In this document: piece by piece, positions 1-64,000 of the stretch
Layout of the letters: each line of letters starts with the position of its first letter
Numbering within the stretch: position 1 is the first letter of the stretch
Source: a virus
DNA length: 64,000 bases
IMG/VR virus record: IMGVR_UViG_3300009550_000009
Direction: 5' to 3' (one strand)
Translations under genes and position numbers: made by a program
The notes under the pieces: generated by a model
The model's input: only the letters and a program-made list of their open reading frames with translations
What the model was told of the DNA's origin: nothing
Database searches by the model: none

Positions 1-1
1 C

Positions 2-121
2 CCAACAAATAGAATGGATGCTGTTGCCATTGCAACTGGAGGAACATCAGTTGATTTTGGTGATTTAACTGTAAGTAAAACTACAATGACTGGTTCATCA
101 AATGGTCACGGAGGTTTATAA
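2..121 (+). CDS. 3' end of a DFGD-repeat propeller paralog (partial)
   Basis: Frame reads PTNRMDAVAIATGGTSVDFGDLTVSKTTMTGSSNGHGGL*. Stop overlaps the next ATG (TAATG). Not in the ORF track. Confidence 0.9.
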   Translation, partial: PTNRMDAVAIATGGTSVDFGDLTVSKTTMTGSSNGHGGL

Positions 122-1131
122 TGGCAATACTTAAAGTCGATACAATCTCTGGAATTGGCACTGAAGGCCCAGTATTTGAGGGAGATATAGAATTTACAAG
201 TCAAAACTTTTTAACACTTCCAAAGGGTGATACAACACAAAGAGGAAGAGGTCGTGGAGTTATAATGGGTGGTTATAGTAGCCCTAATGGTTACGAGAAA
301 GATATTTATTACCTTGACATACAATCTATGGGTAATGCAATAAGATTTGGTGATTTAACAGCAACCAGATATGCTGGTGGTGGATGTGGATCATCAACTC
401 GTGGAATAATTGGTGGTGGAAGAGATCCTAGTGGTCGTATTAATATTATTGAGTCTGTAGAGATTGCAATTACCAGTAATTCAATAGATTTTGGTGATTT
501 AACAGGTGTAAATGCGTTTAATCAAGGAGGTGGAAATCAAACTAGGGGTATTTGGATGGGTGGAGCAACACCTACAACAGTTGATACCATAGAATTTGTT
601 ACGATTGCATCAGCAGGAAATGCAACTGATTTTGGTAATATGACGGCTGTAAAAAACTCTGTTGCCACTGGTGCAAGTTCTACAAGAATGCTTGGAATGG
701 GTGGAGGAAATCCTTCATCAAAATTAGCTACAATAGACCTTATTACAATCGCAACCACAGGAAACGCATCAGATTTTGGTGATTTGACCATAGCAAAAAG
801 TTCAGGAACAGGAGTTTCAAGTGGAATTCGTGCTGTAGCTATAGGTGGAGTTGGTTCACCCGCAATTCTTAACACTATGGATTTTGTTACGATTGCAACT
901 ACAGGAAATGCAACTGACTTTGGTGATACAGTTGCACCATATGAACATACAGGATCAGTTGATAATTCAATTCGTGGTGTGATATGTGGTGCTAGAACAC
1001 CAAGTTATCTCAATATCTTAGAATCTATTACTATCGCAACCACAGGAAACTCAACAGATTTTGGTGATATATCAAGAGATAATCTTGCTTACGTTGCAGG
1101 AACATCTGACAGTCACGGAGGTTTAGCATAA
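121..1131 (+). CDS. DFGD-repeat Kelch-like propeller protein, N-terminal class A
   Basis: Six ~50-aa repeats RG.x.GG...I(D/E).ITIA..GN..DFGD; ends SDSHGGLA. Confidence 0.85.
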   Translation: MAILKVDTISGIGTEGPVFEGDIEFTSQNFLTLPKGDTTQRGRGRGVIMGGYSSPNGYEKDIYYLDIQSMGNAIRFGDLTATRYAGGGCGSSTRGIIGGGRDPSGRINIIESVEIAITSNSIDFGDLTGVNAFNQGGGNQTRGIWMGGATPTTVDTIEFVTIASAGNATDFGNMTAVKNSVATGASSTRMLGMGGGNPSSKLATIDLITIATTGNASDFGDLTIAKSSGTGVSSGIRAVAIGGVGSPAILNTMDFVTIATTGNATDFGDTVAPYEHTGSVDNSIRGVICGARTPSYLNILESITIATTGNSTDFGDISRDNLAYVAGTSDSHGGLA

Positions 1132-2147
1132 TGAGTATCAATCCCGTAGAAATTCCAACAGGAGCAGTCAGATATAATACTGACAGTAATAAGATGGAGG
1201 TATATATTGGCAGCACATGGATGGAGGTCGCTGTAAGCACACCAAATCTTGATGGTGGTGCTCGTGGAATATTTACTTCAAGGTCAACTTCTCCCGGTGT
1301 ATATGTTAACACAGTAGATTATATTACAATAGCAACAGCAGGGAATGCGATTGATTTTGGTGATACGATTGGTAGTGGAGCGTATGGTTCAACCGCATCA
1401 TCTAAAACTCGTGGGTTACTTGGTGGTGGTCATCCAAACTCTAATGGATCAGATACAATTCAATTTTTTACTATTTCATCAACAGGAGACGGAACAGACT
1501 TTGGTAATTTAACATCAGCAAGATGGATAATGGGTGGTGGTGTCTCAAGTCAAACTCGTGGAATTTTTGTGGGTGGAGCTATACTCACAAGTGGTAATCC
1601 AAATACAAATGTTTTAGATTTTGTAACAATAGCATCAGAGGGAAATGCAGTTGATTTTGGTGATCAGATCACAGCAAGGAGACAACAAGGAAGTGTTAAC
1701 AGTTCAACTCGTGGCATATTTGCTGGAGGATATAATCCCGGCACTTTAAATTTAATTGAATTTGTTACAATTGCAACAACAGGTAACACACAAGATTTTG
1801 GTGATTTAATTGGAGCACTTAGACAAAACGCAGGAGTATGTAATTCAACTCGTGGTGTATTCGCTGGTGACTATCCTGCTGCAAATCATATTGATTTTAT
1901 AACAATTGCAACTTTAGGAAATGCACAAAACTTCGGTGATTTGACAGCACCACGTTTTCTTAATGCTGGAGTATCATCACCAACTCGTGGAGTATTTGCT
2001 GGAGGTTATTCTCCTAGTGAACCATCACCAACAAATAGTATAGAATACATAGCAATTCCAACACAAGGTGATGCAGTTGATTTTGGTGATTTGACTGTTG
2101 CTGGTTATGGGTCTGGTGGAATATGTAATGCACATGGAGGGTTGTAA
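1131..2147 (+). CDS. DFGD-repeat propeller protein, class B
   Basis: N-terminal GAVRYNTDSNKMEVYIGSTW, then six repeats; ends NAHGGL. Confidence 0.85.
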   Translation: MSINPVEIPTGAVRYNTDSNKMEVYIGSTWMEVAVSTPNLDGGARGIFTSRSTSPGVYVNTVDYITIATAGNAIDFGDTIGSGAYGSTASSKTRGLLGGGHPNSNGSDTIQFFTISSTGDGTDFGNLTSARWIMGGGVSSQTRGIFVGGAILTSGNPNTNVLDFVTIASEGNAVDFGDQITARRQQGSVNSSTRGIFAGGYNPGTLNLIEFVTIATTGNTQDFGDLIGALRQNAGVCNSTRGVFAGDYPAANHIDFITIATLGNAQNFGDLTAPRFLNAGVSSPTRGVFAGGYSPSEPSPTNSIEYIAIPTQGDAVDFGDLTVAGYGSGGICNAHGGL

Positions 2148-2168
2148 AAACCGTTCCCTTGTGCTATA

Positions 2169-2175
2169 CTAAATA
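2169..2175 (+). promoter_or_regulatory. T4-like late promoter (CTAAATA)
   Basis: Variant of TATAAATA about 25 nt upstream of ORF 2202. Confidence 0.55.
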
Positions 2176-2201
2176 CATCAGTCATAACTTATTGAATAAT
2201 A

Positions 2202-3110
2202 ATGGATGAAAAATCAGCAGCAATTACTGAAGTAGAACTTACACCGGGTTCTGCGATATCTGTAAGTGATCTGAAACAAGACCTAACAAACCTGACTCCT
2301 GAGTATAAGGGAATGTTAAGTCATATCGAGGAGACACTACCTGCAACAAACGCAGCCTGTGATAACTTCTATAAGTCACACTCACAGATGATGACGGTGA
2401 CATTAGATATTACTGATCTTACACCAGTGCGAAGCATCAAACATACTCTTGCATCAATCGAAAGAACAAAGAGTGCGATCATGGAAGCACAGATTAATAT
2501 GAAAAAGAATGAGGTGAAGGTCAAGAAGAAGCAAAGAGAGATAGATCAATGTGAAGATTCACTCGATCAAGAGGAATTACAGATCGAGTTAATTGAACTA
2601 CTGAATAACAATCGTAGTATTGAGAACTCAATGAAAGGTGCGATTCGTAAGATGTCATTCCTGATGACACAGTATCGTTCTGTTCTTGATCATATTGGTA
2701 AGGATCATATCACAGAAGAGGATTATGAAAGAGAAGAGAAACGCTATCATGTCATGACTGCATTGAAGCAAGCACTCAACTCTGCAAGACCTCGTGGTGG
2801 TGTGATTGATGAGGGTAACTCAATTTACCTATTTGATATTGGTGTAAACGTATCACATGCACAGGCAGAGATCTTCAACTATCTGAAGATTGAGAATGAA
2901 ATGGTTGCAAAAGGTCAAGCACCATCACACGAGATGACAGTTGAATGGCTTGAGAAGTGTGCAGACAAGTTCCAAGATTGTTCAGAAAGATTTGCAGCAA
3001 GTCGTGGATTCACAATACTTGATGAGAAGTCATTAACACAAGCAGAACAGGTAACAATGCTACCTTCAAAAGCAGACGCAGAGTTTGCGAAACTCAAAGA
3101 AGCAGAGTAA
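2202..3110 (+). CDS. hypothetical protein with central coiled coil
   Basis: 302-aa ORF with a heptad-rich K/E segment. Confidence 0.8.
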   Translation: MDEKSAAITEVELTPGSAISVSDLKQDLTNLTPEYKGMLSHIEETLPATNAACDNFYKSHSQMMTVTLDITDLTPVRSIKHTLASIERTKSAIMEAQINMKKNEVKVKKKQREIDQCEDSLDQEELQIELIELLNNNRSIENSMKGAIRKMSFLMTQYRSVLDHIGKDHITEEDYEREEKRYHVMTALKQALNSARPRGGVIDEGNSIYLFDIGVNVSHAQAEIFNYLKIENEMVAKGQAPSHEMTVEWLEKCADKFQDCSERFAASRGFTILDEKSLTQAEQVTMLPSKADAEFAKLKEAE

Positions 3111-3112
3111 TT

Positions 3113-3835
3113 ATGATTCATCTTGTAATTGGCACACCCATGTATGGTGGGATGTGCACTAGCGAATATACACAGTCATTATTAAACTTAAGTGAGGCAG
3201 CAAACAAGTCTGAGGGTGTCAAACTGACAACTATCTTTCTTGGCAATGAAAGTTTGATACAACGTGGGCGAAATACAATCGCACATCATTTCATGAATTT
3301 ACCTGATGCAACTCATCTATTATTCATTGATGCTGATATCAAGTTTCGCACTGAAGATATTGTGAAGATGATACAGGCAGATAAGTCTCTTATCATAGGC
3401 CCTGTTGCATTGAAAGGATACAACTGGAATGAGATTCGTCAGGCTGCAGTTAATGGTGAGGATGATATTGGAAGAACTGGTGGTGTATTTAACATCAATC
3501 ATCTTCCCGGAATTGATATGGTGGATGAAAATGAACCATTTGAAATTGAACATGGTGGTAATGCATTTATGATGATTCGTCGTGATTGTTTTGAGACTTT
3601 GAAACCCCATACTCCCATATATACTAATGGAGGAAGATCTCTACCTGACGGTGTAGAAATAAAAGACTACTTTCGTGTAGAGATAAATAAAAATACGAAT
3701 CATTTATTATCTGAAGATTATTTCTTCTGTCATTCATATCGACAAGTAGGTGGAAAAGTCTGGTGTGCTCCTTGGGTGGAGACTGGACATTTTGGTTCAC
3801 ATCTCTTTAATGGTAAATACACTAGGAACAATTAA
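3113..3835 (+). CDS. GT-A-fold glycosyltransferase-like protein
   Basis: IGTPMYGG, LLFIDADI (DxD) and LSEDYFFC motifs. Confidence 0.7.
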   Translation: MIHLVIGTPMYGGMCTSEYTQSLLNLSEAANKSEGVKLTTIFLGNESLIQRGRNTIAHHFMNLPDATHLLFIDADIKFRTEDIVKMIQADKSLIIGPVALKGYNWNEIRQAAVNGEDDIGRTGGVFNINHLPGIDMVDENEPFEIEHGGNAFMMIRRDCFETLKPHTPIYTNGGRSLPDGVEIKDYFRVEINKNTNHLLSEDYFFCHSYRQVGGKVWCAPWVETGHFGSHLFNGKYTRNN

Positions 3836-3840
3836 CGAAA

Positions 3841-4647
3841 ATGGCACAACCAATTGTAAAATATACTTTAAATAAGAAAGGGCAAGTGCCTAGTTGGATT
3901 AACACTAGCTCATCTTCATTTGCTGGTCAACATGGCATCAGTGGAAATAAGGATGGATATATTCCGAGATATGAAGATCCGCAAGAGACAATCTACTTAG
4001 GAATTGCATCTGGTGATCCTGATCCTGATGGCACTCCTGATGATTACGTTGGAACATTTGCAAATAAAACTGCTCTTCAGACATACATAACAGCAACAGG
4101 ATCGACATTACAATATAAAACAGTAACAGGGACAGTTACAGGAGTTCAAACATCTGTAACAACTGGATTATCTACTGCATGGAATCAAACAGAATACTCT
4201 GGTGGATTATCAACATCAACAACAACAAAGCACACAGCCTCTGGTGTTGGAACAGTTGCAACCATATCTACATCTGGAGTCACTAAAGTTGTCACAGTTG
4301 TTGATACAACAACAGGAAGTTCAACTAGCACAGTTTCAAATCCAGTGACAGTTGATCCTGCATCTACACTAAGTGGAGTTTCAACCTCAGTTGGAATCGT
4401 AACTACATCTTCAACAGATGAGTTTACTGGTGTTACAACTACAACAACCACGACTGACACAACATCATTTACTTATACTGATGTGACGACTAACTCTTCA
4501 ACATCAACCTCTGAGACAACAACAGATGGAGTGACAACAAGAACTGATACGGTGACATCAACTGAAACTACAAATTATGAGACCAGTTATGATTATGCAG
4601 CAGAAGCAACAAGACTCTGGGATATATACACAGCACTTAATTCATAG
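3841..4647 (+). CDS. Thr/Ser-rich protein
   Basis: About 150-aa T/S/V low-complexity tract between non-repetitive termini. Confidence 0.75.
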   Translation: MAQPIVKYTLNKKGQVPSWINTSSSSFAGQHGISGNKDGYIPRYEDPQETIYLGIASGDPDPDGTPDDYVGTFANKTALQTYITATGSTLQYKTVTGTVTGVQTSVTTGLSTAWNQTEYSGGLSTSTTTKHTASGVGTVATISTSGVTKVVTVVDTTTGSSTSTVSNPVTVDPASTLSGVSTSVGIVTTSSTDEFTGVTTTTTTTDTTSFTYTDVTTNSSTSTSETTTDGVTTRTDTVTSTETTNYETSYDYAAEATRLWDIYTALNS

Positions 4648-4653
4648 TAATAT

Positions 4654-5448
4654 ATGAAATTTTATTTTGATTGTGGACTCCCTCGTTCGGGGTCTACACT
4701 TTTGACTGCGCTATTAAATCAAAATCCTGAGATTCATGCTGGAACGTTATCTCCTGTATTTGAGTTGATGTATTATACGAATGAGATACTTCATAAGGAA
4801 CAAGCACAAGCATTTCCTAAGCCAAAAGTATTTCAAGAGATTGTAACAAATAATATTATAAATTATTATTCTGATGTAAAAAATCCAGTCATAATTGATA
4901 AATGTAGAGCATGGCCTGCACACATTGATATTATCAAGAAGTATGTAACCAATAATCCAAAACTGATATGCACAGTTCGTCATCCACTTGATATTCTTGC
5001 ATCTTTTATTACTTTATTTCATAAAGACGGAACTCTCAACTTTATTGATAAAGCAATGCTTAAAGAAGGAAAAACTATTACAGATGATAATCGTTGTCAT
5101 TATATGATGAATCCGGGTGGAATCGTATGGGAATCAATGAACGCACTCGCAACAGCGTTTAGGCAGAAACAACAACATCATATTCATTTTATACAATACG
5201 ATAATCTTGTATCTAATACATCACAAGAGATTGCAAAACTACATGGATTTTTAGAACTAGATCCATATGTTTATAACTTTGATAATATAGTTGCAAAAGA
5301 TAGAGAAAAAGATGCAGTGGTATATGGATTACCTACAATGCATGAAGTAAGAAAATCAATTAGTAAAATATCAAAACCATATCAAAAAGTGTTGAGTGTA
5401 GATGTGATAAATAAATATATTAACTATGATTTTTGGAATCAGCAATAA
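4654..5448 (+). CDS. PAPS-dependent sulfotransferase
   Basis: GLPRSGSTLL (5'-PSB loop) and VRHPLDILAS (3'-PB motif). Confidence 0.85.
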   Translation: MKFYFDCGLPRSGSTLLTALLNQNPEIHAGTLSPVFELMYYTNEILHKEQAQAFPKPKVFQEIVTNNIINYYSDVKNPVIIDKCRAWPAHIDIIKKYVTNNPKLICTVRHPLDILASFITLFHKDGTLNFIDKAMLKEGKTITDDNRCHYMMNPGGIVWESMNALATAFRQKQQHHIHFIQYDNLVSNTSQEIAKLHGFLELDPYVYNFDNIVAKDREKDAVVYGLPTMHEVRKSISKISKPYQKVLSVDVINKYINYDFWNQQ

Positions 5449-6621
5449 ATGTCAGAAGTTAGGGTCAACAATCTATCAAATGAGAATAATACAGGTGGCC
5501 CTACCATATCAGGTATCACAACGTATTCTGGCAGACATTTCTTTGTGCCACCAACTGGAGACACCGCAAGTAGACCAGAGGATTGCGAGCCAGGATCACT
5601 CAGATTTAATACAGATACAGCGCATTTAGAATATTTTAGAGGAAATACAATTGGTTGGGTGGAGATAGAAGCAGAACTTACAGAACCACTAGGAGGAGGA
5701 ACGGGATCGAATACGGGTCTTGGCACTCGCATGTTTTTTGCGGGTGGAACAGATGGATCTGGAGTAGTTGATGTTATTCAATTTGTAACTATTTCAACAT
5801 TAGGAAATGCTCAAGATTTTGGTAATCTAACGGCTGCAAAACAAGAGGGAGGAGCACTTGCTAGCCGCACAAGAGGATTTTATTTTGGTGGAGATCCTGC
5901 CCTTAATGTAATTGAATTTATTACAATGGCATCCACAGGAAATGCCTCTGATTTTGGGGATACCAGCACCACCTCAAAATCTGGGATGGGTATGTCAGAT
6001 AGAACTCGTGGAGTAATGGTGCATGGATTTTCAGCACCTACTAGAGTTAATACAATCAGCTTTATTACGATGGCACAAAATGGAAATTCAGTTGATTTTG
6101 GTGATGCCACTGCTCAATGTAATGCTGGTGGTGGATTAAGTTCTTCAACAAGAGGGGTATACGCACTAGGATCTCTTGATGGTGTGTATAGTAATGCTAT
6201 AGACTTTATAACAATAAAAACAACGGGAAATGCAGCAGATTTTGGTGATCTTTCAACAAGTGGAGTTCATTGCAATACTTATTCTAATGCCACTCGTGGA
6301 GTTTTTCATAGTGCTTATCAATATCCAGCCTCTCCAAACTTTATGAATGTTATTCAATTTATAACAATTGCAACAACAGGAAATACAACAGACTTTGGTG
6401 ATTCACTCACTGGAGGATATGGATGTGGTGGAGCATCACCGACTCGTGGTGTTACTGGTGGTGGATATTTTGCTGGTGCTCCTACTGGTGAGTCTGGAGG
6501 GTTTACAAATATCATTGATTTTGTTGAAATAGCAACCACAGGAAACGCAAAAGATTTTGGTGATTTAACAAATACAGTGCGACATATTAAGGGTGATTCA
6601 AATGGTCACGGAGGTTTATAA
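5449..6621 (+). CDS. DFGD-repeat propeller protein, class AB (full N-terminal module)
   Basis: PPTGDTASRP...GSLRFNTD..LEYFRG..IGW, then six repeats; ATAAATA late promoter at 5407-5413. Confidence 0.85.
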   Translation: MSEVRVNNLSNENNTGGPTISGITTYSGRHFFVPPTGDTASRPEDCEPGSLRFNTDTAHLEYFRGNTIGWVEIEAELTEPLGGGTGSNTGLGTRMFFAGGTDGSGVVDVIQFVTISTLGNAQDFGNLTAAKQEGGALASRTRGFYFGGDPALNVIEFITMASTGNASDFGDTSTTSKSGMGMSDRTRGVMVHGFSAPTRVNTISFITMAQNGNSVDFGDATAQCNAGGGLSSSTRGVYALGSLDGVYSNAIDFITIKTTGNAADFGDLSTSGVHCNTYSNATRGVFHSAYQYPASPNFMNVIQFITIATTGNTTDFGDSLTGGYGCGGASPTRGVTGGGYFAGAPTGESGGFTNIIDFVEIATTGNAKDFGDLTNTVRHIKGDSNGHGGL

Positions 6622-7799
6622 TGTCTGAAATTAATTCTTCAAATTTTAAAAAGGAACATGGTGATCTTGCACCAGATCTTGTTGGTGTCACAGAACTGAC
6701 ATCACCTTATTTCTTTGTGCCACCATCAGGAAACACAGCAGAGAGACCAGAGGATTGTGAGCCCGGCACACTCAGATTTAATACTGATATTGGAAGTCTT
6801 GAAGTTTTTAGAGGAAATACAATTGGTTGGGAACAAATACAAAGAAGAGAAGGTCAATATCTAGGTGGAGGAATAACACCAAACCTTGGATCAAATTCTG
6901 GAACAGGAACTCGTGGGATAATTTTAGGTGGAGAGAGCCCATCAACTGGTAATAGAGATATAATTGAATATATTACGATTGAAACTTTAGGTAATACACA
7001 AGATTTTGGTAACTTGGTTTATTCAAGAAGAGGTGGAACACAAAATTGTGGATCAAGAGTGAGAGCGTTGATAGGTGGAGGATACACAGGCCCTGCAGAT
7101 GAAGAGGAGATAGATTTTATAACTTTTGCAAGTCTTGGAAATGCACAAGATTTTGGTGATTTAACAAGTAAAACTCATTCAGGTAGTGCTTGCTCAACCA
7201 ATGTAAGGGGATTATTTACGGGAGGATATACTGGATCTGGAACTGTCACCAATAATATTTGTTATGTAACAATCTCACAAACAGGAAACGCTGTTGATTA
7301 TGGTGATTTAACAAGAACAACTAGAGCTCTTGGGTCATGTCAATCTTCAACTCGTGGAATACAGGCAGGAGGAGCACCAAGTAACCAAAACACGATGGAT
7401 TTTATCACCATGATGACAACTGGTAATGCAACAGATTATGGTGATTTAACTGTAGGTAGAGATATTATTACAGGTGGAGGTAATTCAACTCGTGGCATAT
7501 TTGCTGGTGGAAGAACTGCTCCTGCTGGTGCATTCACAAATGTTATAGATTTTATTACGATTGCAACTCTAGGTAACGCAATAGATTTTGGTGATTTACA
7601 AGATGCTGCATATATGTCAGGGAGATCAACTGCATCATCTCCCCTTAGAATGGTTATGACAATGCCAAATACTCCAAGTTTCCAAGCTGGTTTTGATTTT
7701 ATAGAGATTGCAACAACAGGAAATGCACAAGACTTTGGTGATGCATCTGAAGCAATGCAATCAAATGGTGCAACTTCTAACGGTCACGGAGGTTTATAA
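6621..7799 (+). CDS. DFGD-repeat propeller protein, class AB
   Basis: Same architecture; TAATG coupling. Confidence 0.85.
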   Translation: MSEINSSNFKKEHGDLAPDLVGVTELTSPYFFVPPSGNTAERPEDCEPGTLRFNTDIGSLEVFRGNTIGWEQIQRREGQYLGGGITPNLGSNSGTGTRGIILGGESPSTGNRDIIEYITIETLGNTQDFGNLVYSRRGGTQNCGSRVRALIGGGYTGPADEEEIDFITFASLGNAQDFGDLTSKTHSGSACSTNVRGLFTGGYTGSGTVTNNICYVTISQTGNAVDYGDLTRTTRALGSCQSSTRGIQAGGAPSNQNTMDFITMMTTGNATDYGDLTVGRDIITGGGNSTRGIFAGGRTAPAGAFTNVIDFITIATLGNAIDFGDLQDAAYMSGRSTASSPLRMVMTMPNTPSFQAGFDFIEIATTGNAQDFGDASEAMQSNGATSNGHGGL

Positions 7800-8959
7800 T
7801 GTCACAAATTAACATCAGAAACTTATCAAATGAAAATGATGATGGATCACCAGAGATAGTCGGTGTATCTACATTTTCTGCAACATCATTCTTTGTGCCA
7901 CCAAAAGGATCAACAGCAGAGAGACCATCAGACTGTGAGCCCGGTTCAATCAGATTTAACACAGATACAGCAAACTTAGAATATTTTAGAGGAAAGACAC
8001 TTGGTTGGAGTCAGTTTGAATTAGTCACATCTAATCTTGGTGGGGGAACAGGATCAAATACAGGTGTTGGTGCTCGTGCATTATTCACTGGTGGTCAAGC
8101 ACCGGGAAATACTGATGCCATTGATTTTGTTACTATATCAACTTTAGGTAACTCACAAGATTTTGGTAATTTAACTACCAGTTTAAGCAATACCGGGTCA
8201 GGTGCTTCAAGAACTAGAGGACTTATTTGTGGTGGAGAGCCACTAAGAGCAGACATTGAATTTGTAACATTCGCATCAACAGGTAATGCAACTGACTTTG
8301 GTGCAGACCTGTCAGGCAATAGGAGAGGATCTATGAATGTTTCTTCCTCAACGAGAACGTGCGTTGCTGGTGGTTATACTGCAGGTAGTCCTTATCCAAG
8401 AACAGCTGCGATAGATTATTTGACCATGGCATCAACAGGAACTGCTGGTCAAGATTTTGGTGATTTGACAAATGGTGTTAGATTATTTAATGGTGGAATG
8501 TCTTGTAATTCGACAACTCGTGGTATATGGATAGGTGGTAGTGATCCAAGTTCTGGAACCACTCATATGGATTCCATAACAATTTCAACTTTAGGAGACT
8601 CAACAGATTTTGGTAATTGCACACAGAGTAATGGTGGGCCAAAAGGAAATTGTAATGCAACTCGTGGTGTATGGGCAGGATTCTTTACTCCATCAGTTGT
8701 AAATACAATTGAATTTGTCACGATTGCAACAACAGGAAACACACAAGACTTCGGTGATTTAACAGTATCGAGAGCCTTTTGTCAATCGAGTGGATGCTCT
8801 CCAACAAGAGGAGTATGGGCAGGTGGTGCAACACCTACAAGAGTTAACACCATTGACTATGTTGAAATAGCAACCGCAGGAAATGCAGTTGATTTTGGAG
8901 ATACAATAGCAGCAACAAATGAAGGTGGCGGTATGTCTAACGCTCATGGAGGTCTCTAA
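7799..8959 (+). CDS. DFGD-repeat propeller protein, class AB
   Basis: Same architecture; TAATG coupling. Confidence 0.85.
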   Translation: MSQINIRNLSNENDDGSPEIVGVSTFSATSFFVPPKGSTAERPSDCEPGSIRFNTDTANLEYFRGKTLGWSQFELVTSNLGGGTGSNTGVGARALFTGGQAPGNTDAIDFVTISTLGNSQDFGNLTTSLSNTGSGASRTRGLICGGEPLRADIEFVTFASTGNATDFGADLSGNRRGSMNVSSSTRTCVAGGYTAGSPYPRTAAIDYLTMASTGTAGQDFGDLTNGVRLFNGGMSCNSTTRGIWIGGSDPSSGTTHMDSITISTLGDSTDFGNCTQSNGGPKGNCNATRGVWAGFFTPSVVNTIEFVTIATTGNTQDFGDLTVSRAFCQSSGCSPTRGVWAGGATPTRVNTIDYVEIATAGNAVDFGDTIAATNEGGGMSNAHGGL

Positions 8960-8967
8960 ATAATCAT

Positions 8968-9975
8968 ATGGAAAAACCCTCACTCGATACGGCAAAAGCA
9001 GGTGCAATGCGTTTCAATACGGATAGCAGCCAGATGGAGATTTATGATGGGAATCAGTGGACAGGAATATTAGCAACATCACCAAATCAACAAACTGGTG
9101 GAACTCGTGGGATATGGGCTGGGGGAGGCCCCTCTGCAACTGATAGAATTGATTTTGTCAATGTAGACACCACTGGAGATGCAATTGATTTTGGTAATTT
9201 GCTTGGCAATGAAAATTATACAAGAGGATATGGAAATCGAACACGAGGATTATGGGCTCAATCTGTATCCCCTGCAACTGACCAAATAGAATTTATAACA
9301 ATCGCACAACAAGGAAATTCACAAGATTTTGGAAATTTAACTCAATCTTCTCAATCTGGTTGTCATACAGGAGATAGCACAAGGTGTGTTTTTTTTGAAG
9401 GTATAAACCCAACAACTAATGTAATATCATATGTTACTATAGCATCAACAGGAAATGCTGTTGATTTTGGTGATATGTTGCAAGGGGTAAGACACACATG
9501 TGCAGTTCAATCACCTACAAGGGGTATAGTTCCCGGTGGGTGGACTAATCAACCTAATCATAATACTAACATAATTCAATATATCACTACTTCAACGTTG
9601 GGTAATGCATCAGACTTTGGTGATGTTACTATATCAGAATCTTTAAGAGGTCATGCAGCTGGGTCTAATGCAGTAAGAGGAGTTTATGGTGGTGGAATAC
9701 GATATCCGAGTGGTGTGCAAACTGGATTAGAATTTATCACGTTGGCAACTTTAGGTAATGGAACAACATTTGGTGATTTAGCTTATTCTGGTAGACAGGA
9801 AGGTGGTGGTTGTGCCTCTGGCACACGAGCAGTATTTGGGGGTGCATATGCTCCAAGTGCATTAAATACGATGAATTACGTGCAGATAATGACCACAGGT
9901 AACGCATTTGATTTTGGTGATTTGACTATCGCAAGAGGAACAGGAGCTCTTTCAAACGGTCATGGAGGTTTATAA
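8968..9975 (+). CDS. DFGD-repeat propeller protein, class B
   Basis: GAMRFNTDSSQMEIYDGNQW, then repeats. Confidence 0.85.
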   Translation: MEKPSLDTAKAGAMRFNTDSSQMEIYDGNQWTGILATSPNQQTGGTRGIWAGGGPSATDRIDFVNVDTTGDAIDFGNLLGNENYTRGYGNRTRGLWAQSVSPATDQIEFITIAQQGNSQDFGNLTQSSQSGCHTGDSTRCVFFEGINPTTNVISYVTIASTGNAVDFGDMLQGVRHTCAVQSPTRGIVPGGWTNQPNHNTNIIQYITTSTLGNASDFGDVTISESLRGHAAGSNAVRGVYGGGIRYPSGVQTGLEFITLATLGNGTTFGDLAYSGRQEGGGCASGTRAVFGGAYAPSALNTMNYVQIMTTGNAFDFGDLTIARGTGALSNGHGGL

Positions 9976-11012
9976 TGTCTGAATTTAGAGTCAACTCAAT
10001 TACAAATCAAGACGGAAGTGCAGGGCCTCAGGTATGTGGTGTCTCGACATTTAGTGGTAAGTCTGGTGTTCAGATACCAAGTGGGCCAACAGATTTCCGT
10101 AGACAAGATGGTGGTGGAAGAGGAAGAGGAGTGTTTGGTGGAGGTTATAATCCTACAATTAATAACGTGTTGAATTTCGTAGAGATTGCAACCACAGGAA
10201 ATGCAACTGATTTTGGTGATTTAAGTTTATCAAGAAAATTTATTGCTTCATCAGGTGATTCAACTCGTGGTTTATTCATGGGTGGTGAAACACCTACAGC
10301 ACAATCTGTCATTGATTATGTCACTATATCATCAGGTGGTGGTGCGAATGATTTTGGAGATTTAACAGAAGCAAGAGATTTTGGTGCAGCATGTAATTCA
10401 AATGTTCGTGGAATTTATGGTGGTGGAGACGGAACAAGTCAACCATACTTAACTAAAATAGATTCTGTTATCATACAATCCACCGGTAAAGCAAATAAGT
10501 TTGGTGACTTATCACTAGCAAGATTAGGTTTAGGTGCTGGTTCAAGTCCAACAAGAGCTGTATTTGGTGGAGGAACAGGAGGATCACCTTTAAATAACTT
10601 GTTGTTAATTGATTTTATAGAAATTGAAACTGGTGGAACTGCTGTAAAATTTGGAGAATTATCTGTAGGTAGACATTACGTTTCTGGCATATCAAATTCA
10701 ACTCGTGCATTATTTGCTGGTGGAGTTACACCTACCACAGTGAATACAATTGATTTTATAACGATTGCAACCACAGGAAATGCAACTGACTTTGGTGATA
10801 TGACAGTTGCAGCAAGAGGTTTAATGGAGGGAAGTGCAACAACTTCAACTCGTGGTTTATTAATATCTGGTAAACATGATAGTGGATATTATAATGTAAT
10901 TAACTTTGTCACTTTTTCAACAGCAGGAGATGCAACTGATTTTGGAGATACAACAGGACTTGTTAGTTATGGTGGAGCAATATCTGATACGAATGGAGGA
11001 TTAGCACAATGA
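9975..11012 (+). CDS. DFGD-repeat propeller protein, class A
   Basis: MSEFRVNSIT...GP...PSGPT..GRGRG, then repeats. Confidence 0.85.
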   Translation: MSEFRVNSITNQDGSAGPQVCGVSTFSGKSGVQIPSGPTDFRRQDGGGRGRGVFGGGYNPTINNVLNFVEIATTGNATDFGDLSLSRKFIASSGDSTRGLFMGGETPTAQSVIDYVTISSGGGANDFGDLTEARDFGAACNSNVRGIYGGGDGTSQPYLTKIDSVIIQSTGKANKFGDLSLARLGLGAGSSPTRAVFGGGTGGSPLNNLLLIDFIEIETGGTAVKFGELSVGRHYVSGISNSTRALFAGGVTPTTVNTIDFITIATTGNATDFGDMTVAARGLMEGSATTSTRGLLISGKHDSGYYNVINFVTFSTAGDATDFGDTTGLVSYGGAISDTNGGLAQ

Positions 11013-12022
11013 CGGAACAAAGACCATTACAACCAACTCCCGTAGGAGCATTACGATTTAATTCTGATAGTGCAAATTTAGAATATTTTGATGGGAATGA
11101 ATATGTAAATATCACAACCGACTCACCTGAACAAAATACTGGTGGAACTCGTGGATTATTCGCTGGTGGTTACAAAGTTCCGGGCACTAGCAATGAAATA
11201 GATTTTATAAACGTTGATACGACAGGAAACGCAACAGACTTTGGAAATCTATCTGCCGAAAGAAGAGGTGTTGCTGGCCTTGCATCTAGAACTCGTGGAT
11301 TATTTGCTGGTGGCCGATCTCCTGATGTTAATACAATTGAATTCGTTACAATCGCATCAACAGGTGACGTAACTAATTTTGGTGATTTAACAATAACATC
11401 ACATCACGGAACAGGCCTGTCAGATTCAACTCGTGGAATCATAACTGCAATGGAAAATCCAGGCTGGCCTAGCAGTAACAGTAATCAAATAGATTATGTT
11501 ACAATTGCATCAACAGGAAATGCAAATGATTTTGGTGATTTATATTTTGGCACAAGAGAATGTGGTGGATGTGCATCACCCACTCGTGGTGTTGTTTTTT
11601 CAGGAACACCTAGTGGATCAAATGTCATTCAATATTTTACAATCTCAACACAGGGTAATTCGGCAGACTTTGGTGATTTAACCACTGTTGGTCAAAGAGG
11701 TAAAGGTGGTAGTAATGCAGTAAGAGGATTATTCAATATAGGTTTAACACCAAGCGTTAGTAATATAGTTGATTTTATAACTATTGCAACGTTGGGTAAT
11801 GCAAAAGATTTTGGTGATTTAACAGAAGCAAGAGGTAATGCATGTGCAACGGCATCTTCCACTCGTTTTGTTGTTGCAGGTGGTGGAGCTCCATCGGTAG
11901 TTGATACAATTGATTATGCTCAGATAATGACAACAGGTAATTTTATTAATTTTGGAGAACTTGTTGGAGCTGATAGAAGTCAACTAGGTGCTTGTTCTAA
12001 CGGTCATGGAGGTTTAGGATAA
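11009..12022 (+). CDS. DFGD-repeat propeller protein, class B
   Basis: GALRFNSDSANLEYFDG, then repeats; ATGA overlap. Confidence 0.85.
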   Translation: MTEQRPLQPTPVGALRFNSDSANLEYFDGNEYVNITTDSPEQNTGGTRGLFAGGYKVPGTSNEIDFINVDTTGNATDFGNLSAERRGVAGLASRTRGLFAGGRSPDVNTIEFVTIASTGDVTNFGDLTITSHHGTGLSDSTRGIITAMENPGWPSSNSNQIDYVTIASTGNANDFGDLYFGTRECGGCASPTRGVVFSGTPSGSNVIQYFTISTQGNSADFGDLTTVGQRGKGGSNAVRGLFNIGLTPSVSNIVDFITIATLGNAKDFGDLTEARGNACATASSTRFVVAGGGAPSVVDTIDYAQIMTTGNFINFGELVGADRSQLGACSNGHGGLG

Positions 12023-13041
12023 TGTCAGAACTTAGAATTAACAACATTACAGACACCGCAGGGTCAAGTGGGCCAATTATTGCTGGTGTGTCAACAGTTA
12101 CATCAACATCACACATGGTCATGCCAAGTGGCCCAACAGAAATGCGTGGTGGAAGAGGAAGAGGGGTATTTTCAGGTGGATCAAATCCAGTAAGTAAAAC
12201 AATGGATTTGATTGAAATTGCCACCACTGGAAATGGAACATTTTTTGGTGACATTATCGCTACTAGATGGGGTTTAGGTGGTCTTGCATCATCAACTCGT
12301 GGTGTATTTGCAGGTGGATATTATAATTCACCAGCTTCCTTCTTTACAAATATTGAATACATAACGATGTCCTCAAGCGGGGGGACAAATGACTTTGGAG
12401 ATCTCTCTCAAGGAAACTATAGGCCAGGTTGTTGCAATTCTCCAACTCGTGGTCTTGTGGGTGGTGGATTTGTTCCACCTAGTTTTGCTCAAATAAACAA
12501 CATTGAATTTATAACGATTGCGTCAACAGGCGACTCCTCTGATTTTGGTGATTTATCAACAATTTTAGCAAATAATGGATCTTGTTCATCACCTACTCGT
12601 GGAATATTTGCTGGTGGTTATAATCCATCACTTACTGCACAAATAGATTTTGTCACGATTGATACAAAAGGAAATGGACAAGATTTTGGTAATTTAACAC
12701 AAGCAAGAAAAGAAGCTTATGGGTGTTCAAATACAACTCGTGGATTGTTTAATGGTGGTGGTTATCCGGGAGGAACATCAACTACAATTGATTTTATTAC
12801 GATCGCTTCTTTTGGTGACGCAATAGATTTTGGTGATTTATCAGCAGCTAAATCATCTGTTGGAGCTGTTGCATCATCAACTCGTGCGGTTATTGGTGGG
12901 GGTGCAGCACCCGGTGCGATTAATGTCATGGAGTTTGTTACCATAGCGACAACAGGAAATGTAACAGACTTTGGTGATCTTTTGACTGCAAGAAGAGATA
13001 TTGGCGGTGCTTCAGATAGTAATGGTGGACTTGGAGACTAA
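12022..13041 (+). CDS. DFGD-repeat propeller protein, class A
   Basis: MSELRINNIT...PSGPT..GRGRG, then repeats. Confidence 0.85.
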   Translation: MSELRINNITDTAGSSGPIIAGVSTVTSTSHMVMPSGPTEMRGGRGRGVFSGGSNPVSKTMDLIEIATTGNGTFFGDIIATRWGLGGLASSTRGVFAGGYYNSPASFFTNIEYITMSSSGGTNDFGDLSQGNYRPGCCNSPTRGLVGGGFVPPSFAQINNIEFITIASTGDSSDFGDLSTILANNGSCSSPTRGIFAGGYNPSLTAQIDFVTIDTKGNGQDFGNLTQARKEAYGCSNTTRGLFNGGGYPGGTSTTIDFITIASFGDAIDFGDLSAAKSSVGAVASSTRAVIGGGAAPGAINVMEFVTIATTGNVTDFGDLLTARRDIGGASDSNGGLGD

Positions 13042-13049
13042 ATATTAAT

Positions 13050-14135
13050 ATGTCAGACTTTAAAATAAACAGTATTGCAACGAAACAAGGTCAGCACGGG
13101 CCGGTAATTGCTGGTGTCTCGACAATCAACTCCACTGGTTGTATGAAGATACCAAGTGGGCCAACTTATTATCGTGGTAATCGGGGTAGAGGTATATTTG
13201 CAAGTGGGCATGAACCTAACTCAGTTAAAAATATAGATTTTATCAATATCGCATCAACAGGAAATGCAACGGCATGGGGTGAAGTTCTTGGTAATGGTAT
13301 GGCACTTGCAGGTGGTGCATCCAATAATGTTCGTGGTGTCTATACGGGTGGTTTCGAGGGATCTCCAACCAATAATAGAATAAACACAATACAAGCACTT
13401 AATATTCCCACAAATGGAGACATATTTGACTTTGGTGATCTGACATATACCTCTCAACAAATGAGTGGTGTTGGTAATCAGACTCGTGGTGTCTATGCAA
13501 ACGGATATGCATATCCACTTGCACCATCAACAGATGCATTAAATATGACATATACCATGATTGAGTTTATGTCAAGTGCAAATAAAACAGATTTTGGTGA
13601 TATTATTGCTAACGCAGCATGTAGAGACTTAGCAACAGTTGAAACTGAGATTCGAGGATATTTTGCCGGTGGAGAGGGAACTGGTCAAGTTCCGGGAACT
13701 CATAACAAAAACATAACAATCAAAGGATTTGCAAATGGAAGCGAATCACTTAATTTTGGTGAATTATCCGTGCAAGCAAAACGAGGGGCTGGAGTTGGAA
13801 GTCATACCAGAGGAGTTTTTATTTGCGGTGGTATTGCAGACTCACCTGAAGCATTTTCAAATACAATTGAATTTATTACTCTTACAACATCAGGTGAGGC
13901 AACTGATTTTGGTGATGCGACAAGTAATACTGGTGCGATTAATAACAATAGTGCAAGTAATACAATTCGAGGTGTTTATCATAATCCAAGAACAACAGAT
14001 GGTGGAGCAGAAAAAAATATTCTTGAATTTATCACAATAGCGACCACAGGAAATGCGACTGATTTTGGTGATTTAAACTATTCATCTCGTGATGGATGTG
14101 GATTATCTGACTCTCATGGAGGATTACCATTATGA
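13050..14135 (+). CDS. DFGD-repeat propeller protein, class A (divergent)
   Basis: MSDFKINSI...PSGPT..RGRG, then more divergent repeats. Confidence 0.85.
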   Translation: MSDFKINSIATKQGQHGPVIAGVSTINSTGCMKIPSGPTYYRGNRGRGIFASGHEPNSVKNIDFINIASTGNATAWGEVLGNGMALAGGASNNVRGVYTGGFEGSPTNNRINTIQALNIPTNGDIFDFGDLTYTSQQMSGVGNQTRGVYANGYAYPLAPSTDALNMTYTMIEFMSSANKTDFGDIIANAACRDLATVETEIRGYFAGGEGTGQVPGTHNKNITIKGFANGSESLNFGELSVQAKRGAGVGSHTRGVFICGGIADSPEAFSNTIEFITLTTSGEATDFGDATSNTGAINNNSASNTIRGVYHNPRTTDGGAEKNILEFITIATTGNATDFGDLNYSSRDGCGLSDSHGGLPL

Positions 14136-15187
14136 AGGAATATCAAGTTATTGGAAACGCAGCCTCTGGTTCAATCAGATTTAACACAGATTCGAGTAAG
14201 TTAGAGATATACAATGGCGAGCAGTGGTGGGAGATAGATGCAACATCACCAGAGTTACAAACTGGTGGAACTCGTGGAATATTCATGGGTGGTTATCAGC
14301 CTGGTGGTGGTGATAAAGATGATATAGAATTTATAAATGTAGATACAACAGGAAATGCAACTGATTTTGGTAATTTAACAACTGAAAGAAGAGGAACTGG
14401 TGGAGCAGTTGGAAGTCGAACTCGTGCTGTAATGATAGGTGGAAGAGATTCACCCACCAATGAATGTGTAATTGATTTCGTGACGATTGCATCAACAGGA
14501 AATGCAACAGATTTTGGTGACGTAACAAATGGAGTGGCAAATAGTGGTCAGGGTGGAAATGCAGTAAGAGGAGTTGCTTACTCTGGATCTCGTAATAATC
14601 CTAGCCCAGCAATTACAAATACAATCGATTTTATAACAATCGCACAACAAGGTAATGCAGTTGATTTTGGTGATGCTGTAACTGGGGCTATAACTCAAAC
14701 TGGAGGTCTTAATTCACCAACTCGTGGATTATTTGCTGGTGGATATACTCCAAGTGAAACAAATGCTATATCATATATTAATTTTATGACTACAGGGAAT
14801 GCATCAGATTTTGGAGATTTGACTCGTTCTAAAGCAAGAAGGCCTGGTGGTGGTAGTAATGCAGTTCGTGGAATAATTGCTGGTGGTAATCATTATGATA
14901 GTGGTGAAGAAGGTCAGGATACTATTGAATTTATTACACTGGCAACATTGGGAAATGCATCAGACTTTGGTGATTTATTAAATACTGATACAGAAAGTAT
15001 GGCAGGTTGTTCTTCACCTACAAGAGCAGTATTTTTCTCTTCTCCAATATCACCCGGCACTCAGACAAATACATTATCTTATGTTCAAATTATGACAACT
15101 GGAAATGCGATTGATTTTGGTGATTCCACTACGAATAATAGATGGGGTAAGGGTGGAACATCAAATGGTCATGGAGGTCTTGGATAG
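14132..15187 (+). CDS. DFGD-repeat propeller protein, class B
   Basis: GSIRFNTDSSKLEIYNGEQW, then repeats. Confidence 0.85.
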   Translation: MKEYQVIGNAASGSIRFNTDSSKLEIYNGEQWWEIDATSPELQTGGTRGIFMGGYQPGGGDKDDIEFINVDTTGNATDFGNLTTERRGTGGAVGSRTRAVMIGGRDSPTNECVIDFVTIASTGNATDFGDVTNGVANSGQGGNAVRGVAYSGSRNNPSPAITNTIDFITIAQQGNAVDFGDAVTGAITQTGGLNSPTRGLFAGGYTPSETNAISYINFMTTGNASDFGDLTRSKARRPGGGSNAVRGIIAGGNHYDSGEEGQDTIEFITLATLGNASDFGDLLNTDTESMAGCSSPTRAVFFSSPISPGTQTNTLSYVQIMTTGNAIDFGDSTTNNRWGKGGTSNGHGGLG

Positions 15188-15216
15188 TTGCAATATTTGA
15201 AAGGATGATATATAAT
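15188..15216 (+). promoter_or_regulatory. sigma70-type promoter
   Basis: TTGCAA-N17-TATAAT. Confidence 0.65.
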
Positions 15217-15237
15217 GATATTAGATAATTTTAAAAA

Positions 15238-16053
15238 ATGGTCAACGCTATAGACTTTAGTGATCTGACAGGATTAAAGCAAGAGAAACCAAAACCACAA
15301 GGATTTCAAACTTCTCCACCCCAACAACCACAACAACAGTTAGGTGTAAAAAATCCTAAAACTGGTGAAGTGCAAGCAGCCATGGGTTATCCTGTGAATC
15401 AGATGGGTCAAGGTGATGAGTTATTACAGTTGTTCCCGATGCCTGTAATGATATGTCCCTACCCTGTGGATTATACAAAAGAATTAGAATGGATAAAAAA
15501 TAAAGAGTGTAGAAAAGAAAATGGTGGAGATTCAAATGGGCAAGGTCAAAAAATTCATTACAATCGTCAATCAGAAGATACTTTTGTGCTTGACAACCCA
15601 GAATTAGCAAATATTCGTGCATTCATTGAAGCGAAGTTGCATAAGTTTGTAACAGAGATCATGTCATCAGCTGATAAATTGGTTATTACACAGTCATGGT
15701 TGAATAAGAGTAAGAAAGGAGAGTCACACCATGAGCATGTGCATCCGAATAGTATGGTGAGTGGTGTTTGGTATCCTCAAATTCATGAACAATTACCACC
15801 AATACAATTCCGTAGTCGCAATCAAAGAGATATATCATTATCAACAGAGAAATATAATACATTTAATAGTGCAACATTTATGTTACCTATGAAACGTGGA
15901 GAGTTAATATTATTCCCAAGTAACCTAACTCATAGTGTTCCTGTTAATAATAGTGAAGAGGAACGTATCAGTTTATCATTCAACTCATGGCCTAAAGGTA
16001 ATATGGGTGATGAAAGATCATTGACATATCTACCTCTTGATCGCTGTATCTAA
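15238..16053 (+). CDS. 2OG-Fe(II) oxygenase-like protein
   Basis: HEHVHPNS.VSGVWY...LFPS.L.HSV...RISLSFN. Confidence 0.8.
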   Translation: MVNAIDFSDLTGLKQEKPKPQGFQTSPPQQPQQQLGVKNPKTGEVQAAMGYPVNQMGQGDELLQLFPMPVMICPYPVDYTKELEWIKNKECRKENGGDSNGQGQKIHYNRQSEDTFVLDNPELANIRAFIEAKLHKFVTEIMSSADKLVITQSWLNKSKKGESHHEHVHPNSMVSGVWYPQIHEQLPPIQFRSRNQRDISLSTEKYNTFNSATFMLPMKRGELILFPSNLTHSVPVNNSEEERISLSFNSWPKGNMGDERSLTYLPLDRCI

Positions 16054-16982
16054 TGAGTTCGGAGTTATCAAGACCATTACCTGACTTCAAGGGTTTTGGG
16101 TATAGGATCGCACAAATAGAAAACAATACGCATTGTAACTATAAGTGTTGGTTTTGCCCTAATGCCTATGACACCCCTGCACCTAAAGCGTGTATGGAAC
16201 TTTCTACGTTTTATAAAATATTAACAGAGATTAGATCTGTATATACGCCACTTGAATTAAATGATGTATCCTTTGCAACCTACAATGAACCTAACCTTGA
16301 TGAGGGTTTCAAGGAGAAGTTGATGTTGATGACCTCAATGGGTTTTCAGTATGAACATATTTCTAATGGTAGTATGATTACAACTGAACTTACTGATTTT
16401 CTTATTAAGTATCCGCAGAATATTAAACAGTTTCGTTTGAATATTCCAACACTTGATGAAAAAAAATGGAAAGATATTACTGGTTCTTCGGTAAATGTAT
16501 TGTATAGAATGTTCTATCAACTATCATATCTTTTTGAAAGGGCATCCCAACTTAATTTTGGTATAACTGTTATTGTAAATGGTGATGGTAGTGAATCTCA
16601 TAAACAAGAGTTTCAAAAGGTCTATCAAAAATTTCAACACACTAAAAATATTAACTTTAGTATGACAGGATTAATTGATCGTGCAGGGACTCTTGAAGGT
16701 GCGGAGTGTGAAACACAGAAACTACCATCAGGTGAAATTGATTGGGGAGATCAACCTCTTCAATGTAATGCAGGTTACTTTGATAATCTTTATTTTGGAA
16801 TCAAGGGAAATGTGTTTTACTGCTGTCACGACTACCATCAAAAATATAGTTGTGGTAATATACACGAAACACCTTTAAAAGAGTTATTAAACTCAGAAAA
16901 TTATCACACACAAAAACAAAAATTTATGAATGATTTTTGTCGTAAATGTGAACAAGCTAGACCTCTACAAACTGTGAACTGA
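16053..16982 (+). CDS. radical SAM protein with C-terminal SPASM/twitch-like Cys cluster
   Basis: CNYKCWFC (CxxxCxxC); C-terminal C..YCCHD..CGNI..CRKC. Confidence 0.85.
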   Translation: MSSELSRPLPDFKGFGYRIAQIENNTHCNYKCWFCPNAYDTPAPKACMELSTFYKILTEIRSVYTPLELNDVSFATYNEPNLDEGFKEKLMLMTSMGFQYEHISNGSMITTELTDFLIKYPQNIKQFRLNIPTLDEKKWKDITGSSVNVLYRMFYQLSYLFERASQLNFGITVIVNGDGSESHKQEFQKVYQKFQHTKNINFSMTGLIDRAGTLEGAECETQKLPSGEIDWGDQPLQCNAGYFDNLYFGIKGNVFYCCHDYHQKYSCGNIHETPLKELLNSENYHTQKQKFMNDFCRKCEQARPLQTVN

Positions 16983-17575
16983 TGACTAATTACAACAATC
17001 CTAAAACTACACTTCAAGATACAATTTTTATCGTTAAAAAAATAATTCCTGATAATCTTTGTGACTTTGTTGTTCAAGAAGTAGAAAAAAGAGAGTGGAA
17101 ACCTCATACTTGGTATAATGCACAATCAGGTTCGTATGGTTCTGAAGAAACAATGGAACTTGATGTTCAAAGCACATCACCAGAATTGCAGCAATTACTT
17201 ACACCAATTATTATTCAAGCTGGTTCAGCATATAATCAAAATTTTGCCTTTTTAAGTTGTGAAAGAACACGACAAATAATGAATAAGTTTACAACCATCA
17301 GGTTCAATCGTTATACACCAGGCCAAATAATGCGTCAACATCACGATCATATTCACTCAATCTTTGATGGTCAAGAAAAAGGTATTCCAGTTTTAAGTTT
17401 TATTTTAAATTTTAATGATGATTATGAGGGAGCAAAATTATTCTTTTGGGATGATTATGAGTTAGATTTGGGAAAAGGTGACATTGTGATGTGGCCTTCG
17501 AACTTTTTATATCCTCATGGAGTGACAGAGGCTACAAAAGGTAAACGGTATTCCGCAGTGACATGGGCATGGTAG
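16982..17575 (+). CDS. 2OG-Fe(II) oxygenase, prolyl 4-hydroxylase-like
   Basis: HHD...NDDYEG...YPHGV....G.RYS. Confidence 0.85.
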   Translation: MTNYNNPKTTLQDTIFIVKKIIPDNLCDFVVQEVEKREWKPHTWYNAQSGSYGSEETMELDVQSTSPELQQLLTPIIIQAGSAYNQNFAFLSCERTRQIMNKFTTIRFNRYTPGQIMRQHHDHIHSIFDGQEKGIPVLSFILNFNDDYEGAKLFFWDDYELDLGKGDIVMWPSNFLYPHGVTEATKGKRYSAVTWAW

Positions 17576-17620
17576 TGTGTTAATATACACTTATTGATAC
17601 CTGTAAAGTGTTTTTATAGT

Positions 17621-17728
17621 ATGAAACTAACTGGATCTGAAAAACTCGTCTTCATAATATCTTTTATGATGATGATGAACTGGGGTGTTCGTTTAGCACA
17701 ATCGTTTTTTAATTATGCTTTATTTTAG
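17621..17728 (+). CDS. 35-aa hydrophobic peptide, possibly leaderless
   Basis: MKLTGSEKLVFIISFMMMMNWGVRLAQSFFNYALF; ATG directly follows the repeat core. Confidence 0.5.
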   Translation: MKLTGSEKLVFIISFMMMMNWGVRLAQSFFNYALF

Positions 17729-18146
17729 TCACTCTGGATATGCTTACTCTAAAAAAAGATGTGAGAGCATTGTCAAATGGTTTGTTGAAAGATACTTACC
17801 AAATTATAAACTTGCAATTCATGTTGACCACAAAGGATTAGCAAGAGAGCATGTTGTAGGTTGGTGTTGGAACACCGATAGTAACTCAAGACCTCGTGAT
17901 TTTGAGATTGAGATAGATAATAGACAATGTGCAAAAAGTTACACAGAAACCCTCTTACATGAACTGTGGCACGTTAGACAACATGTCATGGGTGATTTAA
18001 AGAAAACAAGTAAAAAGAAGTTTTGGAAGGGCATAGACCACACTAACAAGTGGGATGATGATTATAACAGCCCATGGGAGTGGCAAGCAAGAGAAATGGA
18101 AACAGTTCTTTATAATCAGTATCATCGTATTTTCCCCTATAATTAA
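17715..18146 (+). CDS. HExxH zinc metallopeptidase-like protein
   Basis: TLLHELWHVRQ and downstream PWEWQA. Confidence 0.7.
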   Translation: MLYFSHSGYAYSKKRCESIVKWFVERYLPNYKLAIHVDHKGLAREHVVGWCWNTDSNSRPRDFEIEIDNRQCAKSYTETLLHELWHVRQHVMGDLKKTSKKKFWKGIDHTNKWDDDYNSPWEWQAREMETVLYNQYHRIFPYN

Positions 18147-18163
18147 ATTAAGGAGGTCATTTA

Positions 18164-18361
18164 ATGAAAGATCAAGGCAAAATTAAAGTTGATTCACCAT
18201 TTGAAAAATGGGACAGAGCAAAGAGTTTATTACTAGAATCTTTGTATAAACCTGATGTCGCATTGCGTTCTTGTTCACACAATCAACAATGTTTTCACGA
18301 AATGATTTCACTACGAGATCAAACTATTGAGTATGTTAGAAGTCTACCTAATCCACATTAG
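18164..18361 (+). CDS. hypothetical protein
   Basis: AAGGAGG RBS upstream. Confidence 0.75.
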   Translation: MKDQGKIKVDSPFEKWDRAKSLLLESLYKPDVALRSCSHNQQCFHEMISLRDQTIEYVRSLPNPH

Positions 18362-18496
18362 GTATTAACTCGTAGGCATAAATTTTTATTACGGATTAAT
18401 TGAAATTTGTTCATTTCCTCACTAAATAGTGATAGAATTAGGGAAGACAAGATGCACTAAAACTTCTTTGCTATTACTATTCTTGGAGAGAAAACC

Positions 18497-18670
18497 ATGC
18501 ACAATCTCGTATCTTACAATCAACTGGCTGGATGGAATAATATAGATAAGTCCCTTGACAGTTCAGTAGAACAAACGGAGATGGTTAACGACTATTTTAA
18601 TTGCCTTGTTGAATGTGATCTCAATGATGCTAATTCAAAACGATACTGTCGAAGTATTTTAACAAAATAA
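18497..18670 (+). CDS. 57-aa Cys-containing protein
   Basis: MHNLVSYNQLAGW...DYFNCLVECD...YCRSILTK; GGAG RBS; terminator downstream; below ORF-track cutoff. Confidence 0.75.
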   Translation: MHNLVSYNQLAGWNNIDKSLDSSVEQTEMVNDYFNCLVECDLNDANSKRYCRSILTK

Positions 18671-18676
18671 ACACAG

Positions 18677-18698
18677 ATCCCCGCAAGGGGATTTTTTA
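18677..18698 (+). terminator. intrinsic terminator
   Basis: ATCCCC-GCAA-GGGGAT followed by a T run. Confidence 0.85.
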
Positions 18699-18738
18699 AT
18701 GTTAGGAAACATAAATAAATGTAAATACAACTTAATAT

Positions 18739-18888
18739 ATGAATGATAAAAAGGCCGCTAAGACAATTATAAAAAGAGCAAGAGAAAATCCCAATTTGTA
18801 TTCAAAAGACGAGGTTAGTTATGCAAAAATGATTAAGAAACGAATTAAACAAAGAAAACTTCTTGACAAAAAAGAAGAAGTAGTCTAA
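18739..18888 (+). CDS. 49-aa basic protein
   Basis: MNDKKAAKTIIKRAREN...; ATAAATA at 18711. Confidence 0.65.
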   Translation: MNDKKAAKTIIKRARENPNLYSKDEVSYAKMIKKRIKQRKLLDKKEEVV

Positions 18889-18891
18889 AAT
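18863..18891 (+). promoter_or_regulatory. sigma70-type promoter
   Basis: TTGACA-N17-TAAAAT. Confidence 0.7.
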
Positions 18892-18914
18892 ATTATCATT
18901 ACAACACATTTTAG

Positions 18915-19217
18915 ATGTCTGATTATAAGGATTACGTTTTTAATCAATTAAATGAAATAATTGATCAAATAATTGAGGAAAAAGAAATTAAATCAAAAGA
19001 AACTTATGATGTCTTTTGTGATTCTTTGCAAAAAAATATTAATTATCATCGAGAGTGTATTGACAAGTGCAAGCAATTACTTTTATTAATGAACGCAGGA
19101 GAACCAAGAGTTACTTCTTATACTGGTGATGACCAATCCCCCGAAGCTAGACATGCGTGGGATGATTTTTGGAATAGTTTTACCCCCCCAAATTCAAAGG
19201 AGAAAGAAGATGATTAA
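18915..19217 (+). CDS. hypothetical protein
   Basis: 100-aa ORF after the promoter. Confidence 0.7.
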   Translation: MSDYKDYVFNQLNEIIDQIIEEKEIKSKETYDVFCDSLQKNINYHRECIDKCKQLLLLMNAGEPRVTSYTGDDQSPEARHAWDDFWNSFTPPNSKEKEDD

Positions 19218-19425
19218 TCTTGACGCTAGGTATCACGATTATTTACATAGTAAAAAAAAGATTTGTGTTGATGGAGTGGAGGAAAGTGTCAAGGCTTACG
19301 GATATAACTGTGACGGAAGTGATATTATAGGTTATTATATAACTACTAACTGCCATAAATTATATTATGATTTGCAAGAAAATTTTCTTCGCAAAGAGTT
19401 AGTATCTGATACCTCTAAAGTGTAA
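19210..19425 (+). CDS. hypothetical protein (start revised to MINLD)
   Basis: GGAG upstream of ATG 19210; C-terminus SDTSKV is encoded by a repeat copy. Confidence 0.7.
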   Translation: MINLDARYHDYLHSKKKICVDGVEESVKAYGYNCDGSDIIGYYITTNCHKLYYDLQENFLRKELVSDTSKV

Positions 19426-19427
19426 CT

Positions 19428-19568
19428 ATGTTAGTTGATTTAAAAAAACAAGAGATTGTGAAAATCTATCAAATTCTTAAAACTAAAAAAGAGGATGATG
19501 TGGTAGTTGATTACCTACATGATAGATTTAAAAAGTTAACCAAAATTTGCACTTGCGAGGAAACCTGA
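19428..19568 (+). CDS. 46-aa hypothetical protein
   Basis: MLVDLKKQEIVK...CTCEET; TGATG coupling to the next ORF. Confidence 0.6.
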   Translation: MLVDLKKQEIVKIYQILKTKKEDDVVVDYLHDRFKKLTKICTCEET

Positions 19569-19720
19569 TGACTGAAAAAGACCCTAAAACTGGATTGTGG
19601 AGACATCCCCAACCCATAAATGATACTGAGAAAATGATTGATGATTTTATTGCTGAGTGTGAAAAACAAGCAGCAAAATTAGAGGTCACAGTTGATTATT
19701 ACATTGCGGAATTTACTTAA
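19568..19720 (+). CDS. 50-aa hypothetical protein
   Basis: MTEKDPKTGLW...AAKLEVTVDYYIAEFT. Confidence 0.65.
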   Translation: MTEKDPKTGLWRHPQPINDTEKMIDDFIAECEKQAAKLEVTVDYYIAEFT

Positions 19721-19725
19721 CTATT

Positions 19726-19887
19726 ATGGAAAAACTTTACAGAATCGAAGAACTCACAACAGAGGGGTGGACACTCTTAGAGGATAAATCTCAAAAACTC
19801 ACAAAAGAAAAATGTGATGAATTACTGAGAAAATATCTAGATGGTGGTGCAAATCCGAATAGGTTACGAGCAGTCAATGACGTATGA
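19726..19887 (+). CDS. 53-aa hypothetical protein
   Basis: MEKLYRIEELTTEGW...GANPNRLRAVNDV. Confidence 0.7.
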   Translation: MEKLYRIEELTTEGWTLLEDKSQKLTKEKCDELLRKYLDGGANPNRLRAVNDV

Positions 19888-20227
19888 ACCAAAAGTAAAT
19901 GACTATGTTAAGTGGACAACAGCACTAGGCATGGTGCATGAGGGGTGGGTTTATTTTAAAGCACCCCCATCAGAGCATAAAAAGGGGTGGAGAAAACCAG
20001 AAAGGTATATCTCAATAGAAATTGCGACAAAACCAAGACGACAATGTGATATATCTACGTTTTTACATAAACGTATTCATGTATGTCTTTGTTGCTATGA
20101 GAATAATTGGCATGAATTAACCTATATTAGGAGAAGAGTTAGTAAACAAGATGATTCTGACCCTGATGAAGCAATAAGTTATGGTGCATATAAATCTCAA
20201 CAATACAGACCGCTTGATATTCAGTAA
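19877..20227 (+). CDS. hypothetical protein (start revised to MTYEP)
   Basis: In-frame ATG avoids a long overlap with 19726. Confidence 0.7.
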   Translation: MTYEPKVNDYVKWTTALGMVHEGWVYFKAPPSEHKKGWRKPERYISIEIATKPRRQCDISTFLHKRIHVCLCCYENNWHELTYIRRRVSKQDDSDPDEAISYGAYKSQQYRPLDIQ

Positions 20228-20268
20228 TTGATACCATTAAAATGTTTTAGTAATGAATTATTTGAATT

Positions 20269-20886
20269 ATGGCAGAAGTCCAACTACATGGAAATAACTT
20301 TGAAGATCTCAAAATTAGAGAACTCACAGGTTTAAGTAAAAAAGATTACGACTCTTTAAAAGGTAAGGGTGGATATACTTCCGCAATGGATTTGATTGAA
20401 GGTCTGATTGTTGATAAAAATTACAGTATCAAAACTGCGAAGGGAAACAAAGTTGATTGTGGAGATATTCTTAGAAGAATGAAAGAAGATAATTATACAA
20501 TTATTGTAGGTCAATGGTCACAAGATGGATTGCAGAAAATTTTTCATACTGAATACACATTTAATATAAAATCAGAGGATAAGGAAAAATTATGGGGTAA
20601 TATGAATTATGATGATGTTGTTTCATTCGATAAGTTTATTAAATCAATACCACATGGTAAAGAAGGACAGCAGACAACAAAAGAGGAGAGAGAAATTAGG
20701 AAGAATAAAATATCATGTGATAAAGCCCTCATGTCTATTCACCCAAAAGTAGATAGTAAAAATCAAAGAAGAGTTCAATGCTCATTTAAAATATCTGATT
20801 TGATAAAGTCAGGTATTGATTATCAAGCAAAAGCAATTAAATTTTCAATAGAGTCACCTTCTCGAACATTTAATAACAAAAACTGA
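20269..20886 (+). CDS. putative restriction-endonuclease-like nuclease
   Basis: HG..FE helix, then D...SIK, resembling a variant PD-(D/E)xK site; stop codon is the repeat TGA. Confidence 0.45.
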   Translation: MAEVQLHGNNFEDLKIRELTGLSKKDYDSLKGKGGYTSAMDLIEGLIVDKNYSIKTAKGNKVDCGDILRRMKEDNYTIIVGQWSQDGLQKIFHTEYTFNIKSEDKEKLWGNMNYDDVVSFDKFIKSIPHGKEGQQTTKEEREIRKNKISCDKALMSIHPKVDSKNQRRVQCSFKISDLIKSGIDYQAKAIKFSIESPSRTFNNKN

Positions 20887-20909
20887 TACCTCTAAAGTGT
20901 TTCAGTAGT

Positions 20910-21002
20910 GCGAGAACAAACCAACTTAAGACTTTCAAGGTAGCGGATACCCAAAGAAAAACGCTTTTAAATCGAACTTAAGCAGTTGAGTTTTGTTCTC
21001 GC
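20910..21002 (+). ncRNA. structured RNA candidate (long rod hairpin; sRNA or 5' leader)
   Basis: GCGAGAACAAA 20910-20920 pairs perfectly with TTTGTTCTCGC 20992-21002; inner CAACT/AGTTG, TAAG/CTTA, GGTA-GCGGA-TACC. Confidence 0.6.
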
Positions 21003-21028
21003 CCACCCAATAAAATCGCACAAAAATT

Positions 21029-21208
21029 ATGACATCATCTGAAGTATTACTTGAATTAAGAGAACTTAAGGAAGCATGGAAAAAACAAAATTTCGTGTTC
21101 AACGAAGGTCAACAGATAAGATATGATAATCTTCTTCAAAAACGTAGAGGTTTTGTCAAATCATGGTTTGAAAATGGTCTTGTCTATAAAAAAACCGCAT
21201 CTAAATAG
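21029..21208 (+). CDS. 59-aa hypothetical protein
   Basis: MTSSEVLLELRELKEAWKKQNF...; below ORF-track cutoff. Confidence 0.7.
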   Translation: MTSSEVLLELRELKEAWKKQNFVFNEGQQIRYDNLLQKRRGFVKSWFENGLVYKKTASK

Positions 21209-21229
21209 TATATAAGACATTTAGAGAAG

Positions 21230-21781
21230 ATGAAAACATTTCGGGAGTTTACAACAGAAGTTTATGACCCAGAGGTTCAAGGTCGTTCACAGATCCGCAA
21301 GATGGGTCAAGGTGGTCGTATTGGACAGGAGAGGAAAAAAACTGCTCCCGAAAAAAGGAGAATGAAGGCAGCTGGAGGTGGGAAGATGGTTCCAGCTAAA
21401 GATTATAAAGATCGCAAAGATATTGGTAAGGACAGAGCAAGATCAGAGAGAGAGCAACAACCAACTCAAACAAGAGGATCTGCAGCCCTTACACCTAGAG
21501 AACAACAAAAAAAAGCAAGAGCCGAGAGAATGGCAAGTAAATCGGGTAAGAAAACACCTAGAGAACTTGCGAAAGCGGCACAAAAGTTGTTACAAAAGAA
21601 AAAAGAAAAAAAAGTAGATCCAAAATATAAACCAGCAAAAGCAAGTGGATTAACGAGAGCAGAGAGACAGCAGATAAACAGAGCTGGTAAGAGATTAGTA
21701 AAAGATATGCAATCAGGTAAAGATAGACCAAGATCAGCATATGAGCCCGGAATGAGTGTTGCAATGAGAGGAAAAGAGTAG
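21230..21781 (+). CDS. basic protein with T4 capsid-targeting-like N-terminus (putative internal head protein)
   Basis: MKTFREFTTE; K/R-rich; CTAAATA late promoter at 21201. Confidence 0.6.
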   Translation: MKTFREFTTEVYDPEVQGRSQIRKMGQGGRIGQERKKTAPEKRRMKAAGGGKMVPAKDYKDRKDIGKDRARSEREQQPTQTRGSAALTPREQQKKARAERMASKSGKKTPRELAKAAQKLLQKKKEKKVDPKYKPAKASGLTRAERQQINRAGKRLVKDMQSGKDRPRSAYEPGMSVAMRGKE

Positions 21782-21882
21782 ATTTAGTATCATAAACTGA
21801 TACCACCAAATTGTTACTATTGTATATCACCATGGCAAATCTATTGTCATGTGGTATAATATTATTATATTATTGATTATTG

Positions 21883-23073
21883 ATGATTGAATTAAGACCA
21901 CATCAGAAGAGTGCTTTAGATGCTATGAGTGCATCAGATAAAGGACAGATCATAGTTCCTACTGGTGGTGGTAAAACTATGTGCATGATTGAAGATGTCA
22001 AGAGACAATTCAACAGTTCAGTAAATAAAACTGTTGTAGTTGTTGCACCTCGTATATTGCTTGCAAATCAATTATGTTCAGAGTTTTTAGAGCAGAATCT
22101 CGATAGTAACTATAATGTTGGTGTAGATGTGATTCATGTTCATAGTGGAGAGACACATTTTTACAGCACAACTAAGACTGATAAGATAAAGAAGTGGTAT
22201 CACAATAGCACCAAACATATTATTATGTTTACTACATACCATTCACTTCATAGAGTGCAAGAGAGTGGTATTCATGTAGATACAATATACTTTGATGAGT
22301 CACATAATGCAGTTCAAAAGAACTTCATTGAAGCAGTTGAGTATTTCTCAATGTATGCAGAGAGATCATACTTCTTTACTGCTACACCAAAACATTCACT
22401 TACACCTTTTAAAGTTGGAATGAATGATGTTGACATTTTTGGTCAAGTAATTTGCAATGTTCCTGCACCTAAATTAGTGAAGCAAGGTTATATATTACCA
22501 CCAAAAGTTGTTATTAACAAGATTGATTTACAAGATGATAGTAGATTTTCATACGAGCAAGATTGCGATTGTGTAATAGAAACTATTGATAATCAAGATG
22601 TGGATAAGATTTTAATTTGTGCAAGATCAACAAAACAAATTGTCAATTTAGTTACTCATACATCATTCATTCTTGATTTATATTCTCGTGGATATTCATG
22701 GATGATGATTACATCTAAAACTGGTGCAGTTATAGATGGTAAAAAAGTAAACAGAGAGGAGTTTTTCAATACGTTAAATACTTGGGGTAAAGATTCTGAT
22801 AAAAGATTTGTTGTATTACATCATAGTATATTATCTGAAGGTATCAATGTAAAAGGATTAGAAGCTGCTATGTTTCTAAGGAATATGGATTATATTGGTA
22901 TATCTCAAACTATTGGTAGAGTGATACGCAAAGGGGACGAGAGTAAAACATTTGGATTGATTTGTGTTCCAGTATATGATAAAGTTGGTATCTCTACTTC
23001 TCGTAGAGTTGAAGCAGTTGTCGATACTGTATTCAATCAGGGTCAGCCCGCAATTAGTGTAGTTAGGAATTAA
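21883..23073 (+). CDS. superfamily 2 (DExH) helicase
   Basis: PTGGGKT, DESH, TATP, LSEGINV and QTIGRVIR motifs. Confidence 0.9.
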   Translation: MIELRPHQKSALDAMSASDKGQIIVPTGGGKTMCMIEDVKRQFNSSVNKTVVVVAPRILLANQLCSEFLEQNLDSNYNVGVDVIHVHSGETHFYSTTKTDKIKKWYHNSTKHIIMFTTYHSLHRVQESGIHVDTIYFDESHNAVQKNFIEAVEYFSMYAERSYFFTATPKHSLTPFKVGMNDVDIFGQVICNVPAPKLVKQGYILPPKVVINKIDLQDDSRFSYEQDCDCVIETIDNQDVDKILICARSTKQIVNLVTHTSFILDLYSRGYSWMMITSKTGAVIDGKKVNREEFFNTLNTWGKDSDKRFVVLHHSILSEGINVKGLEAAMFLRNMDYIGISQTIGRVIRKGDESKTFGLICVPVYDKVGISTSRRVEAVVDTVFNQGQPAISVVRN

Positions 23074-23220
23074 ATGAAATACATTTTCAAAATAGACGAT
23101 TTTCAATTAACCGAAGACGAATATGATCTTTGGTCAGATAATCAATTATCAGTTCAAGAAATTTTGGACGATAGAATATCAAAAGATGAAATTAATATCT
23201 ATATTGATGTTAAGAACTGA
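23074..23220 (+). CDS. 48-aa acidic protein
   Basis: MKYIFKIDDF...IDVKN*; stop is the repeat TGA. Confidence 0.6.
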   Translation: MKYIFKIDDFQLTEDEYDLWSDNQLSVQEILDDRISKDEINIYIDVKN

Positions 23221-23257
23221 TACCTCTAAAATGTTTTAACAATGAATAAGCATTATT

Positions 23258-23473
23258 ATGAAAGTAAAAGAATTACTAAACATTTTGAGTGATGCCAAAC
23301 CTGATGATAACATCACTTTCTATTACTTGGAAAAAAACACTCTCGCTAATTCTACATTTGAATCATTCTTTGATTGCAACTATGTAGATGTAAATGGAGT
23401 TGTTGATTGGGAACTAACAGTTCAAAACACTATGGAATACTTAGAGGAGAACTCAGACAATGATGACAGTTAA
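23258..23473 (+). CDS. hypothetical cassette protein
   Basis: Follows repeat 23218. Confidence 0.75.
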   Translation: MKVKELLNILSDAKPDDNITFYYLEKNTLANSTFESFFDCNYVDVNGVVDWELTVQNTMEYLEENSDNDDS

Positions 23474-23621
23474 CATAAACGATTTTGTTACAGATGATGA
23501 ACTTTCACTTCTATGGAAGATTGCAGAGCGTATAATAAAGGAGGGGCATGTATATAATGACCCAGACTATAAAATCCAATTAAATCTTATTACTGAAACA
23601 TGGAGGCCTGATGAAAATTGA
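23460..23621 (+). CDS. 53-aa hypothetical protein
   Basis: MMTVNINDFVTDDELSLLWKIAE...; GAGGAG upstream. Confidence 0.6.
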   Translation: MMTVNINDFVTDDELSLLWKIAERIIKEGHVYNDPDYKIQLNLITETWRPDEN

Positions 23622-23817
23622 ACTTAACGAAAAAGAACAACAGTATCTTATTGATTCTATGATGTTCTATTCAACATTCATGCAGTATTTTAAAAATGAT
23701 AATCGAGGGTCATATTCTCGATTAATAAAACAGTATCAATACTGGTATGATAAAGACGATAGAAAAGAATGTCAACAAACATTTGAAAAAGTTTTGAGAG
23801 CAGATAAACAAAACTGA
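23611..23817 (+). CDS. hypothetical protein
   Basis: GGAGG RBS; stop is the repeat TGA. Confidence 0.75.
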   Translation: MKIELNEKEQQYLIDSMMFYSTFMQYFKNDNRGSYSRLIKQYQYWYDKDDRKECQQTFEKVLRADKQN

Positions 23818-23854
23818 TACCTCTAAATTGTTCCTACAGTAAGAGTTAATTATT

Positions 23855-24130
23855 ATGACAAACAGAAACAGCGATGCTCTCAATGAGCAAATACTAGAAA
23901 ATCTAACACCCGAACAACTACAAGAACTTAAAGAGTTGTATGTTGAGAGACTTGTTGATAATATGTCAACAAAAGATTTAGTTCGTTATGTCTTTGACGA
24001 TATGACACAATATGTTGATAAGCAATCACCTGTTGAGTTTTTTGATGATGCTTACAGTTACTTTGATGACTACTTTGATGAGATAGTCGAGGAAATCAAA
24101 GGCGGTCAATCTGTAAACAATTTAAACTAG
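23855..24130 (+). CDS. hypothetical cassette protein
   Basis: Follows repeat 23815. Confidence 0.8.
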   Translation: MTNRNSDALNEQILENLTPEQLQELKELYVERLVDNMSTKDLVRYVFDDMTQYVDKQSPVEFFDDAYSYFDDYFDEIVEEIKGGQSVNNLN

Positions 24131-24139
24131 GAGATCAAA

Positions 24140-24436
24140 ATGAATGAAGAACTTTACACAATTCAAATAACTCGTAGAGAGTTGGGATTAATCAAACATT
24201 ACTCTCATTTATTATTTGCAAATATTGATGATGATGTTTCATCTGATGGTGGTTCATGCACAGGCAGTTTTCCGATAGAAAAAGATTGGTTCGGTAAAGA
24301 TGCAATCAGAGGTCTTTATCGTAAAACAAAGAATATTGCAGATACTCATTATAATGATGATGAGGAATTGCAATTAGATAAAAGTTTAAGATACTCTACC
24401 AACATGAAATCTACATGGCCTTGGTTACAAAACTGA
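24140..24436 (+). CDS. hypothetical protein
   Basis: AGGAG RBS; stop is the repeat TGA. Confidence 0.75.
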   Translation: MNEELYTIQITRRELGLIKHYSHLLFANIDDDVSSDGGSCTGSFPIEKDWFGKDAIRGLYRKTKNIADTHYNDDEELQLDKSLRYSTNMKSTWPWLQN

Positions 24437-24474
24437 TACCTCTAAAATGTTCTTATAGTATAACACAAAACAAC

Positions 24475-24507
24475 ATGATTACAGCATTTTTTACAGGAGT
24501 ATTCTAA
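24475..24507 (+). pseudogene. truncated copy (MITAFFTGVF*) of gene 26142
   Basis: 24430-24500 matches 26097-26167 at 70/71 nt. Confidence 0.8.
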
Positions 24508-24791
24508 TGACAATGACCGCAAAAGAGTTTATGCAAGAAGTTTACGAAATTGCATTTGGACATGAAGCATACTACAGAGGATTTTTTCCAGAGGAAGTTG
24601 TCGAGAGACTACAAGATTTTTCAGATGGATCAAATCCAATTCTTATTGAAGATGCTTATAATGAGATAGAAGAATTAAAAACTTCACTTACAGAACTAAG
24701 TGATGCAGACCTATTAAATTCCAGACAAGCTCTTATTAATCAAACAAATAGAGTTATGGAAGCATTAAATGAAATAGGAACTGATGAATAA
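24507..24791 (+). CDS. hypothetical protein
   Basis: 94 aa; TAATG-coupled to the remnant. Confidence 0.75.
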   Translation: MTMTAKEFMQEVYEIAFGHEAYYRGFFPEEVVERLQDFSDGSNPILIEDAYNEIEELKTSLTELSDADLLNSRQALINQTNRVMEALNEIGTDE

Positions 24792-24839
24792 TAATATTAT
24801 TGATACCTCTAAATTGTTCCTTTATTAGATTATGAAATT

Positions 24840-25757
24840 ATGAAAAACACACACCTTGAACACCCCGAAGATTCCATTCTAACTGGTGATCTTACCGCAC
24901 TTGATTGGATGTCTGAAAAGAACAGTCATATATCAGTCAAGATTGATGGAAGTCCAGCTATCGTATGGGGACGTAACCCTGCAACTGGAAATCAATTTGT
25001 TGGAACTAAATCTGTATTCAACAAAAAGTTAATTAAGATATGCGAATCAATCGAGGATATTGATAAGTTTTATAGTGGTGATTTGCGTGACATATTAACA
25101 AATTGTTTTGTTAATTTACCTATCACAAAAAACATTTATCAAGGTGATTTCATCGGGTTTGGTGGTAATTATTCTTACACACCTAATACAATTACATATA
25201 AGTTTGACCGTATTATATCACAAAGAATAATAATTGCACCACATACTGTTTATGAATCACAAAAAGATTTGCGTGATGCAGTTGCAAACCCTCTTTTAAA
25301 TAATCTATCATCTACAACAAATGTTTTATTTGTATCACCTGATTGTGGTATAGTTAATGACAATGAGTTAATTAAATTACAGGTTAATTTTGCTAAACAA
25401 ATGGCAACATTATGTGAGTTCCCAACAGAAAACAAAGTAATTGCACGTTTAAAAAAACAGATTAATACATGTATTCGTGAGGGAATTGAATTAGATGAAT
25501 TAACACAAGATGCACTTGCTAATGATAACGAAGTTGACTTAAATGTTATTAGATTGTGGAAATTAGTGGAAGCAATTAAGATTCAATTGTTTACATATAT
25601 TCATGTAGATGAGAGTATTGAATGTGAAATAGAGAACCATAATGTTGACCATGAAGGTTATGTAATGACCAACAAATTCGGTTCATTTAAGATTGTAGAT
25701 CGAGAGGTATTTTCATTCTTAAATTTCAATCTTTCAAAAAATCGTGATACAAACTGA
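24840..25757 (+). CDS. putative ligase-superfamily nucleotidyltransferase
   Basis: KIDG, YQGDF, HEGYV and FKIV match ligase motifs I, III, IV, V in order; stop is the repeat TGA. Confidence 0.5.
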   Translation: MKNTHLEHPEDSILTGDLTALDWMSEKNSHISVKIDGSPAIVWGRNPATGNQFVGTKSVFNKKLIKICESIEDIDKFYSGDLRDILTNCFVNLPITKNIYQGDFIGFGGNYSYTPNTITYKFDRIISQRIIIAPHTVYESQKDLRDAVANPLLNNLSSTTNVLFVSPDCGIVNDNELIKLQVNFAKQMATLCEFPTENKVIARLKKQINTCIREGIELDELTQDALANDNEVDLNVIRLWKLVEAIKIQLFTYIHVDESIECEIENHNVDHEGYVMTNKFGSFKIVDREVFSFLNFNLSKNRDTN

Positions 25758-25806
25758 TACCTCTAAAATGTTCCTATAGTAAGAATTGAATTATTTTTTC
25801 AAAACA

Positions 25807-26061
25807 ATGACTGACGAAATTTTATCACTAGAGTTTGGAAGAACATTTTGGTTAGATGAAGATGGAGAGTTACGTTCTGCACCAACTTTCAAAAATGGTG
25901 AAACCGATTATGAAAAGTGGGATTATGTATCAGAGTGGCAAGATCTTGAAGGTATCAATCTTGATGCTTTACTCAACATTCATAAAAATTTAGTTATTAA
26001 AAACTATATTGAGACCACTGAAAAGTTTAATTTTAGATACCAAGTTTTAAAAGGAGCATAA
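25807..26061 (+). CDS. hypothetical cassette protein (start revised to ATG)
   Basis: Follows repeat 25755. Confidence 0.75.
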   Translation: MTDEILSLEFGRTFWLDEDGELRSAPTFKNGETDYEKWDYVSEWQDLEGINLDALLNIHKNLVIKNYIETTEKFNFRYQVLKGA

Positions 26062-26065
26062 CATC

Positions 26066-26125
26066 ATGTCATTAAATACACCACATAACGTAACACAAAC
26101 TGATACCTCTAAAATGTCCTTATAG
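26066..26125 (+). pseudogene. 5' remnant of a paralog of gene 26938, running into a repeat
   Basis: MSLNTPHNVTQT vs MTINTPFNVTLT (29/38 nt identical); AAGGAG RBS. Confidence 0.6.
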
Positions 26126-26141
26126 TATAACACAAAACAAC

Positions 26142-26375
26142 ATGATTACAGCATTTTTTACAGGAGTTGTCGTAGCAATTCCAACTTCACTTATTACAAT
26201 GAAGTTACTAAACAGTTCACTTTTTATCAGTAATGAAGAATTAAGGGAAGCAAACGCTAAAATTAGTCTCATTATTAATAACTTAGATGACTTCAGAGAA
26301 GAGAGACTTGCCGATAAAATGGAGAGACTTGGCATAACTGATAAACTTGATAAGAGACTTGAAATAAAAAATTAA
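26142..26375 (+). CDS. small protein with N-terminal hydrophobic helix
   Basis: Follows repeat 26101. Confidence 0.75.
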   Translation: MITAFFTGVVVAIPTSLITMKLLNSSLFISNEELREANAKISLIINNLDDFREERLADKMERLGITDKLDKRLEIKN

Positions 26376-26427
26376 TACATCAACTGATACCTTTAAACTG
26401 TTCCTATAGTATAAGATCAAATTAATT

Positions 26428-26667
26428 ATGAAAAAATCATTTATTGTTGAAGATGTAACAGCAAACTTAGACAAGATCACTTGTTTAACTGATGAAATAA
26501 TAGAGGGTATTAATTTTAGATGCCTTAATGCTATTGGTGTATGGCATACAGAAGGTAATGATGCAGAAGGAGATTTATGGGATAAAGTTGAAGCATATAT
26601 TGGTGTTCCTTTAGGTGGTTTAACATACTGTAAAAATCAACCACACAAACTTACTTCTTTTAAGTAA
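26428..26667 (+). CDS. hypothetical cassette protein
   Basis: Follows repeat 26385. Confidence 0.8.
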   Translation: MKKSFIVEDVTANLDKITCLTDEIIEGINFRCLNAIGVWHTEGNDAEGDLWDKVEAYIGVPLGGLTYCKNQPHKLTSFK

Positions 26668-26710
26668 GTGATACCTCTAAATTGTCCCTTATATGTAAGA
26701 CTTATTAAAA

Positions 26711-26938
26711 ATGCCACTTAAAAAAGAAATTTTTGATCGAATCACTCAAGAACGAGAAACATTTATGAACGAGCAACGAGCAAACGAGGAACTCAATATT
26801 GAGTTAGAATATGAGAGAGTCAAGGAGCAACGCTACAAGGCCTTTCAAGAGTGGTTAAACGATTGTCCACTTGTAGTAACTGACTATCAAGATTTTACAA
26901 CTGAATTTCAAATTACTTTCAATCTGGAGGCTGACTAA
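26711..26938 (+). CDS. hypothetical cassette protein
   Basis: Follows repeat 26669. Confidence 0.75.
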   Translation: MPLKKEIFDRITQERETFMNEQRANEELNIELEYERVKEQRYKAFQEWLNDCPLVVTDYQDFTTEFQITFNLEAD

Positions 26939-27183
26939 TGACTATCAACACACCATTTAATGTAACACTAACTGAAGGCCAAATAGGTATTATCTTATGC
27001 AGTTTAGAGGATAGTGTTAAAAAAAGTGAGCATATCAGAAGTAAAGACAATATAATATTACAACCATTTGATGAATATTGTCAATCAGTTGACTCTATTT
27101 TTGAAATTTTAGAGGGTGTAGTTGATAGGCATTATGATAAGATAGAAAAGGCTCAAAGTAAACAACCAGAAATGGAATGGTAA
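26938..27183 (+). CDS. hypothetical protein
   Basis: GGAGG RBS; TAATG coupling. Confidence 0.75.
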   Translation: MTINTPFNVTLTEGQIGIILCSLEDSVKKSEHIRSKDNIILQPFDEYCQSVDSIFEILEGVVDRHYDKIEKAQSKQPEMEW

Positions 27184-27233
27184 TAATAATTGATACCTTT
27201 AAAATGTTCCTATAGTATAAGATCAAATTAATT

Positions 27234-27476
27234 ATGCACAACTTCAAAGAATTTTTAGACTACTGCGAATCATTCTACATGCCTAGTCATCCTGACGTAT
27301 TATACCCTATTGATGGATTATCTAGGGGAGAGTTAGCACTTGCTACTCTTACATATCTTGATTTATGTTCAGAATGTGAGTCAATCAACTGGGGTGATGG
27401 TGATTCCTTAGATCGAGAGAGAGTCAGGGATCAGGTATTTCAAACTAGAGCAGTAAATTCAGTTAGTCTTAATTAA
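27234..27476 (+). CDS. hypothetical cassette protein
   Basis: Follows repeat 27191; WGDGDSLDRERVRD. Confidence 0.8.
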   Translation: MHNFKEFLDYCESFYMPSHPDVLYPIDGLSRGELALATLTYLDLCSECESINWGDGDSLDRERVRDQVFQTRAVNSVSLN

Positions 27477-27528
27477 TACTAACTGATACCTCTAAAATGT
27501 TCCTATAGTATAAGCAAACATCAAAATT

Positions 27529-27717
27529 ATGAAAATGACAAAAGTTGAAGTAGTTGCATCATTCAGAGAATCATGGGCTGACGTTGTTGCATCTGATCCT
27601 ATGTGGAGAGGAGACAAGATCGCCAAAAGATGTGCATTTAATGATTTTGTTGATATGCTTAACAAAGATGGCATGGTAACAGATCATCAAGCAAACAACT
27701 GGAGCAATCCATTTTAA
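27529..27717 (+). CDS. hypothetical cassette protein
   Basis: Follows repeat 27484. Confidence 0.8.
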   Translation: MKMTKVEVVASFRESWADVVASDPMWRGDKIAKRCAFNDFVDMLNKDGMVTDHQANNWSNPF

Positions 27718-27770
27718 TTGACTCAAACTGATACCTCTAAACTGTTCCTATAGTATAAGCAATCAAAAAA

Positions 27771-27947
27771 ATGTCAACATTACATCACGAATCATTATTA
27801 GAAACTTGCTTTGATGAAGCAGTCGAAGCATTTTGTTCTCACAATCAGTTAACGCCAGAAATGTTTGCTGAGATAGAGCATCATCAAGGAGTTCAAATAG
27901 CATTGGAAAATGCTGCAAACCAAAGATTTGAGGATTTATTACAATGA
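27771..27947 (+). CDS. 58-aa cassette protein
   Basis: MSTLHHESLLETCFDEAVE...; follows repeat 27729; ATGA overlap with the next ORF; missed by the ORF track. Confidence 0.8.
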   Translation: MSTLHHESLLETCFDEAVEAFCSHNQLTPEMFAEIEHHQGVQIALENAANQRFEDLLQ

Positions 27948-28135
27948 AAAATGACCAAGAAATTCTAAACAATGTTGAAATTCTAAGCAAATATCATATT
28001 GATAGATTCCAACATTTATTAGACAATGATCGAAAAGATGACGCAATTTCAATCATGCAAGAATATGTAAGTAAAGGAGAAGTTGAAGATGACGATTATC
28101 AATGGTTATATGTAAATTATCTTTTTAAAAACTGA
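27944..28135 (+). CDS. hypothetical protein
   Basis: Stop is the repeat TGA. Confidence 0.75.
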   Translation: MKNDQEILNNVEILSKYHIDRFQHLLDNDRKDDAISIMQEYVSKGEVEDDDYQWLYVNYLFKN

Positions 28136-28176
28136 TACCTCTAAAATGTTCCTATAGTAAGCAATCCAATTAAATT

Positions 28177-28377
28177 ATGACCAGAAAAGAATACGAATTA
28201 GTTTTCCAAGCATTAAAATCTTATAGATGCTACATGAGCAGAGAAGATGAAGCATTATCTGAAAAAATTCTAGATGATTTATTCTATCCTAGTTTTGATA
28301 AACTATCAACTGATGATTTAGTAGCAGATGCAGAGGAAGCACTTAAAAATGAAGTTAAAAGTTTGAATTTTAGATAA
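28177..28377 (+). CDS. hypothetical cassette protein
   Basis: Follows repeat 28133. Confidence 0.8.
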   Translation: MTRKEYELVFQALKSYRCYMSREDEALSEKILDDLFYPSFDKLSTDDLVADAEEALKNEVKSLNFR

Positions 28378-28427
28378 TTCAAACTGATACCTCTAAACTG
28401 TTCCTATAGTATAAGACAAACAAAATT

Positions 28428-28871
28428 ATGACCACACTTGAAACAACTGATCTAAAAACAAGAGTTGCAGAATGGACTCAAACCTATGCAAATGCAATTA
28501 CTCAAAATTATAGAGAGTATCATCTAAATATGCTCACCAGACAAGGCCACCCATATCCAGAGTATGCGAAGCAGCAGTTAGATGAAATTGACAATGGAAC
28601 AGCGAACCTAATGAAGTTCAAAGTTAAAACTGGTAAGAGATATTACAAAATTGTCCAGATGGAATTTGACACTTTCCAGAATCGCAACGAATATAGGGAA
28701 GGATCAGTTCATGCTTTTGTTGATCGCAATACTGGAGAAGTTTTCAAACCAGCATCATGGGCAGCACCAGCAAAGCATGTAAGATATGATATGAGAATTA
28801 TTAGAGAGAGAAATTTCTTACATGATCCCTCTAATGTAACATGGGCAGGTGGTTATCTCTACATGAGATAA
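28428..28871 (+). CDS. hypothetical cassette protein
   Basis: Follows repeat 28385; HAFVD..TG.V.KPASW.APAK.VRY motif. Confidence 0.85.
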   Translation: MTTLETTDLKTRVAEWTQTYANAITQNYREYHLNMLTRQGHPYPEYAKQQLDEIDNGTANLMKFKVKTGKRYYKIVQMEFDTFQNRNEYREGSVHAFVDRNTGEVFKPASWAAPAKHVRYDMRIIRERNFLHDPSNVTWAGGYLYMR

Positions 28872-28924
28872 TCACTAATTGATACCTCTAAAATGTTTCT
28901 ATAGTATAAGATACAATTCACATT

Positions 28925-29134
28925 ATGACTAAAACTCAAACAATCATCAACAGAATACTTGAAGTAGATAACTTTCAAAATATGGCATGCTGTTGTGCTA
29001 ATTGGCAAGAGTTTACTCAAGAGTTAGAAGAGTGGGGAGTTACTGGATGTGCAAAAATCGAATTTGATGATCCAGAGTTACATATCCCTATGTTAGACCA
29101 GTTTATCAAATCTGAGAATGGTTACATCAGATAA
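28925..29134 (+). CDS. hypothetical cassette protein
   Basis: Follows repeat 28880. Confidence 0.8.
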   Translation: MTKTQTIINRILEVDNFQNMACCCANWQEFTQELEEWGVTGCAKIEFDDPELHIPMLDQFIKSENGYIR

Positions 29135-29195
29135 TTAACTCAAACTGATACCTTTAAAATGTTCCTATAGTATAAGCAATCAATCAATTCACATC

Positions 29196-29528
29196 ATGAG
29201 AAAAATCGAAACCCAAATGAATCAAGCAATCAGAGGACAGAGAAACTGGGCAGGTTCAAATACAACAGTCTTTACTGATGATGCAGGTTTATATTCTACA
29301 GTTTACTTGCATGGCAATAAAATTGCTTCATACTCTCATGTAACTAGAGACTTAGAAATTTTAGATGGCGGTTGGCAATCTAACACCACAAAGTCTAGAT
29401 TAAATGCACTTCTCTCAGAGTTCAAACCTGCATTTGGTGTATTTCAAAAAAACTGGCAGTGGTTTATTTCAGACCGCCTAAACAATAAAGTTTTTCCTTT
29501 CATATCAGGAGGTTTAATTACTTCTTAA
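29196..29528 (+). CDS. hypothetical cassette protein
   Basis: Follows repeat 29146; GGWQSNTTKSRLNAL. Confidence 0.85.
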   Translation: MRKIETQMNQAIRGQRNWAGSNTTVFTDDAGLYSTVYLHGNKIASYSHVTRDLEILDGGWQSNTTKSRLNALLSEFKPAFGVFQKNWQWFISDRLNNKVFPFISGGLITS

Positions 29529-29534
29529 TTAACT

Positions 29535-29572
29535 GGAAGTATTACGGATTAATTCTATAATACTTCCTTTTT
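29535..29572 (+). terminator. intrinsic terminator
   Basis: GGAAGTATTA/TAATACTTCC 10-bp stem plus T run. Confidence 0.7.
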
Positions 29573-29699
29573 ATTTTCTCTCGTTAGTTATTAATGGGCC
29601 TCCGCAATTCTCTTCCTTACGAGATGCGAAAGCGATTTTTTAATTAACACTAACTGAAACCCCCAAACTGTTATTATTGTATAGGATTATTTTTTTATT

Positions 29700-29804
29700 A
29701 TGGAACTTTTCATTTTACTAGGCGGGTGTTATGCACTTTATACTGTAGGCATGGCAATCGCAACAGAAATTGACTATCGAAATCAAATCGACAAAAATAA
29801 GTAA
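29700..29804 (+). CDS. 34-aa membrane peptide
   Basis: MELFILLGGCYALYTVGMAIATEID...; follows repeat 29655. Confidence 0.65.
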   Translation: MELFILLGGCYALYTVGMAIATEIDYRNQIDKNK

Positions 29805-29859
29805 CACTTACTGATACCTGTAAACTGTTACTATAGTATCAGAGACAAAAAACATTATT

Positions 29860-30018
29860 ATGAACAATTCAAAACTTGAAATCGTAAGATCATTTTTCAC
29901 AGACAGTGAGTGGGATGCTATCGACTCCGCACTTGCTGATTATCAAGATTACGGAGATAATCAAGCAGAGTTAGCATCACAAATTGGTGATAAGATTTAC
30001 AATCTATTTAATAATTAA
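29860..30018 (+). CDS. 52-aa cassette protein
   Basis: MNNSKLEIVRSFFTDSEWDAID...; follows repeat 29812. Confidence 0.75.
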   Translation: MNNSKLEIVRSFFTDSEWDAIDSALADYQDYGDNQAELASQIGDKIYNLFNN

Positions 30019-30031
30019 GGAGCATAATTTG

Positions 30032-30172
30032 ATGTCTTATTCTACAAAAGATTTTAACAAAGATGTTGATAAGTTACGCAAATTAATTGAAAAATGTGAA
30101 CAATTAGAAGAGCAACAAAATGCAGTAAGATTATACAAACCTTTTCGCAATTTAAACAACTATTTAAACTAA
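30032..30172 (+). CDS. 46-aa protein (start revised to MSYST)
   Basis: AAGGAG RBS. Confidence 0.6.
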   Translation: MSYSTKDFNKDVDKLRKLIEKCEQLEEQQNAVRLYKPFRNLNNYLN

Positions 30173-30175
30173 ACT

Positions 30176-30340
30176 ATGCAGACCTTAACTCACACTAATT
30201 ACAACGAAATTCTACGTCTTTATAACAACGAAAGTAAGGATGAGATAGTAACACAAACTACCTACGAATTTCAAATTTTTGATGATTATTATTATCAGTT
30301 ATTTCACAGTTATTATGAAACAAATAAGGGGGCAAATTAA
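30176..30340 (+). CDS. 54-aa hypothetical protein
   Basis: MQTLTHTNYNEILRLYNN...; abuts its neighbours. Confidence 0.55.
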   Translation: MQTLTHTNYNEILRLYNNESKDEIVTQTTYEFQIFDDYYYQLFHSYYETNKGAN

Positions 30341-30508
30341 ATGATTATTTCTATCACAAAAAGGATTAAATTACCCTCTGGAAAGTATAAGAAACGTGTC
30401 AAATATTCAACTGTAAAGTATCAAATAGAGAAGGTAAAACCAAGAAGATCGCATTATAAATTAAGTAGTTTACATGCTGCTAAGTATCATTTAGTAAGAG
30501 AGAGTTAA
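30341..30508 (+). CDS. 55-aa basic protein
   Basis: MIISITKRIKLPSGKYKKRVK... Confidence 0.5.
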   Translation: MIISITKRIKLPSGKYKKRVKYSTVKYQIEKVKPRRSHYKLSSLHAAKYHLVRES

Positions 30509-30644
30509 TCTGTTAGTTTTACACAATATAGAGGTAATTCTGTGGAAAACTTATTTAATTGTGGAAAAGAATGTATTTAAAAATATATTTAAGCGTTTTA
30601 TTTCTCGATTTAATGTTAGATTTTATAGTGATCTTAGCGAGCGT

Positions 30645-30673
30645 ATTATACCACGAACGCCCGAAAATTGCAA
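30645..30673 (-). promoter_or_regulatory. minus-strand sigma70-type promoter
   Basis: Reverse complement reads TTGCAA-N17-TATAAT with an extended -10 TG. Confidence 0.65.
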
Positions 30674-30712
30674 GGGGCGGATAATACTTTTGTCAGAACT
30701 TACGCATAATTA

Positions 30713-30741
30713 TTGACAAGAATTATGAAATAATATACAAT
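30713..30741 (+). promoter_or_regulatory. sigma70-type promoter
   Basis: TTGACA-N17-TACAAT. Confidence 0.75.
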
Positions 30742-30757
30742 GGTTATATAACACTTA

Positions 30758-30940
30758 ATGGCTGCACAGTTTATGACAATTTCCGCGTCTAATTTACAGC
30801 AAAAACAGTATCGAATTACGCTGAATTTGTCAGTTCAAAGTGACTTTAATCCCCATCAAATTAACTATGAAAAGTTATTCAAATTAGATGAGGATTTGGA
30901 AGCCCTAAGTGTAACAATTGAGGACTTAAATTATGAGTAG
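30758..30940 (+). CDS. hypothetical protein
   Basis: 60-aa ORF downstream of the promoter. Confidence 0.7.
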   Translation: MAAQFMTISASNLQQKQYRITLNLSVQSDFNPHQINYEKLFKLDEDLEALSVTIEDLNYE

Positions 30941-31004
30941 TTAGTGTTAGTTTTCCACAGCTGTTATATAACATTATATGAAACCTGTAAAGTGTTCTTA
31001 TAGT

Positions 31005-31157
31005 GTAGGGAGCAGAGATAGTGAAGAGGGAGACGCGAAGGTTAAGGAGGTTTAAAAAACCATTATTCCAAAACTTCGTTAGTGCGCACTTAGTCCCACT
31101 CTTGCAATGCGGAGCTCCGCCTCTAGTTTAAGTGACTAGATGTAAGTATCCCTACCA
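31005..31157 (+). ncRNA. multi-stem structured RNA candidate
   Basis: Closing stem GTAGGGA/TCCCTAC; AAGAG/CTCTT, CGAAG/CTTCG, TCTAGT/ACTAGA; GC-rich, no credible ORF; starts right after repeat 30979. Confidence 0.6.
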
Positions 31158-31318
31158 GTCTTTTAACAGTCCGTTACGTGATATAGCAGTTATATGCGGG
31201 CGTTGTTGTTATGGGGGCGGGCGCGATGCCGTTTTAAAAAACCCTTAAGTCCCTAACCTACAGAGGTGACAAATCGATAGCTAAATATTAAACCATATTA
31301 AATTTTTTTTTCTTGGCC

Positions 31319-31429
31319 ATGGGAACACACTACGGATTCACAATAATTGTATGGGTTATAATTGGGTTAATAATATTTTCCAAGTTAGATAGTGGGGGCA
31401 AAAAGAAAAAGAAACGCAAAAACAAATAA
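31319..31429 (+). CDS. 36-aa membrane peptide with Lys tail
   Basis: MGTHYGFTIIVWVIIGLIIFSKLDSGGKKKKKRKNK; CTAAATA at 31281. Confidence 0.6.
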   Translation: MGTHYGFTIIVWVIIGLIIFSKLDSGGKKKKKRKNK

Positions 31430-31438
31430 AAAATTTCC

Positions 31439-31460
31439 GGGGGCTCAAAACCCCCTTTTT
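31439..31460 (+). terminator. intrinsic terminator
   Basis: GGGGG-CTCAAAA-CCCCC-TTTTT. Confidence 0.75.
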
Positions 31461-31496
31461 AGTGTTTTCTAAATACTAATAACATGATTTAAACAC

Positions 31497-31733
31497 ATGA
31501 AAGAATTTGACGATACAGTGTATCACATCTATGCAAAGGATAAATGTCTTTATCATAATTTAAAGGAAGAAGATTTTGAAGAGACATGGCAACTTCTAAC
31601 CACTATGGTTGGATTAATCAAGACAGATTATTCAGAGTCAGATCTATCATATATTAAGTTAGCACCGAAGGTCGGGTATGGTGGGCCAGGTAAGGTAATA
31701 TACACAGAACCAACTGGAGATGAGTCTTATTGA
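31497..31733 (+). CDS. hypothetical protein
   Basis: CTAAATA at 31469. Confidence 0.8.
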   Translation: MKEFDDTVYHIYAKDKCLYHNLKEEDFEETWQLLTTMVGLIKTDYSESDLSYIKLAPKVGYGGPGKVIYTEPTGDESY

Positions 31734-31764
31734 AGTGGTATAAATAAGGTGCAGTATAACCTTT

Positions 31765-31905
31765 ATGTATCACAAACATGACCAAATTAAAAAGAAGAGC
31801 AATCCATATAAGAGACCAGAACCAAAGAAATACGTAGCACAAAAATATTATCAAATAAGAATTTATTTTAAGTGTGAACGACAAAATAAAGTTGACAAAG
31901 GTTAA
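31765..31905 (+). CDS. 46-aa basic protein
   Basis: MYHKHDQIKKKSNPYK...; TATAAATA at 31739. Confidence 0.55.
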   Translation: MYHKHDQIKKKSNPYKRPEPKKYVAQKYYQIRIYFKCERQNKVDKG

Positions 31906-31920
31906 CAAAACTGATAAAAT
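31892..31920 (+). promoter_or_regulatory. sigma70-type promoter
   Basis: TTGACA-N17-TAAAAT with an extended -10 TG. Confidence 0.7.
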
Positions 31921-31944
31921 TAAGAATGAAGGTGATCATCATTT

Positions 31945-32829
31945 ATGGCAAAAGGATTTAAAGTAAAAACAGTCGCACCGAAAACAAAAGGCCCTGAATG
32001 GGACATCGATGCAATTAAAGAAAGAATGAAAGGGAAGAAGATAGTCTTCTGTCTTCCCGGTAGAGGATGCTCTTATATCTTTCTCAAGAACTTTGTTCAA
32101 CTATGTTTTGACATGGTTCAGAATAATATGAGTATTCAAATATCTCAAGATTATTCATCTATGGTAAACTTTGCTCGATGTAAAGTTCTTGGAGCAAATG
32201 TTTTAAGAGGCCCCAATCAAGTTCCTTGGGATGGAAAACTTGAGTATGACTATCAGTTATGGATTGATAGTGATATTGTTTTTGATACTGGTAAGTTTTG
32301 GCAACTATGCGATTTAGCATTTCCTGCTGCAGCAGTTACAAAAGAAGATGTAATTGAACAGGTCAAAGATAACAAAGGAGAGTTAGTTACTGATGACGAA
32401 GGTAATGTTAAAACTCAAATTACAGGACAGAAAGTATCAGTTGATAATTCTAAACTAAATGGAATTGTTGCTGGTTGGTATGCTACCGAAGACGGTGCGA
32501 CAACCTCTGTTGCACATTGGTTAGAGGAAGATGACTTCCGTAAGAATGGTGGAGTGATGAATCATGAAACTGTTGAAACCATGGGCAAACGTAAAAAACC
32601 ATTCACAGTAGATTACACAGGCTTTGGTTGGGTGATGATTCAGAACGGAGTTTTTGAACAACTGAAGTATCCATGGTTTGCTCCTCAGATGCAAATCTTT
32701 GAATCAGGTGAAGTTCAAGACATGTGTGGTGAAGACGTATCATTCTGTTTAGATGCACAGGAAAAGGGATTTGAGATCTGGTGCGATCCTCGCATTCGTG
32801 TCGGTCATGAGAAGACAAGGATAATCTAG
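31945..32829 (+). CDS. GT-A-fold glycosyltransferase-like protein
   Basis: LWIDSDIVF, YTGFGWVMI and GEDVSFC motifs. Confidence 0.7.
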   Translation: MAKGFKVKTVAPKTKGPEWDIDAIKERMKGKKIVFCLPGRGCSYIFLKNFVQLCFDMVQNNMSIQISQDYSSMVNFARCKVLGANVLRGPNQVPWDGKLEYDYQLWIDSDIVFDTGKFWQLCDLAFPAAAVTKEDVIEQVKDNKGELVTDDEGNVKTQITGQKVSVDNSKLNGIVAGWYATEDGATTSVAHWLEEDDFRKNGGVMNHETVETMGKRKKPFTVDYTGFGWVMIQNGVFEQLKYPWFAPQMQIFESGEVQDMCGEDVSFCLDAQEKGFEIWCDPRIRVGHEKTRII

Positions 32830-32967
32830 TGGTTATTTCTTTCTTTGCAATCTTACTAATACTTTTTATAATATTAGTATTAGTAACTTATTATAATCCA
32901 CATCGTTAACGACCGCGTTTTCTCGAAAAGAATAAACGTATTAAATAGTATAACTCCTTAATTTTAT

Positions 32968-33642
32968 ATGGCTTGCCTCTTTGCGAACCTTCCTGCCTAC
33001 GAAGTATGGGTGAGAAAGGAATATTTAACGGATCATAAGAGTGGGCATGGAGAATTTGTCAAGGGCGTTTGGGTATCTGTAAAATCAATACCCGGACGTG
33101 CTTTTTATTTTGAAACATACTTACCTGAGTATGCTGCAATGTATGACAAGTTACCCATATCCGCGTTCGTCTCGTCACCTGAGAAACCTGATCCTGATAT
33201 GACACTTCATAATTTACAGTTTTGGAACTGTATGGACTATGGTGTTGCGGTAATTCAAAAACAATTTGTCGGATCAATGCATTACGAAGTCTATACAAGA
33301 GACTACGGAACACAAACCGGCACTTATATATGCACAATTGATAATTATCATCAAGATCCTGATGCAATTGATTATTCAACAAGTGAAAACCCAGCTGAAC
33401 ACAAGTCTCATAACCTAATTGAACTTGATAATGGTCAGTTTTGCCTCTATCCAAACAATCGAACACGTATTTACGACAACAGTTTGACACCAGAAGAACC
33501 TACAATGCCTGATTTCAAGGTTTCAACGGTTTACTATCAGGTTGAGAACGGTCATGATCGTGATGGATTGGGAAATGATGAGAATTATTTCTGGAAAACA
33601 GCAAAAGAACGTAAACAAGACGAAGAAATTCCCGAATTCTAA
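32968..33642 (+). CDS. cyanophage hypothetical protein
   Basis: 224-aa ORF upstream of the baseplate block. Confidence 0.8.
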   Translation: MACLFANLPAYEVWVRKEYLTDHKSGHGEFVKGVWVSVKSIPGRAFYFETYLPEYAAMYDKLPISAFVSSPEKPDPDMTLHNLQFWNCMDYGVAVIQKQFVGSMHYEVYTRDYGTQTGTYICTIDNYHQDPDAIDYSTSENPAEHKSHNLIELDNGQFCLYPNNRTRIYDNSLTPEEPTMPDFKVSTVYYQVENGHDRDGLGNDENYFWKTAKERKQDEEIPEF

Positions 33643-33800
33643 TGGAAACAAACGATTTTTTAGACAATCTTGCGAATCATCAATACCAAAAGATGCTTCG
33701 TGAGATTAATAATGATGATTTAACACCTAAAAAGAGTGATACAGTTGAAGAAAGTGAGATTTTTCCTAACGAAGAAAAACCTAAACCACTTTATGAGTAA
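33642..33800 (+). CDS. 52-aa acidic protein
   Basis: METNDFLDNLANHQYQKMLREI...; TAATG coupling. Confidence 0.7.
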   Translation: METNDFLDNLANHQYQKMLREINNDDLTPKKSDTVEESEIFPNEEKPKPLYE

Positions 33801-33836
33801 AAACCGTGATAAATAAGATAGGTCTACTACATCTAT

Positions 33837-34238
33837 ATGCCTCTTGAACGGGTAAAACAAGAATTTAAAGACATAAGTATGTCATTTCAGACTAATCCTC
33901 TGAATGATGACCTTGTAGCATTGAAAAATGCGAATGCAATTGCAAGGTCAATTCGTAATATCGTCTTTACTGAACCCGGTGAGAAGTTTTTTAATCCAGA
34001 TTTTGGATCAAGAATCACAAAATCACTATTTGAGAACGTAGATGAGATTGCTGCATCTGCAATTAAAGATGAAATAGAGTTTTCAATTCAAGAATTTGAA
34101 CCAAGAGTTGAATTGATCGAAGTTACAGTGGTTCCTAACTTCGACAGTAACGAAATGAATGCAACAATTGTATATGAAATAGTAGGAATTGATGTTCCAC
34201 CACAACAATTAGAATTCGTGTTACTGCCGACAAGATAA
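33837..34238 (+). CDS. gp25: baseplate wedge subunit gp25
   Basis: SIRNIVFT.PGEKFFNPDFGS and FEPRV motifs; ATAAATA at 33809; synteny. Confidence 0.9.
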   Translation: MPLERVKQEFKDISMSFQTNPLNDDLVALKNANAIARSIRNIVFTEPGEKFFNPDFGSRITKSLFENVDEIAASAIKDEIEFSIQEFEPRVELIEVTVVPNFDSNEMNATIVYEIVGIDVPPQQLEFVLLPTR

Positions 34239-36170
34239 ATGACACTTAAAAATTTTACAAATCTCGATTTTGATCAAATAAAACAGTCATTAAAGGATTA
34301 TTTACAAAATAATTCTAAATTTACTGACTATGATTTTGAAGGATCCAACTTATCAACAATATTAGACGTTCTAGCATATAATACTTACATCACATCTTAT
34401 AATGCAAACATGATATCGAATGAAGTTTTCATCGATTCAGCAACTTTGCGTGAAAATGTGGTTGCATTAGCAAGAAATATAGGTTATGTCCCTCGTTCTA
34501 AGAAATCTTCAAGGGCATTACTTACATTTTTTGCAGATATTTCTTCAGTTTCCCCATCTCCATCAAATTTAACACTTCGTAAAGGGCCTGTTGCAGCAGT
34601 TGATGCACCATTTGGTCAACAATCGTTTGTTTTTAGCATACCTGAAGATAAAACTATCTCAGTTTTTGATGGAATTGCAGAATTTGACGATCTTGAGGTG
34701 TTTGAAGGAACAGTTTTAGATCAAACGTTTACATTTTCATCAAGAAATCGCTTTCAAAAGTTTATATTACCAAATACTGGAATAGATTTAGACACTTTAG
34801 TTGTAAAAGTCAAACCTTCAGCTGATTCTACAGTGTCAATTAAGTATGAAAGGCATGATAATTTGTTTGATGATGACACAGGATCAATAATTAATGGAAA
34901 TTCTAACATTTATTTCTTACAAGAGGTTTCAAGTGAGCAATATGAGTTAATATTTGGTGATAATATCTTTGGAAAGGCACTTCAAGATGGAAATGTCATC
35001 GAAGTTTCATATATTGTAACCTCTGGTGACGCTGCAAACGGTATAAATTCATTTAATTATGCAGGAAGTTTATATTATACTCGAAATTCAGTTGAAATAA
35101 ACGTAACGACCGGGATTTCTTTGATTACAAGTCCACTTTCATCAAGTGGAGGAGAGTCAATTGAATCTGTTGACTCAATTCGTAAGTTTGCACCTCAAAT
35201 TTATGCAACTCAGAACCGTGCTTTAAGTGCAAATGACTTTGAAGTGTTGATTCCCAATAAAATTTACCCTGAAACTGAATCAATTTCAGTTTTTGGTGGT
35301 GAAGATCTTGTTCCTCCTCAGTTTGGAAAGGTTTTTATAAGCATCAAACCAAGAAATGGTGATTTTGTTCCAAATTTAATCAAACAAAACATAAAAAGAG
35401 ATTTGAAAAAGTATTCTGTAGCAGGAATTGTTCCAGAAATACTAGATTTGAAGTATTTGTTTGTTGAAACTAACAGTAAAGTGTATTATAACACAAATTT
35501 AGCACCAAGTGCGTCATTTGTTTCGACAAAAGTTCAACGTGATATTACAAAATACGCAGAATCTTCTGAATTAAACAAATATGGAGCTAGATTTAAGTAT
35601 AGTAAGTTTTTAAAAGTGATTGATCAGAGTCATGAATCAGTTACTTCTAATATTACAACTGTTGAAATGAGAAGAGATCTCCGATTAGCAGTTTTAGAGA
35701 CTGCTGAGTATGCAATTGACTTTGGAAATCAGTTTCATATCAAATCAATGAATGGTTTTAATATTAGAACGAGCGCATTTCGTGTTTCAAATATAAACAC
35801 TGATGTTTACTTATATGACGTTCCAAATGCAAATGGGGAAACTGGTCAAATCAATCTATTTTCATTGAATGCTGGAACATCAACACCAGTAATACAAAGA
35901 AGAAATATAGGTGTTATAAATTATGTTACAGGTAGGATTACATTAGATCCAATAAATATTATTTCAGGTAAAACAAAAGATAATGTTCAAATTATGGAGA
36001 TATCTGTATCTCCTGAATCGAACGATATTATCGGATTACAGGATCTTTATTTGCGACTAGATAGTAGTGTTGTAGATACAGTCGTTGATGATATTAGTTC
36101 TGGTATTGACCCATCTGGATCAAATTACACAGTCACCACAAGTTATTCTCAAGGAAACATCATAAGATAA
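34239..36170 (+). CDS. gp6: baseplate wedge subunit gp6
   Basis: LDFDQIK..L...FTDYDFEGS, LAYNT, DSATLRENVV, QNRA motifs. Confidence 0.92.
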   Translation: MTLKNFTNLDFDQIKQSLKDYLQNNSKFTDYDFEGSNLSTILDVLAYNTYITSYNANMISNEVFIDSATLRENVVALARNIGYVPRSKKSSRALLTFFADISSVSPSPSNLTLRKGPVAAVDAPFGQQSFVFSIPEDKTISVFDGIAEFDDLEVFEGTVLDQTFTFSSRNRFQKFILPNTGIDLDTLVVKVKPSADSTVSIKYERHDNLFDDDTGSIINGNSNIYFLQEVSSEQYELIFGDNIFGKALQDGNVIEVSYIVTSGDAANGINSFNYAGSLYYTRNSVEINVTTGISLITSPLSSSGGESIESVDSIRKFAPQIYATQNRALSANDFEVLIPNKIYPETESISVFGGEDLVPPQFGKVFISIKPRNGDFVPNLIKQNIKRDLKKYSVAGIVPEILDLKYLFVETNSKVYYNTNLAPSASFVSTKVQRDITKYAESSELNKYGARFKYSKFLKVIDQSHESVTSNITTVEMRRDLRLAVLETAEYAIDFGNQFHIKSMNGFNIRTSAFRVSNINTDVYLYDVPNANGETGQINLFSLNAGTSTPVIQRRNIGVINYVTGRITLDPINIISGKTKDNVQIMEISVSPESNDIIGLQDLYLRLDSSVVDTVVDDISSGIDPSGSNYTVTTSYSQGNIIR

Positions 36171-36171
36171 G

Positions 36172-39100
36172 ATGTCAGAAAAAAGAGTTAAGTTAAATCA
36201 GATTGTAAAAAATCAACTTCCTTCCTATGTGAGGGAGGATTTTCCATTAGTTGGTGATTTTTTATCCCAATACTATCTTGGACAAGAGTATCAAGGTGGG
36301 CCAATTGATCTTATTCAAAATATTGACTCTTATATTAAATTAAATGAATCTGCAAACAATGTAAAGACAACAACTACATCTAAAACTGTTGGAATATCTT
36401 CTGATATTATTTTTGTTGCAAATACAAATGGATTTCCTGATCAAAATGGGTTGTTAAAGATAAATGATGAGATAATCACATATGAAAGTAAGACAGATAT
36501 AAGTTTTGTTAATTGTTCTAGAGGTTTTAGTGGTATTACTTCATTCACTAATCCATCTGACCCTGAAGATTTAGTTTTTTCTTCATCATTAACCACAAAT
36601 CATGAAAAAGACACTGTAGTTGAAAACTTAAGTGTTTTATTTTTAGATGAATTTTTAAAAAAGACAAAAAATCAATTTTTATACGGTTTTCAAAAAGATT
36701 TATCAACAAATTTAAACCAAGCTCAATTTTTAAGGCAATCAAAAGACTTTTATTCAACAAGAGGAACTGATGATTCGTTTAAAATACTGTTTGGTGCTCT
36801 GTATGGCGAACATGCAAGCATTATAAGACCTATTGACAATGTTATATCACCATCAAACGCTAATTACCGAGTAACCAAGGATATTATAGTTGAACCAGTT
36901 GAAGGTGATCCAGAAAATTTGTTAAACAAGACTCTTTTTCAAGATTTGTTTGAAAATGTATCAAAAGCATATGCACCAATATCAAATATTGAAAAAATCT
37001 CGGTTGGAATACTTACAAACACATATTATAAGATTAGTTTAGATGGATCGTTCAATCAAGGTGATGGATCAACTGAATTATTGTATGGAAATTTTTCTGA
37101 ACATGCAAAAACAAAGATTATTGGACAAGTTGGTATAGCACAGACATTTTTAGATGTTGATTCTACATTAGGGTTTCCAAATTCAGGAACTTTAACTTTT
37201 GCATATGAGAACGGAAGTATCGGTGTCTGCACTTATGCACAAAAAACAATAAATCAATTTTTAGGAATCAATACAACTGGAATTACTGCAACAATTTCTG
37301 ATAATACGTTTATTGATCAGAATACTTTTGCATATGCTGAAGATAATGGTGTTCAAGATGGAATTAAATTAAAAATACGTTCAGTTTTAAACAATTTAGA
37401 TTTACCAATCGAAACTTATTATCAATTATCTGGTTCAAAGGTAAAAATAAAATCTTTAGGTAAGATAGCAGATGGTTTTAAGGAAAATGGGTGGTTATTC
37501 AACACAGCTCAAAGTTATGTTGTAAAAAACTTAAGTATAGTTGATTCTGTTAATAATACATTTAAACTTGTTACTCAAGATGTCAATATTTTAAGAATTG
37601 GTGATAAAATTACAACTCATGAAACACAGTCATCAGGTGCTCAATGGGGTGATAAAATAACAGATGGATTTGATCCCGTTTCAAATAAAATTTATACTGT
37701 TACTGATGTTTTCGATGAAAATACTTGTTTGATAACTGGAACAGGTATTTCTGATCCAACAAAAGTTACAAAAGTAACTCGTCGAATATCAAAAATTGAT
37801 TCTGACCTACATCCAGATTTAAACCAGTTTACTGCTAATATTCAAAACGTATATCTTAAACCAGATATTGGATTAGTTAGAGGTGTGCCATATTATGGCC
37901 CATCACATCAGCACAAAGGTAAAAGCATGGTGGGAGCACAACATGTTCCTTTTCCTCATGATTTTATTATACCAGATCCTAATTCAAACAAAGTTTTAGT
38001 TGCATCTTCATCATTACCCTTTACTGGTGTTACAAAATTAAATCCTAAACTTCAAAAATTTACTTTTAGTGGAACTTACGATTTAAATGACGAAGAAATA
38101 AAAATTACTGATCAAGTTGATCATAACTACTTCACTGGTGATAAAGTTTACTACACACCTGAAAAGACAAAAATAACAAATACACTACCTGATGGAACAG
38201 AGGTAGTTCAAGAGTTTATTGCAAGTCAACTATTTGATGAAGGATTATATTTCATAAAGAGAGTTAATGGTAATACTGTAAAGTTTGCAAAGAGTCAATC
38301 AGATATTAATGGTGATAATTTTGTAAAGGTTAAAACTCCAAATGGTGTTGATAACGTTACTATCACTTCTAATGATATTGAAAAGTTTGAATATCAAGGA
38401 AAGAAAATAGAAACTCAAAAACTTTTCAGAGAATTTAAAACACCAATAAATGATGGGGTATCATATCCTACAACATCAGGTTATACAGGTCTTTTAGTCA
38501 ATGGTGTAGAGGTATTAAATTACAAATCAAAAAATTCTGTTTTTTATGGACAGTTAAAAAGTATTGATGTTGTTAAAGGTGGAGAAAATTATGATGTTAT
38601 CAATCCACCAGTTTTATCCATTACAGATTCCGTAGGAACAGCAGCGACTGGAAAATGTTCCGTTAAAGGAAGTTTTAAAGAAATTAAAATATTAGAATCT
38701 GGATTTGATTATATCGAAAATCCGGTTATAAAAATAACAGGAGGAAATGGTATCGGGGCAAATGCTGTTCCAAAGTTAAGTATCGTTCCGCATGAATCAG
38801 TATTTAATGCAGATGGTGTAGGATTAGGAACTGTAAACATTGGAGTTGTTACAGCTACCACTGCAGGTGTAAATACATCTTCAATAGGATTTAGCACCTA
38901 TCACAGGTTTAGACAGGGTGAGAGGGTCGTATATGATACTCTGGGGGGTATTCCATTAGTTGGGTTGACTACAGATTCAACTTACTATGTTAATAGTGTT
39001 TCGGAATATACAATCAAACTTCATAAAACATATTCTGATTCTGTAACTGGTATTAATACTATTTCGATTTCTAATTTTGGAAATGGAGTTCAGTCATTTA

Positions 39101-42100
39101 AATCATTAAATGGAAAGGCAATTGTTAGTTCAATTGCATTATTAGATAATGGTGTAGGTTATGAAAATAAAGAAAGAACTTGTAATTCAATTGGAATTAA
39201 CACAGCATTAGATTCAATTAACATTCCTGATCACGGATTCCAAACAGGTGAGACTCTTCGTTATTCGGTTGATGGAACAACAATAGATGGATTGGTTACA
39301 ACAATAGATTACTTAGTTTCAATTGTTGATGAAGATAATTTTAAACTAGCAGCTGCGGGTGTTGGAACAACCTCTAAAGATTTTTACTTAAAAACAAATC
39401 AATTCCAAGAATTAAGAAGTGTAGGGTTAGGAACTCATAAATTTAACTACCCACCAATAAGTGTAGAAATAATTGGTAAAGTAGGTTTATCATCAGTAGC
39501 AGGAAAAACATATGATGCTGTGTTACAACCACATGTTAGAGGAGAAATAACATCAGTTAACTTAACAAATAACGGTGTAGGATATGGTGCTTCAGAAATT
39601 ATAAACTTTGACAGGAAACCTGACATCAATTTAAATTCTGGACGTAATGCTGTCTTAACTCCTGTTGTCGCTAATGGTAGAATAGTTGATGTTAGTGTAA
39701 GTTTTGGAGGAACTGATTATAACTCTCCACCAGATCTAGTTGTATTAGGAATTGGATCTGATGCTAAATTAACTCCTGAGTTAAATTCAGCGGGTAATAT
39801 TGTTTCAGTTAATATTCAAAGTGGTGGTGTAGGATATGGAGTATCATCAACATTCATAAGAATAGATCCTGCAGGAAAAGGATTTAAAGGTGATCCTGTT
39901 TTACAGTCGTGGACAATTAACGAAATAAAGAAAAATGAATTAAACTTGAACGATGATGATGTTTTCATAAGTTCTCCTGTTAATTCGGAGTATGGATTGC
40001 AGTGTTCTTATGCATATGCTCCACGTAATCTTAGACAAATATCTTATGCAAGTGATGCTGATGGAAATATTCTTTATGGTAAGAAAGATTTAAAGATTGT
40101 TAATGGAGTTGAGTCTGACAGTGATTCACATTCTCCAATACTTGGTTATGCCTATGATGGTAATCCAATATATGGGCCTTTTGGTTTTGTTAATAAAACC
40201 GGTGGTAATATTGTTCAATTAGAGTCTGGGTATAGTGAAGAAGCAAATAAAAAATCAAATAGACCGCCAACAAGTATTTTCCCACCAGAATTTTTTATTG
40301 AAGATTTTACATATAATCCATCAGATAACGATGCTGTATTAGATGAAAACAATGGTAGATTTTGTATCACACCAGAATTTCCAAAAGGAACATATGCATA
40401 CTTTGCTACTTTTGATACGACTCCTGCATCAGATGGTATATTCAAAAATTTCAAAAAACCAAAGTTCCCTTATTTGATTGGTGATAGTTTTAAATCACAA
40501 CCAAATAATTTCAACTTTAATAGATTATCTAATCAAGATAACTATGATCTTGAAAAATCAAATTGTGTAAGAAACACATATCCATATTCATTTAATAAAG
40601 ATTTTAGTGGTTATGATTATATCTTACAATCAAATCAGTTTGTAACACAAGACTCTACAATTAATTTTGCAGAAAAAGGCGGTGTCGATAGAGTTGGTAT
40701 TTTATCAGCAGGTAGAAACTATCAAGTCAATGATAAACTTGTTTTTGATGACAGCATTACATCATCATTCAATGCATCAGGTAAAGTAAGTAGAATAAAA
40801 GGCCCTGATATTTCTGAGATAAGTGTTGTTACAACAACTAAGGAAAATATAGAATTTTTCCCAGATTCAAAAAATACATTTGTTTGAATTGCTACAACAA
40901 GTATTAACTTACAAAATAATACAATCGTAAATGTTGGTTCTCTATCAACAACAACAACTTCTTTACAAGGGTCTTATGCAATAGGAATTACTTCAGATAG
41001 ACTTATACTATCTCAAGGTATTGGAACAGCAGCAGCAACTGGTGTTGTTACCTTTTTCCCTGTTGTAGGTGATTTGAGAAGAATAAAGGAAAATGATAGA
41101 TTCAAAGTTGGTATTGGAACAGAAGTAATAAAAGTATTGAATGTAGATCGTAGATTGGCAAGAATAAGAGTTTTAAGATCACAAAGTGGAATTGCAACTA
41201 ATATTGGAATATCTCATACAGCATCAACAATTCTTGAAGAAATACCAAGAACATTTAAAATAACAACAGGATTTACAACATCAGTTGATTTAAAAGAGAA
41301 TAGAGAATACTATTTTGATCCTGAAGAAGCAGTAGGTTTTGGAACTACATCTGGTGTAGGTGTGGGAACATTTAGATCATTTAGCAATCCCGGAGCTGGA
41401 ATTACTGGCATATTCATACCAAGTCAGTCATTATACATTCCGGGTCATGGATTAAAAACTGGTGATGTTGTTACATATCAAACAACAGGAACAGCTCTTA
41501 AAGTCAAATTTAAAAGCACAGTCCCAACTGTTAACTCAACTTTATTTGTTGACTCACCACTCTTTGTAGCAAATCAAGCAACTAATTTTATAGGTCTATC
41601 AACTGTTAGAATTGGATTAGGATCTACTGGGTTTGTTGGAATTGGATCAACTTTAGCAGGAGCAGAATTAGTATATTTCCTAGATGCTGGTGCGGGTGAT
41701 ATTCATAGTCTTAAGACAAAATTTGATAATGTCATCACTGGACAAATTCAGAAGAATCAAGTATCTGTAGTTGGAACAGCAACACATGGTTTAAAAAATA
41801 ATGATACTGTATTCATCGATGTAAATCCCGGTTTAACAACCACTGTTACAGTTAAATACAATGTTTCAAATAGAAAAGTAGTATTCAATCCTTTATCTTA
41901 CAATGACTCTGGTATTACATCAGCAACATCTTTAACTGGTATTCCGAATACAATTAATATAAGTGATCATGGTCTTACAACTGGTCAAAAAGTTATTCAT
42001 ACATTTAGTGGTTCAGAAAGTTCTTTAGTTAATGATAAAGAATATTACGTATATGTTGTAGATAGCGATAAAATATCACTTGTCGAAAATAAATATGAGG

Positions 42101-45100
42101 TCAAAAAATTAAAACCAGATTTTGTAAAAGTTGCTATAACAACAGCTGGAACTCTATCACCTGTCAATCCTCCAGTTAAATTCTATAGAGACTCGACTGT
42201 TAATTTTGATTTATCTGATTCTTCTTTATCATATGTTCAAAGTTCAACAAGTTATCCTGCATTTAAATTTGAGTTATACAAGGATGTAAATTTAAGTCAA
42301 AATTATGAAACAAGTGGAAAGACTGATACTTTTGAAGTAACAAGAACAGGAACAACTGGTGTTACATCAAATGCAAAACTAACTTTAAAAGTAGACAAAA
42401 ATACACCAAAATTATTATACTACAAATTAGTTGCAGTTAATAGTAATGACAATACAAATGAAAATAAAGAAATAGTTGTAGATAATGAAATTGATTTAAA
42501 TAATCAACTCATTATTAAAAACAGTGAATATAACGGCCAATTTAACATTGTATCAACAGGGAATACAACATTCATATATGATATAAGTTCAATTCCCGAA
42601 TCTACATCATATACATCATCATCATCTAAATTAAAATATTCTACAATATCAACAACAGCGTATGGTGGGATTGATCAACTATTCCTTACTGATCGTGGTG
42701 GTGGATATCTTTCTATTCCCGGAATCACAACTATTACATCGGATGTTGGAGATGGTGCAATAATTGAAACATTTAGTTCAACAATAGGTAAAGTATCAAA
42801 AACTACTTTAGAAAATATAGGTTTTGACTATCCATCAGATCCTACTTTAAGACCAGACGTATTATTTCCACAAGTATTAAGAATAACTCCTCTAACAGGA
42901 TTTAGATCAATTGGAATTACATCACTCGGTGTTGGATATATTCAAGATCCAAATCTCGTGGTTATTGATGGTCTAACTAAAAAACAAATTACTGATGTTG
43001 ATTTAAGATTCAATCCTGATGAATTATTTGTAGAGATTTTGGAAAATAGTGAGTCGATGAATGCATCAACTCCAACAATTATTCCTACAGGTAATTCTAA
43101 TGGAATAAGAGTTTCAAATTTAACATATACTGCCACAGATAATTCTGTTACTGCAACTATTAAAAATTCATTTAGTGGTGTAGTTGGTTTTTCTGGAACA
43201 TTTATAGATCCCTTCCCATTTACTGTTGGTGATAAGGTTTTAGTTGAAAATGCTAGTGTAGGTGTCGGATCAACAGCATCTGGATTTAACTCTGCAAATT
43301 ATGATTTTGCTCGATTTGAAATTATCGAGGTAACACCAAACTATGGTGGAATAGGAACGGTCAAATATAGTATGAATGACTATTTGACAAAGAACGTAGA
43401 TTTCCCCGGTGTATTTGACTCTGTAAATTCAGTTACAACATTAATACCCGACAAGTGGTTCCCACAATTTGATATTAAATTACAACCTAATGAGTTTAGG
43501 AAAGGTGATGATGTAGAAAGTGTCGATTCAACTGGAACTAAAATTACAGGAACTGTTTTTGATTGGAATAATTCATCTAAGTATCTAACAGTTGAAAGTT
43601 CTAGAGAATTTGAAAATAGTCAACTTATAGAACAAGTAAGATTTCGTGGTGAGAGAGTTGGAAACAAAACATATTCATCACCAACAGGAGCAAAGGGTTT
43701 AATAAGAGAGATTGTAAAATTTGGTAGTCATTATGATCTTGATTACTTTTCTGAAGTTGAAAATGGATGGGAGTATAAAACTGGTTTCTTAAATGATGAA
43801 TTACAAAGAGTTCATGACAACGATTATTATCAGGCTTTCTCATATTCTATAAAATCAAAAGTTCAAATTAAAGAATGGGAAAATACTGTTAGTTCTTTAA
43901 ATCATACAGCAGGATTTAAAAAGTTTAGTGATCTACAAATCGAGTCTGACCAATTATCATCATCATCGAATAAATTATCTAATATCGATCCTTCAAAAAG
44001 TGTTGTTACAACTTTAGTTGATCTAATTGGTGTAGAAAGTATACACCGTGAATACAATTTTGATCTAGCAACTGAAAATTATTTGATTGGTTTAACAAAA
44101 CCACTATCAGATGAAATAAACTTTAGTTCAAGATTAATCACTGACTTTGCAGAATCTGTTTCAAATAGAGTTGTTCAAATTGATGACTTTAGTAATATCT
44201 TTAATAACAACCCCAGAACAACTCGATATGCAGATGTGTATCGTAATAAACTATCTGATGGTAGAACTCAGATGTTCTTTGCGCTTGTTTCAGATAGATT
44301 GTTTACTGGTGAAAGACAAATAACAATCGTAAATACTCTCCATGATACAGGAAGAGGTCAAACCATGCTTAATCAGTATGGTGATATTGATACTGTTCTT
44401 GATTTAGGATCTTTCGATTATGTTATTGATGGTAATGAATCTGTTTTAAGATACTTCCCAAATAAATTCAAACTTAATAATTATAATGTTGTATTATGGT
44501 CTTATCAAATTGATGCTCAAAAATTAGGTATATCAACTGATACAGTATCATGTGGTAGCACGACCCTTCCAGCAGCACCTGCTAACCCTACAACAGGTCT
44601 TAATGGATCTTTAATAAGTATTGCCACAACTGCCGTTACAATCGCTGGAGGGGCAGCAGGGACGGTCTTCACGCTAGGTGGTATTGGAACAAATATATCC
44701 GGACACAGATCTGCAAAAGTATTAGTTAGTGTTGAAGCTGGTGGTGGAACTTTAAATGGTAGTGTTGAGTATGATCAAGTAAATCTAATACATGATGGGA
44801 CTAATGTTGGATTCCAAGAGTTTGGTCAGTTAACTATTCACTCAGTCGATGCTTACTCGTCAACAGGTAATATAGGAACATACTTCCCATTCATGGATGG
44901 AGATGATCTTGTTCTTTCTTATACTCCAAATGCGGGTATGACAACTGCACATATTAATGCATTGGCGATTGGTATTGCAACAGAAGGTTATATTGGAATC
45001 GGATCATATGATTTCTCATATGCAGAGATGTCTGCACAATCAACTGGTATTTCATCTAGTGCAACACCAATACCTGTAGGTATTGCAAGTTACAGTAATG

Positions 45101-48100
45101 AATATGATGCTGCTTATTGCATTGTTCAAATTGCTGATGTATTAAATGGTAGTTATGAGTTAGCAGAAGTTGTTATGATTGATGACTTTGATGGATCAGA
45201 TCCAGAAAACATCATGTTGACTGAATTTGGTAATGTAAAAGTTGGAACAGCATTTGCAGGATTAGGAACAATTAGTGCAAGAAGAACTGGATCCGATAGT
45301 GATATAACTGAATTAACGTTCGTTCCAAACGCTGGTATCGGAGTTTCAATTACTACATTCTTAAATGCATTAAGACCAGAGGAAAATAACACATTACTTC
45401 CAGCGGAGGCTACAAGAGAAGTTGGAGGAGAATCGGTTAAGGATTTACAAAATGCATCATTGGAAAGTGGTTTTGCAATTTATGAAGGAACAGATATTGC
45501 GATCAAGAGACAATTTGCTCTTGAGAATAATGGTAATCCAATATTCAAAAAACCATATGACGGTTCAAGTTCTCAAATAGTTGATTTAACAAACAATACA
45601 ATTACTCTTCCTAATCACTTCTTTACAAGTGGTCAAAAAGTCAATTACTCACCGGGTGCTGGAACATCAATTGGTATCGATACTGCACCATTCAGTATGC
45701 CTGAATCTGTATTCATTATTAAAAAAGGTGAAGACAAAGTTCAACTCGCTTTAACAGCGCAAAATGCATTAAAAGAAATAGCACTACCAGTTGGATTATC
45801 AACAGTTGGTATTGGAACATCACATACATTTACAGCAATTGATCCTAATCAAAAGGTGTTAGTTGCAATTGATAATGCGATTCAATCACCTGTTGCAGGA
45901 ACTTCTGTCACTACTACATTAGATAAGTCAACAACCATTGGAGATGATGTTATTCACTTCACTGGAATTACATCATTCTTTGGTGCAGACTATGTAAGGG
46001 TGGGAAGTGGAGTTACTGCAGAGATAATGAAAATTGTTTCTGTTGGGATAGGAACAACTAATGCAATAAAAGTAAGAAGAGGATGGTTAGGAACAACGAT
46101 AAGGGCTAGAGAAAGTGGTGCATTAGTTGAGAAAATAAGAGGTAACTATAATATTATTGAGAATGAAATAAACTTTACTGAAGCACCTCCGGGAAAAAAT
46201 CCAATTGGTTCAACTACAAATCCTCCTGACGAGAGAGACTTTGTTGGTATTACTACGTCATCTAGTTTCCAAGGTCGAGTCTTTACTCGTTCAGGTGTAA
46301 GAAATGGAACCGAAGAAACATACACAGATAATTATCTGTTTGATGATATAAGTCAAGGATTTAACGGACAAACAAAAGTATTTGATTTAACTCATAGTAA
46401 TGGAACATCAATCACTGGTGTCTCAACAAACAATGCTTTAGTATTAATAAATGGTATCTTACAAGCTCCCGGTTCAAATGGAGACTTTACTCTATCACAA
46501 CCTTCAGGAACACAATTAACTTGGACAGGTTCTGCTAGTTCAGTTGCAAGAGATCCTAACAATGCATCAATACCAGTTGGTGGTTTGATAGTTTCTGTTG
46601 GATCAACAAGAGGATTCGGATATCAACCATTAGTATCTGCTGGTGGAACAGTTGTTGTGTCATCTGCAGGAACCATATCATCAGTATCAATTGGTAATAC
46701 TGGATCTGGTTATAGGGCAGGTATTCAAACAGTAGTTAACGTTGCAATTCAAACAGAAAGATTTAGTGGTTCTGGTGTTGTATCGATTGGAACTGCAGCA
46801 ATTTCGGATGGTCATATCACTAGCGTGGCAATCACAACTGATAGAGTTTTCTATATTCCAAGAGATATAACAAACGTTGGTTACACATCTATCACAGGTC
46901 TCACAACTGTTACTACATCTTCAGCACATGGATTAATAGTTGGTAATGAAATAGTTCTTTCTGGAATCGCATTGACATGTGACTATGCACCTGCTGTAGG
47001 TGTTCAAAGCGCAATTTATCATAGTGCTTCAGGAATCATGACTGTAACTACAAGTAGTGCACATGGTTTATCAATTACTGGAAAGAGTAGTGATGTTTTA
47101 TTGAATGATCTTGGTATGTCATCATCATCGAATGGAAGCACTCCAACTCATACTTTCCCAAGATCAGGAGATGATTCATTCTGTGGTGTCTCTGTTGCAG
47201 GTGTTGCTAGTGTCACTCAATTTAGTATTAACATAGGATCTGGAGTTACTCTCAGTAATTACATTAGCGGTGGAACAGTTCAACCTGTTTTAATATCACC
47301 TAGAGCAAATAATAATTCTGCAAGTAAACAAGATCCGGCATTTGATGGATCAACGGTTCTAAGAATTCTTAACTCAACTCAATTTGAAGTAAACACAGGT
47401 ATATCAACAAGAGCTCATAATTATGCTAGATGTGGTAAAGTTAATCAACTCATGAAAGTTGTTATTGATAAACCACTTTCATACTCAGATATACCTCTCG
47501 TTTACAGTGGAAATTCACCCGGTGTTGGAGGAACAGAAGCAAGAGCAGATGTTGTTGTAAGTCAGGGATCAACAGTTGTTAATTTCAAAATATCAAATCT
47601 AGGATATGGATATGGTGTTAATCATATTTTAACTCTTCCAAGATCAAATGATACAAATTTCTCAGCAGTGGGTATTCCTACTACATCTAGTTTCACTCCT
47701 GCACAAGAGTTAGAAATAACAGTTAATGAGGTTGATAGTGATCAATTTACAGGATGGGCAGTTGGTCAAATACAAGTTCTTGACAATTTCTCAAACTTGT
47801 TTGATGGATCAAGGAGGACATTCCCAATTACAGTAAGTGGTGAGGCATTATCAATTCAATCAAGACCCGGATCACTTGTTAAAGTTGAAGATACATTATT
47901 TGTGTTTGTCAATGATATTTTACAAATACCCGGAGAATCATATTCATTCCCCGGCGGAGCAACAATCACATTTGATGAACCACCAAAAGCTGAAGATAGT
48001 TTAAAAATATTATTCTATAGAGGAACTGGTGGTGCTGATGTTGTTGATAGAGATGTGATTGCAACTGTAAAGGTTGGTGATACTTTAACACTAGGATATC

Positions 48101-49311
48101 ATGAAGATTTAGATCAAAAGGATTGGTTGCAAGAAAATGAAAGAAGTGTTGTTGAAATAACATCATCTAATTCTGTTGACACAAACCCATATGATGGGCC
48201 AGGTGTTTTTGAGGATACAAGAGAAAAGAGACCGATTACTTGGACAAGACAAACTGAAGATCTCTTTATAGAAGGTAAATTAGTTGATAAGAGTCGTGAA
48301 TTGTATGATGGAAGAATATTCCCATCAACTCATATGATTCAATCAGTTGGTGTGGGAACAACAGTTGTTTATGTAAGTAACTTAAGACCTTACTTTAATC
48401 CAAAGAATGAAAACTTAGTTTCTACAGATTTCCAAAAAGATATTGTCATCTTTAATAATGCCGAAAGAGTCGCAGCTGCTGCCACTGCAGTTGTCTCATC
48501 TGCTGGAACTATAACCTCTGTGGTTATATCTGATGGTGGTAAAGGATATGTGAGTGCTCCATCTGTAACGATTCAAAATCCGGTTGGATTGGGAACAACC
48601 TCTCGTGCAGAAGCAACCGCCACATTATCTGGTGGTTCTGTATCTGCCATTACTGTCGGAGTTCAATCTGGTATTGGTTACACAAGTGCCAATCCTCCAG
48701 TAGTTTTAATTGCAGCAGAACCAACTGTAATCGAATCTAATACAGTTGTATCATTCGCTGGTGATAGTGGAGTCATAAGTGGAGTTGGAACAACTACTAT
48801 TGATAGTGTTTCAAATCCATGCATCATACTTGATCTAGTAATACCTTATGATTCTGACTTAAGAAATTCTAATATAACGCAAGGAACTACATCAGGAATA
48901 GTTACTTCTGGATTGCAAGTTAATGATTTCTTCGTTATTAAAAATTCAAATGTAGGAACTGCGATGTCATCATTAGATTATAATGATGGAAGTGTCGTTG
49001 GTATTGGATCAACTCGACTTGACAATGTTTATCGTGTCGCTGCTGTAAATTATGACCATGTTACAGATGCAGTTGGATTTGGACAGACCACAGTGACCCA
49101 AGTAACTGTAAGTGTTGCCAATACTTCAGGATTAGTTGGTTTAGCAAATAGTGAGTATTATGGTGATTATAGTTATGGTAAATTAATTTTATCAGAACGT
49201 AATGTATCTCGTGCTTATACAGTAAATACATCCGCTGGTATCGCTGGTATCGAAACTGGTGTGATTATAAACAGAAAGACTTCCTTAAAAGTAGGAAGTT
49301 ATACCACATAA
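36172..49311 (+). CDS. gp7: giant baseplate wedge initiator gp7-like protein, interrupted by a single in-frame TGA at 40885-40887
   Basis: Track ORFs 36172-40887 and 41074-49311 share a frame and the gap is open (FV*IATTSINLQ...); KDFYSTRGT..SFKILF and YYQAFSYSIKS..LNHTAGF motifs; lies between gp6 and gp8. Confidence 0.8.
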
Positions 49312-49335
49312 ATAACTAAAAAAATAAATGGAATA

Positions 49336-50892
49336 ATGTCTGCCATCATAACTGACCAGATAAGAATATTAAATGCGAAGAATTTTGTAGCTGGAGTGTC
49401 TTCATCATCTAATTCTTATTACACTTTTGTTGGTTTGACTGAGCCGACAAAAATTCAAGCAACATGGAATAATAATCCACCAGCACCAATTGATAATTTT
49501 AATAATCAAAATGATTATTATGATACTATGATTGGTTTAAAAAAAGTAACAGCAAGCGATGTTAAACAAGTAGTAAAAAAAAGTAGTTGGACATCTGGAA
49601 CATCATACGATTATTACAGACCAGACTATAGTATTAGTAATCCTCCAAAACATGGACAAGGAACAGGATTATATAACGCAACATATTTTGTGATAAACAG
49701 TGATTTTAGAGTTTATATTTGTTTAGAAAATGGAACATCACCTGAAAATCCAGATGGCAAACCATCATTAGATGAACCAACATTTACTGATTTAGAACCT
49801 AAAGCTGCAGGATCTAGTGGTGACGGATATGTTTGGAAATATCTCTACACAATTAAACCATCTGAGTTAGTAAAATTTGATTCAACCGAGTATATGCCTG
49901 TGCCATCAAACTGGTCTACAGGAACTGATGACTCAGCAGTAAGAGATAATGCTGTTGATGGTGGTATAAAAGTTGTTGTGATACAAAATCGTGGCGTAGG
50001 ATTAGGAACCGCGAATAGAACTTATACAAGAGTTCCAATTAAAGGAGATGGTAGCGGTGCAGAGTGCACTGTAACTGTCAATGCAGATCAGCAAATAGGA
50101 TCTGTTGATATTACTAATCAAGGGTCTGGATATACTTTCGGAACCGTTGATATTGTTGCTGGTGGTCTACCAAGACCTGATTCATACCCTCAACTTGATG
50201 TGATAATTCCTCCACAAGGTGGTCATGGTAAGGACATCTATAAAGAATTGGGTGCATCTAATGCCTTAGTTTATTCTAGAATTGAAAATGATCCAGAAAA
50301 TCCAGATTTCATAACTGGAAACGAAATATCAAGAGTTGGTATTATTGAGAATCCTCAAGCGTTTGGTTCATCTTCATTATTAAGTTTAGATAAAGCGAGT
50401 GCAGCATACGCTCTTCGTTTAACTGGAACAGGTTATAGTTCTGCTACGTTCACTGCAGATTCTATAATTACACAAACTACTGGAACAGGTGTGACTGCCA
50501 TTGGAAAAGTTCTTGGATACGATCAAGTCACCGGTGTTTTAAAATATTGGCAAGATCGAACCATGGCAGGATTTACCACTGTTGGTGTAGGGACAACGGC
50601 ACCAATACATGGTTTTAATTTAGATAGATTTACTGCTGATATTTCATCAGGAGGAAGTTTAAATATCGTTCCTAATGATGGGTCAAATACTCTTGCGATT
50701 CAAACATCATTTAGTGGTTTATCCACCTCAATAAATAATAAGACATACTATCTTGGTCAAACTTTTGTTAATGGTGTATCTAACCCAGAAGTTAAAAAAT
50801 ACTCTGGAAATATTATTTACGTTGATCATCGACCAGCTATCACTCGTTCTTCTAATCAAAAAGAAGATATCAAAGTTATATTGCAGTTCTAA
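49336..50892 (+). CDS. gp8: baseplate wedge subunit gp8
   Basis: FRVYICLENG, DGYVWKYLYTI and C-terminal EDIKVILQF. Confidence 0.88.
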   Translation: MSAIITDQIRILNAKNFVAGVSSSSNSYYTFVGLTEPTKIQATWNNNPPAPIDNFNNQNDYYDTMIGLKKVTASDVKQVVKKSSWTSGTSYDYYRPDYSISNPPKHGQGTGLYNATYFVINSDFRVYICLENGTSPENPDGKPSLDEPTFTDLEPKAAGSSGDGYVWKYLYTIKPSELVKFDSTEYMPVPSNWSTGTDDSAVRDNAVDGGIKVVVIQNRGVGLGTANRTYTRVPIKGDGSGAECTVTVNADQQIGSVDITNQGSGYTFGTVDIVAGGLPRPDSYPQLDVIIPPQGGHGKDIYKELGASNALVYSRIENDPENPDFITGNEISRVGIIENPQAFGSSSLLSLDKASAAYALRLTGTGYSSATFTADSIITQTTGTGVTAIGKVLGYDQVTGVLKYWQDRTMAGFTTVGVGTTAPIHGFNLDRFTADISSGGSLNIVPNDGSNTLAIQTSFSGLSTSINNKTYYLGQTFVNGVSNPEVKKYSGNIIYVDHRPAITRSSNQKEDIKVILQF

Positions 50893-50898
50893 TAACTC

Positions 50899-53800
50899 AT
50901 GGCTCAATCAACAAATCTAAATGTATCGCCATATTTTGACGATTTTAATGCAGATGACAACTATTATAAGGTTCTATTTAAACCGGGACTTCCAGTTCAG
51001 GCAAGAGAACTAACTGGTTTACAGTCAATATTGCAAGATCAAATATCAAAATTTGGTCAACATATATTTAAAGAAGGTGCTAAAGTAATTCCCGGAAATA
51101 CATCGTATTTTAAGGATTATTTTTGTGTTGAAATTAATAATGAATATCTAGGTGTTACTGTAGAGTCATATATTGATCAATTAATAGGAAGGAAAATAGT
51201 TGGTTTAACCACCGGTGTCACAGCAGTTATAGTTAAAATATTAAAATCAAGCGATTCGGAAAGAAATAATTTAACTCTTTATATAAAGTATCATTCATCA
51301 AACGTAGAAAATAATTCAGGTGGTTTATTTGATAATGGTGAATTACTAGCAGCAGATGTTGATATAATTTCAGGGCCTGAAAATAGCACATTTATACCTA
51401 GTGGTGAAGCATTTGCATCCACTGTTTCTACAGATTCAACATCAACTGGTGCAGCTTATTCTATATCTGAAGGTGTATATTTTGTTAGAGGAACATTTGT
51501 AAATGTAAATTCAGAAACAATTTTATTAAGTCAATACTCAAATACTCCAACAGGAAGAATTGGTTTAAGAGTATTAGAGGAAACTGTAAATTCAGATGAG
51601 GATTCATCACTAACTGATAATTCAAAGGGATTTAATAACTTTGCTGCACCCGGTGCAGATAGATTAAAAATAAGTTGCTCTCTTTTCTTTAAAGGAATTG
51701 ATGATTTAAATGATGATGATTTTGTAGAATTAGCATCAGTAAGAAACGGTGAATTAAGAACTAGACCAACAACCAGTCAATACAATATTCTTGGTGATGA
51801 ATTAGCAAGAAGAACATTTGCTGAGTCTGGTGACTATACAGTAAAACCATATTCAATATCTGTAAAAGAATCTTTAAATGATGATATTGGAAATAATGGT
51901 GTCTTCTTTGATGGTCAATCAACTGATGAGGGATCTATTGCATCAGAAGAAACTGGACTATATCAAGTGTCTGCTGGTAGAGCATTTGTAAAAGGTTATG
52001 AAATAGAAAATATAGCATCAACTTATCTTGATTTTGAAAAACCAAGAACAGAAAAAACACTTGCTAACCAGAGAGTAAATTATAATACTGGTTCAACTAT
52101 AAGATTAAACAATCAACAGGGTGCTCCAGAGGTTGGTATAGGTAACACTTTTGTTGTAAGTTTACGTGATAGTAGAGTAAATACATTAGCCACAGCAGAT
52201 TCATCTATTGAAGGAAATGAGATTGGTGTTGCAAGAGTGTATGATTTTGCACTAGAGTCTGGATCATATAATACATCAAATTCAAAAATTAACGAATATG
52301 ATATATCACTTTTTGATATTCAAACATTTACAACAGTAACTTTAAATCAAGCAATTAGTTTATCTACTCCTGCATTTATAGAAGGAAAATATAGTGGTGC
52401 AACAGGATTTTTAAGATCTTCAACATCAACTGATGCATTAACAATATATGACAAATCTGGTGAATTAGTTGTAAATGAACCACTAATTATAAATGGTATT
52501 GAGAATTCAAGAATTGCAGTTGCTTTAACATCATTTGGAATGTCAGATGTTAAATCATTATACGCTGGGCCAAAGTTAGGTAATGTTGGAGCAGGAAGAA
52601 GTTTTGTAGGAGATGTAATACAAAAAGATGAGTTTATTTTTGGCAATGCATTAATAAAAAGATCAGACCTTACTACTGGTTTAAGCACAATAACATCTTC
52701 AAATCCAGAGTTTCCGGGTAAACTGAAAAAAGGTAATTTATTGAAATTTGGACTAGGTAATAATGATCCAAATTTTGCAAAAGTAACTGTTGTTGGAACA
52801 AATGATATTACAGTATCTGGTGTTACTACTGTAACAGGTATTTGTGATGGTGGTTTGCCTGAAGGTTCAGATTCTCTTGATACCACACTTACAGATTTAA
52901 CTTTAATAACATCACCTTTTGCCAAATCAAGTGATGATAATTTATTTACAGAGATGCCTAAAAAGAACATCTCAAATGTTGATTTGACCAGAGCATCGTT
53001 AACCATAAGAAAAACTTTTAACGTAACAATTAACAAAACAACAGATTCACTTGCCACAGCAGTTGATGCAGATACAAATGAAACCTTTTTACCATTTGAT
53101 GAAGAGAGATATTGTTTAATAAGAAGAGTTGATGGAGTTACTGAAGTTCTAACATCTGATAAATTTACATTTACAAATGGTGGTGGAACTCTGCAGATAA
53201 ACAACATTGGATCTGATCTTTCAGCAAACCAATCTGCAACCTTAATCGCAACACTCGTTAAAACAAATCCCAAATCAAAAGTAAAAAGAAAAGAAAGAAT
53301 CAATACTTTAATAGTCGATAAATCTAGAGTTGCTGGTGCTGGTATAGGTGGCACTACTCTTAATGATGGTTTAACACATGGAAGTTTCCCATTTGGAACT
53401 CGTGTTCAAGATAAAAAAATATCATTAAACACACCTGATGTAATAGAGGTATTAGGAATATATGAATCAACAGATACATCTAATCCATCAAGTCCAAAAG
53501 TAATATTATCAGCGATTGATGGACAAACTGGTAGAACAGAAGATCTAATAGTTGGTGAAAAAATGAAAGGCACTCAATCAGGTGCTGTAGCGATATATGC
53601 TGAGAAATTATCTGACGCTCAAATTTCATTCGTTTACTTAAATGATAATAGATTCAAAACTGGCGAAACAATCAACTTCCAAGAGTCCAATGTAGGTGCG
53701 ATTGCAAACACAATTGATGAACCTAGTAAAAATATATCTGCTAACTTTAGTTTCAATACTGGGCAGAAGAATACAATTTATGACCATGGATTTATTAGCA

Positions 53801-56800
53801 GAAAAGAGGATGCTAACCAACCAAGTAAAAAAATAAAAATATATTTTGAAAATGCATATTTTGAAGCAGCAGATGAGGGAGATATAACTACTGCAAATTC
53901 TTATAATGGATTAGACTATGGTAAAGATGTTCAATCTTTCAACGGTGTTCGTAATACAGATTTAATTGATATTAGACCTAGAGTTTCAAATTACTCAGTT
54001 TCTGAGAGTAGTCGTTCTCCATTAGAATTTTTTGGAAGAACATTTAATACGTCAGGAAACTCTGCTGCTAATGTATTGGCATCAGATGAATCTATCTTAA
54101 CTGATTTTTCTTTCTATCTCGGTAGAATTGATAGAATATTTTTAACAAAATATGGTAAGTTAACTGTTCAAACTGGAACACCTGCTGAAAATCCAGATCA
54201 ACCTGTTCCATTAGATGATTCTCTTGAAATAGCATCGGTTACACTACCACCATATCTTTATGATGTATCTCAAGCATCTCTATCTTTCTTAAAGCATAAG
54301 AGATATAGAATGCAAGATATTAGAAAACTTGAGACAAGGATAAGAAACTTAGAATACTATACTTCATTATCATTATTAGAAACAGCAACTTCTAATCTAT
54401 TTGTTTCTGATGCAGATGGTTTAAATAAATTTAAATCAGGATTTTTTGTAGATAATTTTACAACTTTCTTAACTCAAGAAAGTAATATAAAAATAAAAAA
54501 TAGTATTGATACTTACAATAAAGAAGCAAGACCATCTCATTATACTAACTCAATTGATTTAGTGGTTGGCCCAGTAGAAGGTGAAAATACAGTATCAAAT
54601 GGTGCAGACCCAGAAGGAACAAATATTAAATTAACAGGAACTGCATTAACTCTTGATTACTCTGAAGTTGAATTTATCAATCAACCATTTGGAACAAGAA
54701 CTGAAAGTGTTACTCCATTTTTACTTAATTTTTGGAAGGGTGCGATAGATCTTACTCCAGCATCTGATACTTGGGTTGACACAGTAAGACTTGAAGCAAA
54801 AGTCATAGAGGTTGAAGGAAACTTTGCTAAGACAATAAAAGAGGCAGAGAGAACTCAGGGTCTCGATCCTCAAACAGGATTGACTGAGATGATATGGCAA
54901 GGTTGGCAAACTGTTTGGACAGGAACTGAAAGAAATATAAGAACAAATACCCGAACAGAAGAAGTAGACAGAAATGTTGATGTGAATTCTCAACGTAGAA
55001 TTGAAACCTCTACTCTTAATACAATTCAAGATACCTTTACTGATAATTTCAGAGTTGGAACATCTACAAGACAAGGTTCACGAGAGTTAATTACTGAAAC
55101 ATATGATCAAGAATCTCTTGGTGATAGAACAATCAGTAAGGAAGTTATACCTATAATGAGATCAAGAAATATCGCATTTGAGGGTAAAGGATTTAAACCA
55201 CAAACAAGAGTTTACGGATTCTTTGATGGAGTCAATGTGACTAAACATTGTGTTCCAAAACTTCTTGAAATAAACATGAAGTCTGGTGTATTCCAAGTAG
55301 GTGAAACAGTAACAGGAACTGTAACTGATGGTGGAATTAATTCAGCTAGAATAACATTTAGAGTTGCAGTATCGAACCATAAAGAAGGCCCTTATAATTC
55401 TCCAACAAGAGTATATGCAACAAGTCCATATACATCTACCACTGGAGCAACACAGTTAGAGACATACTCAGGTGCTGCTGGTTCAGTTCAATTATCAGGA
55501 TCTGGAAGTGTAGCGATTATTCCATCTACTTATTCCTCAACATCAACAATATTAAATATTGATATAATTTCCCTTTCAGAGCAAGCACAAGGTGCTTATT
55601 TTGGACAAGTTACCACTGACATGGTATTGAAGGGTAATACTTCAGGAGCTGAAGCGGTTATTACTGATGTAAGATTAATCTCTGATTTCTCTGCTTCCGT
55701 CTTTGGTAGTTTCTTTATACCAGATCCAAATATACCAGTAAATAGTAGATTTGAAACAGGAAAGAGGGAATTTAGATTAACTGATAGTCAGACAAATGAC
55801 ATTGATTCTTCAACAACAGTTGGTAGTGATGTATTTGAAGCGACAGGAACTCTTGAAACTGTTCAGGAAAATATCCTTTCTGTTAGAAATGCAAAACGTG
55901 AAACACTTACTTCCACTCAGGATAGACCAGCAAGACAATTTATTGGAACTGATGTCAACACTGAAATTATTGGAACTCAACCATTAAGAAGAGTAGAAGA
56001 ATTTGATCAAGACGATCCATTAGCACAATCATTCTTTGTAAGTGAAAATAGTGGTGTTTATATTACAAGTTGTGAGGTTTACTTCTCGGCAGTTGATGAT
56101 AATAACGTTCCTGTTCAATTAGATATAAGAACTTTAAAATTAGGAGTTCCATCTCAAGAAGTTCTTCCATATTCACAAATATTACTTGATCCAGATCAAA
56201 TTACAACATCATCAAACGGATCAGTTGCAACTAAATTTACATTTAAATCACCAGTTTATTTGTCACCTGCAACTGAATATGCAATTTGCATGTTATCTGC
56301 ATCAGCTAAATACAGAGTTTTCATATCAAGGATTGGTGAAAATGATTTAATTACAGATGAATTTGTATCAAATCAACCTACATTAGGATCATTATTCAAA
56401 TCTCAAAATGCATCAACATGGGAACCAAGTCAATGGGAAGATTTAAAGTTTAAATTAAATAGAGCACAATTTGTTACATCAGGATCTGCTGAAATTTATA
56501 GTCCAATACTTGGTGAAGGTAATGCTCAAATTCCTAAATTATTACCAGATTCTCTTAGATTGAACTCTAAGAAAATAAGAGTTGGTATATCATCAGCTTT
56601 TGCTGCTGGTATACATCCTACATTAGGAAATACAATTTACCAAACTGTGTCTAATGCAACTGGTGATTTTGTAGGAAGTGCTGGTATTGCAACAGGTGAT
56701 TTAGGAGTAATAAGAGCAGGATTGGGATACACTCCAGCTTCTGGAAATCGTGGTCTAATAGGTATCGCTTTAACCACTATCACAGGTAGTGGTAGAAACG

Positions 56801-58491
56801 CAACTGCAAATGTTCACTTTGATGGCGGAGTTGCTGTTGCAGCGACGATTTCAAATGGTGGAATTGGATATCAAGTTGGTGATATTGTAGGTATCTCAAC
56901 CAATCTTGGTATTAATGCAAGATTATCAGTGGCATCTATCGGAAATACAAGTGAACTTATACTTGAGAATATTCAAGGTGAATTTGCAACTGGAGCTGGA
57001 TCAACATTAATGTATGGAAATACACTTGGTAATGCAGGATTTGGTAGTGCAATCACAGGTAATGGTGGAGAGATTGGTGCATTTATTCCTGCGGGAACAA
57101 TATCAACTATAACTGATGGTTTACACATTATAGTTAATCACAAAAACCATGGAATGTATCACGAACAGAATAGAGTGATTATATCTGGAGTTGAAAGTGA
57201 TATATTACCATCTAAATTATCTGTTGATTACGCAATAGATTCTACAGATGATATAACTGTTGACAGTTCAACTGTGTATGGTAATTTTGAAAATGTTGGT
57301 GTTGCATCTACTAATCCCGGATATGTTAAGATTGGAAATGAAATTATTAGATATGAAGGTGTATCTGGTAATACATTAACTGGTATTACAAGGCAACAAG
57401 ATTCAACTCTTGCTGCAAATTACACATCAGGATTATTAGTTGAAAAATATGAATTGAATGGCGTATCTTTACGTAGAATAAATCAAACTCATAATCTAGC
57501 AGATGTCACTGATTCAAATCCAATAACATTTGACTCGTATAAAATTAAATTGGATATGGGTTCAAATGGAATTGGTAGAACAAGCGTTACAACTTCAGAT
57601 TTCCCACCAAGATTATTCTTAAGTGGAACAAAATCATCCGGTGGTTCAAATATACGTGCAACACAAAACATGCCATTTGAAGTCATCACACCTATGGTTC
57701 AGAATGTTACTGTTCCCGGAACTTCTCTCAGTGCTAACTTGAGAACTGTAAGTGGAACAAGTGTGAATACAGGGTCTGGTCAAGGATCAGATACACCATT
57801 TATTGTTCAACCAACAGAAAGTATCGCTTTAAATCAAATCAATTATTTGAATTCACCTAGAATAATTGCATCAAGAGTAAATGAAATTAACAATGCAACC
57901 ATAACAGTATTACCGGGAGATCGGTCATTAAATATGACACTTGATCTATCAACCACTGATAGTCGTATATCTCCTTTTGTAGATACTGAAAGAATGAATA
58001 CAATTCTTACATCAAATAGAGTTGATAAATTAATTACTAACTTTACTGAAGATAGTCGAGTCGATACTCTTACTGAAGATCCATCATCATTCTTGTATAT
58101 TTCAAAAGAAAATACATTAGAAACATCTGCTACATCAATCAAGATTATACTTGATGCACATATTAATGAATATAATGATATAAGAGCGTTCTTCTCAATT
58201 AGCGAGAATCAGGGGTCAGAACCGATATTCATACCGTTCCCCGGTTTTGATAATTTAAATGAAAGAGGACAGGTGGTTGCACTTGATAAGAGTGATGGAA
58301 GACCAGATTCAAAAGTATCATTATCAGATGCTAGTGGATTTGCATCTGAAGAATTACAATATAAAGAGTATACATTCAGTATTACAGATCTACCCTCATT
58401 TAAATCATTTAGAATAAAATTATTAGGATCATCAACCAATCAAGCTTATGTTCCTAGATTCAGAAGTTTGAAGGTGATCGCTTTAGCATAA
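50899..58491 (+). CDS. large virion structural protein, VrlC-like
   Basis: NLNVSPYFDDF, VLFKPG.PVQARELT, APGADRLKI, RYRMQDI..LE.RI..LEYYTSLSLLE, DPLAQSF. Confidence 0.8.
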   Translation: MAQSTNLNVSPYFDDFNADDNYYKVLFKPGLPVQARELTGLQSILQDQISKFGQHIFKEGAKVIPGNTSYFKDYFCVEINNEYLGVTVESYIDQLIGRKIVGLTTGVTAVIVKILKSSDSERNNLTLYIKYHSSNVENNSGGLFDNGELLAADVDIISGPENSTFIPSGEAFASTVSTDSTSTGAAYSISEGVYFVRGTFVNVNSETILLSQYSNTPTGRIGLRVLEETVNSDEDSSLTDNSKGFNNFAAPGADRLKISCSLFFKGIDDLNDDDFVELASVRNGELRTRPTTSQYNILGDELARRTFAESGDYTVKPYSISVKESLNDDIGNNGVFFDGQSTDEGSIASEETGLYQVSAGRAFVKGYEIENIASTYLDFEKPRTEKTLANQRVNYNTGSTIRLNNQQGAPEVGIGNTFVVSLRDSRVNTLATADSSIEGNEIGVARVYDFALESGSYNTSNSKINEYDISLFDIQTFTTVTLNQAISLSTPAFIEGKYSGATGFLRSSTSTDALTIYDKSGELVVNEPLIINGIENSRIAVALTSFGMSDVKSLYAGPKLGNVGAGRSFVGDVIQKDEFIFGNALIKRSDLTTGLSTITSSNPEFPGKLKKGNLLKFGLGNNDPNFAKVTVVGTNDITVSGVTTVTGICDGGLPEGSDSLDTTLTDLTLITSPFAKSSDDNLFTEMPKKNISNVDLTRASLTIRKTFNVTINKTTDSLATAVDADTNETFLPFDEERYCLIRRVDGVTEVLTSDKFTFTNGGGTLQINNIGSDLSANQSATLIATLVKTNPKSKVKRKERINTLIVDKSRVAGAGIGGTTLNDGLTHGSFPFGTRVQDKKISLNTPDVIEVLGIYESTDTSNPSSPKVILSAIDGQTGRTEDLIVGEKMKGTQSGAVAIYAEKLSDAQISFVYLNDNRFKTGETINFQESNVGAIANTIDEPSKNISANFSFNTGQKNTIYDHGFISRKEDANQPSKKIKIYFENAYFEAADEGDITTANSYNGLDYGKDVQSFNGVRNTDLIDIRPRVSNYSVSESSRSPLEFFGRTFNTSGNSAANVLASDESILTDFSFYLGRIDRIFLTKYGKLTVQTGTPAENPDQPVPLDDSLEIASVTLPPYLYDVSQASLSFLKHKRYRMQDIRKLETRIRNLEYYTSLSLLETATSNLFVSDADGLNKFKSGFFVDNFTTFLTQESNIKIKNSIDTYNKEARPSHYTNSIDLVVGPVEGENTVSNGADPEGTNIKLTGTALTLDYSEVEFINQPFGTRTESVTPFLLNFWKGAIDLTPASDTWVDTVRLEAKVIEVEGNFAKTIKEAERTQGLDPQTGLTEMIWQGWQTVWTGTERNIRTNTRTEEVDRNVDVNSQRRIETSTLNTIQDTFTDNFRVGTSTRQGSRELITETYDQESLGDRTISKEVIPIMRSRNIAFEGKGFKPQTRVYGFFDGVNVTKHCVPKLLEINMKSGVFQVGETVTGTVTDGGINSARITFRVAVSNHKEGPYNSPTRVYATSPYTSTTGATQLETYSGAAGSVQLSGSGSVAIIPSTYSSTSTILNIDIISLSEQAQGAYFGQVTTDMVLKGNTSGAEAVITDVRLISDFSASVFGSFFIPDPNIPVNSRFETGKREFRLTDSQTNDIDSSTTVGSDVFEATGTLETVQENILSVRNAKRETLTSTQDRPARQFIGTDVNTEIIGTQPLRRVEEFDQDDPLAQSFFVSENSGVYITSCEVYFSAVDDNNVPVQLDIRTLKLGVPSQEVLPYSQILLDPDQITTSSNGSVATKFTFKSPVYLSPATEYAICMLSASAKYRVFISRIGENDLITDEFVSNQPTLGSLFKSQNASTWEPSQWEDLKFKLNRAQFVTSGSAEIYSPILGEGNAQIPKLLPDSLRLNSKKIRVGISSAFAAGIHPTLGNTIYQTVSNATGDFVGSAGIATGDLGVIRAGLGYTPASGNRGLIGIALTTITGSGRNATANVHFDGGVAVAATISNGGIGYQVGDIVGISTNLGINARLSVASIGNTSELILENIQGEFATGAGSTLMYGNTLGNAGFGSAITGNGGEIGAFIPAGTISTITDGLHIIVNHKNHGMYHEQNRVIISGVESDILPSKLSVDYAIDSTDDITVDSSTVYGNFENVGVASTNPGYVKIGNEIIRYEGVSGNTLTGITRQQDSTLAANYTSGLLVEKYELNGVSLRRINQTHNLADVTDSNPITFDSYKIKLDMGSNGIGRTSVTTSDFPPRLFLSGTKSSGGSNIRATQNMPFEVITPMVQNVTVPGTSLSANLRTVSGTSVNTGSGQGSDTPFIVQPTESIALNQINYLNSPRIIASRVNEINNATITVLPGDRSLNMTLDLSTTDSRISPFVDTERMNTILTSNRVDKLITNFTEDSRVDTLTEDPSSFLYISKENTLETSATSIKIILDAHINEYNDIRAFFSISENQGSEPIFIPFPGFDNLNERGQVVALDKSDGRPDSKVSLSDASGFASEELQYKEYTFSITDLPSFKSFRIKLLGSSTNQAYVPRFRSLKVIALA

Positions 58492-58715
58492 TGAGTTTTA
58501 TTAAAGTAAAAGATAATGAGCATTTAGTTAGAGATACTAATTCAAATTGCATCATTAATACAAACAAGTCTGAGTATGAGGAGTATCTATCTCGTCGTAA
58601 ACTCAAACAGTCTGAAAAAAATAAAATTGAAAATCTTGAAAAAGATGTATCTACTTTAAAAAATGATATTGGTGAAATAAAAGATCTCTTAAGGAGTTTA
58701 GTAAATGGCAACTAA
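58491..58715 (+). CDS. small coiled-coil protein
   Basis: TAATG coupling; C-terminal heptads. Confidence 0.8.
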   Translation: MSFIKVKDNEHLVRDTNSNCIINTNKSEYEEYLSRRKLKQSEKNKIENLEKDVSTLKNDIGEIKDLLRSLVNGN

Positions 58716-59130
58716 AAAGATAACATTTGATCCAGAGGCAGGAGTTGCATATCCATGCGATTTGATATTAAATGTTGGTGCAGATTTTAGTGCATCATTT
58801 CAAGTTGTTGATACTTCAAACACTGGTTTTAATTTTTCCACCACCAATTCAGTTGGTCTTGGGACAACGACTGGATGGACAGGATCATCTCAAATGACAA
58901 AGAGTGTTGCAGTTGGATCAACTGCTTTTCCTGATGCGACATTTAGTGTTGGAATTGATACTACTGCATCAGTTGGTTATGGATTTACAATATCATTAGG
59001 TTCAACTGCGACGAGAAGTATAAAGGCTGGAAGATATGTATATGATGTTTTAGTCGGTTCAGGATCGACTGTGTATAGAATTGTAGACGGTAACATCATC
59101 GTAAGAGGTGGTGTATCTTCCGCACCATAA
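58705..59130 (+). CDS. putative virion structural protein
   Basis: GRYVYDVLV...RIVDG; located in the structural operon. Confidence 0.7.
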   Translation: MATKKITFDPEAGVAYPCDLILNVGADFSASFQVVDTSNTGFNFSTTNSVGLGTTTGWTGSSQMTKSVAVGSTAFPDATFSVGIDTTASVGYGFTISLGSTATRSIKAGRYVYDVLVGSGSTVYRIVDGNIIVRGGVSSAP

Positions 59131-59152
59131 ATATTGATAGAGGTATTGTGTA

Positions 59153-60001
59153 ATGGCTCAACCAACGAGTAGATCAACATTAATCGATTATTGCAAAAGG
59201 CAACTGGGTGCCCCAGTGCTTGAAATTAATGTTGCGGACGAACAAGTTGAAGACTTGTTAGATGATGCTCTTCAATTTTATCAGGAGAGACATTATGATG
59301 GTGTCATACAGACATACTTAAAGTATCAAATAAGACAAGTAGATGTAGATAGAGCAAGAGGTAGAAATGGAAATGACCCAGTAGGAATAGTTACAACATC
59401 AACGTCTACATCGATTGTTGGTGTAACAACTACTTTTACCTTTGAAGAGGATAGTAATTATCTTGAGATGCCATCTTCAGTTATTGGAGTAAATAAACTT
59501 TTTCACTTTGATGGATCTAACACAGTTACCAATAATATGTTCAGTGTTAAGTATCAATTGTTTTTAAATGATGTTGCATTTAATTTAGGATATGCTGGCA
59601 TATTGAACTATGCAATGACAAAAAGGTATCTTGAAGATATTAATTTTGCCCTTACAACAGAAAAACAAATAAGGTTTAATCAAAGACAAGATCGTTTATA
59701 TATGGATATAGATTTTGCAAGTGTTGATGTTGGTGATTTTATTATCATTGATTGTTTTAGAATAATTGATCCGGATGATTTTACTGGTGTTTACAATGAT
59801 TACTTTTTAAAAAGATATTTGACAGCGTTAATGAAAAGGCAGTGGGGTCAAAACCTTATTAAGTTTCAAGGTGTTAAATTACCCGGTGGTATAGAATTGA
59901 ATGGAAGACAAATATATGATGATGGTCAAAGAGAACTTGATGTCATAAGAGAGCAAATGTCAAATACTTACGAACTTCCTCCATTAGATTTTATAGGTTA
60001 A
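59153..60001 (+). CDS. gp13: neck protein gp13
   Basis: RQLGAPVLEINV, KRQWGQNLIKF.GV.LPGG; ATAAATA at 59127. Confidence 0.92.
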   Translation: MAQPTSRSTLIDYCKRQLGAPVLEINVADEQVEDLLDDALQFYQERHYDGVIQTYLKYQIRQVDVDRARGRNGNDPVGIVTTSTSTSIVGVTTTFTFEEDSNYLEMPSSVIGVNKLFHFDGSNTVTNNMFSVKYQLFLNDVAFNLGYAGILNYAMTKRYLEDINFALTTEKQIRFNQRQDRLYMDIDFASVDVGDFIIIDCFRIIDPDDFTGVYNDYFLKRYLTALMKRQWGQNLIKFQGVKLPGGIELNGRQIYDDGQRELDVIREQMSNTYELPPLDFIG

Positions 60002-60005
60002 TGAT

Positions 60006-61433
60006 ATGGTGCTCAATCCGTTTTTTCAACAAGGATCTAAAGGCGAACAAAATTTAGTTCAATCATTAATTAATGAGCAACTACAAATGTATGGAGTGAA
60101 TGTTCACTACATGCCACGAAAGTATGCGAAAACAAATACAATCATTAAAGAAGTAATAGAATCAAAGTTTGATGATGCGTATCCTATTGAGGCTTACGTT
60201 GAGTCTTTTGACGGTTATGGTGACAATCCCACCTTGCTTTCTAAATTTGGAATACAGCAAACTAATGAATTAACATTAACTATTTCAAGAGAGAGATTTG
60301 AAACGTATATATCCCCTTTAATAAAAAATGAAGAAAATATCAAACTATCAACAAGACCAAAAGAGGGTGATTTAATTTATTTTCCTCTAGGTGATCGATT
60401 ATTTGAGATTAAATATGTAGAACATGAGCAACCTTTTTATCAATTACGTGATACTTATGTTTATACTCTTCGTTGCGAACTCTTCCGTTATGAGGATGAA
60501 GTCATCGATACTGGAGTTGGTGAGATAGATGATACACTTGCTGCAACAGAGGGTGTTGATGGTGAAGATTTTATCATAGGTGGAACACAAGTTTTAACAT
60601 TAGTCGGAACAGCATCAAGTGCATCTGCGGTAACTACTGTAGTGAACGGTGGTATTCAATTTATTGATATAACAAATCGTGGTAGAAATTATTTGTTTGC
60701 ACCTAGAGTTGCTATTTCTTCAGCACCTACTGGTGGTGTGACAGGTATTGCGACTGCTAATTTAAGAAGTGGTATCGTTGTTTGCACGGGTGCAGCAGAG
60801 GCATCAAATTTAAAAGCATCAGTCGTTCAAACAATAAATCTAGTAAATCCCGGATCAGGATATACAACTGGGCCTGATATACAAATATTTGGTGGTGATG
60901 GTGTAGGTGCTGCTGCAACTGCTGGAATGGCAAATGGAACTATTGGTATTGTAACTATAACAGGTGGTGGTTCCGGATATACAACAACACCAACAATTAC
61001 TTTCACAGGACTATCAACAGTATCTGCTGCTGCAACTGCGATCGTATCAACTGCAGGAACCATAAGTGCAATTCATATAACAAATGCTGGTGCTGGATAC
61101 TCAACACCTCCAACAATTGCAATTGATCCTCCTGCTGCAAATGATGCATCTGGTAATTTCCAGTTTAATGAGATAATCACAGGTGGAACAAGTGGAGCAA
61201 CCGCAAGAGTAAGAAAATGGAATTCTGTGACAAGTGAATTAGATATATCAAATGTAGAAGGGACGTTCCAAAGAAAAGAAACAGTCACTGGTGGAACTTC
61301 AGGTGCAGTTCATACAATTCGACTTATAGATCTTACAAACTTTGATGATGGGTTTGGTGATAATGATGACTTTGAAACTGAAGCAGATGCGATTATCGAC
61401 TTCTCTGAGGGCAATCCTTTTGGGCAACCATAA
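60006..61433 (+). CDS. gp14: neck protein gp14 with Gly/Thr-rich insertion
   Basis: EQ.LVQ.LINEQL.MYG, LLSKFG, PKEGDLIYFP, DFSEGNPFG. Confidence 0.9.
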   Translation: MVLNPFFQQGSKGEQNLVQSLINEQLQMYGVNVHYMPRKYAKTNTIIKEVIESKFDDAYPIEAYVESFDGYGDNPTLLSKFGIQQTNELTLTISRERFETYISPLIKNEENIKLSTRPKEGDLIYFPLGDRLFEIKYVEHEQPFYQLRDTYVYTLRCELFRYEDEVIDTGVGEIDDTLAATEGVDGEDFIIGGTQVLTLVGTASSASAVTTVVNGGIQFIDITNRGRNYLFAPRVAISSAPTGGVTGIATANLRSGIVVCTGAAEASNLKASVVQTINLVNPGSGYTTGPDIQIFGGDGVGAAATAGMANGTIGIVTITGGGSGYTTTPTITFTGLSTVSAAATAIVSTAGTISAIHITNAGAGYSTPPTIAIDPPAANDASGNFQFNEIITGGTSGATARVRKWNSVTSELDISNVEGTFQRKETVTGGTSGAVHTIRLIDLTNFDDGFGDNDDFETEADAIIDFSEGNPFGQP

Positions 61434-61455
61434 ATAATATCGTATAGGTGCAAAA

Positions 61456-62481
61456 ATGTTTGAGTATTTTTACAACGAAATATTAAGAAAAACAATTATT
61501 TCATTTGGAACGTTGTTTAATGATCTCTCCATTAAACATACAGATTCTGATGGAAATAAATCAGTAACAAAAGTTCCATTGGCATACGGGCCAATTCAAA
61601 AATTTCTAGCGAGATTGGAACAAGCACCAGATTTAAATAAGTCAACAGCAATGACATTACCAAGAATGTCATTTGAATTTAATGGACTTACTTATGATTC
61701 AAGTAGAAAAGTTACAACAACACAACAACTTACTGTTAAAGATCCAAATACTGATACAGTAACTAAAAAAGTTTTCATGCCTGTCCCCTACAATATGGCA
61801 TTTGAACTTAACGTAATGACAAAACTAAATGATGATGCACTTCAGATTGTTGAGCAAATACTTCCATTCTTTCAACCATCATATAACGTTACAGTCAATC
61901 TTCTTTCTGAAATAAATGAAAAAAGAGATATACCTGTTGTTTTAGAGAGTGTTACATTTCAAGATGAATATGAAGGAGATTATACTTCAAGAAGAGTTTT
62001 ATATTACACACTAAGATTCACAGCAAAAACTTACTTGTTTGGCCCTGTTACAACAGCGACTGCAGATATCATTAAATCTACATCCATCCGTTATCTTGCT
62101 GGTGGAGCACGAAGTCTTGAGAGAGATATTACTTACTCAGTTACACCGAGAGCAATTAAAGATTATACTGGCGATGTAATAACAAATCTTGCAGAAGATA
62201 TAGACGGAGTTCAAACAACATTTAAGGTTGATAATACCACCAATCTAAAGACAGACTTTTATGTTGTTATAGATAATGAAGAGATGTTTGTAAAATCTAT
62301 CTCCACCTCATCAAGCAAAATCACTGTTAGAAGAGGTCAAGATAAAACTTTACCCACATCACATGTTAGAGGTAGTGACATTTTAGGCATTGATTATACT
62401 CAAAATGCAGAAGGTGTTGGTGTCGATAGCGCAATTATCCCGATGGGAGATGACTTTGGATTTACTGGAATCAGCACATGA
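61456..62481 (+). CDS. gp15: tail sheath stabiliser/terminator gp15
   Basis: FGTLFN, VPLAYGP..KFLARL, LPRMSFE, QIVEQILPFFQP. Confidence 0.92.
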   Translation: MFEYFYNEILRKTIISFGTLFNDLSIKHTDSDGNKSVTKVPLAYGPIQKFLARLEQAPDLNKSTAMTLPRMSFEFNGLTYDSSRKVTTTQQLTVKDPNTDTVTKKVFMPVPYNMAFELNVMTKLNDDALQIVEQILPFFQPSYNVTVNLLSEINEKRDIPVVLESVTFQDEYEGDYTSRRVLYYTLRFTAKTYLFGPVTTATADIIKSTSIRYLAGGARSLERDITYSVTPRAIKDYTGDVITNLAEDIDGVQTTFKVDNTTNLKTDFYVVIDNEEMFVKSISTSSSKITVRRGQDKTLPTSHVRGSDILGIDYTQNAEGVGVDSAIIPMGDDFGFTGIST

Positions 62482-62921
62482 AAACCTCGAAATTTGACAA
62501 CTTAAATGATGCATTTAACGTAGAGTCAATATCTCCAGACAAGATAATTCAATCGACAGAAGATACGCAGATAATTAAAAAAGATGTATTAGATAGTGTT
62601 AACGAAGATATAAAAAAAGATTACAAATATACAAGAGGTCAGTTATATTCTATAATCGAAAAGGGACAGGAGGCTATTAATGGAATACTTGAGTTAGCGC
62701 AAGAAAGTGAGATGCCAAGAGCGTATGAAGTTGCAGGACAATTAATCAAAAACGTATCTGATGCAACAGATAAATTAATGGATCTTCAGAAAAAACTCAA
62801 GGATGTGAATAAAGAAGAGGAACAGAAGGGGCCATCGACAGTCAATAACGCTTTGTTTGTTGGATCAACATCAGAGTTATCTAAACTGTTAAAGTCTGAA
62901 ATCGATAAGGGTAATAAATAA
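62478..62921 (+). CDS. gp16: terminase small subunit gp16
   Basis: DY.YTRGQLY, PRAYEVAGQLIK, NNALFVGSTSEL. Confidence 0.9.
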   Translation: MKTSKFDNLNDAFNVESISPDKIIQSTEDTQIIKKDVLDSVNEDIKKDYKYTRGQLYSIIEKGQEAINGILELAQESEMPRAYEVAGQLIKNVSDATDKLMDLQKKLKDVNKEEEQKGPSTVNNALFVGSTSELSKLLKSEIDKGNK

Positions 62922-62960
62922 ATCAGGGAGAGGAATCCCGAAGTAATATTTACTCATACA

Positions 62961-64000
62961 ATGTCGGATAAACTACCGTCAATAGAAGATTTCACCATTG
63001 TTGGTGATCTTCCATCAGTTGACGACTTAATAACTGAAGAAAAATTACCCTCATTGGACGAGTTCATTGAGAAAGAGGACGAAGATGAAGTAGAAGATAC
63101 TGCACCGTGTTCTATAGAAGAGAATATAACAGAGAAAGAAAAACAAGATTTAACAGAGATTTTACGTCTTATAAATGACGTAAGAAAAGATATTCCTGAG
63201 ATTCCAGAGATAAAATCTTATGATGAAGAATTACAAAAGATATCAGAAAATATAGAAGAAGTCAGATCAGAGATTCCTGAAATTCCTGAAGTTAAATATT
63301 ATGACAATGAGATAGAAACTGTTCACAAATTACTTGATGATTTAAAAGAAGAGATAAATCGAAACGCTGCCGATATACCTGAAATTAAATATTATGATGA
63401 GCAGATTAATGAATTAGATGAAAAAATAAAAAATCTGCCAGAGATAAAACATTATGACAGTGATTTAACTTCTTTGAAAGAAGATATCATTGCAGTTAAA
63501 GAATCTATACCAGTATTTCCTAAATGGGTAAATGAAGTTAATGAAGTCCCTGATTTTTCATGGATTGGAAAAACATTTAGTGTCATTGATGATGATTTTG
63601 TAAAAGTAAATGATGGAATGGATTCGATAAAAAATCGAATCAATAGAGAAGTTCAAGAAATTGCGGAAACATTTGAAGTTAAGGAATTTGAAAATAAAAT
63701 AGAAGTAGAAAAAATTACAAAAAATTTAAAAGAGACTAAAGATAAAATTTTCAAAGAACTAAGAGAAGCGGCTTTAAAGATATGGGATCACCATCACGAA
63801 TTTAAAGATGATGATCGTAAATTAAAAAAACAAATACTTAGTCATTATAATGCTTTAAAACAGAAAGTAGATAGTGAAGTTAAAGAATTTAATCGTAAAA
63901 ATTTAGAAACAAAAGATTTATCAAAAGGATACTTTGATACATTAGCAGAAGAAATATCTAATCTTCCCATTCCAAAATATTATGATGATAATATTAAAAA
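62961..64000 (+). CDS. acidic coiled-coil repeat protein (partial, runs off the window)
   Basis: Open from ATG 62961 to the end; LPS.(D/E) x3 and PE(I/V)K.YD repeats; ATAAATA at 62914; absent from the ORF track. Confidence 0.85.
   Translation, partial: MSDKLPSIEDFTIVGDLPSVDDLITEEKLPSLDEFIEKEDEDEVEDTAPCSIEENITEKEKQDLTEILRLINDVRKDIPEIPEIKSYDEELQKISENIEEVRSEIPEIPEVKYYDNEIETVHKLLDDLKEEINRNAADIPEIKYYDEQINELDEKIKNLPEIKHYDSDLTSLKEDIIAVKESIPVFPKWVNEVNEVPDFSWIGKTFSVIDDDFVKVNDGMDSIKNRINREVQEIAETFEVKEFENKIEVEKITKNLKETKDKIFKELREAALKIWDHHHEFKDDDRKLKKQILSHYNALKQKVDSEVKEFNRKNLETKDLSKGYFDTLAEEISNLPIPKYYDDNIK

What the first reader, a model, noticed from the sequence alone, without database searches (positions are those of the whole stretch)
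121..15187. N-terminal module is split between alternating genes (A + B = AB)
Seen: 5449, 6621 and 7799 carry a full leader (..GP.I.G.T....P.G.T..RP...G.LRFNTD...E.F.G...W). Genes 121, 9975, 12022 and 13050 carry only its first half (ending P.G.T..R-GRG). Genes 1131, 8968, 11009 and 14132 carry only the second half (G..R(F/Y)N.DS...E.(Y/F).G..(W/Y)). A is immediately followed by a coupled B three times (121/1131, 9975/11009, 13050/14132). C-termini co-vary: A ends SDx(H/N)GGL, B and AB end N(G/A)HGGL. Inference: A and B chains rebuild one attachment domain in trans, putting two different propellers on one anchor and allowing combinatorial heteromeric receptor-binding units.
Basis: partly seen in the sequence, partly recalled or inferred. 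Interest (0 to 1): 0.78.

Follow-up and report, generated by a model that had tools for sequence, protein, structure and literature searches.

The report
Split fibre-anchor leader in propeller genes
An uncultured T4-like marine phage carries a row of 12 related propeller-protein genes whose short N-terminal leaders come whole (AB) or as two complementary pieces on neighbouring genes (A, B). Related phages show these pairs are a split form of one gene, which hints at multi-headed host-binding fibres, although no contact between A and B has been shown.

Summary
Eleven complete paralogs, plus the 3' end of a twelfth, encode six-bladed Kelch-like propellers. Three have AB leaders, four have A and four have B, and the C-terminal covariation is as described.

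- **What the leader is.** It is not a two-half globular domain. It is an N-cap (residues 1-26) followed by a roughly 40-residue mini-domain: a lead-in P.G.T..RP, then a three-stranded sheet G..RFNTD....E.Y.G..W.
- **How common the mini-domain is.** It recurs 5-17 times per protein in giant phage fibre-like proteins (13,020 representative clusters). It resembles the CBA120 TSP3 C-terminus and the Mtd N-terminus.
- **Where the split falls.** The A/B break lies inside this mini-domain. A keeps a conserved orphan lead-in and B keeps the sheet.
- **What relatives show.** In 25 related loci all 53 A genes are followed by B, or by A then B. A slots may carry a Laminin_G_3 body instead of a propeller. 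The window's A121+B1131 pair matches a single AB gene in four relatives. Natural fusions of the form A-X-B-propeller also exist.

So A+B=AB is real as a record of gene fission or fusion. Reassembly of A and B in trans is plausible but untested. It is weakened by unpaired B genes, by A-A-B runs, and by tight coupling at every junction rather than only at A-to-B junctions. An earlier scan note had already flagged the array itself.

The parts
2..121 (+). 3' end of a twelfth propeller paralog, ending SNGHGGL (B/AB-type C-terminus); its stop overlaps the ATG of gene 121
121..1131 (+). A-type gene: N-cap plus lead-in (residues 1-41) fused directly to a six-bladed propeller. Its leader is 61-66% identical to the first half of the single AB gene at this position in L003, L005, L007 and L008
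1131..2147 (+). B-type gene: sheet module (G.VRYNTD...W) plus propeller. Residues 11-338 are colinear, at 52% identity, with residues 49-366 of the AB gene L003:5802-6899
2202..5448 (+). Four-gene block that interrupts the array (unknown; phrog_1574; Thr/Ser-rich protein; sulfotransferase). It sits at the same place in every relative
5449..6621 (+). AB gene 1: full leader (N-cap 1-26, lead-in 27-42, sheet 47-72, linker) plus propeller 90-390
6621..7799 (+). AB gene 2
7799..8959 (+). AB gene 3. The AB-AB-AB trio is present in every related array that is seen whole
8968..9975 (+). B gene (slot 4), always directly after the third AB and with no A before it
9975..11012 (+). A gene (slot 5). In some relatives this slot carries the A leader on a Laminin_G_3 body, and in L009 it is fused to slot 6
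11009..12022 (+). B gene (slot 6); ATGA overlap with slot 5; keeps an 'EQRP' remnant of the lead-in
12022..13041 (+). A gene (slot 7), followed by another A
13050..14135 (+). A gene (slot 8)
14132..15187 (+). B gene (slot 9), last gene of the array; arrays always end in B

Best explanation
The AB leader is a short fibre-type attachment and oligomerisation region. It consists of an N-cap and then one copy of a roughly 40-residue mini-domain (lead-in P.G.T..RP plus a three-stranded sheet G..RFNTD....E.Y.G..W). The same mini-domain is strung many times along giant phage fibre-like proteins, and its closest solved look-alikes sit in trimeric phage receptor-binding proteins. A and B genes are the two cistrons of a split form of the architecture 'N-cap, lead-in, cargo domain, sheet, propeller'. 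A cargo domain (propeller, Laminin_G_3 or an unknown domain X) sits in the loop between lead-in and sheet, and the chain is either continuous (fused forms) or broken (A + B). Shown: the module anatomy, the conserved A->B order, and the replacement of split by fused forms at the same positions. Inferred: the A and B products stay together in one fibre, with A proximal, so that the conserved orphan lead-in of A completes or stacks on the sheet of B. Each fibre would then carry two different binding heads, and the phage would carry about a dozen different heads for host recognition.
For: Leader classes. A profile of AB leaders hits 13,020 representative clusters; the top hits are proteins of up to 5,000 aa with 5-17 matches to profile positions about 27-75, which span the A/B boundary (sequences). 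In these proteins 125 of 208 strict sheet motifs are directly preceded by P.G.T..R. AF2 of the tandem protein P0187 gives each unit, lead-in included, pLDDT 87-93, with disordered linkers between units. VIA-align of that model: CBA120 TSP3 583-625, Z 5.5, rmsd 1.4 A, 41 aligned, 29% id; Mtd 5-49, Z 4.5-5.0; TSP4-N 31-78, Z 3.3. TSP4's 80-residue anchor is described as a triple beta-helix followed by a beta-prism II made of three-stranded sheets (PMC8825819). The orphan lead-in is conserved in A-only leaders, with P35 and G37 invariant. In 25 related loci the right neighbour of 53 A genes is B 42 times and A-then-B 11 times, and never anything else. A slots carry Laminin_G_3 bodies in relatives. 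A121 leader plus B1131 matches the single AB gene just upstream of the four-gene block in L003, L005, L007 and L008. Fusions A(1-37)-X(about 210 aa)-B-propeller are found in L009/P0272 (13 members), P0273, P0274 and P0275 (61% id, different source); the leader matches the slot-5 A at 29/37, and the sheet and body match the slot-6 B.
Against: No test of A-B contact was possible. In the AB monomer model residues 1-40 have pLDDT 54-59 and no secondary structure, so nothing shows that the A part packs on the B part. B genes keep the whole three-stranded sheet and may be self-sufficient. Slot-4 B never has an A partner, and L003-type downstream blocks have 3 B and 2 A. Slots 7-8-9 read A A B. All junctions in the array are tightly coupled, not only A->B. 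The related arrays share ancestry, so 53/53 is not 53 independent events. Structural matches are at Z 3-5.5 over about 41 residues, a range where chance similarity is common (note). The trimeric state and the virion location are inferred only from analogy.
Confidence: 0.5

Rival explanations
1. A, B and AB leaders are independent adaptors. N-cap plus lead-in and the sheet module are separable fibre modules, each enough to oligomerise or dock its cargo at its own site on the baseplate or on another protein. The alternating order is only the frozen history of duplications, domain insertions and gene breaks in a syntenic T4-like late region.
For: The A leader is portable onto Laminin_G_3 bodies, and Laminin_G_3 domains can even sit inside it. 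The sheet unit is autonomous in the tandem-protein model. B genes occur without an A partner (slot 4; L003-type blocks). Other clades of the propeller family use quite different leader sets. Coupling is the same at all junctions.
Against: It does not explain why the orphan lead-in stays conserved in A-only genes. It does not explain why no A gene is ever last in an array or followed by a gene without a B leader, or why A and B genes can be fused in that order and kept down to 61% identity.
Confidence: 0.3
2. A and B do associate, but end to end rather than leader to leader. The sheet module of B docks on the distal face or C-terminal tail of the A cargo tier, as half-fibres join in the T4 long tail fibre, giving a serial two-tier fibre.
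For: The fused forms have exactly this linear order, A leader, X, B module, propeller, with about 210 residues between the two leader parts. A-type bodies form their own clade and have a distinct C-terminal tail (SD..GGL plus 1-2 residues).
Against: Laminin_G_3 cargos in A slots lack the HGGL tail yet are still followed by B. No interface was tested.
Confidence: 0.12
3. The array does not encode virion proteins. The Kelch-like propellers would be intracellular binders, for example for host takeover, and the leaders would have another role.
For: There is no proteomic evidence and no close homolog in cultured phages. The array lies next to modifying enzymes and an early-gene cassette region rather than inside the baseplate cluster.
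Against: The leader unit is the repeat of giant fibre-like proteins and matches tailspike and fibre modules. Lectin-type Laminin_G_3 cargos point the same way. A Kelch-domain protein is a virion component in phage CBB (PMC5259590).
Confidence: 0.06

Closest known systems
CBA120 TSP4 N-terminal baseplate anchor domain, and branched tailspike complexes of Ackermannviridae and G7C
   Same: A short N-terminal region of about 80 residues carries attachment, built from successive small modules: a triple beta-helix, then a beta-prism II of three-stranded sheets (PMC8825819). Several receptor-binding proteins with swappable distal domains are assembled through N-terminal modules.
   Different: The structural match is weak (Z 3.3). 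No T4 gp10-like XD docking domains were seen in the array. The heads are Kelch-like propellers and Laminin_G_3 domains, not beta-helix tailspikes. Here the anchor-like leader itself is divided between neighbouring genes.
N-terminal domain of Bordetella phage Mtd and C-terminal mini-domain of CBA120 TSP3 (also phage B2 gp49, 9d83)
   Same: These are the best structural matches of the lead-in plus sheet unit: Z 4.5-5.5, rmsd 1.4-2.3 A, 41-42 residues, 21-29% identity. A sequence-profile hit to gp49 residues 370-404 includes GTTAQRP (E 0.024).
   Different: In those proteins the unit is whole and on one chain. Matches are short and of modest Z. The oligomeric state of the present proteins is unknown.
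Tandem fibre-repeat proteins of uncultured phages (e.g. P0187, P0170, P0142)
   Same: They carry the same unit, s.i.P.GTTAQRp..P..Gy.RFNT....lE.Y.G..W, with strong profile matches.
   Different: There the unit is repeated 4-17 times as beads on one chain. Here a single copy, or a piece of one, heads a propeller protein. No Pfam model covers the unit.
Kelch-domain virion protein of jumbo phage vB_PcaM_CBB (CBB_552)
   Same: A six-bladed Kelch-type propeller in a phage particle (PMC5259590).
   Different: No sequence relation was shown, and there is no array and no A/B/AB leader system.
Gene fission/fusion (Rosetta-stone) pairs
   Same: Adjacent A and B cistrons in one genome correspond to one fused gene in relatives, in the same order.
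   Different: The break falls inside a roughly 40-residue mini-domain and comes with insertion of a whole cargo domain. Physical association of the products is untested.

Membership tests
Kelch-type six-bladed beta-propeller (fold) | Six four-stranded blades closing into a ring | tested here: met
   AF2 model of gene 5449: 24 strands in six blades, pLDDT >90. Foldseek top hits are KLHL12, KEAP1 and KLHL3 Kelch domains, E 1e-15 to 1e-13, TM (target) 0.85-0.9.
Kelch repeat family (sequence) | Match to the Pfam Kelch repeat models | tested here: not met
   No Pfam hit at E<0.1 for any paralog. Identity to Kelch structures is 9-15%. This is fold resemblance only.
Phage fibre mini-domain of the Mtd N-terminus / TSP3 C-terminus type | A roughly 40-residue lead-in plus three-stranded antiparallel sheet | tested here: met
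   AF2 of P0187 units, pLDDT 87-93. VIA-align Z 5.5 (TSP3 583-625, 29% id) and Z 4.5-5.0 (Mtd 5-49). The AB model has strands at 51-54, 59-63 and 70-72.
Phage fibre mini-domain of the Mtd N-terminus / TSP3 C-terminus type | Three copies associate around a threefold axis | not testable with these tools
   Only monomer predictions are available.
CBA120 TSP4-type baseplate anchor domain | Intertwined triple beta-helix followed by a beta-prism II | tested here: inconclusive
   The sheet part aligns to TSP4-N 31-78 at Z 3.3. The part before it is unstructured in the monomer model, which neither supports nor excludes a triple helix.
Branched receptor-binding complexes with T4 gp10-like XD domains | XD2/XD3 docking domains on one of the partners | not tested
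   The Pfam and PHROG scans of the array named no such domain, but no dedicated structural search for XD domains was made, including in the giant baseplate proteins.
Split gene pair (fission/fusion) | A single fused gene in relatives, colinear with the two cistrons | tested here: met
   A121 leader plus B1131 versus L003:5802-6899 and the genes at the same position in L005, L007 and L008. Slots 5+6 versus L009:2203-3960 and P0272-P0275.
Split gene pair (fission/fusion) | The two products form a complex | not testable with these tools
   No multimer prediction or experiment was possible.

The most novel reading that the evidence does not exclude
The leaders form an assembly code. The orphan lead-in of an A chain completes the sheet module of the following B chain in trans, giving hetero-oligomeric fibres with two tiers of different heads (propeller or lectin-like domain on A, propeller on B). 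The invariant AB-AB-AB trio might likewise form mixed trimers. One phage could then display about a dozen different binding heads in defined combinations, and exchange of single cistrons would re-program host range.
Probability: 0.3. Interest if true: 0.8.

Novelty: new variant of a known kind. Interest (0 to 1): 0.55.

Why it matters
Host recognition by abundant marine T4-like phages is poorly understood. This propeller family has more than 8,000 members in ocean metagenomes, yet a search of 50,697 deposited phage genomes found only one weak match. If the A/B leaders direct ordered co-assembly, the array would be a compact genetic system for building multi-headed receptor-binding fibres from interchangeable cistrons. 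It would also be a natural case of a roughly 40-residue mini-domain split between two chains. Even if A and B do not associate, two results stand. The leader grammar (N-cap, lead-in, sheet) marks domain boundaries for annotating thousands of uncharacterised phage fibre proteins. And the lead-in plus sheet unit is a very widespread repeat with no Pfam model.

Tried and rejected
- **Hidden A half or frameshift link upstream of B genes.** Rejected: frames open only 7-9 codons before the ATG, and the junction frames differ.
- **Double-propeller proteins (P0104, P0112) as A-B fusions.** Rejected: they carry other leader types and have no B module before the second propeller.
- **Long proteins with the AB leader by word-indexed search.** None found. 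The exhaustive profile search then found thousands.
- **Family and sequence searches.** Pfam and NCBIfam gave nothing for the propeller proteins or the tandem-repeat proteins. PDB by sequence gave only a marginal gp49 hit.
- **Cultured phages.** No megablast or tblastn match apart from a weak S-SKS1 hit.
- **The window's own contig.** It could not be fetched upstream of position 1, and the nearest record G001 lacks the family. The class of the twelfth paralog therefore rests on its C-terminus only and could not be refined.
- **Translational coupling as evidence for A-B pairs.** Rejected: all junctions are coupled.
- **1:1 stoichiometry.** It holds in the window (4:4) and in several arrays, but not in L003-type arrays.
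- **P0276 as a second type of fusion.** Set aside: its contig (L093) has many broken ORFs.
- **Propeller-body tree for dating fission versus fusion.** Too noisy: few supported nodes, probably because of gene conversion.
- **Pfam lead PTL_trimer from the ESM Atlas.** Its score of 0.84 is below the tool's 0.9 mark for more than a lead, and the Pfam scans of the propeller proteins returned no such hit.
Full report
**Context.** The window comes from an uncultured T4-like myovirus. Homologs of the baseplate wedge, head-tail connector and tail-sheath stabiliser proteins lie at 34-62 kb. An earlier scan note calls it a T4-like virus of marine cyanobacteria; I did not test the host. The finding covers the first 15 kb.

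**Observation.** Eleven complete ORFs, plus the 3' end of a twelfth at window 2-121, are paralogs at 33-53% identity.
- Each body has six repeats of the type 'FvTIattGNAtDFGDL...tRGvfaGG'.
- AF2 of gene 5449 gives a six-bladed propeller (residues 90-390, pLDDT >90). Foldseek matches Kelch domains of KLHL12 and KEAP1 at E about 1e-15, but no Pfam Kelch model matches.
- The C-terminal covariation is real. It goes with A-type bodies forming their own cluster in a body tree: the smallest supported set holding gene 121 contains 16 A among 24 rows (support 98), and the A label needs 7 changes against 16.5 in shuffles.
- The window order is x A B | four unrelated genes | AB AB AB B A B A A B.
- All junctions within the array are tight (overlap of 1 or 4 nt, or an 8-nt gap), so coupling is not specific to A->B.

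**Size of the family.** The family has at least 8,000 proteins in marine metagenomes, but I found no cultured-phage relative other than a weak S-SKS1 match.

**Anatomy of the leader.**
- A profile of 13 AB leaders (A2), searched against 1.84 billion representative proteins, gave 13,020 hits at E<=1e-3. The best are proteins of up to about 5,000 residues with 5-17 matches each, nearly always to profile positions about 27-75.
In these proteins 125 of 208 strict sheet motifs are directly preceded by P.G.T..R.
- AF2 of the small tandem protein P0187 predicts each unit, lead-in included, at pLDDT 87-93. Each unit has short bridges in the lead-in, a turn at 'TAQ' and three strands. The linkers between units are disordered and pTM is low. 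The unit therefore behaves as an autonomous mini-domain of about 40 residues.
- VIA-align finds its best solved look-alikes in phage receptor-binding proteins:
  - CBA120 TSP3 residues 583-625: Z 5.5, rmsd 1.4 A, 29% identity.
  - Mtd residues 5-49: Z 4.5-5.0.
  - Streptococcal phage hyaluronidase N-terminus: Z 4.1.
  - TSP4-N residues 31-78: Z 3.3, weak.
- The TSP4 paper describes its 80-residue baseplate anchor as a triple beta-helix followed by a beta-prism II made of three three-stranded sheets (PMC8825819).
- A sequence-profile hit to the C-terminus of phage B2 tailspike gp49 (E 0.024; PMC11654681) is consistent with these matches. These Z values are modest, and I treat them as a lead for the fold, not as proof of homology.
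- In the AB monomer model, residues 1-40 are unstructured (pLDDT 54-59) and residues 51-72 form the three strands (pLDDT 78-81).

The resulting grammar is: leader = N-cap (1-26) + lead-in (27-42) + sheet (47-72).
- A genes keep N-cap and lead-in. P35 and G37 are invariant across 17 A leaders.
- B genes keep the sheet, sometimes with remnants of the lead-in ('EQRP' in gene 11009; 'LPPSGE' in L002).

**Relatives.** Two scans of IMG/VR gave 25 non-redundant loci carrying these leaders.
- The array is syntenic. After the four-gene block come AB AB AB, then B, A, B, then A(A), B.
- A slots can carry the A leader on a Laminin_G_3 body instead of a propeller (L003:16504-17382, L008:9795-10730 and all three A slots of L010). 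Laminin_G_3 domains can also sit inside the A leader, between N-cap and lead-in.
- Of 53 A genes, 42 are followed by B and 11 by another A that is itself followed by B. None ends an array or precedes any other kind of gene. Arrays always end in B. These loci share ancestry, so this shows conserved order, not 53 independent events.
- Against strict pairing: slot-4 B never has an A partner, L003-type downstream blocks have 3 B and 2 A, and slots 7-9 read A A B.

**Fission and fusion.**
1. The gene just upstream of the four-gene block is a single AB gene in L003, L005, L007 and L008. The window has A121 + B1131 there. The A121 leader is 61-66% identical to the first half of those AB leaders, its best matches anywhere. 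B1131 residues 11-338 align colinearly, at 52% identity, with residues 49-366 of L003:5802-6899. A rival origin from the A-B pair that lies further upstream in L005 cannot be excluded.
2. In L009, slots 5 and 6 are one 586-residue ORF: A leader (29/37 identical to the slot-5 A of L001), an unknown domain X of about 210 residues, the B module (15/17 identical to the slot-6 B), and a propeller with a B-type C-terminus. The same architecture occurs in P0272 (13 members), P0273, P0274 (on a 55-kb contig) and P0275 (61% identical, from another data source). It is therefore not an assembly error.
3. A fifth protein, P0276, lies on a contig with many broken ORFs and is set aside.

The series 'AB', 'A-X-B-propeller' and 'A-X | B-propeller' thus exists in nature. 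The insertion or break point lies in the loop between lead-in and sheet.

**Interpretation.**
- Shown: A+B=AB is a true statement about module content and about evolutionary history.
- Inferred: the products stay together. Three things favour this: the conserved orphan lead-in, the invariant A->B order, and the fusions. Against it: unpaired B genes, A-A-B runs, the autonomy of the sheet unit, and the lack of any interaction test.
- I put about 0.5 on association through the leaders, 0.12 on end-to-end docking of B on the A cargo, 0.3 on independent adaptors, and 0.06 on a non-virion role.
- The phrase 'one attachment domain rebuilt in trans' should be narrowed to 'one fibre mini-domain whose lead-in and sheet lie on different chains'. 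'Two propellers' should be widened to 'two cargo domains'.

**Comparison and novelty.** The nearest known systems are branched or modular receptor-binding complexes assembled through N-terminal modules (CBA120, G7C), together with ordinary gene fission/fusion pairs. What is new is the array of Kelch-like and lectin-like heads and a leader divided between alternating cistrons. I rate it a new variant of a known kind.

Noticed in passing
window 2202-5448: A four-gene block (unknown; phrog_1574 protein; Thr/Ser-rich 268-aa protein; sulfotransferase, PF13469/PF00685) splits the propeller array. The four-gene interruption is at the same place in every related locus. A second phrog_1574 paralog lies at 31945-32829. 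These may be modifiers of the fibre proteins.
   Followed up: partly
window 15238-17575: Two 2OG-Fe(II) oxygenases flank a radical SAM/SPASM protein directly after the array on the + strand. In relatives (e.g. L003 18382-19219) the homologous genes lie on the opposite strand, so this block is inverted relative to the array.
   Followed up: partly
window 1116-1131, 6606-6621, 9960-9975 and the other gene ends: The conserved C-terminal H-G-G-L is encoded as caCGGAGGTtta. That places a GGAGG Shine-Dalgarno 7-9 nt before the next ATG, so the tail doubles as the ribosome site of the downstream cistron. The last gene of the array (ends at 15187) keeps GGAGG although nothing is coupled to it.
   Followed up: partly
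L001:9954-11048 and L001:12085-13236 (also L002, L004, L009, L083, L088): In one type of array the slot-7 A gene and the slot-9 B gene both start with the same Gly-rich extension (MGYGGGGSGGGG...), while the A gene between them lacks it. Arrays such as the window's have it in neither. This presence or absence covaries between a non-adjacent A and B.
   Followed up: no
L050-L075 (e.g. L050:1455-4629, L051:3875-8783): Other viral contigs carry the same propeller family in conserved triplets with three quite different leaders (an FN3-like leader, 'MPSYSGVW...WP', and 'MS.RYLGG...GVWTL...WP'). Double-propeller proteins also occur (P0104, P0112). Leader sets therefore differ by phage group.
   Followed up: no
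P0122-P0271: The lead-in plus sheet unit (P.GTTAQRP..G..RFNT....E.Y.G..W) is a repeat in giant proteins of up to about 5,000 aa and hits 13,020 representative clusters, yet no Pfam model matches it.
   Followed up: partly
window 5449-8959 and all related arrays: Exactly three AB genes stand in a row in every array seen whole. Whether this reflects a mixed trimer is unknown.
   Followed up: no
L093:5083-8997: This 49.8-kb JGI contig has a run of 34-200-aa ORFs where the AB genes should be, probably from indel errors. Gene calls from it, including P0276, should not be trusted.
   Followed up: no

Follow-up and report, generated by a model that had tools for sequence, protein, structure and literature searches.

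A repeated promoter-like element heads small-gene cassettes, and probably serves as their seam of exchange, in an uncultured T4-like cyanophage

Why should one short sequence stand, time and again and always in the same orientation, before small and unrelated genes? T4-like cyanophages are among the most abundant viruses of the ocean, and the start of their infection programme is poorly understood. The stretch of DNA analysed here (64 kb in length, hereafter the window) is part of a T4-like cyanomyovirus genome of the Kyanoviridae type, and raises this question in a small-gene region flanked by tail-fibre-side genes and by purM/gp25/gp6/gp7. Phages of this kind lack the Alt/Mod and MotA/AsiA proteins of T4 (PMC2984593). 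The likeliest reading of the sequence is that the 23 repeats found in this region form an early-gene start signal private to an uncultured T4-like virus that infects marine cyanobacteria. We consider it probable that the copies are early-type promoters which double as homology patches for cassette exchange.

Searching the window with the pattern TGAWACC-N18-T gave 32 matches against 6.4 expected; the array itself comprises 23 copies, all on the plus strand (Table 1). A weight matrix of 34 columns (aaC, the 26 nt of the element and ATAAG) was built from these copies and run over both strands at a low threshold. It recovered exactly the 23 copies, with no others elsewhere in the 64 kb or on the minus strand; none was found in the remaining 69 kb of the relative G001. 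The copies lie 157–1812 bp apart and contain no indels, and the columns TGAwACC, AAA, TGT and the final T are invariant among them, all as originally noted. The extended consensus is aaCTGATACCTCTAAAnTGTTCCTATAGTATAAG. Every copy lies directly 3′ of an upstream stop codon and is co-oriented with the genes. The stop codon falls 0–19 nt before, or inside, most copies, and in six the motif's own TGA terminates the preceding gene. The first ATG is usually located 13–24 nt past the motif, and the element takes up nearly all the intergenic space of the array. Fold analysis revealed no dyad symmetry or hairpin in the element on either strand, in agreement with the earlier remark that it has no obvious stem-loop; the DNA folds of the motif regions (−1 to −2.2 kcal/mol, z +0.4 to +1.2) are weaker than those of shuffles on both strands.

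Table 1. Location of the repeat copies and associated features in the window
Feature	Position	Strand	Remarks
Whole array	17595..31004	+	23 units, each headed by a promoter-type repeat; ~41 small ORFs; two RNAs (one confirmed, one candidate)
Motif copy 1	17595..17620	+	Next base starts ATG of conserved 35-aa ORF
Conserved 35-aa ORF	17621..17728	+	ATG at motif position 27 of copy 1; unannotated in P-TIM68
Motif copy 2	19407..19432	+	Pattern and matrix
Motif copy 3	20229..20254	+	Lowest matrix score of all copies
Motif copy 4	20884..20909	+	Heads structured RNA; TGA is stop codon of ORF 20269-20886
Structured RNA, ~93 nt	20910..21002	+	Begins at first base after copy 4; 8-bp closing helix and inner hairpin
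Motif copy 5	21798..21823	+	CAAATT variant; helicase gene downstream
Helicase gene (ResIII/DEAD)	21880..23073	+	Sole array gene with recognisable enzymatic fold
Motif copy 6	23218..23243	+	Extra cassette here in L081; junction inside 49 shared nt
Motif copy 7	23815..23840	+	Heads ORF 23855-24130, homologue of P-HM2 early gene PHM2_062
Motif copy 8	24434..24459	+	End of collinearity with L001-type genomes, which have an extra cassette
Motif copy 9	24801..24826	+	DUF6267 gene downstream
Motif copy 10	25755..25780	+	Left border of cassette missing from L001-type genomes
Motif copy 11	26101..26126	+	Right border of cassette missing from L001-type genomes; junction inside 39 shared nt
Motif copy 12	26385..26410	+	Pattern and matrix
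Motif copy 13	26669..26694	+	First ORF sits elsewhere in array of L001-type genomes
Motif copy 14	27191..27216	+	1.6-kb two-cassette insertion in L001-type genomes; 32 shared nt
Motif copy 15	27484..27509	+	Pattern and matrix
Motif copy 16	27729..27754	+	Heads ORF 27771-27947, homologue of P-HM2 early gene PHM2_064; extra cassette in L001
Motif copy 17	28133..28158	+	Pattern and matrix
Motif copy 18	28385..28410	+	DUF7717 gene downstream
Motif copy 19	28880..28905	+	Pattern and matrix
Motif copy 20	29146..29171	+	Kyano_Gp96 gene downstream
Motif copy 21	29655..29680	+	TGAAACC, CAAACT variant
Motif copy 22	29812..29837	+	Six small ORFs downstream
Motif copy 23	30979..31004	+	TGAAACC; heads 300-nt non-coding stretch, 38-aa membrane-type ORF, terminator
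Candidate second RNA	31005..31165	+	Behind copy 23; weakly supported
Intrinsic terminator ending array	31439..31462	+	GGGGGCTCAAAACCCCC then T run

Several features suggest that the copies act as promoters. A is invariant at position 11 and T at position 15, which fits the two key bases of a −10 hexamer; the conserved bases fall within a TAAAnT box and immediately 5′ of it; and a fixed 11-nt segment ends in an invariant T, followed by a purine. No conserved −35 was found near the copies and the sigma-70 geometry is not observed; a simple sigma-70 consensus scan selects only the TTGATA variant at 17594. The RNA behind copy 4 allows a comparison with canonical −10 hexamers. It folds with a z-score of −3.3, every one of its four helix variants is fully compensated, and the inner hairpin covaries. 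This RNA also follows the element in two metagenomic lineages (L152 and L158). P-RSM4, S-TIM4 and many contigs have it behind a canonical −10 hexamer instead (TATATT or TATAAT), and in P-RSM4 and S-TIM4 TTGACA stands 17 nt upstream. Since the same RNA is found behind both, the element appears equivalent to a promoter, consistent with the prediction that an expression signal heads each unit. Conserved in several cyanophage genera and matching no Rfam family, the RNA is itself a candidate new phage RNA family. The candidate behind copy 23 is weaker (z-score −1.6, 10 of 200 shuffles folding equally well), and its sole relative is near-identical, so that no covariation is available. The predicted cargo of unrelated ORFs and structured RNAs thus holds for the ORFs, among which no paralogues were found within the array, and for the RNA at 20884; at 30979 the support is weak. 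We propose that the host RNA polymerase would initiate within the element or immediately behind it, plausibly between motif positions ~21 and 27 (two ways of placing the start differ by ~5 nt). A helper factor may read the private box TGATACC. This would yield mRNAs that have short leaders and no Shine-Dalgarno sequence, together with one or more small structured RNAs.

Homology and synteny with P-HM2 suggest that the array genes may be expressed early. The measured early cluster of that phage, PHM2_056-074, immediately precedes g25/g6/g7 (supplement of PMC5082946). The array has the same position in the window, and the ORFs headed by copies 7 and 16 are homologous to P-HM2 early genes. The element can be divided into the private half TGATACC and a core, CCTCTAAAnTG, common to some other cyanomyoviruses. 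The core ACCTCTAAAnTG is present in 13 copies in P-TIM68, all inside 47.2–56.1 kb of 197 kb, where the motif precedes anti-restriction, helicase and other small genes, and in 12 copies in the syntenic region of SynMITS9220M01; L152 and L158 also have it. In all of these, as in the window, it is multi-copy, lies on one strand and is restricted to the region of small genes that precedes the baseplate module. The upstream box differs lineage by lineage while the promoter-like core is kept. We did not find the core in Syn9, P-TIM40, P-HM2, P-SSM2, P-SSM4, P-RSM4, MbCM1 or Bellamy; S-SCSM1, the ninth tested cyanophage without it, matches only a looser related pattern, twice and on the minus strand. 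It is tempting, if speculative, to suppose that the private half is recognised by a co-evolving specificity factor which the phage encodes and may deliver with its virion, such that each cyanomyovirus lineage would own its early-transcription code. Motif position 27 would then be the transcription start, in a geometry other than that of sigma-70, and recombination between copies would keep the code uniform while shuffling the cargo. If true, bacterial RNA polymerase would have a new class of promoter, and co-infecting phages would avoid expressing one another's early genes.

The order and content of cassettes were compared with 12 related contigs, most of them short-read metagenome contigs. 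Whole cassettes align over their full length, motif to motif, with insertions, deletions and altered order, and cassette-to-cassette identity jumps between 71% and 99%. At four clean indels the junction lies inside 32–49 nt of shared motif sequence. Cassette order differs in L126 and L128, and gene order relative to P-TIM68 is heavily shuffled. Of 41 unique similarity breakpoints, 25 are within 20 nt of a copy (12.4% expected, p ~3e-13). Some fall off the element (26941, 30.0–30.4 kb), at motif-less gene junctions or inside genes, and L035 shows the precise loss of 17722-18144 away from any copy. A tally from the gene list and breakpoints gave a breakpoint at ~15 of 23 motif junctions vs ~5 of 19 motif-less gene junctions, which is only a moderate contrast. 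Relatives are therefore not collinear with breakpoints unrelated to the element, and the motif-to-motif alignment together with the enrichment of breakpoints at the copies supports the predicted combination of promoter and recombination joint. With the same 34–50 nt standing as a direct repeat ahead of every unit, the copies could serve as homology patches for the general recombination system of the phage. Unequal or inter-genome crossovers within them would delete, insert, duplicate and reorder promoter-plus-gene units, each exchanged unit remaining expressed. Crossover points are spread from −13 to +32 nt, over and beyond the shared sequence. Site-specific machinery is not indicated; ordinary homologous recombination suffices.

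It could be argued that the element is a promoter and nothing more, the coincidence of borders and copies arising from selection for intact units that keep their promoter and from assembly chimeras. As the element fills nearly all intergenic space, any gene-respecting breakpoint falls near a copy, and selection for units that are intact and expressed may account for part of the breakpoints at the element. The off-element breakpoints also fit this explanation, and assemblers of short reads could switch strains at the best-conserved 34 nt. We nevertheless regard it as rather unlikely. Four indel junctions inside the shared 32–49 nt are the signature of a direct-repeat crossover, the L001-type arrangement occurs in five contigs from different samples, and changed order is seen in L126 as well as in L128, an independent Sanger-read GOS scaffold. 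Experiments with T4-type phages have moreover demonstrated circle formation between repeated early promoters (PMC2839356). The coincidence is probably due to recombination and not only to selection.

Much less probable is that the element acts in RNA: the array would yield one long transcript, in which each copy would be a site of processing or a leader for translation initiation. Its lack of structure (z above 0 on both strands) just before start codons without Shine-Dalgarno sequences would suit such a role, and read-through transcripts are likely given only two terminator-like sites in the array region, neither adjoining a copy. However, the upstream half overlaps the coding sequence and stop codons of preceding genes, the invariant bases fit a −10 hexamer, and the copy 4 RNA lies behind the element in three lineages and behind TATATT/TATAAT at the matching position in others. 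That the copies are attC-like sites of a dedicated recombinase encoded outside the window is scarcely credible: fixed length, single orientation and the gain and loss of cassette-like units would fit, but there is neither dyad symmetry nor a hairpin on either strand, a recombinase was found neither in the array nor in those flanking ORFs that were tested, the crossover points are scattered and the upstream half differs per lineage while the promoter-like core persists.

With the copies read as promoters that double as exchange patches, the array would represent a sharply defined early signal of a second type, consisting of a shared core and a lineage-private half. Natural variants show small, presumably early genes swapped at this signal. 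Gene regulation would thereby be coupled with turnover among the ‘dark matter’ genes, those likeliest to encounter host defences. The suggestion that these are host-takeover genes remains conjecture, the recognisable array products being one helicase and four domains of unknown function.

The array resembles an integron in being a one-directional series in which a repeat bounds each of the small, unrelated genes, with content that varies between relatives. Integron attC sites, however, are imperfect palindromes which fold and are cut by IntI, and attC cassettes are promoterless, whereas the element is unstructured and itself promoter-like. A Pfam search of 40 window ORFs, including the largest array ORFs, gave no integrase, Cas, reverse-transcriptase or recombinase domain, as foreseen, and no sign of an IntI-type tyrosine recombinase beside the array. 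The proposed integron-like platform is accordingly not borne out. A regulatory element described by Doron et al. 2016 (ISME J 10:1437) reportedly heads clustered small early genes of T4-like cyanophages, whose early-gene regulation is said to differ from the T4 paradigm. The present element likewise heads clustered small, putatively early genes at the same genome position. In P-HM2, Syn9 and P-RSM4 a TTAGTGGCACA or GTGTCCAC-type element lies ~30 nt upstream of a TATAAT-like box. This palindrome-type early element has no sequence in common with the window core, and no GTGGCACA/GTGTCCAC-type box was found ~30 nt upstream of a TATAAT-like −10 at the 23 copies.

PeSL (promoter-early stem-loops) cassettes are known from RB49/phi1, T4/PST and KVP40/nt-1 (Arbiol et al. 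2010, PMC2839356; Comeau et al. 2014, PMC4122927). The original prediction ranked the array as the best candidate novel system in the window. That ranking is not supported. The general mechanism, in which T4-type phages recombine at repeated early promoters within their hyperplastic regions, is already published (PMC2839356, PMC4122927), and several breakpoints lie off the element. For the cyanophage S-PM2 the PeSL mechanism was judged unlikely (PMC4503421). The window element differs from PeSLs in having no stem-loop/terminator half upstream of the promoter, a promoter not of the TTGACA-N17-TATAAT type, an upstream half private to each lineage and a marine cyanobacterium as host. Both systems have repeated early-promoter elements between small non-essential genes in a hyperplastic region of a T4-type myovirus, indels and replacements between close relatives that fall at the elements, and no involvement of a dedicated recombinase. 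PeSL cassettes are therefore the closest known system, and the array is best described as a promoter-only variant of this T4-type coliphage system.

The weight matrix built from the 23 copies of the 26-bp element recovered, at a low threshold and on both strands, exactly those 23 across the 64 kb of the window, confirming the array of the original prediction. All copies lie on the + strand within 17595-31004, spaced 157 to 1812 bp apart. Their extended consensus is aaCTGATACCTCTAAAnTGTTCCTATAGTATAAG, a likeness going far beyond the pattern TGAWACC-N18-T, which itself occurs 32 times in the window (6.4 expected). The ORF before a copy usually ends 0-19 nt upstream of the motif, whose own TGA is the stop codon of that ORF in six cases, and the downstream ATG usually sits 13-24 nt past the copy. 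Comparison of roughly 41 array ORFs with each other gave no paralogues, and a BLAST of a 39-nt copy against phage records returned chance matches, SynMITS9220M01 excepted.

By DNA and protein comparison the window belongs to a T4-like cyanomyovirus of Kyanoviridae type; its DNA-level similarity to sequenced isolates is only distant. Downstream of the array are purM and the baseplate genes gp25, gp6 and gp7. The layout is the same in P-TIM68 and SynMITS9220M01, with some 40 small hypothetical genes directly before the baseplate module. The array genes with a recognisable family are a ResIII/DEAD helicase, DUF6267, DUF7717, DUF7326 and Kyano_Gp96; domain scans assigned no family to the remainder. 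On the upstream side lie genes for 2OG-Fe(II) oxygenase and radical-SAM proteins, together with a paralogous family of 12 members. We note that fifteen ORFs (240-392 aa each) run head-to-tail over 121-15187, without a Pfam match; 12 of the 15 are paralogous to one another, at 31-50% identity, and contain internal repeats. Next come two 2OG-Fe(II) oxygenase genes with a radical-SAM/SPASM gene between them. Past the last copy, ORF 31313-31429 encodes 38 aa with a hydrophobic core and lysine-rich tail, directly before a strong intrinsic terminator (31439-31455).

Twelve related contigs were obtained by motif scan. Comparison of cassette order and content across relatives revealed gains, losses and reordering, with many borders at copies. 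Four indels relative to the window have both borders in copies (see table), and when contigs were split at copies many cassettes aligned over their full length, copy to copy. Window cassettes 14 to 17 (w14-w15-w16-w17) stand as w16-w17-w14-w15 in contig L126 and in the Sanger-read GOS scaffold L128; w18 lies between the further cassettes x6 and x7 in contigs L127 and L131, and L129 carries w18-x5-x6-x7. Genomes of the type of contig L001 have the first ORF of window cassette 13 placed seven cassettes earlier. From one cassette to the next, identity to the window swings between 71% and 99%; it is 98.8% over the 11.6 kb downstream of the array. Unique similarity ends fall within 20 nt of a copy in 25 of 41 cases (12.4% expected, p about 3e-13). 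Gene order in the array is thoroughly shuffled with respect to P-TIM68 and mostly collinear with SynMITS9220M01. Within the window, 24430-24500 duplicates 26097-26167: copy 8 and the initial 25 nt of an ORF behind it repeat copy 11 and the beginning of ORF 26142. Where the duplicated stretch ends, the ORF begun at 24475 is cut short. The duplication looks like a crossover scar just downstream of the motif.

Junctions of indels bordered by copies, and copies of the element in other lineages
Feature	Location	Extent	Sequence
Indel junction	window 25743-25781/26089-26127	39 nt shared	
Indel junction	window 27188-27219	32 nt shared	
Indel junction	window 27726-27757	32 nt shared	
Indel junction	window 23215-23263	49 nt shared	
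Element, P-TIM68	all inside 47.2-56.1 kb of 197 kb	13 copies	AAATGTTAGTTACCTCTAAATTGA...TTAATG
Element, SynMITS9220M01	syntenic region	12 copies	AATGTTACTCACCTCTAAAGTGTCCCTATAGT
Element, contig L152		4 copies	GTGAGCC box and core
Element, contig L158		3 copies	TGTAGCC box and core

Because the element takes up nearly all of the space between genes, breakpoints would also be set close to it by selection for intact units alone. By our tally, about 15 of the 23 junctions with a motif have a breakpoint, as do about 5 of the 19 gene junctions without one; some events, among them the exact loss of ORF 17715-18146 in contig L035, plainly have nothing to do with the element. Assembly from short reads can jump between strains where sequence is conserved and so produce apparent breakpoints, but five contigs from separate samples share the L001-type arrangement, the Sanger scaffold shows one rearrangement and the isolates themselves vary in gene order.

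One cassette carries an RNA, as originally predicted. The stretch 20910-21002 encodes a structured RNA of ~93 nt (z -3.3 against shuffles, 0 of 200 shuffles as stable) that shares 88% identity with unannotated DNA of P-RSM4 and S-TIM4, where the neighbouring genes have no DNA similarity. It also occurs in MbCM1, a P-HM2 variant and 25 viral contigs. Among sixteen distinct versions gathered, the 8-bp closing helix has four variants (GCGAGAAC, ACGAAAAC, GUCGAAAC and GAGAAAAC), each fully complementary to its partner strand. The inner hairpin covaries, with a loop of 6 to about 70 nt, and the central hairpin tolerates inserts up to about 60 nt. No Rfam family corresponds to this RNA. A second candidate RNA at 31005-31165 is weakly supported (z -1.6, its sole relative near-identical), and the whole 31011-31462 stretch folds no more stably than shuffles (z +1.85). 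Scanned permissively against Rfam, both RNA regions had chance-level matches only; tRNA and Rfam scans of the window returned no match. In the adjoining non-coding block 31187-31290, 27 nt (CCTAACCTACAGAGGTGACAAtTCGA) recur with no or almost no change in DNA of SynMITS9220M01, Bellamy and S-SCSM1 that bears no annotation; covariation was sought in this block and none was found.

We read the element as a predicted early promoter from its position, strand, confinement to the small-gene region and invariant bases, the timing in a relative and its equivalence to canonical promoters. The measured early cluster of P-HM2 (PHM2_056-074) lies directly upstream of g25/g6/g7 (PMC5082946, S2 Table), and window ORFs 23855-24130 and 27771-27947, each headed by a copy, are homologues of its early genes PHM2_062 and PHM2_064. 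The structured RNA, in the unit at 20884, follows the present element in L152 and L158 as it does in the window; behind a canonical -10 (TATATT or TATAAT) it stands in many metagenomic contigs, in P-RSM4 and in S-TIM4, the last two also with TTGACA 17 nt upstream. The two kinds of element thus appear interchangeable before the same cargo. In TAAAnT, the invariant A (position 11) and T (position 15) sit where a -10 hexamer has its two critical bases. No conserved -35 was found among the copies, and a standard sigma-70 scan did not pick them. TATAGT at positions 21-26 differs among copies of the array and is not kept in P-TIM68, L152 or L158. A T4 late promoter was dropped, as the core lacks TATAAATA and the P-HM2 homologues are early; a T7-type promoter, as its CTATAG part is not conserved in P-TIM68, L152 and L158; and NtcA (GTA-N8-TAC), Pho-box and sigma-54-type readings, made by eye, as spacing and bases misfit across lineages.

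Sigma-70 geometry from TAAAnT predicts a start at about positions 21-23. Four observations point instead to a putative start at position 27. Every copy has T at base 26, followed by a purine; 11 nt invariably separate TAAAnT from position 27; in three lineages with differing private boxes the RNA's closing helix begins at position 27, and behind canonical promoters it begins exactly 7 nt past the -10 hexamer; and position 27 of copy 1, the first base past the motif, is the ATG of a conserved 35-aa ORF (17621-17728). If the start is at position 27, the geometry is beyond any standard sigma factor. This hydrophobic ORF (MKLTGSEKLVFII...NWGVRL...) is at 42216-42323 in P-TIM68, where it is unannotated.

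The part common to lineages is CC-TC-TAAAnT-G(T), and the 5-7 nt before this core are the same within one genome and differ from lineage to lineage. Both isolates that carry the core are in culture, P-TIM68 on Prochlorococcus MIT9515 and SynMITS9220M01 on Synechococcus MIT S9220. The core was not found in Syn9, P-TIM40, P-HM2, P-SSM2, P-SSM4, P-RSM4, MbCM1 or Bellamy; in S-SCSM1 the only matches, two on the minus strand to a looser relative of the pattern, look fortuitous. Several core-less phages have another box type, TTAGTGGCACA or GTGTCCAC, ~30 nt before a TATAAT-like hexamer. Either box heads early genes of P-HM2 (36.4-41.4 kb, where the early cluster has two divergent arms) and Syn9 (43-49 kb). 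We take it to be the element that Doron et al. 2016 described. No description of the CCTCTAAAnTG core was found in the literature searched, whose scope did not include Doron et al. 2016.

The element is real and, on the sequence evidence, of an ordinary kind, predicted phage promoters doubling as recombination seams, rather than the novel system first proposed. Both the expression signal and the recombination joint of that proposal survive in this form. The array is not an integrase-free integron: no integrase was found when 40 ORFs were compared with Pfam, and the element has no folding site, so the proposed integron-like platform lacks each of the two defining features that were tested. Among known systems the PeSL (promoter-early stem-loop) cassette of T4-type phages comes closest, with repeated early promoters in hyperplastic regions between which recombination yields indels, replacements and mini-circles (PMC2839356, PMC4122927). 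The present element would work in a PeSL-like manner, yet is no strict member, as terminator scan and folds show the defining terminator stem-loop to be missing and its predicted promoter is not sigma-70-like. A PeSL-type mechanism was judged unlikely for S-PM2 (PMC4503421), and evidence of promoter-bounded shuffling in cyanomyoviruses thus adds something. Relative to PeSL, what is new here is the absence of the terminator half, a non-canonical predicted promoter with a lineage-private box, and the marine cyanophage host.

Follow-up and report, generated by a model that had tools for sequence, protein, structure and literature searches.

A putative second class of early-gene promoter in T4-like cyanomyoviruses, with a predicted start directly after its conserved core

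T4-like cyanophages are among the most abundant viruses of the ocean. An early-gene regulatory element is reported, in the abstract of the respective study, for two of them, Syn9 and P-TIM40 (Doron et al. 2016, ISME J 10:1437), and cyanomyoviruses have been described as lacking motA and asiA (PMC2984593). In T4-type phages, PeSL and PmSL cassettes are known (Arbiol 2010; Comeau 2014, PMC4122927), a PeSL being a terminator stem-loop followed by either a near-consensus sigma70 promoter or a Mot box with a -10 element (PMC4122927). The element of Syn9, P-TIM40 and P-HM2, here termed class I, is composed of ACAGTT-N6-GTGkCAC, CACTACC, N14, TATAAT, (A/T)TAGT and ATAAgCAA. Copies of the form ACAGTTnnATTA-GTGkCAC-A-N8-CACTACC-N14-TATAAT (L257-L266 in P-TIM40, L004-L012 in Syn9, L267-L276 in P-HM2) have their TATAAT 37 nt, sometimes 38 or 40 nt, after GTGkCAC, and they cluster at 48.9-55 kb in P-TIM40 and at 46-53 kb in Syn9. 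A generic scan with GTGKCACA-N8-CACTACC returned mostly chance matches, and the class I copies considered here stem from the three isolates and a few contigs. The class I transcription start (+1) is itself placed by canonical geometry, which would put the consensus TATAAT 6 bp 5' of the start base.

The window, i.e., the complete stretch of 64,000 nt that was analysed, has a GC content of 31-41%, and all of its ORFs of at least 150 codons except one lie on the + strand. PHROG matches to the baseplate wedge proteins gp6, gp7 and gp8, to head-closure proteins and to the tail sheath stabiliser, together with a gp6 homologue sharing 65% identity with its counterpart in Synechococcus phage S-SM2 and 54% with the one in Prochlorococcus phage P-TIM68, identify it by gene content as a T4-like cyanomyovirus (Kyanoviridae) related to these two isolates. 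About a dozen tandem ORFs of 335-390 aa stand back to back on the + strand 5' of the early array (121-15187), and the baseplate gene block (36172-58491) includes three giant ORFs of 1571, 2745 and 2530 aa, the last of which corresponds to phrog_358 and has no assigned function.

A search of the whole window with TGATACCNNNAAANTGT at up to two mismatches gave 28 matches, versus 4.1 expected from shuffles. Twenty-three of them form a single in-register, gap-free family on the + strand (starts 17595 to 30979), which follows the pattern TGAwACC-nnT-AAA-n-TGT-N8-T-R and spans 17595-31004, on the coding strand in all 23 cases (Table 1). Its consensus is aaC TGATACC TCT AAA a TGT TCC TATAGT / ATAAGa, where the slash separates bases 26 and 27 and base 1 is the first T of TGATACC. 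Thirteen columns are invariant (T1, G2, A3, A5, C6, C7, A11, A12, A13, T15, G16, T17 and T26; 23/23), 21 of the 23 copies have the 5' block without a mismatch, all four bases occur at the fully randomised position 14 (A 10, C 5, G 4, T 4), and base 27 is a purine throughout (A 18, G 5). In most copies the ATG of the downstream gene is found at bases 40-53, and in copy 1 at base 27. An earlier note on this DNA had claimed that base 26 is T and the next base a purine in all 23 copies, that an ATG (17621) and two RNA closing stems (20910 and 31005) begin on that register, and that ordinary promoters and late motifs exist separately. Column counts (23/23) and folding bear this out; in copy 1 the ATG opens on base 27, the two stems likewise begin at base 27 of their copies, and sigma70-like sites (18863, 30713 and 31892, + strand) as well as ATAAATA motifs are located apart from the element.

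Terminator-like sites are few on the + strand between 16.5 and 33 kb, and none adjoins an element; the window scan found no terminators between the copies, and the element itself forms no conserved hairpin. Rfam gave no match for the RNAs that follow copies 4 and 23, for the latter not even at E <= 1. Homologues of the copy 1 peptide occur in S-SM2 (with the ATG likewise at base 27), P-TIM68, L132, L180 and, with a leader, L168. The ATAAATA motif occurs 14 times in the window, versus 33 expected from shuffles, with 13 of the 14 on the + strand; several sites lie 18-40 nt 5' of gene starts (49308, 59127, 61430, 62914, 18711, 31740), and the genes just 3' of several of them include structural ones. 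These sites look like late promoters, and the motif appears to be avoided elsewhere in the window.

Table 1. Element copies and associated features in the window
Feature	Position	Strand	Remarks
Element copy 1 (TGATACC block, TAAA, TGT, TATAGT)	17595..17620	+	First of the array; preceding non-array gene ends at 17575
35-codon ORF, ATG = base 27 of copy 1	17621..17728	+	Conserved hydrophobic peptide EKLvFI..SFM..M.WG.R
Element copy 2	19407..19432	+	Pattern match, column counts
Element copy 3	20229..20254	+	Gene ATG = element base 41
Element copy 4	20884..20909	+	Followed by structured RNA
Rod-like RNA, 93 nt	20910..21002	+	11-bp closing stem from element base 27, z = -3.96
Element copy 5	21798..21823	+	5' of helicase gene
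Element copy 6	23218..23243	+	Column counts
Element copy 7	23815..23840	+	Column counts
Element copy 8	24434..24459	+	Column counts
Element copy 9	24801..24826	+	5' of DUF6267 gene; ATG at base 40 (base 27 in S-SM2-type phages)
Element copy 10	25755..25780	+	Column counts
Element copy 11	26101..26126	+	Column counts
Element copy 12	26385..26410	+	Column counts
Element copy 13	26669..26694	+	Column counts
Element copy 14	27191..27216	+	Column counts
Element copy 15	27484..27509	+	Column counts
Element copy 16	27729..27754	+	Column counts
Element copy 17	28133..28158	+	Column counts
Element copy 18	28385..28410	+	Column counts
Element copy 19	28880..28905	+	Column counts
Element copy 20	29146..29171	+	Column counts
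Element copy 21, TGAAACC variant	29655..29680	+	Pattern match, column counts
Element copy 22	29812..29837	+	Column counts
Element copy 23, TGAAACC variant	30979..31004	+	Followed by structured RNA
Structured RNA domain, ~150 nt	31005..31155	+	7-bp closing stem from element base 27, z = -1.9
Terminator-like hairpin after RNA domain of copy 23	31439-31455		

The element is, in our opinion, probably the early-gene promoter of a second class of T4-like cyanomyoviruses (class II), with a start just after the core and a lineage-specific reader. S-SM2, P-TIM68, the window phage and numerous relatives not in culture would belong to class II, where the element has a constant 3' half, TAAAgTGTCCCTATAGT directly followed by RTRAG, and a 5' block of 7 bp that does not change inside a phage but does from one phage to the next. 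An IMG/VR scan with the full 17-base pattern TGATACCNNTAAANTGT returned mostly single chance matches, and the scan with the shared 3' half TAAANYGTYCCTATAGTRTRAG identified at least 120 contig stretches. Across 185,579 prokaryote genomes the 3' half has a single occurrence, located on a MAG contig of 2.3 kb; the element is therefore phage specific and not the copy of a host promoter, and the idea of a host regulon was rejected on the same grounds. In the complete genomes of S-SM2 and P-TIM68 the copies are restricted to a single strand of the early small-gene region, which is syntenic and lies 5' of gp25/gp6; 12 copies were counted in S-SM2 (GGGGTCG CCTAAAGCGTCCCTATAGT, then R), and a variant (AGTTACC TCTAAATTGA..TAtTAAT, then G) occurs 13 times in P-TIM68. 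The record nearest to the window (G001) carries six copies of the window's element, and Syn9, P-TIM40, P-HM2, P-SSM2 and S-PM2 do not have the class II core. Text searches of the literature, in which Doron et al. (2016) was covered by its abstract, gave no description of class II.

The matches listed comprise 504 copies in viral stretches, of which 446 are unique. Among these matches, 60 contigs have at least four copies, and 375 of their 385 copies differ by at most one mismatch from the 7-mer of their own contig. The 60 contigs show 24 dominant block types of the general form N-G-NNN-C-C, with C6 in 24/24 and G2 in 21/24 types. As base 14 is randomised next to a nearly always exact block, the block is, to judge from this pattern, under selection inside a genome, yet it differs between genomes. 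DUF6267 proteins are 61% identical between contigs sharing a block and 54% identical between contigs with different blocks, one contig pair with 92% identity carries different blocks, and by this comparison the block type is uncoupled from neighbour-gene phylogeny. The early-region proteins of 60 aa and 294 aa in L144 and L182 are 92% and 82% identical to those of the window, and the block there is GGAGCCC, not TGATACC; the block is therefore able to switch between close relatives.

Among the matches listed, 166 of the 446 unique copies have base 27 as the very first base of their first ORF of at least 30 codons; in about 11 copies this ORF starts at bases 28-40, and in the remainder from base 41 onward, commonly at 41-60. 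Bases 27-29 read ATG in 170 copies (38%), and 160 of these (94%) maintain an open frame over 30 codons or more, versus 32-46% for the control triplets ATA or GTA at the same place. In about 30 copies the DUF6267 N terminus MKNTH begins at base 27; the window homologue has a 13-nt leader, and the Pfam profile of DUF6267 starts at residue 3 of the window protein. Base 27 thus harbours real start codons and must, therefore, be part of the mRNA. A position weight matrix (PWM) of the 22 nt after the class I TATAAT, applied to the window copies, fits only at base 21 (mean +1.6, and at most -4.6 at every other offset), so that the class I TATAAT falls on bases 15-20 (TGTTCC) and the canonical +1 on base 27. 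The DUF6267 gene of P-TIM40 has the arrangement TATAAT-aaagac-ATG (N6) and is leaderless at the base equivalent to 27. Leader lengths are in agreement, with 15-24 nt for class I and, counted from base 27 as +1, 13-26 nt for the window.

According to this alignment, the start region tATAGT / RTRAGCAa would be homologous to that of the class I (Syn9/P-TIM40-type) early promoter, with YGTYCC at the position of the class I hexamer and a spacer of TAAA plus the 7-bp block N-G-NNN-C-C in place of the class I spacer. The RNA would begin at the purine directly 3' of the core, i.e., at base 27 and possibly at base 25 in some copies, yielding mRNAs that are leaderless (ATG at base 27) or have a leader of 13-26 nt, or else RNAs that open with a stem-loop. 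In the RNAs downstream of the element, the closing stem begins at base 25 (n = 18), base 24 (n = 13), base 26 (n = 11) and base 27 (n = 7); these stems are partly homologous to each other, at least ten look independent, and they are more in line with a 5' end at base 25 or before it than with one at base 27. If the stems mark the 5' end, some transcripts would begin at G25, at the junction of TATA and G, or earlier. Since closing stems often start at bases 24-26, the most likely RNA 5' end is predicted at element base 27 +/- 2, and a rival start at base 22 is retained below. In a family of small genes (L148, L153, L177, L215, L223, L226 and L241), the 5' sequence AGTATGAGCA, which covers element bases 24-33 and contains the start codon, has a complement, TGTTCATGCT, 220-240 nt downstream; the two could pair over a long range inside the mRNA.

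The start codons and the class I alignment both speak for the register of the earlier note, which had put the start at the purine after the core, and its claim of a non-sigma70 geometry agrees with the presence of TGTTCC where a -10 box is expected. The primary sigma factor does not read DNA as an unbroken conserved stretch without -10 and -35 boxes. With the start at base 27, conservation in the element runs unbroken from -26 to +5, with the 7-bp block at -26 to -20; bases 15-20 are TGTTCC or CGTCCC, without an A at -11, no TAnnnT ends 6-8 bp before the start, and no TTGACA-like -35 hexamer lies 16-18 bp 5' of the -10 position. In 357 copies detected by their 5' part only, T23 (99%), A24 (95%), G25 (91%), T26 (99%), R27 (100%) and T28 (91%) are conserved, as are A11 (100%), T15 (94%), T10 (76%), T21 and A22 (79% each), and a conserved upstream hexamer of the -35 kind is missing from these copies. 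The host primary sigma would thus be unable to read class II in its usual -10 mode, and the lack of a -10 box at the expected position implies a lineage-specific reader. No ordinary bacterial promoter could initiate at its own 3' edge, and a start there likewise implies that something other than the usual host sigma-factor read-out recognises the element.

Base-27 start codons in 38% of the copies would fall outside the transcript if the element were an ordinary host sigma70 promoter, with TATAGT (bases 21-26) or TAGTAT (bases 23-28) as -10, CTGATA as a weak -35 and a start at bases 33-36. This applies already to the first copy of the array, which heads a conserved peptide gene with its ATG at base 27 in both S-SM2 and the window, and it contradicts the standard YTGATA-N17-TAGTAT promoter that the earlier note had named as the refuting case. 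The similarity of TATAGT to TATAAT at five of six positions, with T26 as the invariant -7 T, does fit such a promoter, as do the TTGATA-N17-TAGTAT listed by a consensus scan at 17594-17622 and the distance of 13 bp from block to TATAGT, which is close to the 14 bp between CACTACC and TATAAT of class I. However, the 5' arms of at least 15 independent stem-loops, which start at bases 24-27, would be lost, leaders would be only 7-20 nt long, the PWM selects another register, and CTGATA fits the window lineage only, the supposed -35 failing in the sister phages, where GGGGGT or TAGTTA occupies its position. We regard a host sigma70 promoter as quite improbable.

The earlier note had also offered TAAAnT (bases 10-15) as a -10 box, with G16 beginning the discriminator and a start at about base 22. 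Under this model the box would be recognised by a sigma70-family or gp55-like factor, and the genes with ATG at base 27 would have a 5-nt leader. TAAAGT is a respectable -10-like hexamer with well-conserved A11, T15 and T10, T21-A22 forms a pyrimidine-purine step, CTAAA is similar to the core of late promoters, and a start at base 22 would leave an overhang of 2-3 nt before the stems from base 24-25. Comparative evidence has weakened this alternative, which appears unlikely: homology to class I sets the canonical start at base 27, T23, A24, G25, T26 (91-99%) and R27 (100%) are more conserved than T21 and A22 (79%), ATG at base 22 was found in just 2 of the 446 copies among the matches listed, base 15 is C in 7 of the 12 copies of S-SM2, and neither a -35 nor a TG motif lies at a fitting distance. 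As for the late promoter of T4, its core (TATAAATA / ATAAATA) is not matched, and the element has CTAAAnTG. Sigma54-like (TGGCAC) and ECF-like (AAC...CGT) readings were discarded on account of wrong spacing versus the respective consensus sequences.

Finally, the element might act mainly on RNA, by a cut between T26 and R27 of a read-through transcript, or as a seam for the exchange of cassettes of the PeSL kind. The missing terminators between copies, the location of all copies on one strand, the first codons MS(T/N)T that unrelated proteins receive from the element, and the mosaicism expressed by a block type uncoupled from neighbour-gene phylogeny would all be in accordance with this explanation. 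We nevertheless hold it to be improbable as the main role, as the element's start region shows homology to class I elements, in which a consensus TATAAT is placed at the distance of a promoter, each array opens with a copy that heads a conserved gene and has no early promoter upstream of it, and the element forms no conserved hairpin; moreover, a role as a seam is compatible with promoter function. A hairpin or processing signal was also rejected on inspection, the imperfect S-SM2 stem (GGGGTCGC / GCGTCCC) not being kept in the window lineage.

With respect to the reader of the putative class II promoter, the earlier note had postulated a phage-specified factor. The lineage-specific block implies such a factor, but the search yielded neither an extra sigma gene nor a gene for a T7-type polymerase. 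No PF00940 polymerase was found in S-SM2, P-TIM68, P-TIM40 and Syn9 (positive control P-SSP7, E = 2.7e-69); Sigma70_r2 gave one match each in S-SM2 and P-TIM68, an ORF of 167-181 aa taken as gp55, and no sigma gene beyond gp55 was found in these two genomes. A phyletic profile returned 44 S-SM2 ORFs that are common to P-TIM68 and absent from Syn9, P-TIM40 and P-HM2, the large ones among them being enzymes of sugar metabolism and hence discarded as readers. A basic protein of 183 aa (21230) and four small neighbours, all five common to S-SM2, P-TIM68 and the window and absent from Syn9, P-TIM40 and P-HM2, were rejected as well, as they track the block type no better than the control DUF6267. 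The 294-aa protein at 31945, which looks like a glycosyltransferase, was discarded too. It is conceivable, although doubtful, that class II early genes are read by a phage-specified reader matched to the 7-bp address block, i.e., a virion-delivered specificity factor for host polymerase or a polymerase without detectable family, with a T7-like TATA-purine start and leaderless mRNAs.

Two of these early-region proteins have further characteristics. The very basic 183-aa protein (21230-21781), for which Pfam and PHROG gave no match, begins with MKTFREFTTE, which resembles a T4-type capsid-targeting sequence; S-SM2, P-TIM68 and 40 class II stretches also encode this protein. The 294-aa protein (31945-32829; phrog_1574) is located behind a TTGACA-N17-TG-TAAAAT site, is 70-82% conserved across class II lineages, is absent from three class I isolates and is grouped with viral glycosyltransferases in the ESM Atlas.

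The putative class II promoters bear on the question of how T4-like cyanophages activate their first genes without Alt, Mod, MotA and AsiA. They would represent a promoter class that has lost its -10 box, whose predicted start is backed by hundreds of built-in start codons and whose address block varies between phages. Two members, S-SM2 and P-TIM68, are in culture, and the block provides a handle for finding the reader, by covariation or by DNA pull-down. In the annotation of cyanophage metagenomes, the element could mark early genes, leaderless genes and small RNAs.

Among the known systems, T4 middle promoters, which combine a MotA box with sigma appropriation, are similar in that a phage-specific box replaces the -35 and a phage factor is implied. 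They retain the sigma70 -10, however, and MotA is made after infection, whereas our element has no -10 and the genes behind it look early. In the promoters of the T7 group, too, conservation is contiguous up to the start, the 5' part is AT-rich and the middle is lineage-specific; TATA immediately precedes a purine, and the first transcribed bases are conserved. If +1 is placed at base 25, the element agrees at 11 of 18 positions with what we take to be the T7 consensus. The T7-group promoters differ in the PF00940 polymerase, which our search did not find in S-SM2, P-TIM68, P-TIM40 or Syn9, and the specificity block of the element is situated further upstream (-26 to -20). PeSL and PmSL cassettes resemble the element in their many near-identical promoter copies, hyperplastic regions, small unrelated ORFs and phage-group-specific sequence, and a role as recombination seam is likely to be common to both; in contrast to a PeSL, no stem-loop precedes the element and no -10/-35 boxes are found at canonical distance.

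The closest counterpart is the element of Syn9 and P-TIM40, which is likewise repeated on the coding strand before small early genes 5' of the baseplate genes, has no -35 box and shares the homologous start region (A/T)TAGT / ATAAgCAA. GTGkCAC, CACTACC and the TATAAT 37 bp further on are absent from the window copies, which instead have TGTTCC at the TATAAT position, a conserved TAAA spacer and the lineage-specific 7-bp block. Because genomic role and start sequence are common to both, but the features found in the class I isolates are absent, class II is treated here, on the basis of these sequence comparisons, as a sister class of the Syn9/P-TIM40 element and not as a member of it.

Follow-up and report, generated by a model that had tools for sequence, protein, structure and literature searches.

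A lineage-restricted, putatively structured 151-nt insert preceding a widely conserved non-coding leader in T4-like cyanomyoviruses

Does a self-complementary, non-coding segment that directly follows a promoter-like repeat in a cyanophage genome work as a folded RNA, and in what capacity might it do so? The segment (151 nt, positions 31005-31155; hereafter the element) lies in a 64,000-nt stretch of viral DNA (hereafter the window; IMG/VR record IMGVR_UViG_3300009550_000009). The window is from a T4-like cyanomyovirus (Kyanoviridae), and its nearest named relatives are the Synechococcus phages Bellamy, S-SM2, and SynMITS9220M01 and the Prochlorococcus phage P-TIM68. The record nearest to it, G001, is a 72.7-kb IMG/VR fragment that is 35% complete, and one metagenome contig (L130) is completely identical to the window over the region compared. 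The + strand carries all genes, all 23 copies of the repeat, and a strand-asymmetric CAGT motif, and we found no switch of GC skew around 31 kb of the window. The GC content of the element is 45%, versus 32% locally.

A sequence-only reading of this stretch had described a multi-stem RNA of about 150 nt, and our sequence check located every motif that it listed at the position given. More specifically, copy 23 of the 26-bp repeat (30979-31004) ends immediately before the first base of the element, whose closing stem (GTAGGGA at 31005, TCCCTAC at 31149) is followed by CAGTCTTTT at 31156. The nested helices are AAGAG (31024) with CTCTT (31099), CGAAG (31036) with CTTCG (31074), and GGTTT (31049) with AAACC (31057); the palindromes are AGTGCGCACT at 31081 and GCGGAGCTCCGC at 31109; and the loop TTAAGTG (31128) of the hairpin TCTAGT (31122)/ACTAGA (31135) is complementary to CACTTAG at 31087. 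RNAfold predicts a four-helix domain (P1 to P4) for the element, in which P2 is a long interrupted arm. When the 326-nt leader is folded in full, the element is again predicted as an independent domain with the same fold as alone. Its parts are as follows:

31005-31011 with 31149-31155, + strand: P1, the closing helix of 7 bp (GTAGGGA/TCCCTAC), invariant in the window, L131, and the G001 type (variants introduced below).
31021-31131: open reading frame of 36 aa through the element, with a GTG start, from the ORF list.
31024-31034, + strand: 5' strand of the P2 base (AAGAGGG-GAC), from the minimum free energy (MFE) fold; invariant in all full-length variants.
31035-31092, + strand: variable tip of P2, with CGAAG/CTTCG, GGTTT/AAACC, the Shine-Dalgarno-like TAAGGAGGT, and the palindrome AGTGCGCACT, delimited from alignments.
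31093-31103, + strand: 3' strand of the P2 base (GTC-CCACTCTT), from the MFE fold and the variant alignment.
31109-31120, + strand: P3 (GCGG-AGCT-CCGC), a 4-bp hairpin with a tetraloop and equally a 12-nt palindrome; invariant in all variants.
31122-31140, + strand: P4 (TCTAGT(T)/(G)ACTAGA), an invariant stem with a hypervariable loop (TTAAGTG in the window).

The thermodynamic and palindrome parts of the observation are modest, close to chance level. The exact element has an MFE of -43.4 kcal/mol with z = -2.07 (3 of 200 shuffles were as good), and its opposite strand has z = -2.49; z is -0.77 when 5 to 20 nt of flank are included, and -0.96 for the nearest variant (the G001 type). Perfect palindromes of at least 10 nt number 66 in the window where about 94 are expected, and those of at least 12 nt number 18 where about 26 are expected, so that the two palindromes are not special in themselves. 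For a 7-nt loop, the chance of matching some 7-nt complement within 150 nt is roughly 0.1-0.2, as estimated without a dedicated tool.

A special role of the palindromes, in dimerization or as operators, had been suggested from the letters, and this suggestion was not supported: they are not above chance, and the AGTGCGCACT segment is wholly replaced in the G001 type. Operators would imply that, a short way past the promoter, GCGGAGCTCCGC, AGTGCGCACT, and TCTAGT-N7-ACTAGA act as DNA sites for a dimeric protein of the phage or its host, which we consider improbable. Perfect palindromes with no spacer typify protein-binding sites, the fold signal is alike on the two strands, and the G001 type has another 10-nt palindrome, AGCTGCAGCT, where the window has AGTGCGCACT. 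However, these two share no common sequence, the density of palindromes is that expected by chance or lower, and GCGGAGCTCCGC occurs once in the window and nowhere else in 139 related loci, so that no regulon of such sites is visible.

The search for a known identity was likewise negative. As the sequence-only reading had anticipated, no recognized family fits: at gathering thresholds Rfam 15 matched nothing in the 64-kb window, and at E values up to 10 across 30500-31500 it gave two chance-level matches, both outside the element. ARAGORN called no tRNA or tmRNA gene in the window. A tRNA-like element was considered and rejected; P1 resembles an acceptor stem in having 7 bp, but 8 nt separate it from P4, and the P4 loop is not T-loop-like. 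Also rejected was a terminator made of P1 and CAGTCTTTT, in that no site was called there and the T-run lies 4 nt past a stem enclosing 137 nt. CAGTCTTTT is no terminator tail, because it is the first of the leader's three CAGT repeats and is present in relatives that lack the stem. When the element was assessed as a MITE-like insertion, the 7-bp terminal inverted repeat was present; the flanks showed no duplication (TATAGT on one side, CAGTC on the other), and the window and the 72.7-kb G001 record have a single copy each. A single copy per genome fragment and the lack of a target-site duplication make the element unlike an active mobile element.

Coding fared no better. That the ORF at 31021-31131 (36 aa, GTG start) is a mini-gene, or the remnant of one, is highly improbable, even though the frame is open and a perfect Shine-Dalgarno-like TAAGGAGGT sits at 31043-31051. 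No ATG, GTG, or TTG follows TAAGGAGGT at a usable distance, third-codon positions are no less conserved than the rest, and in the G001 type the replaced segment shifts the frame, which then stops after 13 codons; on this last ground coding by the ORF was rejected.

The features that flank the element are as follows:

30979-31004, + strand: promoter-like 26-bp repeat (TGAWACC-N3-AAA-N-TGT-N8-T), 23rd and last copy.
31156-31190, + strand: three CAGT repeats (31156, 31167, and 31187), the start of a widely conserved leader.
31191-31290, + strand: conserved core, made up of a tract rich first in G/T and then in G, an A-run (corresponding to TATAAAAA of relatives), the 21-mer, and CTAAATAT after it.
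31252-31272, + strand: invariant 21-mer CCTAACCTACAGAGGTGACAA, occurring once in the window.
31319-31429, + strand: hydrophobic and basic mini-ORF of 36 aa, the first ORF of the proposed transcript.
31439-31455, + strand: intrinsic terminator-like hairpin with a T-run, the first terminator called downstream of the promoter repeat.

The 23 copies of the 26-bp repeat span 17595-31004 of the window, all on the + strand, with 0 expected by chance, and start codons lie at +1 to +27 past the copies. The repeat may be a phage-specific (middle-type) promoter, and the copy at 30979-31004 probably drives a transcript that begins with the element. Its geometry is that of neither a sigma-70 promoter with a 17-bp spacer nor an obvious alternative. 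If TATAGT (30999-31004) were a sigma-70 -10 box, the start would fall near 31011, and RNA initiated at the promoter would lack the 5' arm of P1 and could not form that helix; if the invariant TAAAnT (repeat positions 10-15) were the -10 box, the start would lie about 5 nt before 31005. Neither -10 reading gives canonical geometry. Downstream, no terminator-like site was called on the + strand from 31005 to 31439, and the element would therefore head a single transcription unit. The 36-aa ORF at 31319-31429 matched no PHROG family.

A second structured leader in the window, at 20910-21002, bears on where such transcripts begin. It too starts at the first base past a repeat copy, and it has an 11-bp closing stem and an MFE of -25.8 kcal/mol (z = -3.8; 0 of 200 shuffles as good), which makes it statistically much stronger than the element. 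That both closing stems should begin in this register would be hard to put down to chance unless the 5' end lay at, or just before, that base. The register that the two have in common points to transcription beginning at that base or a few bases earlier, and to a paired 5' end as the selected feature.

Which genomes carry the element, and how it varies among them, was determined by exact-block scans of IMG/VR and JGI metagenomes. It was found in only four lineages, namely the window (= L130), L131, L127 (the 5' part of which is missing at a contig end), and the G001 type (L126, L128, L129, and L132); these four carriers stand among more than 130 related contigs. The P3 sequence was found only in the 10 loci that have the element. 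The element is absent from the phage isolate collection and known only from uncultured contigs. A covariance model (R1), built on the four variants with 28 pairs, returned nothing credible from 1.1 Mb of related phage loci; its best match (18 bits, E = 0.06) fell on an unrelated part of L074.

L131 and the window are identical at 148 of the 151 positions of the element (98%); the corresponding values are 88% for both the neighboring 60-codon ORF and the core, 89% for the CAGT region, and 73% for the promoter spacer. This excess over the flanks is significant (Fisher p = 2.7e-6; 1.4e-4 leaving out the spacer), and the block of high identity matches the structural borders of the element. In the G001 type, P1, the P2 base, P3, and the P4 stem match the window exactly, about 51 nt of the P2 tip are swapped for about 20 unrelated nt that form small hairpins again, and the P4 loop is exchanged for a longer unrelated one. 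The P4 loop differs in 4 of 4 variants (TTAAGTG in the window, TTAAATG in L131, TAATTCCCAACCG in the G001 type, and TTAGTAG) on a constant stem.

All 28 core pairs are invariant among the four variants, with no compensatory change, and the core stems are therefore uninformative on pairing. L131 has three point differences, two of which disrupt weak MFE pairs outside the shared core. Unpaired junctions are conserved as much as the stems, so that recent spread fits this pattern as well as selection does. The variants also spoke against the pseudoknot that had been envisaged between the loop at 31128-31134 and 31087-31093, which could be checked in two of them (in L127 the partner is lost at the contig end). 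A G-to-A change in the L131 loop places a C opposite an A while CACTTAG is unchanged, and in the G001 type loop and partner are both replaced, with no complementarity between the replacements.

The same variants frame the main rival to a functional RNA, which is that the element is a DNA module, recently spread by recombination among related phages, with no RNA function of its own; near-identity would then reflect recency. We regard this as possible, although rather unlikely. The site is a mosaic. L019 is 99.5% identical to the window downstream, yet it lacks both the 26-bp repeat and the element and has a different segment of about 100 nt at the element's site; SynMITS9220M01 has a 49-aa ORF there, and Bellamy has almost nothing. 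The L019 comparison marks the site as a recombination hot spot and the element as dispensable to the downstream genes. A module of this kind would also agree with the restriction to four lineages, with junctions as conserved as stems, and with two strands that fold equally well. On the other hand, the high-identity block ends at the structural borders of the element, both large replacements sit exactly on helix tips and leave the core helices intact, and the element, with one copy per genome fragment and no target-site duplication, is unlike an active mobile element.

As a separate observation on this neighborhood, a non-coding block (GTGATCTTAGCGAGCG...) at 30620-30700 of the window (L001:1060-1140; L002:845-915), upstream of a 60-aa ORF (phrog_12516), is kept in Bellamy, SynMITS9220M01, and L019.

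An invariant P4 stem under a loop that differs in 4 of 4 variants would also suit a free small RNA acting in trans, cut at the base of P1, with the P4 loop (perhaps together with the P2 tip) as its specificity determinant. The loops of plasmid copy-control RNAs and of the P1/P7 c4 RNA are specificity-type loops, to which such a loop may be likened, and paired 5' and 3' ends are a trait of stable phage RNAs. We nevertheless consider this unlikely: the reverse complement of the 13-nt G001 loop matched no better than a reversed control in G001 (72.7 kb, 35% complete), the internal partner CACTTAG of the window does not covary with the loop, and no terminator or processing signal is evident past P1.

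We tentatively prefer to read the element as a lineage-restricted structured 5' domain of the leader transcript that would act in cis; that it works as a folded RNA at all is plausible on the predicted model. The cis-acting domain is favored because the two leaders share their register right after the repeat. According to this model, the promoter repeat would give rise to an RNA of about 450 nt that comprises the element, three CAGU repeats, the G-rich tract, the 21-mer, and the 36-codon ORF, and that ends at 31439-31455. The element would form an autonomous four-helix domain (closing P1, long P2, P3, and P4) at its extreme 5' end, and with that end paired into P1 the leader and mRNA could be shielded from 5'-end-dependent decay; such a stabilizer assumes dependence on cyanobacterial RNase E/J. 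Alternatively, the base of P1 might define a processing site.

Consistent with a cis-acting domain are the position of the element after the repeat, its place in one putative transcription unit, its predicted autonomous fold, its tight conservation, and its modular tips, and further the broken ORF, the raised GC content, and the + strand agreement of genes, repeats, and CAGT motifs. Counting against it are a marginal fold energy that is similar on both strands and not significant in the G001 type or with short flanks, the lack of any compensatory substitution, the L131 changes that break weak pairs, junctions as conserved as the stems, the reading of TATAGT as a -10 box, and the existence of L019 without the element. 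The proposal of a novel phage ncRNA, made from the letters, thus survives in part. The segment is non-coding, belongs to no Rfam family, and is more tightly conserved than its flanks; the pseudoknot and the role of the palindromes dropped out, and so did the description of the segment as a "last cassette", because it is not free-standing cargo.

Rather, the element is an insert that heads a much older leader, placed between the promoter-like repeat and a widely conserved non-coding leader region. This leader, whose single-copy conserved part lies at 31186-31290 in the window and at L001:1490-1590 and L002:1500-1600, was found with its 21-mer in at least 120 IMG/VR contigs that lack the insert (L003-L122), and the 21-mer is present, unannotated, in six cultured cyanomyoviruses: Bellamy (core at 73.78-73.87 kb), S-SM2 (58.85 kb), S-SCSM1, SynMITS9220M01, P-TIM68 (58.34 kb), and, partly, S-SSM7. 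Bellamy and SynMITS9220M01 share the stretch matching 31186-31290 of the window. The conserved leader region has no annotation and no Rfam family, our literature search found no mention of the 21-mer core, and the region is not mentioned by Sullivan et al. (2010). In most relatives the usual order is a sigma-70-like promoter, about two CAGT motifs, a G/T-rich and then a G-rich tract, TATAAAAA, and the 21-mer. CAGT occurs 215 times and ACTG 22 times in 108 related leaders, and the motif is thus strand-specific. The 21-mer includes a 7-nt Shine-Dalgarno-like GAGGTGA, after which there is no start codon.

The promoter of the relatives lies about 100-120 nt upstream of the 21-mer, and a GC-rich inverted repeat holds its TTGACA -35 box, either in the loop or high in the stem. 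The sequence of this inverted repeat varies by lineage, and complementarity is kept in 60 of 75 distinct sequences; to judge from the sequences, it looks as if the upstream gene ended in a terminator hairpin that overlaps the promoter after it. TTATGT was observed after the inverted repeat (for example in L004, L013, L023, L034, L038, L068, and L079). In the window's lineage, the phage's own 26-bp repeat and the 151-nt element replace this usual promoter-in-hairpin.

Past the 21-mer, most relatives have small peptide ORFs and then genes for a YHIYAK-type protein (about 70 aa; phrog_2626) and for a larger protein (about 255 aa; phrog_1574); function is unassigned in both families, and the conserved leader region invariably precedes the two. 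Two families of tiny ORFs were seen between the leader and the YHIYAK gene, one encoding very basic peptides of 25-45 aa (MGVKWIHKGGYSRPDKR...KKK) and the second hydrophobic peptides of 42-55 aa with PYWNFWKVVFAGWLIRYP; example loci are L034, L039, L042, L005, and L055, and L014, L025, and L041. In their place, the window has the 36-aa hydrophobic and basic ORF (31319-31429), and then the terminator.

RNAalifold applied to the conserved core returned an invariant 4-bp ACCU/AGGU hairpin and nothing more: the core showed no further consensus RNA structure and no covarying column pairs. As far as the alignments go, conservation of the core is at the level of primary sequence. In prokaryote assemblies, the 21-mer had seven matches, all on contigs of metagenome-assembled genomes (MAGs; L133-L139) labeled as Chloroflexi, Gammaproteobacteria, Polynucleobacter, Woesearchaeota, and Euryarchaeota; Synechococcus and Prochlorococcus genomes had no match. 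Six of the seven contigs are probably mis-binned phage DNA, because they share downstream phage genes with viral contigs; L133 (Chloroflexi, groundwater), which is without such genes, may be a chance match. A host origin of the 21-mer was rejected, the matches being confined to MAG contigs, six of them with phage genes downstream.

A broader reading would take all of 31005-31290 as an uncatalogued, promoter-driven, non-coding regulatory region of more than 100 cyanomyovirus lineages, to which the element is an exchangeable add-on whose P4 loop and P2 tip set a lineage-specific target or partner. We think this quite unlikely as a whole; if it applied, the region could serve as a master translational or transcriptional leader or as an R-loop primer region for replication.

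Known phage and bacterial RNAs offer partial likenesses to the proposed cis-acting domain. 5'-terminal stem-loops of the E. coli ompA leader type stabilize bacterial and phage mRNAs and are single hairpins. The element resembles them as a predicted helix at or near the 5' end before a long untranslated leader, in that it would act in cis, and in that no conserved sequence is needed; unlike them, it is a 151-nt four-helix domain and known from sequence alone. The stable RNAs species 1 and 2 of T4 (rnaC and rnaD) are structured RNAs of about 120-140 nt, encoded in the tRNA cluster and processed like tRNAs. By description, not by sequence, the element is like them in being structured, with paired 5' and 3' ends, from a T4-type phage, and of no known function; it differs in that the window has no tRNA genes and the element has no T-arm-like hairpin beside its closing stem. 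The put RNA of HK022 is a promoter-proximal, cis-acting leader RNA, and the element is likewise a predicted multi-stem RNA that directly follows a putative early promoter, with a terminator (31439-31455) and then conserved genes further on, although no evidence of sequence or structural homology links the two. Read-through of the terminator is independent of the element, because L019 has the same terminator and lacks the element.

Structured RNA motifs from cyanophage and marine sequences that are catalogued in Rfam include manA, wcaG, glnA/Downstream-peptide, PhotoRC-I/II, and Cyano-1/2 (Weinberg et al., 2010; PMC2864571). The element is similar to these as a folded non-coding candidate in an intergenic region of T4-like cyanophages; in contrast, none of them matches it (whole window at gathering thresholds; 30500-31500 at E up to 10). 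It matches nothing catalogued and would add a member to the broad class of structured leader RNAs in phages.

Should the element prove to be a working RNA domain, it would constitute a new phage RNA family. It would then also be a case of modular RNA-domain evolution, in which an early transcript of abundant ocean viruses has a 5' end with fixed helices and exchanged tips. Of more value as a lead is the conserved leader with its 21-mer, widespread and unannotated, which is shared by the at least 120 contigs and the six cultured cyanophages and is open to direct tests in cultured phages, among them Bellamy, S-SM2, P-TIM68, and S-SCSM1.
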